Positions 1 through 23,414 of a DNA stretch of 23,414 nucleotides are shown here, piece after piece (positions within the stretch are counted from its first letter, which is position 1; each line of letters begins with the position of its first letter). The notes under the pieces were generated by a model, which worked only from the letters and a program-made list of their open reading frames with translations, made no database searches and was not told the DNA's origin. This stretch comes from Myxococcota bacterium (GTDB lineage: Bacteria > Myxococcota > UBA4151): NCBI GenBank assembly GCA_036338695.1, contig JAYZBQ010000074.1, forward strand, positions 1-23,414. The letters are read 5' to 3'. Made by a program: the position numbers and the translations under genes.

Positions 1-800
1 CGGTGATAGTTCGGGCTCATGCAATCTTGCCCCACCGGAATGCCGCGAATTTTGGCGATCTCTGGGGTCACTTTGGCGCCGGGCAAGATGCCTCCTTTGC
101 CCGGCTTAGCGCCCTGACTCAGCTTGATCTCGATCATCCGAATCTCGGGCACCTCGGCGATCAGATCCGTAAAGCGCTCGAGGCTAAATTCACCCTCAGG
201 GGTGCGGCTGCCAAAGTAACCCGTGCCGAGCTGATAGCAGAGGTCGGCTCCGGTGCGATGGTAGGGCGAGACGCCGCCTTCACCCGTGTTGTGATAGCAA
301 CCCGCCCGATACGCGCCTTGGTTGAGCGCCGTGATCGCGTTTTTCCCGAGCGAGCCAAAACTCATCGCCGAGATGTTGATGATCGAGCTCGGGCGATAGG
401 GCTCGGCGCGGCCGTGCTTCGCCCCGATCAACTTGGCGCAGGGGATGGGGTGCCCAGGGTCGCCATCGTGACGATCGGGGACCGGAAAGACCGAGTGTTT
501 GATGACCGGATAACCGATGCCGTAGAGTTGGTCGTCGGTGCCGAAGCCGAAGTTGTTGTTCTCGCCTTCAGCAGAGGCGTAGATCCACTCGCGCTCGAGG
601 CGGTTGAAGGGCGCCTCCTCGCGGTTGTGCGCCACGAGGTACTGTCGCAGCTCAGGGCCGATCTCGATCAGCAGGTAGCGCAAGTGACCAATGAGCGGAA
701 AGTTCCGTAGGATGGGCTTTTTCTTCTGCAGCAGATCGTAGGCGATAATCAGCGCAAAGAGGCTCCCCATGATGAGGACAGTCCACTGCAATCCGCTCAT
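1..800 (-). CDS. FMN-binding glutamate synthase family protein (YerD-like), 5' part; runs off the left edge
   Basis: Manual translation from ATG at 800 (GGGAGA upstream): MSGLQWTVLIMGSLFALIIAYDLLQKKKPILRNFPLIGHLRYLLIEIGPELRQY...NISAMSFGSLG...HNTGEGG...IEIKLSQGAKPGKGGILPGAKVTPEIAKIRG. These are glutamate synthase FMN-domain motifs, with an N-terminal TM helix. Not in the ORF track because there is no stop codon in the window. Confidence 0.93.
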   Translation of the reverse strand, partial: MSGLQWTVLIMGSLFALIIAYDLLQKKKPILRNFPLIGHLRYLLIEIGPELRQYLVAHNREEAPFNRLEREWIYASAEGENNNFGFGTDDQLYGIGYPVIKHSVFPVPDRHDGDPGHPIPCAKLIGAKHGRAEPYRPSSIINISAMSFGSLGKNAITALNQGAYRAGCYHNTGEGGVSPYHRTGADLCYQLGTGYFGSRTPEGEFSLERFTDLIAEVPEIRMIEIKLSQGAKPGKGGILPGAKVTPEIAKIRGIPVGQDCMSPNYH

Positions 801-866
801 GCTGTCTCCCGCGAATGGTCGGCGTAGGCTAAGAGGGTCTCAACGAAAAGCCAAGGAGCCCGGCGG

Positions 867-1175
867 ATGAGGATCCTACTGTGTAACGCGCCGGTCGCGG
901 ATGCGGCGCAGCTTGCGGAGTGGTTGGTCACCGATCTCGGCGTTGCGTGCGTGAACCTAAGCGCCCCCGTCGACAGTCTCTATGTCTGGGACGGAGCGCT
1001 CTGCCGCGACCGCGAGGTGATGATGGTGATCAAGGTGGCGTCCGAGCGGGTCACAGCGGTGGTCGATGCGCTCGCTGCTGAGCACCCGTACGACGTCCCC
1101 GAGGTGCTCGTTTTGGGCGTTGATGAGACGCTGAGTTATCAGCCCTACCTTCGTTGGGTTGAGGGGAAAAGCTAA
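867..1175 (+). CDS. cutA: Divalent-cation tolerance protein CutA
   Basis: 102 aa with ACVN, SLYVWDG, HPYDVPEVL and YLRWV motifs typical of CutA; AAGGAG RBS upstream. Confidence 0.93.
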   Translation: MRILLCNAPVADAAQLAEWLVTDLGVACVNLSAPVDSLYVWDGALCRDREVMMVIKVASERVTAVVDALAAEHPYDVPEVLVLGVDETLSYQPYLRWVEGKS

Positions 1176-1257
1176 CGGCCCTTCTGGCCCGATCGCATCA
1201 TCATGTGGAGCGACGGATTAGCGCAAAATACCAAGCCTTATGAGCGTTTTATATTTG

Positions 1258-1274
1258 TGCCTAAAATTTAGGCA
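1258..1274. promoter_or_regulatory. Perfect 8-1-8 palindrome TGCCTAAA-A-TTTAGGCA, candidate transcription-factor site (TGC-N11-GCA, NtrC/bEBP-like geometry)
   Basis: Inverted repeat read directly from the sequence; factor identity is inference. Confidence 0.5.
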
Positions 1275-1333
1275 GCGTATCCAATTCGGCGGTAGAACGG
1301 CGCACTCCAAGCTGCGGAAAATGATGATCTCGG

Positions 1334-1350
1334 TGAGTTTTCAAAACTCA
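1334..1350. promoter_or_regulatory. Perfect 8-1-8 palindrome TGAGTTTT-C-AAAACTCA, candidate protein-binding site
   Basis: Inverted repeat read directly from the sequence. Confidence 0.45.
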
Positions 1351-1374
1351 GTGGAATAATCAGTGGGATGTTTG

Positions 1375-1387
1375 TAACTTATTGATA
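1375..1387 (-). promoter_or_regulatory. IHF-binding consensus
   Basis: Reverse complement TATCAATAAGTTA matches WATCAANNNNTTR exactly and sits in an AT-rich tract. Confidence 0.55.
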
Positions 1388-1637
1388 TAGCTTGTTTTGT
1401 CTGGTTTGTAGATATTTTTGTAGTTAAAACAGTGCTTTGGAGCCTCTTCTTGTTTGAAATACCAAGCGTTTTCAGGGTATTTAATCTGGTCAAGATCTGA
1501 ATTTTAGAGATGGGACAAAATTCCGACGAGCGAAGGGTCCACTCGGTCCCCTTATCGAACGGTTTGGTCGAACCAAGACGCAGCCTGCACGTCGACGACA
1601 GCGCTTTCTTTGTTCTTACGATCGTTGCCGTTGACGC

Positions 1638-2564
1638 CTAATCAGCAGGGCGCAGCTGGACCGTGGCGTGCACCGGGCGATGATCGGAGGGGGTGCGCGT
1701 CCCGTCGGCGTAGCTGCTGAGATCGATCGACCAATCGGTCACCTCGAAGCGCTCGGCTGGTTGAATGAAGATGTGGTCGATGCGGCGCTGCCAATAATAG
1801 GCTTCGATCAAGTCAGGATCGCCTGTGGCCTGAGGCGATGACGCCAGGTCGTAGGTGTCGGCAAACGGCGCTTCAGCATCGGTGGTTAGGTCGATGTAAG
1901 CGGGGTGCTCAAGCCCGCTGTTGAAGTCTCCAACGAGGATGATCGGCAGGTCACCCGAGAGGGCGCCGAGGCGCTCTCGTATAAGCGGCGCGCTCATCAC
2001 TTGGCTCGGGCTGTTGTTGTCGACGTGCGTCGTCGCAAACAGGAAACGTTCCCCCGAGTCGATCACCCTAAGCTCAGCCCAGACGACCAGGCGCGGCAGC
2101 TGACCATCGGGATCAAATCCAGCGCTGAAAGGTTCGTCGGGCGTTGGGCTGAGCCAGAAGTGACCGTCACGCAGCGACTCGAAGCGGTCTTTTTTGTAGA
2201 GGATGGTGGCGTCGGGATAGTCCATCGACGAGCGCGGGTCGTCGGGGTCTCGTTCGTAGTAGATGCTCGCATACACCGAGCCGCGCCCACCCAGCGCAGC
2301 GACCTCGTCATCGATCGCACGATCGGGATTGGGCGCCGTGTAGACCAACTCTTGAAGCCCGATCAGGTCGGCGTTATAGGCTGCGAGTTGTCGCTGCAAA
2401 TGAGGCAGACGTGTCGCCCAGTCGTCGTATGGGTTGTCGTCGAAATGACCGTCGCCGCAGAAGGAGCACAAGACGTTGTAGGTGGTAATTTTGAGCGTCA
2501 AGGGCGGCGCCTCGCACGCGCCGAGCGCGAGGAGGAGGGCCAGCGACAGGCAGCGGGTCGGCAT
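1638..2564 (-). CDS. Endonuclease/exonuclease/phosphatase (EEP) family lipoprotein
   Basis: TYNV, ADLIGLQE, TTHVD, GDFN, IDHIF and SDHRPV motifs; signal peptide with lipobox LGAC. Confidence 0.9.
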   Translation of the reverse strand: MPTRCLSLALLLALGACEAPPLTLKITTYNVLCSFCGDGHFDDNPYDDWATRLPHLQRQLAAYNADLIGLQELVYTAPNPDRAIDDEVAALGGRGSVYASIYYERDPDDPRSSMDYPDATILYKKDRFESLRDGHFWLSPTPDEPFSAGFDPDGQLPRLVVWAELRVIDSGERFLFATTHVDNNSPSQVMSAPLIRERLGALSGDLPIILVGDFNSGLEHPAYIDLTTDAEAPFADTYDLASSPQATGDPDLIEAYYWQRRIDHIFIQPAERFEVTDWSIDLSSYADGTRTPSDHRPVHATVQLRPAD

Positions 2565-2639
2565 GTTCTCTCCGCATCAAGGGGTAGGTGCTTGGTGCTG
2601 TGATTACTTGCGTGCTAGTGAAAGCGCAACGGAGAGCAA

Positions 2640-3890
2640 GTGAACAAGCGATTTCTGGTCGGGTTGATCGTGGGCTGCGTAGGGGGCGGTTGCGCCGATG
2701 AGCCGGCGGCGCCAAAGCCAGAGCCTGAGGCGTTGATTCGCCCCACGAGCGTGACGGAGTTGACCTGGCCTGAGCGGTCGTATGCGCTGCCCACGGAGTG
2801 GGCTGGCTCGACGCATATCCAGATCGCTGAGCATCCGACCATGGGCACCCTGGTCGGGGGACCGAGTGGTTTGTTTCGGTTGCAAGGTGATCAGCTGGTC
2901 TCGGTGCACGAGGGAGAGCAGATCCCAGAGGTAGACGAGGGCGCAGTCTATGGTTTGAGCGTGGCTCAGGAATTTGTCTGGGTCGCCTCCGAGAACGGGC
3001 TGAGCGTTTTTGACGGCGTGCTTCGGGCTTCGCCGATTAGTGATCAGCTCCCCGAGGGCTCGGTCCGGGCGATTGCGCAGGTAGGCGAGTGGTTGTGGAT
3101 CGCCCTCGAGGCGGGTGTGTTCGCCTTCGACGGGGTCCGCTTGAGTCAGCTGACGACGGTTCCGGGGGTCTTTCGTATCACCCGCGGCGGCGAGGGCTTG
3201 GTCAGCGTGACGACGGTTCAGGGCGAGTCCTTCTTGTTGAAGGTGACCGATGACGGCTTGATGCAGCAAGACCTCGGCGGTCAGGGAGCTCTTAGGGACG
3301 TGGTGCCGCTGCGATCGGACCGAGTTTTTGCGCTCGAGAGTGGGACCCTGCGGGTGCGCGTCGCAGCGGACACGGGTGACCTAGTCTGGCGTCGAGCGAC
3401 GCTCAGCTCCGATGAAGGGGCAGAGCCGGTGACGCGCGCCTGGAGCATGAGCCCGACCATCGATGGCGCCGGCGTCTGGCTGGCGAGCCCGGACTCGGTC
3501 AGCCGGTGGGTGGGCGAGACCGTCGAGCAGCTAGCGACCCCGATCGGGATCGGCTCGGTGATGCGGATCCACCCGATGGCGAACGGACAGCTCTGGCTTG
3601 TAGGCGCCGAGCGCATGGTGCGCCTGGGCGCAGACGATCAGCCACCGCCGACTTATTGTGCGGACATCGACCCGTATTTTCAGGCGAACTGCTCTCGGTG
3701 TCACAACAACACACCGACAGCCCAAGCGTCGAATCTCGACGGCTACGCGATCTGGTCTGAGCGCTACGAGTCGATCTATTCACTGATCCAGGCGGGCGCG
3801 ATGCCGAAAGATGCGCAGGGCCGTGTAGATGGAGAGGCGCTCTATATGTTACAGCGCTGGCAAGAGGGGGGGATGATCGAGTGCGAGTGA
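2640..3890 (+). CDS. Putative lipoprotein with beta-propeller-like region and C-terminal monoheme cytochrome c domain
   Basis: Lipobox-like GGGC after a hydrophobic stretch; repeated short strand motifs (VWVASENGLSVFDG, LWIALEAGVFAFDG); CSRCH at 3690-3704 followed by AGAMPK (distal Met) and LQRWQEGG. Confidence 0.75.
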   Translation: MNKRFLVGLIVGCVGGGCADEPAAPKPEPEALIRPTSVTELTWPERSYALPTEWAGSTHIQIAEHPTMGTLVGGPSGLFRLQGDQLVSVHEGEQIPEVDEGAVYGLSVAQEFVWVASENGLSVFDGVLRASPISDQLPEGSVRAIAQVGEWLWIALEAGVFAFDGVRLSQLTTVPGVFRITRGGEGLVSVTTVQGESFLLKVTDDGLMQQDLGGQGALRDVVPLRSDRVFALESGTLRVRVAADTGDLVWRRATLSSDEGAEPVTRAWSMSPTIDGAGVWLASPDSVSRWVGETVEQLATPIGIGSVMRIHPMANGQLWLVGAERMVRLGADDQPPPTYCADIDPYFQANCSRCHNNTPTAQASNLDGYAIWSERYESIYSLIQAGAMPKDAQGRVDGEALYMLQRWQEGGMIECE

Positions 3891-5557
3891 CCCTACTGAT
3901 TGGCTTGTTGGTGGGGCTTCCCCCCTTGGCCTACGCGGCTGCGACCAACGACACCGAAGCGCCTATGTGCCAGCAGACGCCGGTTCAGGAGCAGCTCCAT
4001 TACCTACGCCGTCTCAGCCTTGACCTGAGAGGACACCTCCCGAGCGTCGCTGAGTATGAATTTGTGGCGCAGTCCGGTCAGGTCAGCGCGCAACAGATCG
4101 AAGAGATGCTGGCGTCGGAAGAATTTGTCGGCCGGATGCGCCGCTATCACCGCGACTTGTTATGGGTAAACATCGGCGCGCAGCGCCTGAGCAACAACCA
4201 ATGGCGCCTGACCGGCGATGGTCGGTCCAACGGTCTGTGGATCGGTGCGAACAACCGAGCCACTCGTTTTCGTGGGGCACGCGTCAACTGCGGCGACTTT
4301 GAGAGCTCGACGACCAACGGACGGATCGACACGAGGCCCCATCCGAACGCTGAGTTAGCGGCTGAGGGCGTCGTCCAAGAGGGCTGGGTTTGGGTTCAAC
4401 CGTATTGGAACCCGGATCAGCCGGTGAAGGTCTGCGCCTTCGATGCTCAAGAAGGCTTGCAGGGCACCAACGAAACCAACCGCGGCCCTGCTCAGGTTTC
4501 CTGCAATACCGGCTTAGCAAATCGCTCCTCAGAGTGCGGTTGTGGACCAAACCTTCGCTGGTGCCTTACGCGTGACACCGAGAATCAGGTGCGACGTTCG
4601 TGGGACGAACAACTGCTGCGCTACGCAGACTCGGTCGTGCGCGACAACCGCCCCTACTCGGATCTGCTGACCGGTCGGCAGATGGAGGTGAACGGACCGA
4701 TCACGCACTTCCTTAAGCACCTGACGCACGCACCCGGCAACGCGCTCCTCGTGACGGGAGCGCAGGGCTACGACCTGCCCGAGGATCTAGGTCACCACCA
4801 GTTCGATGAGTGGCGTTCGGCGCCGCGCAATGGGATGCACTCAGGGGTCCTCACGTTGCCCGCGTTCTTGATCAAGTTTCAGAGCAACCGCGGGCGAGCG
4901 ACTCGGTTCTACCACGCCTTTCGATGTGAGGCGTTTCAGGCGCCTCCTGGCGGATTACCAGCGACCGACGACGCCTGCCACACTGAGCCGAACCTGACCA
5001 AGCGCTGCGGATGCAAGTACTGCCATGTCAGCGTTGAGCCAGCCGCTGCGTACTGGGGGCGTTGGTCCGAGCAGGGGATCAAGCCCCTATTCGCCGAGGC
5101 TCAGTCGGACGCCTACCCGGCCTTCGACCCGAACTGCGGTCCAGAAGGGCGACAGCGCGGCTCGACCCGCTGCAGGCTTCATTACATCAACGAGATCTTC
5201 GCTGAGGACGACGCCCGCAAGCCCTACGAAGGGTATCTGCGGAGCTACTTGTTCTCTAACGACTTAGGCGAGCAGAACGGCTCCTATGGGAACAACATCG
5301 AAGAGGGGCCTCAGGGGATGGCACAGAACATCCTCGACCCAGCTGATGGTAGCTTTGCACGCTGCACCTCTCAGCGCATCTTCGAGCACTTCACCGGCCG
5401 GTCTTTTCGACCGAGCGAGGCAGCGCTTCAAGGGCAGCTGAGGTCGTCGTTTCAGTCGGGCTTCGACCTGCGCTCGCTCGTGCGCCAGATCGTCACCAGC
5501 CAAGAATACCGCGAGGCAGCACGCTTCGGCTTGATCAAGGACGGAGGTGATCAATGA
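3881..5557 (+). CDS. Exported Cys-rich DUF1549/DUF1585-like protein with a CxxCH motif
   Basis: Signal peptide (AYA/A); YLRRLSLDLRGHLPS (DUF1549-type); HSGVLTLPAFL...SNRGRA; CKYCH at 5012-5026; C-terminal FARC...FDLRSLVRQIVTSQEYR (DUF1585-like). Overlaps the upstream stop; the start could be GTG 3887. Confidence 0.75.
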   Translation: MRVTLLIGLLVGLPPLAYAAATNDTEAPMCQQTPVQEQLHYLRRLSLDLRGHLPSVAEYEFVAQSGQVSAQQIEEMLASEEFVGRMRRYHRDLLWVNIGAQRLSNNQWRLTGDGRSNGLWIGANNRATRFRGARVNCGDFESSTTNGRIDTRPHPNAELAAEGVVQEGWVWVQPYWNPDQPVKVCAFDAQEGLQGTNETNRGPAQVSCNTGLANRSSECGCGPNLRWCLTRDTENQVRRSWDEQLLRYADSVVRDNRPYSDLLTGRQMEVNGPITHFLKHLTHAPGNALLVTGAQGYDLPEDLGHHQFDEWRSAPRNGMHSGVLTLPAFLIKFQSNRGRATRFYHAFRCEAFQAPPGGLPATDDACHTEPNLTKRCGCKYCHVSVEPAAAYWGRWSEQGIKPLFAEAQSDAYPAFDPNCGPEGRQRGSTRCRLHYINEIFAEDDARKPYEGYLRSYLFSNDLGEQNGSYGNNIEEGPQGMAQNILDPADGSFARCTSQRIFEHFTGRSFRPSEAALQGQLRSSFQSGFDLRSLVRQIVTSQEYREAARFGLIKDGGDQ

Positions 5558-6192
5558 GGCCGCTCTCGTGTGTGATCCTTTTGGCTGGTTGCACCGCGCT
5601 TGAGCCGCCCGCCGCGCCCGTTCAAGCGCCAGCGCCTCCGGCGCACTTCCAAGATCATTGGTCGCCGGCGGAGCAGGCGAACGAGCGGCAGGCTTGGGCG
5701 CACCCGGACCAGGTGCCGATGGGGCAGATGCCACGTCGCCTAGAGGTCGAGCATCTCCGGCAGTCGATCCCTCGACTGTTCGGTGGGATTCAATGGCAGG
5801 ACCGCAACGAGAATTCGATGTGGGATGTCCTGAGCCGAACGTTGGGTGAGGCTGATTACGTCGAGGTGACTGAGAACAACGTGGAAGCGACGCCGCTGTT
5901 TGCGAAGTTCATGGACGACATGGCGGCGCAGGTCTGCTCGAAGGCGCTCGACCGAGATGCGCAGACGGCTGAGGCCGAGCAGCGATTGGTGCTCAGGCAC
6001 GCCGACGTCAAAGCCAACTTGCGCTTCCTGCGGCTCAAGCTCCATGGCGTGATGGTCGATGCGGACAACGACGCAGCGATCCAAGATTACCACCAGCTCC
6101 ATCAAGAGATCAGCGCTCAGGCGACGATGGGACAAGCCTGGCTCGGGGTGTGTATGGCGATGCTCACCGCCCCCGAATTCTTGACGTATTGA
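5554..6192 (+). CDS. Hypothetical lipoprotein of the DUF1585/DUF1501 cluster
   Basis: Lipobox LAGC; ATGA overlap with the upstream gene; C-terminus WLGVCMAMLTAPEFLTY resembles the 'xxPEFxxY' ends seen in such clusters. Confidence 0.7.
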   Translation: MRPLSCVILLAGCTALEPPAAPVQAPAPPAHFQDHWSPAEQANERQAWAHPDQVPMGQMPRRLEVEHLRQSIPRLFGGIQWQDRNENSMWDVLSRTLGEADYVEVTENNVEATPLFAKFMDDMAAQVCSKALDRDAQTAEAEQRLVLRHADVKANLRFLRLKLHGVMVDADNDAAIQDYHQLHQEISAQATMGQAWLGVCMAMLTAPEFLTY

Positions 6193-6202
6193 GGAGGTGA
6201 AG

Positions 6203-7582
6203 ATGAAACGTCGTGACTTTCTCAGATCGTTGACCGCCGGATCGCTCGGGCTGATGCTCGGCAACGGCTTGTCGATTCAGCGCGCCTTCGCCGCAGGACC
6301 GCTCGACCCGTACCGTAAGTTTGTCTTTGTGTACTTCTCAGGTGCTTGGGATGTCTTGCTCGGGTTGGACCCTCGGGACCCCGACGAGTTCACCGAGGAG
6401 CGGGTAGAAGACACCGGAATTCAGCCCGCCTGGCACCTCGTCGAGGCCGGTAACCCGGGCGCCTACATGGGTTTGGTCGGTGGGGACGATGCGCCGTATC
6501 GGCTCGGGCCTGCCATGGACGCTATGCTGCCCCATTACGACGTCTGCTCGGTGGTGCGCGGCATCGCCATGGACACGGTGACGCATGAGGTCGGTCGCCG
6601 CTACTTTATTACGGGGATGATGCCACGTGGCTTGTCCGCTGCGGGTTCATCGATGGGGACACGGATCGTGGCGCAGCAGGGCGACCGGACCCCGATCCCC
6701 AATTTGGTCTGCCGAACCGAGAGCTACAACGAGGGGGATCCGGTCTATTCGAGCGCGCTCAGCGTGGGCAGCGTGGCGGATCTGGTCTCGACGCTCGAAG
6801 ACGGCCCGAGCGCGCCGCCGGTCGACAGCGCCGTGCGGCAGGCGCTGAGCCGCTTTCGTCAGGAGCAGACGGCGTACTGCGACCCGAGCGCCTTTAACCG
6901 CTTTGGTATGCTGGAGGGAGTGCGCTCGAGCGCCGTCAAAGCGCGCGACCTCGTCGAAGGCTCGGGTCAGGGCTTGGCGATGGCGGATCTGTTCAACTTT
7001 CGGCTCAACGAACACGCCGAGCTGCGGGATCGTTATGGCTTTCCACGATGGGATCTGGACCATGAGGGCGCGCGGGTGGCGATGGCATTTCAGGCGCTCA
7101 AGCACGGCGTGGCGCAGTCCATCACGGTCACGGCGGCGGGGGGCCTCGACACCCACGATGAGAACTGGGCTGCGGACCAGCTCGAGCGGCAAAAGGGCGG
7201 CTGGGATCGCGTCGCGACGTTGATCGCCGACCTCAAGGCGACGAATGATCCTGATGTCCCGTCGAAGCGATTGATCGACACCACCACCATCGTCTGCTTC
7301 AGCGAGTTCAGCCGCACGCCTAAGCTCAACGTACGCAACGGGCGCGACCACGCCATCGTCAACTCCGCGCTGATCGCCGGCGCAGGCGTGCCCCAAGGGC
7401 AGCTATTCGGCGCGACCAGCGAGGTGGGGATGAACGCCATGCCGGTGGACGCACGCACCGGGCAGTTCTCGGTGAGCGGCATGACGATTACGCCGAACAA
7501 CCTCCTCGCGTCGGTGTTAGCGAACGCGGGCATGGATACCGATAAGCTGCGGCATGACGGGTTGCCCTTTTTGCGTGTCTGA
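6203..7582 (+). CDS. DUF1501 domain-containing protein, Tat-exported
   Basis: ATG 6203 preceded by GAGGAGG; MKRRDFLR twin-arginine signal; VFVYFSGAWD, LDTH, SEFSRTP and GRDH motifs. Confidence 0.85.
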   Translation: MKRRDFLRSLTAGSLGLMLGNGLSIQRAFAAGPLDPYRKFVFVYFSGAWDVLLGLDPRDPDEFTEERVEDTGIQPAWHLVEAGNPGAYMGLVGGDDAPYRLGPAMDAMLPHYDVCSVVRGIAMDTVTHEVGRRYFITGMMPRGLSAAGSSMGTRIVAQQGDRTPIPNLVCRTESYNEGDPVYSSALSVGSVADLVSTLEDGPSAPPVDSAVRQALSRFRQEQTAYCDPSAFNRFGMLEGVRSSAVKARDLVEGSGQGLAMADLFNFRLNEHAELRDRYGFPRWDLDHEGARVAMAFQALKHGVAQSITVTAAGGLDTHDENWAADQLERQKGGWDRVATLIADLKATNDPDVPSKRLIDTTTIVCFSEFSRTPKLNVRNGRDHAIVNSALIAGAGVPQGQLFGATSEVGMNAMPVDARTGQFSVSGMTITPNNLLASVLANAGMDTDKLRHDGLPFLRV

Positions 7583-7601
7583 CGTCTGATCCGCGCAAGC
7601 G

Positions 7602-7623
7602 TGTCAGACCCCTAGCGTAGGCT
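7602..7623 (+). promoter_or_regulatory. RecA-NDp/PafBC-like promoter motif upstream of rmuC
   Basis: TGTCAG-ACCCCTAGCG-TA-GGC-T fits TGTCRG-N10-TA-N3-T and ends 40 bp before the rmuC ATG. Confidence 0.55.
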
Positions 7624-7663
7624 GCGGAGGCGGTCCTGTCGCTCGGAGGCACAAGGGGAACTC

Positions 7664-8845
7664 ATGATCATCTGGCTCATCTTCTTTGTCGTTGGGTTCG
7701 GTCTGGGCGTTGGGTTAGGCTATTGGCTCGTGACGCGGTCGCAAAGCACCGTCGATGCGACGACGGACGTCTTTAGGGAGCTGCTTCGTCAAGAAGAAGA
7801 GAAGGCGGCGGAGCGCCAGCGCGCCATGCTCGAAAGCCTCAAAGACAAGTTCGGAGAGCTCTCACTGCAGTCCATGGCAAAGACCAGCGAGCAGCTCGTT
7901 CAACTCAATCAGCGCGAGCTCGAGTCCCACCAAAAGCAGGGCAAGAAAGAGCTTCAGGGCGCCAAGGAGTTGATCGACGCTGAACTCAAGCGGATGGCGA
8001 GTGAGCTGGAGCAGATGAAGAAGAGCCGCGCCGAACAGTTCGCCGAGCTCAACACCCAACTCAAGGTCCACAGCGAGCGCAGTCAGGCGCTTGAGCTTCA
8101 GACCAAAGCGCTCAGCGAGACCCTGGGCAGTAATCAGGCACGGGGCGCCTGGGGCGAGCGGATGGCGGAGGATATTCTGCGCACCGCAGGCTTCGTTGAG
8201 GGCGTCAATTACCTGAAGCAAAACGATCAAGGCGGCGCCCGCCCTGACTTCACGTTTTTACTCCCGCAAGACTTGATCCTCAACATGGACGTCAAGTTTC
8301 CCTACAAGCAGTTTGTTCGGGTGATCGAGTCGGACAGTGATGAGGAGCGCGAGCGCCACGCCAAGTCCTTTATGACGGACGTCAAGGCGCGGCTCAAAGA
8401 GGTGAGCGGCAAAGCCTACATCGACGCCGAGGCCAACACGGTGGACTATGTGCTTCTGTTCATCCCCAACGATCAGATCTATGCGTTTTTGCATCAGCGC
8501 GACCGCAACCTGCTCGACGAGGCGCTCAAGCAAAAGATCGTTCTGTGCTCACCAGGGACCCTCTTTGCGGTCCTTGCGATCGTACGTCAGGCGATGGACA
8601 GCTTCAAAATCCAAGAGCGCTCAGACCAGCTGCTCGGGATGATCGCCGGGCTGAGTAAAGAGTGGGGCAAGTACTCGGAGCGGATCGACGCGCTCAAAAA
8701 GCAGCACGGCACGCTCAGCCGTACCCTCGATGAGCTCACCACCACCCGGCGCAATCAGCTCAACAAGCACTTCCAGCGCGTCAGCTCGCTCACCACCGAG
8801 GATGAGCCCGCCATGACGGTCCTCACCGGCGGCGAGGACGCCTAG
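7664..8845 (+). CDS. rmuC: DNA recombination protein RmuC
   Basis: N-terminal TM helix, long coiled coil, then RGAWGE, RPDF, MDVKFP, LLFIPND and SPGTL motifs. Confidence 0.92.
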   Translation: MIIWLIFFVVGFGLGVGLGYWLVTRSQSTVDATTDVFRELLRQEEEKAAERQRAMLESLKDKFGELSLQSMAKTSEQLVQLNQRELESHQKQGKKELQGAKELIDAELKRMASELEQMKKSRAEQFAELNTQLKVHSERSQALELQTKALSETLGSNQARGAWGERMAEDILRTAGFVEGVNYLKQNDQGGARPDFTFLLPQDLILNMDVKFPYKQFVRVIESDSDEERERHAKSFMTDVKARLKEVSGKAYIDAEANTVDYVLLFIPNDQIYAFLHQRDRNLLDEALKQKIVLCSPGTLFAVLAIVRQAMDSFKIQERSDQLLGMIAGLSKEWGKYSERIDALKKQHGTLSRTLDELTTTRRNQLNKHFQRVSSLTTEDEPAMTVLTGGEDA

Positions 8846-8860
8846 CGTCGACCGGTCAAA

Positions 8861-11566
8861 TCAGCGCGGCGTGAAGCGGATGGCGTAGTTGGTGTAGCGC
8901 GAGACCTGCCCGCTGGCTTGATAGATCGCCTGCAACGCCGTCTGAGCGTTACGCTGGATGCCGATACTTAGCGAGCGCCTCGTGTACTGAGCGTTTTGGA
9001 TATTGACCTGAATCTGGTTGCTGCCTTCGAACAGGACGACCTGGAAACGGACCGTCGTGCCGGCGCTGTATTCCCGACCGCTGTGTTGGTAGATAAAGCG
9101 CCTTGAGCCAGCGTTTCCAATCGTCTTCCACTGGACCGTGTTGTAGTCGATATCCCCCCAGAATGCGGCGACCATCGGCTGGTTTTCGAGGTTGGAGTAG
9201 TTGGTCGGTAGCCTCTGCCCACTACAGCAGGCATTCCCACCGTCTGACCCGAAGGTCATGGTCCCGTTGCTGCCAATGTACACACGGCTGTAGCTCTGCC
9301 CGTACATTCGGAAGTTAAAGCCGAAGTCGATGGCGCCGGAGGTCACGTCGTCCGAGCGTGAGGTGATTACCGTACGTTGCCAGCCCCCGTTCTCCCACGA
9401 GTAGCGGGGCCCGGAGTCGCAGTTGCTGTTCGCCCAGCGGTAGTCGGCGCTGATCCCGCCGTTGTCACCGCAGCTGATCTCCCGGCAGTTGTTGCTGCAC
9501 AGGTCGTTGTCGTTGTTGTTGCCGTCATCGCAGGCCTCGACGCCCGCCTGAACGATCCCATCGCCGCAGCGCGCCGCCACGCAGTTCGTTCGGCAGGCGT
9601 CGGTCTCAACTTGGTTTCCGTCATCGCAGGCTTCAACGCCGCCTTGAACCACGCCGTCGCCGCAGCGAGCCGGATCGCAGCTGTTCCGGCAGGCGTCGGT
9701 CTCGACCTGGTTTCCATCGTCGCAGCCTTCAACGCCAGCTTGGGTAAATCCATCGCCGCAAGCTGCGCGCGCACAACTGCCGACGCAGGCGTCTGTGTTA
9801 TCTTGGTTGCCGTCATCGCAGGCCTCAACGCCCGCTTGGACAAACCCATCGCCGCACGCTGCGAGCGCGCAGCGACCCACGCAGCCGTCGTCATCGGCTT
9901 CGTTGCCGTCATCACAGGCCTCGTAACCTGGCTCGCCCTCTGCGAGGTCGTCGCGCACGATCGAGTCGCCGCAGCGCGCAACCGTGCACGCGTTGGTGCA
10001 GATGTCCGTATCGGTCTGGTTACCGTCGTCGCAGGCCTCGTAGCCCGCCTCGAGCTCGCCGAGGTCCTGACGGCGCACGCCGTCGCCGCAGGCGGCGACC
10101 TCGCAGTTGTTGCGGCAGGCGTTTCGGTCGTTGCCGTCGCCATCATCACAGGCTTCCTCGCCATCGCGCACGAAGCCGTCGCCGCAGCGCGCCAGGGCGC
10201 ACGTGGTCAAGCAGCCGTCGGTGTTCTCAGCGTTGCCGTCGTCACAGGCTTCATAGCCCGGCGCATCCTGCGCTAAGTCATCGCGCAAGAACCCGTCGCC
10301 GCAGCGAGCCACCTCGCAGTTATTCGTGCACGCGTCCGTGTTGATCTGGTTTCCGTCATCGCAGGCGTCGTTCGGGTCGACGATGCCGTTGCCGCAGATC
10401 TCGACACCGCAGATGGCCGAGCACCCGTCCGCCGGGTCGTTGTTACCGTCGTCGCAGCCTTCGAAACCCGGCGCATCGACCGCCAGGTCTTCACGCAAGA
10501 ACCCGTCGCCGCAGCGCGCCTGCGCGCAGGCGTTTGTGCACGCATCGAGGTCACTACGGTTCCCGTCATCGCAGGCTTCGCCTTCATCGACGATGCCGTT
10601 GCCACAGATCTCACGCAGGCAGGTCGGCGAGCAGCCGTCACCCGCTTCGTCATTACCGTCGTCACAGTCCTCAAACCCGTCGGCGCCCCACTGCAAGCCG
10701 CGGCGCACCACGCCGTCGCCACAGCGCGCCAGCTGGCACGTGTCGGTGCAACCGTCTGAAGCTTCGGTGTTGCCGTCATCACAGACCTCAAAGGGTTCGC
10801 CGTCTTCGTTGAGATCCTGGCGAATGATCCCATCGCCGCAGGCGCCCGGAGCGCAGCGGTTGGTGCAGGCGTCTTCATCGATCAGGTTGCCGTCATCGCA
10901 CTGCTCTCCGGGACCGACGATCCCGTCACCGCAGACTTTGGGTCGGCACTCATCACACTCGTCGTCGGGGTCTTGGTTGCCGTCGTCGCAGCCTTCACCG
11001 AGACCGACGACGCCGTCGCCGCAGATCTGCGGGGTGCAGTCGGACTTGCACGCGTCGGTGTCGTCTTCGTTGCCGTCATCGCACGCCTCAAAGCCCTCAT
11101 CGGCTTCGCCGAGATCTTGCCTGACGACGCCGTCGCCGCAGCGCGCGACCAGGCAGTTGGACAGGCAGGCGTCCTCATTGACCAGGTTCCCATCATCACA
11201 GGTCTCGTAACCGGACATGCCCTCGCTCAGGTCATGGCGAATGACGCCGTCGCCGCAGCGCGCCAGGATGCAGGTGTTCAGGCAGCCGTCTTGCTCGTTG
11301 TCGTTGCCATCGTCGCAGGCTTCAAAGTCGACGTCGTCGGCTTGCAGGTCGGCTCGTGTGATGCCGTCGCCGCAGAAGGCGGTGTCGCAGCTGTTGGTGC
11401 AATCGTCCGTGTTCACGCTGTTGCCGTCGTCGCACGCTTCCCCGACCTCGATGGATCCAGTCCCGCAGTTGGCGGCGCGGTCGCGCACCATGACGTCCGA
11501 TTCCGTGCAGCTCGTGGCGGTGAGCAGGGCGCAGAAAGCCAGGGGCATGAGCAGTCGAGTTGTCAT
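8861..11566 (-). CDS. DUF4215 / Myxococcus cysteine-rich repeat lipoprotein with nidogen-like C-terminal domain
   Basis: Lipobox-like TATSC at residue 20; 19 repeats of CGDG...ExCDDGN...DxCxxxC; C-terminal DD..SGAIDFGFNFRMYGQSYSRVYIGSNG...AAFWGDID. Confidence 0.88.
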   Translation of the reverse strand: MTTRLLMPLAFCALLTATSCTESDVMVRDRAANCGTGSIEVGEACDDGNSVNTDDCTNSCDTAFCGDGITRADLQADDVDFEACDDGNDNEQDGCLNTCILARCGDGVIRHDLSEGMSGYETCDDGNLVNEDACLSNCLVARCGDGVVRQDLGEADEGFEACDDGNEDDTDACKSDCTPQICGDGVVGLGEGCDDGNQDPDDECDECRPKVCGDGIVGPGEQCDDGNLIDEDACTNRCAPGACGDGIIRQDLNEDGEPFEVCDDGNTEASDGCTDTCQLARCGDGVVRRGLQWGADGFEDCDDGNDEAGDGCSPTCLREICGNGIVDEGEACDDGNRSDLDACTNACAQARCGDGFLREDLAVDAPGFEGCDDGNNDPADGCSAICGVEICGNGIVDPNDACDDGNQINTDACTNNCEVARCGDGFLRDDLAQDAPGYEACDDGNAENTDGCLTTCALARCGDGFVRDGEEACDDGDGNDRNACRNNCEVAACGDGVRRQDLGELEAGYEACDDGNQTDTDICTNACTVARCGDSIVRDDLAEGEPGYEACDDGNEADDDGCVGRCALAACGDGFVQAGVEACDDGNQDNTDACVGSCARAACGDGFTQAGVEGCDDGNQVETDACRNSCDPARCGDGVVQGGVEACDDGNQVETDACRTNCVAARCGDGIVQAGVEACDDGNNNDNDLCSNNCREISCGDNGGISADYRWANSNCDSGPRYSWENGGWQRTVITSRSDDVTSGAIDFGFNFRMYGQSYSRVYIGSNGTMTFGSDGGNACCSGQRLPTNYSNLENQPMVAAFWGDIDYNTVQWKTIGNAGSRRFIYQHSGREYSAGTTVRFQVVLFEGSNQIQVNIQNAQYTRRSLSIGIQRNAQTALQAIYQASGQVSRYTNYAIRFTPR
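9485..11467 (-). repeat. Coding tandem repeat array (19 Cys/Asp-rich units)
   Basis: Counted 19 CDDG-containing units in the translation; recurring + strand motifs such as gttgccgtcatcgca and ccgtcgccgcagcgcg. Confidence 0.9.
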
Positions 11567-11649
11567 CGTATACCTCGTCGGTTTGGGGCGATTTTTATGC
11601 CCGATAAGCTACCTGACCCTATCAGGCCTGCAACGTGAAATTCCAGCCG

Positions 11650-12498
11650 TTATGGTTGGGGCGAGTCTGGCTTGGCGGAATTCGAGCACTCGGCGCTGGG
11701 GAGCGCCGGCAATTCGACGGGTTGGTACGGTCGTTCGCCGGCGCGTGCCGTGGCCGCTCGGGCCTGCGTATCAGGGTGGGTTGAGAACCAAGCAGCGAGC
11801 CCCTTGGCTTGGGGGCCTTGGGCGCCGAGCGCCTCGAACATCGTCGCCATACCCTCAGGGTCGATCCCGGCGTCAACCATGAGCACGCGCCCCATGCGGT
11901 CCGCTTCCTCCTCCTGCTCGCGGCTGTGCTTGAGCATCAACAGGCGCATCCCTTGGTCGGCGAACAACGCCAGGTCGGTGCCACCAAAGATCAGCGCCGT
12001 CGCCAGCTGCGTCCCGAGCGCACCGAGCATGCGCCGCATACCATGACGCTGCTCGGCGTGGATGATCTCATGCGCGACCACGCTGGCGACCTCTTCAGGG
12101 CGTTTCGCCAGCTTGAACAGACCCGTGTGGACACCAACCCAGCCGCCTGGCAGCGCAAAAGCGTTGGGCGTCTCGTCCGCGATGACGTGCCAACGGTAGG
12201 GGAACGCCTCGCCCTCGACTTGGGCGACCAGCATCGGTCCGACCTTCTCGAGCCAGCGCATCATCTCCGAGTCAGCGCACGGGTTGTCCTCGTTGACCAT
12301 GCTCTTCATGGCGTACTCGCCGACGGTTTGGTCCCACTCTTTGGGGATGAGCGGGAGGGCGTAGCGGGCGCCTGCGTTGATCGCAAACCACAGGGCGCTG
12401 ATGAGTACGACGAGCCCGAGCGCCAGGAGGATGAGGCTGCCCAAGACGCCGCCGCCACCGCTCGAGCCGAATCCTCCTGGGCGCGCTTCACGGGACAT
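11650..12498 (-). CDS. M48 family zinc metallopeptidase (membrane-anchored)
   Basis: PNAFALPGG, HEIIH (HExxH), HSREQEEEAD and STHP motifs; N-terminal TM helix. Confidence 0.92.
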   Translation of the reverse strand: MSREARPGGFGSSGGGGVLGSLILLALGLVVLISALWFAINAGARYALPLIPKEWDQTVGEYAMKSMVNEDNPCADSEMMRWLEKVGPMLVAQVEGEAFPYRWHVIADETPNAFALPGGWVGVHTGLFKLAKRPEEVASVVAHEIIHAEQRHGMRRMLGALGTQLATALIFGGTDLALFADQGMRLLMLKHSREQEEEADRMGRVLMVDAGIDPEGMATMFEALGAQGPQAKGLAAWFSTHPDTQARAATARAGERPYQPVELPALPSAECSNSAKPDSPQP

Positions 12499-12569
12499 AC
12501 CAAGCTCCTGTTACGGCTCTTCACATGCTCTGGGGATCCCGTTACAGGCAAGCTCGAAGGAGATCGTCG

Positions 12570-13268
12570 ATGCAAACTCAGATCGATCATCAGCCGAGTT
12601 TTGCTTGGCTCAAGGTCCAGCTCGACCCGGGTGACATCATCCAGGCTGAGGCGGGCGCGATGGTGACGATGACACCTGGGCTGCCGATGAGCACGCACTT
12701 GAACGCAGGTAAAGGCGGCATGTTTCGTAAGTTCAGGGCGTTTTTCGTTGCGCTGGTGCGCAAGTTTATCGGTGGAGAGACTTTTTTCGTGAACCGCTTC
12801 GGCGGCGCGCAAGGTGGCGAGGTAGTGTTGGCGCCCGCGCTCTCTGGCGACATCACGCAGATCACGATGACCCCAGCGACGCCACCGATCATTATCCAAA
12901 CCGGCGCGTACCTGGCGAGCACGGGGGATATCGACACCAAGCTGCGATGGGGCGGACTCCGGGGGCTGTTCGGCGGCGAGGGTCTGTTTTTTATGGAGTG
13001 CAGCGGCAACGGCGAGCTCTTCATTAACAGCTACGGCGGGATCATCGAGGTCCCCTGCAACGGTCGCTACATCGTGGACACAGGGCACATCGTCGCCTTT
13101 GACGCGGACTTGAACTTCAAGATTAAGACGCCAGGTGGTGGGGTGCTTGGCTTCCTCGGGAGCGGAGAGGGCTTGGTGATGGAGTTTCATGGCCAAGGCA
13201 CGATCTACATGCAGAGCCGCAACGTGAGCGCATTGGTGGGCTGGGTCTCGCCGATGCTGCCGATGTAA
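12570..13268 (+). CDS. TIGR00266 / AIM24 family protein (1 of 3)
   Basis: Start corrected to ATG 12570 (AAGGAGA upstream); AEAGAMV, GGETFFVNRF, GGEGLF, VDTGHIVAF and GQGTIYMQSR motifs. Confidence 0.9.
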   Translation: MQTQIDHQPSFAWLKVQLDPGDIIQAEAGAMVTMTPGLPMSTHLNAGKGGMFRKFRAFFVALVRKFIGGETFFVNRFGGAQGGEVVLAPALSGDITQITMTPATPPIIIQTGAYLASTGDIDTKLRWGGLRGLFGGEGLFFMECSGNGELFINSYGGIIEVPCNGRYIVDTGHIVAFDADLNFKIKTPGGGVLGFLGSGEGLVMEFHGQGTIYMQSRNVSALVGWVSPMLPM

Positions 13269-13279
13269 GGGGAGGCGTC

Positions 13280-13969
13280 ATGGAAATTGAGGTCAAATAT
13301 CGCCCCGCGCACTCGCTGGGCGTGGTCCGCTTGGGCGCAGGCGAGTCGATCACCGCCGAAGCCGGCGCCATGGTCACCATGAACGATCAGGTGCAGGTCT
13401 CGACGACGGCGCGTGCCGGCGCCGGCGGCGGTCTGTTTAAATCGCTTAAGCGAACCTTTCTGACGGGTGAGTCTTTCTTCACGAACACCTTCACCGGGAC
13501 CAGCGCCGGCGGCGAGGTCACGCTCGCTGCGAGCCTCTGCGGTGACATGAGCGTTCATGACTTGGTGCCCGGAGAGGACCTCCTGATTCAGAGCACCAGC
13601 TATCTAGCGAGCGACTCGAGCGTTGCCCTTGATACGCAGTTCCAAGGGCTTAAGGCTTTGTTCTCAGGTGAGAGTTTCTTCTTCCTGAAGTGCAGCGGCA
13701 AAGGTCAGGTCGCCATGTCGGCCTTTGGGGGCATGGAGGTCATCGACCTCGACGGTGAGATGATCGTCGATACGGGTCATCTCGTCGCCTTCACCTCCGG
13801 GATCAGCTACCGCACGACCAAACCGGGCGGCTCCTGGTTGCAGGCGTTCTTTAGCGGTGAGGGGATCGTGCTGCACGTGAGCGGGAAAGGGCGGCTCTAT
13901 CTCCAGACCCGCAACCCGAGCGAGTACGGCAGCTATGTCGGCAGCAAGCTGCCGGCTAGGGAGCAATAA
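13280..13969 (+). CDS. TIGR00266 / AIM24 family protein (2 of 3)
   Basis: AEAGAMV, GESFFTNTF, VDTGHLVAF and SGEG...GKGRLYLQTR motifs; GGAGG RBS. Confidence 0.9.
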   Translation: MEIEVKYRPAHSLGVVRLGAGESITAEAGAMVTMNDQVQVSTTARAGAGGGLFKSLKRTFLTGESFFTNTFTGTSAGGEVTLAASLCGDMSVHDLVPGEDLLIQSTSYLASDSSVALDTQFQGLKALFSGESFFFLKCSGKGQVAMSAFGGMEVIDLDGEMIVDTGHLVAFTSGISYRTTKPGGSWLQAFFSGEGIVLHVSGKGRLYLQTRNPSEYGSYVGSKLPAREQ

Positions 13970-13970
13970 G

Positions 13971-14654
13971 ATGCAGACAGAGATGTTGCAAAAGCCCGAT
14001 TTTGGGATCCTTAAGGTGACCTTTGAGACGCCCGGGGAGACCATCCTGTGTGAGAGCGGCGCCATGGTGAGCCGCTCGGCTGAAATGCAGATGAAGACGT
14101 CGATGCGTGGTGGGTTGCTCGCCGCAGCCAAGCGTAAGTTGCTCGGCGGAGAGTCGATCTTTCAGAACACCTTTACGGCGACTGCGCCGGGTCAAGAGAT
14201 CTATCTCGCCGCCTCGCCCGAGGGCGACATCGAGCAGCTGACCCTGGCACCGGGTGAAGAGTTTTATCTGCAGAGCGGCGCCTACCTCGCCTCAGAATCC
14301 ACGGTGACCCTCGACACCAAGTTCGGGGGCTTCAAGGGGTTCTTTGGCGCCGGTATGTTTCTGGTCAAAATGGTCGGACCGGGGACCTTTTGGTTCAACA
14401 GCTACGGCGCGCTGCATGCGGTCGACGTGAACGGTCGCTTCACCTGCGACAACGATCACGTGGTCGGCTTTGGGCCCGGCTTGGACTACAACGTGCGGCC
14501 CTTTAACGGGCTGAAGGGGCTCTTCTTCTCGGGCGAGGCGCTCGTCTGTGAGTTCTCGGGGCAGGGGCGTCTGTATGCGCAGACTCGGCGGGGGCCGAAC
14601 CTCGCTGCCTTCTTGCATCCGTTTCGGCCGGTCAAGGCCAGCAGCAACGACTAG
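13971..14654 (+). CDS. TIGR00266 / AIM24 family protein (3 of 3)
   Basis: Start corrected to ATG 13971; ESGAMV, GGESIFQNTF, DNDHVVGF and FSGQGRLYAQTR motifs. Confidence 0.9.
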   Translation: MQTEMLQKPDFGILKVTFETPGETILCESGAMVSRSAEMQMKTSMRGGLLAAAKRKLLGGESIFQNTFTATAPGQEIYLAASPEGDIEQLTLAPGEEFYLQSGAYLASESTVTLDTKFGGFKGFFGAGMFLVKMVGPGTFWFNSYGALHAVDVNGRFTCDNDHVVGFGPGLDYNVRPFNGLKGLFFSGEALVCEFSGQGRLYAQTRRGPNLAAFLHPFRPVKASSND

Positions 14655-14660
14655 CCGCCC

Positions 14661-15524
14661 ATGAAGCTCGGCGCCTTCGAGATCCAGGTGGTAGAGGACG
14701 GGCGGTTCGGGCTCGACGGCGGCGCGATGTTCGGGATTATCCCGCGCCCGCTCTGGGCGCGTTCGAACCCGCCGGACGAGGCGAACCGGATCGAGATGGC
14801 GCTGCGGTGTCTGCTGATCCGGACCGAGGATCGGTGCATCCTGATCGATAACGGCATGGGTGAGCAGTGGGATGCGCGCCAGCGGTCGCAGTTCGCGCTG
14901 AGCCGGACCCCCGTTCCGGGGCTCGTCGAGAACCTTGCAGCGCTCGGCGTGGACCGTCTCGATGTCACCGACATGGTGTTCACGCACTTTCACTTCGACC
15001 ACAACGGCGGCACCGTTCAGCCGGACGGGGCGCTCACGTTTCCCAACGCCATGCATCACGGCTCCAAGACCAACTATGAGCAGGCGCTGAATCCGAGCCC
15101 CAAGGACGCGGGCAGTTTTCGGGTTCAGGATCGCGCTGGGCTGGTGCTGGGTCAGAACCTGACCCTGCATGATGGACCTTGGATCCTTTGCGAGGGGGTC
15201 GACTTTCTCGTCAGCGACGGACACACCTTGGGCATGCATCTTCCCCGGGTTCGAGCCGAGGGTGAGACTTTGGTCTACTGCGCGGACCTCATCCCCACGT
15301 CGAGCCACCTGCACCTGCCTTGGGTGATGGGTTATGATTGCATGCCCGTGCGCACCATCGAGGAAAAAACCGACCTATTGGCTCAAGCCTATGCCGAGCG
15401 CTGGGTTTTGGTGTTCGAGCATGACCCGGAGATCGACGCATGCCGCGTCGATCAGGACGACCGAGGACGCTATCGTCGCGGGGAGGTCATCGACCTCGGC
15501 GGGCGCGGGCGCAGCTGGGGCTAG
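14661..15524 (+). CDS. MBL-fold metallo-hydrolase, YtnP-like
   Basis: FGLDGGAMFGIIPRPLW, THFHFDHNGG (HxHxDH), GHTLG, ADLIP, WVMGYD and FEHDP motifs. Confidence 0.9.
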   Translation: MKLGAFEIQVVEDGRFGLDGGAMFGIIPRPLWARSNPPDEANRIEMALRCLLIRTEDRCILIDNGMGEQWDARQRSQFALSRTPVPGLVENLAALGVDRLDVTDMVFTHFHFDHNGGTVQPDGALTFPNAMHHGSKTNYEQALNPSPKDAGSFRVQDRAGLVLGQNLTLHDGPWILCEGVDFLVSDGHTLGMHLPRVRAEGETLVYCADLIPTSSHLHLPWVMGYDCMPVRTIEEKTDLLAQAYAERWVLVFEHDPEIDACRVDQDDRGRYRRGEVIDLGGRGRSWG

Positions 15525-15527
15525 GCC

Positions 15528-16604
15528 GTGGCGGATCAATCGGGCGAGAAGACAGAAGAGGCCACACCGCATAAACTGCGTGAGGCGCGCAAAAAAGGTC
15601 AGGTCGCCAAATCACAGGACTTTACCACCGGGATCGTCTTCGCGCTTAGCGTGGCGGTGCTCATGATCACGCTCCCGCAGATCTCGAGCGATCTCCAAGC
15701 CTTCGTTAAGCGCTGCTTCCAGATGGGGCTCGAGTCCCCGAGCGCTGCCACGATCACCTTGCTGATGAGCGAGGGGCACATGCTGATCTTGACCATCATC
15801 ATGCCGCTGCTGGGCGTCGCCGTGGTGGCGGCGGTCATGGGGAACTTCATCCAGTTTGGCTTCTTGTTTACGACCAAGCCGCTGGAGCCGGAGCTCAAGA
15901 AGATTAACCCGGTCGAGGGCGCAAAAAATCTGATCTCCAAGAAGAAGCTGGTTCAGATGCTTCTGAGCATCTTGAAGTTCAGTGTGGTGAGCTACTTGGT
16001 CTACAACGCCCTCGCGGAGGACATGAAAAACGTCGTGCGCGCCGGGTTAATTGGCGTGGAGGCCGGCGTGTATGTGCTCTGGGATATGTGCATCCGCCTG
16101 ATCGTTCAGGTCGCCGCCTTCTTGTTTGCCGTCGGCGTCCTCGATAGGTTCTGGCAGCAGCACGTCTTTGCCAAAGAGCAGAGAATGTCCAAACATGACG
16201 TGAAGCAGGAGTACAAACAAACCGAGGGTGACCCGCACATCAAGGGGCAGCGTCGACAGCTCGCCGAAGAGCTTTTGATGCACGGGTCGATCGAGGACGT
16301 AAAGAATGCGGATGTTGTCGTGGTGAATCCAGAGCACATAGCGGTCGCCTTGCGCTACAACGATGATGAGGAGGCGGCGCCACGGGTCATGGCGAAGGGC
16401 CAGCGCGTCATGGCGGAAAAAATCAAAGAGGTGGCGCGGCAGTTTGGCGTCCCGATTATGCGCAATGTCCCGTTGGCGCACGCGCTGCACGATGTCGAGA
16501 TCGGCGAAGAGATCCCAGAGGAGCTCTACGAAGCAGTCGCGGAAGTCCTGAATTTCGTGTATCAGCTGGAGGCAGAAGAGGCGGAGCGTCGTAAGCGTCG
16601 ATGA
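15528..16604 (+). CDS. sctU: Type III secretion export apparatus switch protein (SctU/EscU/FlhB family)
   Basis: GEKTEEATPHKLREARKKGQVAKS, four TM regions, KKINP, KQEYKQTEGDPHIK, VVVNPEHIAVALRY (autocleavage loop) and NVPLAHAL...EIPEELYEAVAEVL. Confidence 0.93.
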   Translation: MADQSGEKTEEATPHKLREARKKGQVAKSQDFTTGIVFALSVAVLMITLPQISSDLQAFVKRCFQMGLESPSAATITLLMSEGHMLILTIIMPLLGVAVVAAVMGNFIQFGFLFTTKPLEPELKKINPVEGAKNLISKKKLVQMLLSILKFSVVSYLVYNALAEDMKNVVRAGLIGVEAGVYVLWDMCIRLIVQVAAFLFAVGVLDRFWQQHVFAKEQRMSKHDVKQEYKQTEGDPHIKGQRRQLAEELLMHGSIEDVKNADVVVVNPEHIAVALRYNDDEEAAPRVMAKGQRVMAEKIKEVARQFGVPIMRNVPLAHALHDVEIGEEIPEELYEAVAEVLNFVYQLEAEEAERRKRR

Positions 16605-17029
16605 ACAAACGGGTGGGTCCAAGTACGGTAGGTGGCGGCTGGGGGTTCCCGGTGACGCCCCGCGGCGTGGCGACCGACCACAAGGTCCGAGACGCAGAGC
16701 CTGCCAGCTTTGATCCGCGCACCGCGCCGCTACCTGAGCATGGTGTACTCGAGCAGATCGATCCGGACCAACGGCGCAGGCAGCTGCTCTGGCAGCTCGA
16801 AGAGGAGCTGCCCGAGCCGACGCGGTTCGCTCAGCTCATGGCAGAGTTCATGGAGCAGGCTCGCCTCGATCTCGACATCGACTTGGACGACCCGAGCTTG
16901 TCAGAGGCGGAGGTTGAGCGGCTCAATCGCCTGCTTGCGGACGAGTCGGCGCTGATCGAGATGATGCGTCGCACCGAGCGGCTGCGGCTTGAGGTGCGGG
17001 CGCGCGCCGCGAGTGAGCGAGCCTCGTGA
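16601..17029 (+). CDS. Hypothetical protein, possibly T3SS-associated
   Basis: ATGA overlap with sctU and GTGA overlap with the next gene; Gly/Pro-rich N-terminus and helical acidic C-terminus. Confidence 0.7.
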   Translation: MNKRVGPSTVGGGWGFPVTPRGVATDHKVRDAEPASFDPRTAPLPEHGVLEQIDPDQRRRQLLWQLEEELPEPTRFAQLMAEFMEQARLDLDIDLDDPSLSEAEVERLNRLLADESALIEMMRRTERLRLEVRARAASERAS

Positions 17030-17472
17030 GCGTCGCACGGGACTTGTTGGACGGCCGAGTCACCCTCGCTGAGCTGCGTGGGTACCACCCTTCAGCGATC
17101 GCTGCGCTGTGTCATGATGCGCTGGCGCTGCATGAGAACGGTCGCACCGATGAGGCGATGGTGATGCTTCGGGGGCTGCGTGCCCTTGAGCCGGCGAACG
17201 TGCAGGTGCTGCGCCTGTTGGGGTTGATCCTGACGGAGCGCGGCGCGCACCGAGAGGCGTTGGGTTATCTCGACGACGCGCTCCGGGCGTCTCCGAGCGA
17301 TGCACGCTTGCGCGTGGCGAGGGCTCGGATTCGGCTGCAACTCGGTGATGGACGAGGCGCTGGGGCGGACCTGAGGATCGCCTGTGACCAAGCCGATGGA
17401 CCCGGTGGCCAGCACGCCGCTCTTTTCTTGAAAAAAATAATGGCTGAGGCCGCAACCCCGCGCCCCCTGTAG
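17026..17472 (+). CDS. TPR protein resembling SycD/LcrH class II T3SS chaperones
   Basis: LLDGRVTLAELRGY...ALALHENGRTDEAMVMLRGLRALEP parallels the SycD/LcrH N-terminal pattern; about three TPR-like helical pairs. Confidence 0.72.
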   Translation: MSVARDLLDGRVTLAELRGYHPSAIAALCHDALALHENGRTDEAMVMLRGLRALEPANVQVLRLLGLILTERGAHREALGYLDDALRASPSDARLRVARARIRLQLGDGRGAGADLRIACDQADGPGGQHAALFLKKIMAEAATPRPL

Positions 17473-17479
17473 CCGATAC
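17452..17479 (+). promoter_or_regulatory. Possible sigma28 (FliA)-type promoter
   Basis: -10 GCCGATAC (17472-17479) versus consensus GCCGATAA; weak -35 GCAAC 15 nt upstream; AT tract at 17423-17440. Confidence 0.35.
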
Positions 17480-17534
17480 CGCTTGTGAACAGAACGCAAA
17501 CCCGGGCGTGAAAAGCCCACGATAGGAGAAGAAG

Positions 17535-18632
17535 ATGGTCATTGGATCCAACTCCCTCGGTACCAATCTCAACCGTATGCTCGATAGCCTCGGCTACCCG
17601 GACATGGTCGGTGATCTTCAGGGCGCGAACGTCGACCTGATGACCGGAAACCTCGCGGGCTACTTCCGCAACATGCAAGACGCCTTCTCGGGGCTCCCGT
17701 CCCAAGGCTTCGACCAGATGCTCGGCAACCTGCCGAAGCCCTTCAGCATGCAGAGCCCTCGACGTGGGCTGGCTCGTAGCCGCTTACTGCACAGCAACAC
17801 CTACAGCAACGCGCTCGGCAGCACCACGACTGAGACCCGCGACCTGCGTATGGGGCGTAGCCGCCGCGCAGCCCGCTCCCTCGAGCGAGCGATTATGCGC
17901 AACCCGGCTTTCCGCAACCGCATGGAAGGCATGATCGGCGGGCGCATCGTCCTTGATGGACGCGCCGACGGTCGCTTGACCGTGGTGAAGCACCAGGCGA
18001 ACCCGGCAGCTCACATGGGCTTTGGCATGACCGCTGGCATGGCAGCGATGAACCCGCTCGCCGGGACCCTCTACGGCTCGCTCGCTCGGATGGACCAAGA
18101 TTTGGGTAAGTTGGTTGAACAAGCTGGTCGCAAGATCGGTAACAGCATCTTGGGTCAGCAAGGTACCGGGCAGTCGGACATCGGCAAGCTTGTGGGTCCC
18201 AACGCCTCGATTGAAGACAAGCTCGCAGCATTTCTCTTTACCCAAATGCGTGACGCCGACAAAGAGCTCGAAGGCTTGATGAAGAAGTACGAAGCGCTGG
18301 GTAAGAAGAAGAAAAGAGGCGGTCTCTTCGGCGGTATCAAGAGCTTCTTCAAGGGTGTTGGTCAGAAGCTGTTCAAAGCAGGCGGTGGCGCACTTGGTGG
18401 CATGATCGGGGGTCCTCTGGGTGCGAAGTTGGGTCAAGGTATCGGTGGTGCGTTGGGTCAAAGCGCTCTGGGCGGTAACAAGTCCAAGTCAGATACCGAC
18501 CACTCCAAGAGCGTGTTGAACTTCAAGATTCAGCAGGCGATGAATCGACGCAAAGAGATCCACGACCTGATCTCGAACATCCTCAAGACCATGCACGACA
18601 TGAGCATGACCTCGATCCGCAACATTCGCTAA
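17535..18632 (+). CDS. Putative T3SS-secreted protein (translocator/filament-like) with glycine zipper
   Basis: AGGAG RBS; no Cys, no Trp, no Sec signal; Gly-rich amphipathic segment; C-terminus ISNILKTMHDMSMTSIRNIR resembles T3SS needle/filament C-terminal helices; directly follows the chaperone. Confidence 0.6.
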   Translation: MVIGSNSLGTNLNRMLDSLGYPDMVGDLQGANVDLMTGNLAGYFRNMQDAFSGLPSQGFDQMLGNLPKPFSMQSPRRGLARSRLLHSNTYSNALGSTTTETRDLRMGRSRRAARSLERAIMRNPAFRNRMEGMIGGRIVLDGRADGRLTVVKHQANPAAHMGFGMTAGMAAMNPLAGTLYGSLARMDQDLGKLVEQAGRKIGNSILGQQGTGQSDIGKLVGPNASIEDKLAAFLFTQMRDADKELEGLMKKYEALGKKKKRGGLFGGIKSFFKGVGQKLFKAGGGALGGMIGGPLGAKLGQGIGGALGQSALGGNKSKSDTDHSKSVLNFKIQQAMNRRKEIHDLISNILKTMHDMSMTSIRNIR

Positions 18633-18654
18633 TCGAGTCCCCCTTGGGGAGGAT

Positions 18655-18691
18655 GCAGCACCCGGGCGATGCCCGGGTGTTGTTCTTTTTT
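18655..18691 (+). terminator. Rho-independent terminator
   Basis: Stem CACCCGGGC-GAT-GCCCGGGTG (extendable with G-U pairs) followed by TTGTTCTTTTTT, between convergent genes. Confidence 0.8.
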
Positions 18692-20024
18692 ACGAAGATT
18701 TCGAACGCATCTGCCCCACGGCGACGGCGACCCATCGGTCCCCGCTGAGTCGCCAGGTGCACAGCAGGGCACGCGCCGTGACCCAGGCGCAAACCGCCCA
18801 CCAGAGCCCCTGCAGCGAGTCACCGAGCACGACCAGAGCGATCGGGAACACCAGGGCGCTCGCAGCCACCATCTGCGCAGCAAGAAACCCTAGGTCGCCG
18901 GCGCCCTTTAGCAGTCCGTCGGCGACGAAGGCCGCGCTGGCAGGGACCGTCTGCGCCATCATGGGCAGAAGCAGAGTGGCGAACGCCATCTGCGCCACCC
19001 CGTCGAGCCCGATGAGCCGGGCGATCCCGCTCCAGCTGAGCGCCAAAAGCGTGCAGAGCACGACGCATAAGATGACGCTATGGCGCATCAGGCGCCAGCC
19101 GAGCGTGCGCGCTTGGTGGTGTTCGCCCGAGCCGATCAGCTGGCTACCGAACGCCGTGCCTGCATGGGCGAACCCATCGATAACAAAGGCGAGCAAGAGC
19201 CAAATTTGGAGAGCGAGACCATGTGCGGCGAGCTCGGGGGTCGAGAAGCGCTCGGCGTAGACCGAGCTGCCGACCAGCACGGCGTTAAGGAAGAGCCCGC
19301 GCCAGAGGGCTTTACCACCGAGCTGTACGCTGAGCTGGGTCATGGGGCTCAGCTCGAAGCGCCGAACCGCTCGCCTCCCAGCCGCTGAACGCCAGCCCCC
19401 CCAGCGCCCGATGGGGAAGCTCGCGCAGCCGACAGCGGTGAGCGCCGCCAGGCTCGAGCCGAGCGCCAAGCCCGTCAGTCCGAGCCCGAACCCAAAGACC
19501 AAAATCGCGTTGTAGACGCTGTTCGCGATCAGCGCGACCGCCATGACGAGGATCGGTGTCCAGACGGCGTGAAAGCCAGCCCTGAGGACGCCAAAGGCGA
19601 CAAAGCCTGCCATCTCAAAGGGTAAACCGAGGAGGCGGAGTTGGAGGTAATGGCGCGCACCGGAACCCGTGGCCTCGCTCTCGGTGATCGCCATCACGAC
19701 GTGCCCGAGGAGCCATCCAAGGGGCGTGACCAGAATCAGCCCGAGCCCGATGGCGAGCCAGAGAGCTTGACCTGCAAGCTGTGCAGCCTCATCGTCTTTT
19801 GACGCGCCCTTGAGGCGACCGAGGACGCCAGGGAATCCACCGATCAGCTGACCGCCGACCCAGCCGACGGAGCTAGCGATCCCGCCGCCGAGCGCAAGGC
19901 AGGCGAGGTCTTGCGTGCTCAACTGGGCGGCGAAGTAGGTGTCGACCAAGGCGATGAGCGGCTGTAGCGCCCCAGCGACCATGCTGGCGACGATAAAAGG
20001 GATCGGGAGCCGGGGGCGATCCAT
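18690..20024 (-). CDS. MATE family efflux transporter (DinF-like)
   Basis: Likely start ATG 20024 (MDRPRL...); QPLIALVDT, YLQLRLLGLP, LAAHG..LQIW..LAF.IDG and DGLLKGAGD motifs; about 12 hydrophobic segments. Confidence 0.88.
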   Translation of the reverse strand: MDRPRLPIPFIVASMVAGALQPLIALVDTYFAAQLSTQDLACLALGGGIASSVGWVGGQLIGGFPGVLGRLKGASKDDEAAQLAGQALWLAIGLGLILVTPLGWLLGHVVMAITESEATGSGARHYLQLRLLGLPFEMAGFVAFGVLRAGFHAVWTPILVMAVALIANSVYNAILVFGFGLGLTGLALGSSLAALTAVGCASFPIGRWGGWRSAAGRRAVRRFELSPMTQLSVQLGGKALWRGLFLNAVLVGSSVYAERFSTPELAAHGLALQIWLLLAFVIDGFAHAGTAFGSQLIGSGEHHQARTLGWRLMRHSVILCVVLCTLLALSWSGIARLIGLDGVAQMAFATLLLPMMAQTVPASAAFVADGLLKGAGDLGFLAAQMVAASALVFPIALVVLGDSLQGLWWAVCAWVTARALLCTWRLSGDRWVAVAVGQMRSKSS

Positions 20025-20028
20025 CGCG

Positions 20029-20844
20029 CTACAACCAACGCATGACGGCGCGCTGCGCACGCTCGACATAAGGTGCACCAAAAAGCGCAACGTGCGCGAG
20101 CAGGGGGTAGATCTGGTGCAGGCTGACGCGCTCTTCCCACCCGGCAGTCAAGGGGTAGACCTCCTCGTAAGCGTCATAGAAATCGGCGTGAAAGCCGCCA
20201 AACAAGTGCGTCATGGCAAGGTCTTGCTCTCGATGCCCTGTTGAGACCGCCGGGTCGAAGAGCACGGCTTGGCCCGCCGTCGTCACGGCGGCGTTGCCAG
20301 CCCACAGGTCACCGTGAAGCCAGCTCGGCGGATCGGGAAGCGCCAGGAGCTGGTCGAGCCTTGGGAGCAGGCGATCGAGCGCGCCCCGAAGTGGCTTAGG
20401 GCAGTGGGGGATGAGGGGCGCGAGGCGGTGGTCACGGTAGAGCTCGGACCAGGTGGAGCAGGGCGGTTGGTGCTGCGGCAGGGTTGCGAGGTAGTTGCTC
20501 TTTTGGCCGCCGAAGCGCTCCGCAGGCGCTCGGTGGACGCGCGCCAGCGCTCGCCCGAGCGCCCGTCCGGGTGCCTGATGGGCGAAGTCGAGCCACTCGA
20601 GCACCAGCGCGTGCGCTTCCACACGGACCACCTTTGGGCACAACTGCTCGTCGATCGCCGCGAGCGCAGCGAGCCCGTCTGCTTCAGCCTGAAAGATCCC
20701 TGGCGGCGGGTTCGGGTGCGTCTTGATAAAGAGGCGCTGCCCGCTGGCTGTGGTGCCACAGAACGCCTGATGAATATCTCCCCCGCTGACCGGTTGGAGG
20801 TCTGTGAAGGGACCAAGGGCTCGGACTCGATCATCGCTCGTCAT
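20029..20844 (-). CDS. Fructosamine kinase family protein
   Basis: Likely start ATG 20844 (MTSDDRV); VSGGDIH, FIK, FQAEADGL, LHGDLWAGN, FDPA..GHREQDLAM and LHQIYPLLAH motifs. Confidence 0.9.
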   Translation of the reverse strand: MTSDDRVRALGPFTDLQPVSGGDIHQAFCGTTASGQRLFIKTHPNPPPGIFQAEADGLAALAAIDEQLCPKVVRVEAHALVLEWLDFAHQAPGRALGRALARVHRAPAERFGGQKSNYLATLPQHQPPCSTWSELYRDHRLAPLIPHCPKPLRGALDRLLPRLDQLLALPDPPSWLHGDLWAGNAAVTTAGQAVLFDPAVSTGHREQDLAMTHLFGGFHADFYDAYEEVYPLTAGWEERVSLHQIYPLLAHVALFGAPYVERAQRAVMRWL

Positions 20845-20923
20845 GCTCGCAACATCGGCCCGTAGGGGCGCGACGTAAAGAACAGGACTTGCAGACCGCA
20901 TCCGATGCCCGCACAAACCACCT

Positions 20924-22330
20924 ATGCTGACCTTACTTTTACTCGCCGTGGGAACCGACGCTGGGTCGCAACGCGGCGACACCTCGCCGCCGCCGTCAAC
21001 GAAGGCTACCCCCGTTACCAACGACGCCGGTCCGGAGTCGGTCACGCCCATCGTCGAGCAACCAGCCGCCGAGCCGGAGCAGGGGATCGGTCCGGTAATC
21101 ACCGTCGAGCTTGTCGGTGGGATCACGACGGTGGCGAAGGAGTTTCTGGCGGAGGCGCTCGAGCACGCAGTCGAAAAACGGGCGCAGGCGCTGGTGATCC
21201 GTCTCGATACGCCAGGTGGGTTGTTGTCTGCGACACGCGAGATCGTTGCGTCGTTCCTCAAGTCGGACCTGCCGATCGTGGTGTGGGTGGGCGAGAGCGG
21301 CGCGCGAGCAGGCTCTGCGGGGGTCTTTATCACGATGGCGGCGCACGTCGCAGCGATGGCGCCCGGGACCAATATAGGCGCCGCGACACCCGTCTCCGCC
21401 TTCGGTGGCGACATCGAGGGGGATATGGCGAAGAAGGTGACCAACGACACCGTGGCGTGGGCTCGCTCCATTGCGCAGCTGCGCGGTCGGAACGCAGACT
21501 GGGCAGCCGAGGCGGTCTCTGAGGCGGCTTCGATCCCGGAGCAAGAGGCGCTCGAGAAGAACGTGGTAGACCTTATTGCGCGCACCGAAGATGTGCTCGT
21601 GCGGGCGCTGCATGGGCGCGTGGTCAAGCTCCCGGAGCGGCAGGTCAGCCTCAACACCGAGTCGGTCGTCGTGATGCCCTACGAGATGAGCGCACGGCAA
21701 AAGCTTGTCCAGTTCTTAGCGAACCCCAACCTGGCCTACATTCTTTTACTCGTTGGCCTGTTTGGCCTCTTTTTAGAGTTCAAGGCGCCGGGGCTGATGG
21801 TGCCCGGTGTAGTCGGTGCGACCTGCCTGGCGCTGGTGCTCGGGGTCCAGGTGATGCCAGTCAACTGGCTGGGCGCGCTGTTGTTGGCGGCGGCGGGCGT
21901 CTGCTTGGTCGCCGAGATCTTTGTGCCAAGTTTTGGGATCCTGACCGCGGTCGGAATGACCTGTTTTGTGCTCGGGTCGTACCTCCTCTTTGATGTGCCC
22001 GACTCGGACTTCCGAGTGGAGCCACTGTTGATCTGGGGTGGAGCCCTTGGGTTTACGTCGCTGGCATTGGTCATCGGCGGGTTGTTGTTTCGATCCATGC
22101 GGTCGGCCGCTTCGACAGGGAAAGAGGCTCTGGTCGGGCTGTATGGAGAGCTGGTCTGGCCGATCGCTGGCGAGGAGCCAGGGCGCGTCGAGCTCAAAGG
22201 GACGACCTGGCGAGCGGTCGCCGATCAGAACCTGGCAGCCGGAGCGCGTGTTCAGGTTGAGGCGGTCGACGGCGTCACGTTGACCGTGGTCGCCGCACCG
22301 GATGATGAGGAAGAGAAGGAGGACGGATGA
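20924..22330 (+). CDS. nfeD: NfeD family membrane-bound serine protease
   Basis: [13 protein letters not shown] (catalytic Ser), [21 protein letters not shown] (Lys), TM bundle and C-terminal OB-fold (G.V...GTTWRA). Confidence 0.92.
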
Positions 22331-23088
22331 CCGTACCTATTTTATTGTTTCTGGGGATTATCCTCGTCGCTGTGGTCAGCGGCGTGCGTATTCTCAATGA
22401 GTATGAACGCGGTGTGGTGTTTCGTCTGGGCAAATGCATCGACGGCGTCAAAGGTCCGGGGCTTGTGTTGATTATCCCGTTTGGGATCGACCGTATGGTG
22501 AAGGTCGATCTGCGGGTGGTGACCATGGACGTGCCCACTCAGGACGTGATCACGCGCGACAACGTCTCGGTAAAGGTCAACGCCGTCATCTACTTCCACG
22601 TCGTCTCGTCGCGTAACGCGATCTTGGAGGTGGAGCACTACCTCTACGCGACGTCGCAGCTTGCTCAGACCACGCTGCGTTCGGTCTGCGGTCAGCATGA
22701 GCTCGATTACCTGTTGACGGAGCGAAAGGCGATTAACACGGCGATTCAAGACGTACTGGATCGGGAGACCGATCCGTGGGGCGTTAAGGTGAACAACGTC
22801 GAGGTCAAGCAGATCGACCTGCCTCAGGAGATGCAGCGAGCGATGGCGAAACAAGCCGAGGCTGAGCGCGAGCGACGCGCCAAGGTGATCCACGCGGATG
22901 GTGAGCTGCAGGCGGCGACCAAGCTCAAGGAGGCGGCGGACCATATGGCGCAGAACCCGGTCACGGTTCAACTCCGTTACCTTCAGACCCTGAGCGAGAT
23001 CGCTACCGAGAACAACTCGACCACGCTCTTTCCGGTCCCCATCGACCTCTTCAACCGCTTCACAAAGACGCCTGACAGCAGCGAATAG
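22327..23088 (+). CDS. Slipin/stomatin (SPFH, band 7) family protein
   Basis: [14 protein letters not shown]...[38 protein letters not shown] and QLRYLQTL motifs; overlaps the nfeD stop. Confidence 0.95.
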
Positions 23089-23223
23089 GCGGTCGAAGCA
23101 CGGGGCTCCAAAGCGAGGCGCAGCGGACGCAACGACCGCGCGCGCTAAGCAAGCAGCCTTGCGCCCTTTCTTCGGCGTAGCCGGCGTCGCCGTCTGCGCA
23201 GCAGGAAAATGGTTGGGATGGCC

Positions 23224-23252
23224 TTGAACGGAGAAAAAAACCTGTCTAAGGG
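23224..23252 (+). promoter_or_regulatory. Possible sigma70-type promoter for nqr
   Basis: TTGAAC-N17-TAAGGG upstream of nqrA; the -10 lacks the conserved final T. Confidence 0.35.
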
Positions 23253-23318
23253 GGGGCGCTAGTCCACGCGCTGAGCGCGTGTGCGCACGCGAGGCGTCCA
23301 TCCCTCGCTAGGAGAGAC

Positions 23319-23414
23319 ATGAGCGATTTTGTGCTGAAGGCTGGGTTGGACTTGCCCATCGCTGGCGGTGTCCAGAGTGCCGCCGTTGAGACGTTGGCGG
23401 CACCCTCCCACGTG
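23319..23414 (+). CDS. nqrA: Na+-translocating NADH:quinone reductase subunit A, 5' end (partial)
   Basis: AGGAGAG RBS, then MSDFVLKAGLDLPIAGGVQ..., matching the NqrA N-terminal KxGLDLPIAG motif; only 32 codons visible. Confidence 0.75.
   Translation, partial: MSDFVLKAGLDLPIAGGVQSAAVETLAAPSHV

Follow-up and report, generated by a model that had tools for sequence, protein, structure and literature searches.

A type III secretion module dispersed from a Myxococcota T3SS* suggests a needle-type filament in predatory myxobacteria

Results

Gene layout of the module

The window, by which we mean the whole stretch of DNA analysed, is an entire 23.4-kb contig of a 99-contig assembly that is 93.6% complete. 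It carries a module of four genes, encoding SctU, proteins termed here X and Y, and a 365-residue protein termed P365 (Table 1); the first three overlap at ATGA (sctU/X) and GTGA (X/Y). The full-length SctU, the coupled genes, the 365-residue protein free of Cys and Trp and the terminator named in the original prediction were all found in the sequence; the 13-pair hairpin with its T-run spans 18655-18683. Its statement that no other T3SS or flagellar gene occurs in these 23 kb also held for the 23 ORFs scanned, though the window is the whole contig. A sigma-70 promoter scan gave no candidate on the plus strand.

Table 1. Features of the sctU-X-Y-P365 module, with the observations behind each assignment
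Feature	Position	Strand	Size	Basis and remarks
SctU export-switch subunit, Myxococcota T3SS*	15528..16604	+	358 aa	NPEH at cleavage motif; profile scores, tree
Protein X, likely SctX-like exported partner of TPR protein	16601..17029	+	142 aa	Conservation, predicted complex
TPR chaperone Y, likely SctY-like	17026..17472	+	148 aa	Best NCBIfam match SctY, predicted complex
Promoter-like motif GCAACC-N15-CCGATA, sigma-28-type -10	17452..17478	+		Position, recurrence in relatives
P365, likely T3SS*-exported; predicted helical hairpin around Gly-rich cationic segment	17535..18632	+	365 aa	
Gly-rich cationic segment, glycine-zipper-like, P365 residues 256-317	18300..18485	+		Composition
Needle (SctF)-like C-terminal helix of P365	18495..18629	+		Profile comparisons
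Intrinsic-terminator-like 13-pair hairpin and T-run	18655..18693	+		Sequence

SctU belongs to a T3SS* scattered over the genome

Window SctU scored 368.9 bits against TIGR01404, above the cut-off of 358, and 344.6 bits against the flagellar profile TIGR00328, below the cut-off of 349.25; the genome's own FlhB is 33% identical to it. In a tree of SctU with FlhB and T3SS homologs, it joined the Myxococcota T3SS* SctU proteins (support 92/88), separate from FlhB (98/95). This tree comprises 18 rows and was built because a first tree of 34 rows was unresolved owing to long branches; left out were fragment G007, the rows of short-locus type (G112 short, G013, G018, G027, G033) and several close Myxococcota rows. 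A flagellar identity of window SctU was rejected on the profile scores and the tree, and the gene does not lie in a flagellar operon. The anticipated atypical T3SS locus is borne out as non-flagellar and of Myxococcota T3SS* type.

The genome encodes a full flagellum and, on at least four other contigs, T3SS* genes. Second copies of sctR, sctJ, sctN and sctU lie outside the flagellar clusters, and SctJ, N, L, Q, R, S, T and I are present apart from the flagellar copies. The non-flagellar SctR exceeds its cut-off, while J, N, Q, S, T and L are best matches that fall slightly or clearly below theirs and the SctI match is weak (E 0.038). The case of a flagellar SctU in a genome with a flagellum but no injectisome does not apply here, since both a flagellum and a second T3SS are present. 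A second sctV is absent from this 93.6% complete assembly, as are close counterparts of the genes adjoining a relative's sctV; all four same-family genomes searched possess one. No T3SS-linked secretin was found in the incomplete assembly, the three secretins lying in PilQ-like, T2SS-like and Tad-like settings, and the genome holds a Kil/Tad-like secretin-FHA-ATPase group. Separately, an sctD-like FHA match was seen on contig C17 near Tad-like genes and was given no assignment.

Relatives have contiguous clusters in which every part is present, arranged like Yersinia yscE-L and yscN-U. The ancestral gene order is sctU-X-Y-P365-chaperone-sctV, and the window module is a broken-off piece of a scattered system. 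Given the full flagellum and the further T3SS* genes elsewhere in the assembly, the module is such a piece and no special satellite; its predicted detachment reflects a lineage-wide break-up of the operon. We regard it as nearly certain that the four genes are part of the scattered Myxococcota T3SS*. The full flagellum, the dispersal of the T3SS* genes and the missing second sctV might instead indicate that sctU-X-Y-P365 serve the flagellum or are decaying remnants. We consider this highly improbable, given a SctU outside the FlhB clade, the second sctV of the same-family genomes, four intact frames conserved in relatives (P365 at 68-92% in near kin) and RNA-run contigs, which have no DNA control and give neither level nor strand, that cover part of P365 in 8/8 runs examined, of 10 listed.

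X and Y probably form a pair of SctX-SctY type

X is a single-copy gene in 60/121 genomes. Of 30 loci, 27 have it directly after sctU and 22 have Y after X; in relatives the module genes are found together with T3SS genes. The best profile match of Y was SctY (41.2 bits; cut-off 70), and it scored 30.6 bits against the SycD/LcrH profile TIGR02552, whose cut-off is 104.8. The description of Y as a SycD/LcrH-like TPR protein holds with a qualification: Y lies below both cut-offs, SctY being its best match, and hhalign of the Y family places SycD (96.7%) ahead of YscY (91.1%).

A predicted X:Y complex reached an ipSAE of 0.79, a mark attained by 116/157 solved pairs and 2/215 mismatched pairs, against 0.00 for the best control, although the prediction may reflect model memory of solved YscX:YscY. 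Model runs shared at least 70% of contacts, with partner pLDDT of at least 71, and two X helices cover the first TPR of Y, where the available text of PMC9163089 also describes helices in YscX:YscY. As in that Yersinia pair, a small protein and a three-TPR chaperone are translationally coupled and, in the ancestral order, lie upstream of sctV; in contrast to it, X follows sctU, not sycN. For X, PDB, Pfam, NCBIfam, hhalign (0.25%, rank 6 of 31), decoy and Atlas searches gave no significant match to YscX, and we therefore call X SctX-like rather than a member of the SctX family. Taken as modelled, X and Y probably form a SctX-SctY-type pair.

The SycD-like signals of Y also fit a different arrangement, in which Y is a class II (SycD-type) chaperone for P365 and P365 a pore-forming translocator in the target membrane. 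Indeed, one Y ortholog exceeds the SycD cut-off, and the relatives G036 and G039 keep Y together with P365 rather than with X. On the other hand, in the predicted complex Y is already bound by X, and a different SycD-like gene lies directly 3' of P365 in 14/30 relatives' loci.

P365 carries a cationic glycine-rich segment

Only 17 of 1772 predicted proteins of at least 250 residues share with P365 the lack of Cys and Trp, flagellins and rod/hook proteins among them. The segment at residues 256-317 contains 22 Gly, 11 Lys/Arg and no acidic residue and is of low hydropathy; it is short or missing in some relatives. Several features bear on the translocator assignment. P365 matches SseD (E 7e-4) and, by hhalign, YopB/AopB (25% over 139 columns), and in a Myxococcus relative a NolX/HrpF-like part is fused to the same C-terminal helix. 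However, the YopB match falls to 5.8% with a wider C-terminal alignment, and the peak 19-residue hydropathy of P365 is 0.91 compared to 2.26 for YopB and 2.25 for AopD, with one of 31 family members attaining 1.6. In addition, P/VxLxxP, the chaperone anchor motif of translocators (PMC13466201), is missing from P365 and occurs in one of 37 members. We thus judge the chaperone-translocator arrangement quite unlikely, and the predicted pairing of the TPR protein with P365 as its cargo has lost ground, while the proposal of P365 as a secreted protein is upheld: it is very probably exported. For a role in a filament or its tip we see an even chance; membrane activity appears doubtful.

The full-length P365 model (pLDDT 55) and the C-terminal model (pLDDT 67; a hairpin with a long insert) found no match in Foldseek. 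VIA-align paired the C-terminal model with the IpaB coiled coil (Z 9.3, 92 aligned, rmsd 3.0) and one chain from a Shigella export-apparatus entry (Z 8.6, 73 aligned, rmsd 1.7); we discarded these likenesses as generic hairpins, as unrelated chains score equally high.

A needle-like helix links P365 to a needle-position protein

When the C-terminal profile of the P365 family was compared with the PDB, the EsaG needle peptide ranked top of 177,635 (E 0.005; chain assigned via the available text of PMC9426511). By hhalign, YscF/AscF came first of 31 (79.7%), with a score of 29.2 against at most 12.1 in 25 column shuffles, a control that leaves helix periodicity uncontrolled. Moreover, YscF and AscF were ranks 3 and 4 of 2695 proteins, and T3SS_needle_F was the family matched by the largest number of P365-family members (8/37). 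The likeness to SctF is weak but top-ranked in five tests, always below the curated cut-off, and spans about 40 residues of one amphipathic helix.

The same helix matches, at 97.9% in hhalign, a family of 183-residue proteins, and sequence comparison indicates that the two helices are homologous. The 183-residue paralog lies on contig C42 between sctE-like and sctG-like genes, ahead of sctI-sctJ, and this needle-position member is conserved in 99/121 genomes. The yscE-F-G-H-I-like cassette that holds it also occurs in Myxococcus xanthus. Of the 65 named Myxococcaceae loci whose flanks were long enough, 62 show the E-F-G order, one of them in M. xanthus AM003; these loci were reached with the adjacent TPR gene as query, and a scan of named genomes with the needle-position protein gave no match.

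Sequence comparisons of the cassette proteins give a more mixed picture. By hhalign, the 183-residue family matches YscF at 1.4% and the 79-residue protein matches YscE at 0.4%, the latter's E-like label being given by position with no sequence support. For the cassette TPR protein, hhalign favours SycD/YscY over YscG, its best T3SS match being CdsG (E 5e-5). A PDB search with the profile of the 183-residue family returned no needle chain. Among 30 members, 16 match an unrelated helical family, compared with 7 for needle and 7 for HrpA. P365 and the 183-residue protein are also two to four times the size of needle subunits, SctF being a helix-turn-helix of about 80 residues.

Published work presents the M. 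xanthus T3SS* as lacking needle and translocon. If the system were truly needleless, the helix could be a needle-derived chaperone-binding or export tag and P365 a soluble periplasmic cargo handed to a Kil/Tad pilus. Consistent with this, the helix forms the C-terminus of proteins that range from 72 to about 780 residues and have unrelated N-termini, with at most 15 matches per genome; a TPR chaperone grips this helix in solved needle-chaperone complexes (PMC9426511, available text); a dedicated secretin was not found; and Herrou et al. proposed delivery through Kil tips (PMC12075869, as far as available). Against this reading, a strongly conserved member occupies the sctF position, flanked by E-like and G-like genes and followed by sctI-sctJ, and a gene at the sctP position resembles a needle-length ruler by position and composition. 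We hold a needleless system to be unlikely. Judged from sequence, the four-gene module instead suggests that a needle-type filament is made by predatory myxobacteria.

A promoter motif recurs ahead of candidate substrates

The promoter-like motif was found in 18/45 related upstream regions compared to 21/2640 genes of the genome. P365, the needle-like gene and candidate cargo, a CHAP-like protein among them, have it upstream. It lies ahead of 22/29 needle-like genes with a 14-base spacer in every case; ahead of the genome's flagellin genes it was not found. The region upstream of X, intended as a negative control, has the motif in 9/27 loci and is therefore unusable as such; this occurrence fits X as a substrate and also shows that the motif is not confined to late substrates.

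The motif is likely read by a T3SS*-linked FliA-like sigma factor. A CCGATA-type -10 belongs to the FliA late-regulon promoter consensus, and here, as in the sigma-28 (FliA) late regulon, a FliA-like sigma accompanies such a -10 ahead of exported axial proteins. In contrast to that regulon, the -35 is GCAACN, the spacer 14-15 bases, and the sigma 25% identical to the genome's flagellar FliA. In five of eight RNA runs a contig ended at 17497-17532, which hints weakly at transcription starting close to the motif.

Discussion

We propose, with a probability of roughly 0.58, that the module is an sctU-X-Y-P365 piece in which a SctX-SctY-type pair accompanies P365, an exported protein that bears the needle helix and sits on a short filament. 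The FliA-like sigma factor of the E-F-G-H-sigma-I cassette would switch on the secreted-gene set. X would bind Y in the manner of YscX:YscY, as predicted, and dock at the export gate SctV. The 183-residue protein, with the adjacent TPR protein and the small helical proteins as its escorts, would form a polymer on the SctI rod. Once SctU has switched, P365 may join the tip via the shared helix, chaperoned by the SycD-like protein encoded 3' of it in relatives, and stack on or cap the filament as a needle-helix-bearing subunit. Its cationic glycine zipper would then face the prey membrane and let cargo, for instance the CHAP-like protein, pass.

More tentatively, and at clearly less than even odds, the "needleless" T3SS* of predatory myxobacteria may have a needle with all of the following parts together: a filament built from a conserved SctF-like subunit that has a dedicated chaperone cassette; a shared-helix family (P365, minimal subunits of 72-91 residues, NolX/HrpF-like and 600-780-residue forms) of swappable tip or cargo subunits co-assembling via the helix; a SctX-SctY pair that gates export; and a private sigma-28-like factor that marks the whole substrate set, cell-wall lytic cargo included. 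If so, a bacteria-targeting injectisome would stand at the base of the injectisome tree, with needle and translocator as one protein family.

The T3SS* of M. xanthus ("long" Myxo locus, MXAN_2434-2464), as presented in the available text of PMC3459982, PMC10433427 and PMC12075869, shares with the present system orthologous SctU, J, L, N, O, Q, R, S, T and I, a FliO-like gene, several LcrH-like TPR genes and the lack of a dedicated secretin; Kil/Tad-like genes likewise occur in the same genome, and a Myxococcus-like complete genome has X and Y after sctU. In contrast, the T3SS* genes studied here are spread across several contigs in a genome that also has a full flagellum, and the Myxococcus-like cluster has 74-residue helix-only proteins in place of P365. 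A need for T3SS* in prey lysis is established only in M. xanthus (PMC12075869), and how lysis proceeds without needle, translocon or known effectors is posed as a question (PMC10433427, PMC12075869); the standard account of how injectisomes arose includes SctF loss in the myxobacterial lineage (PMC3459982; all as far as their text is available). The literature searched, in its available parts, held no prior report of the needle-like, SctX/Y-like or promoter assignments.

The locus yields named, deletable candidates in M. xanthus, which is harmless and genetically tractable, namely the needle-position gene, the X-Y pair and helix-bearing cargo, and the promoter motif provides a genome-wide list of likely T3SS* substrates. 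Should the filament exist, the injectisome lineage that branches earliest has retained its needle and SctX/Y, and needles may have a common origin with translocators.

P365 combines traits of both groups. Like SctF needle subunits served by SctE/SctG chaperones (YscF, AscF, EsaG), it has the C-terminal helix and a predicted two-helix hairpin, and the 183-residue paralog shares their E-F-G-H-I gene order; P365 differs in its long N-terminal region and Gly-rich insert, and its matches, known here from sequence, lie below cut-off. Like the translocators SctE/SctB (YopB, AopD, SseD) and NolX/HrpF, it places a coiled coil before a Gly-rich segment, and its relatives have a SycD-like gene directly downstream, but P365 is cationic rather than apolar, lacks a strongly hydrophobic segment and the P/VxLxxP motif, and ends in a needle-like helix. 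Atlas look-alikes of P365, all scoring below 0.9 and to be read as leads only, were mostly T3SS-exported families.

A fragmented T3SS operon

The four ORFs of the module, encoding SctU, the 142-aa protein X, the 148-aa TPR protein Y and the 365-aa protein P365, were all present as originally described, with ATGA and GTGA overlaps and a terminator-like hairpin, and no further type III secretion system (T3SS) or flagellar gene was detected among the 23 window ORFs scanned. The window is a full contig (C74) of a 3.36-Mb assembly of 99 contigs, 93.6% complete, and named homologs indicate a Myxococcota origin. Contigs C76 and C48 together encode a full flagellum; apart from these contigs, the genome has second copies of sctU, sctR, sctJ and sctN. 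The window SctU passed the injectisome cut-off, missed the FlhB cut-off and shares 33% identity with the FlhB of the same genome. In a phylogenetic tree, it fell within a clade (92/88) of SctU proteins of the Myxococcota non-flagellar system described as needleless (T3SS*), beside YscU/AscU and apart from FlhB (98/95), in agreement with the original prediction. Cleavage motifs in most Myxococcota orthologs are NPAH, NPDH or NPEH, not NPTH.

A second sctV was not found in the assembly; because all four same-family genomes searched contain one, an assembly gap is the likely explanation. The three secretins of the genome occupy PilQ-like, T2SS-like and Tad-like settings. In relatives, the T3SS* genes are contiguous in the order E-F-G-H-sigma-sctI-J-K-L-N-O-P-Q-fliO-R-S-T-U-X-Y-...-sctV, close to that of Yersinia yscE-L and yscN-U, and the order X-Y-P365-chaperone-sctV was seen in several genomes. 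The module, initially regarded as a satellite locus, is therefore best read as a piece broken from this operon. Among the best 30 loci of X, sctU preceded X in 27, a TPR gene followed it in 22, and P365 came next (within 1.5 kb) in eight.

P365 carries a needle-like C-terminal helix

One search returned 40 P365 homologs, and the profile matched 93 of 121 genomes, part of them via the last helix alone. The family core consists of a helix (residues ~226–260), a variable loop of 17 to more than 200 residues, cationic and glycine-rich in P365, and a C-terminal helix. The top match of the latter among 177,635 PDB sequences was an EsaG needle peptide (E 0.042 and 0.005; chain identity from the accessible text of PMC9426511). 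YscF/AscF came first among 31 T3SS proteins in hhalign (79.7%), with a score of 29.2 versus at most 12.1 for 25 shuffles, and YscF and AscF ranked third and fourth among 2695 proteins. T3SS_needle_F was matched by 8 of 37 family members, all needle matches of P365 lying below curated cut-offs. Structure searches with P365 were uninformative. Contigs from RNA runs overlapped part of P365 in all eight runs compared, indicating presence in RNA libraries only.

The proposal of a translocator-chaperone pair appears improbable. P365 does match SseD (E 7e-4), a translocator likeness weaker than its needle likeness; that to YopB/AopB, initially 25%, drops to 5.8% in a wider alignment. A SycD-like gene other than Y, of the contig-C1 type, lies at most 250 bases downstream of the P365-family gene in 14 of 30 loci. 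Peak hydropathy is 0.91 versus 2.26 and 2.25 in the translocators compared, and the P/VxLxxP chaperone anchor is absent from the P365 sequence.

Proteins of 490–780 aa with unrelated N-termini end in the P365-type helix (L164–L175) and are possibly polymorphic cargo; two that were scanned had no Pfam match. The 72–91-aa helix-only proteins of Myxococcaceae, of needle-subunit size, gave no Pfam needle match.

A P365-tail paralog occupies an sctF-like position

The P365 tail as query retrieved one other protein from the source genome, a 183-aa protein on contig C42 (needle-position protein), whose family resembles the P365 helix with a profile likeness of 97.9%. CdsG is the best T3SS match of the TPR protein in this cassette. 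The needle-position gene was matched in 99 of 121 genomes, and the E-F-G order recurs in 62 of the 65 named Myxococcaceae loci whose flanks were long enough, including M. xanthus AM003, where T3SS_needle_F is the sole Pfam match of the 188-aa protein (E 0.008). Against needle identity, the family scored just 1.4% with YscF and the 79-aa protein 0.4% with YscE (hhalign), and 16 of 30 members matched an unrelated family, versus seven needle and seven HrpA matches; a PDB search with the family profile found no needle chain. A main rival reading, which we consider unlikely, is that the shared helix acts only as an export tag and that the system indeed has no needle; the E-F-G synteny speaks against it.

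A shared promoter motif

The motif GCAACN-N14/15-CCGATA precedes P365; it also stands before sctI, before two DUF1521 genes and before the gene at the needle position. Strict sites number 14 in the genome versus 2–7 in shuffles, peaking at spacer 14. Of 45 related upstream regions, 18 contain a loosened version, versus 21 of 2640 genome genes; it also lies ahead of 22 of 29 needle-position genes, each time with a 14-base spacer, and ahead of X in 9 of 27 loci. We take CCGATA to be a −10 element of sigma-28 type, and infer that the FliA-like sigma factor of the C42 cassette reads the motif. Both motif-preceded DUF1521 proteins adjoin a SycD-like gene. The motif-preceded CHAP-like protein is under cut-off (E 7e-4); the motif is kept in one of two testable orthologs of its gene and in four of four of the transglutaminase-like gene.

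X and Y are predicted to form a complex

X occurs once per genome in 60 of the 121 genomes and had no significant sequence match to YscX in any test run. The best NCBIfam match of Y is SctY, under cut-off, and hhalign preferred SycD (96.7%) to YscY (91.1%). A complex of Y with X residues 28–142 was predicted at an ipSAE of 0.79, with none of three controls above 0.00. Among solved pairs, 116 of 157 attained this mark, as did 2 of 215 that were mismatched; contact agreement between runs was at least 70% and partner pLDDT at least 71. The surest contacts place X helices 76–100 and 104–136 against the first TPR of Y; X 62–71 and Y 60–67/94–98 also contribute. This arrangement matches YscX:YscY as described in the accessible text of PMC9163089; because YscX:YscY is already solved, the pass may reflect likeness to it. 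Counting against the pairing, Y neighbors P365 rather than X in two relatives (G036 and G039).

A tentative model

We assign a probability of roughly 35% to a bolder reading, that the "needleless" T3SS* has an SctF-like filament, swappable helix-sharing tip or cargo proteins, an SctX-SctY gate and a private sigma-28-like factor. In the mechanism that we consider most likely, the cassette sigma factor would switch on secreted substrates, X:Y would dock at SctV, and the needle-position protein would assemble on the SctI rod; SctU would then change substrate specificity, P365 would join via its needle-like helix, exposing a cationic glycine zipper to prey, and lytic cargo would follow. The first steps draw on sequence and synteny evidence together with a single predicted complex; filament formation and membrane activity are putative.

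In their accessible text, Abby and Rocha (PMC3459982) describe myxobacterial systems without SctF, tip, translocon and secretin, and Herrou et al. (PMC12075869) and two reviews (PMC10849154, PMC10433427) restate these absences, with effectors unknown. FliO was already known in Myxococcota T3SS (PMC12403147, accessible text). Our comparison, which covered mostly open-access papers, PMC10196010 and PMC13466201 among them, found no prior report of needle-like genes, SctX/Y-like genes or the promoter motif in myxobacteria. Though an ordinary operon fragment, the locus points to testable candidates for the components and substrates still missing from the predatory T3SS*.

Other features of the loci

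The metallo-β-lactamase-fold gene adjoins sctU in four of four same-family relatives. SctN of relatives comprises 437–469 residues, versus 613 on contig C59. The 498-aa protein of G112, a relative, has a SycD-like gene directly 3′ and lies outside both T3SS clusters.

Features of the window, of other contigs (C) of the source genome and of locus pieces (L)
Location	Feature	Remark
Window 2640–7582	Cytochrome c-like, DUF1549/1585/1553 and DUF1501 genes	Gene group
Window 8861–11566	901-aa protein	14 DUF4215 (Myxococcus cysteine-rich-type) repeats
Window 12525–15524	Three tandem AIM24 (TIGR00266) genes, metallo-β-lactamase-fold gene	sctU strand, leading into sctU
Window 15528–16604	SctU	Cleavage motif NPEH
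Window 17452–17478	GCAACN-N14/15-CCGATA motif	Upstream of P365
C42:30138–33122 (L058:2138–5122)	79-aa helical, 183-aa needle-like, TPR, 128-aa, FliA-like sigma, SctI-like	yscE-F-G-H-I order
C45	sctQ, FliO-like gene, sctR, S, T	
C59	sctJ, L, N, O	
C59:10769–12610 (L060:3769–5610)	613-aa SctN	~180 extra N-terminal residues; adjoins short 179-aa SctL
C8:21616, C22:45196, C38:4519, C48:354117, C61:24325, C65:921, C80:22626, C92:23817	Other motif copies	Genes behind: two DUF1521, CHAP-like, transglutaminase-elicitor-domain, DUF5995, GH1 enzyme, two orphans
C95:17442–22053 (L287)	Secretin, FHA-ATPase, double-FHA protein	Kil/Tad predation cluster-like; cut by contig end
L109:16598–16882; L055:7907–8197	Stand-alone SctU C-terminal domain copy	Between sctU and X in Myxococcaceae
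L195:1492–2988 (G112)	498-aa Myxococcus-type protein	Weak NolX and HrpF translocator matches; P365-type C-terminal helix
L055:10008–13051; L110:1251–1475; L056:4808–5044	Tandem 72–91-aa genes, almost solely needle-like helix	In Myxococcaceae T3SS* clusters
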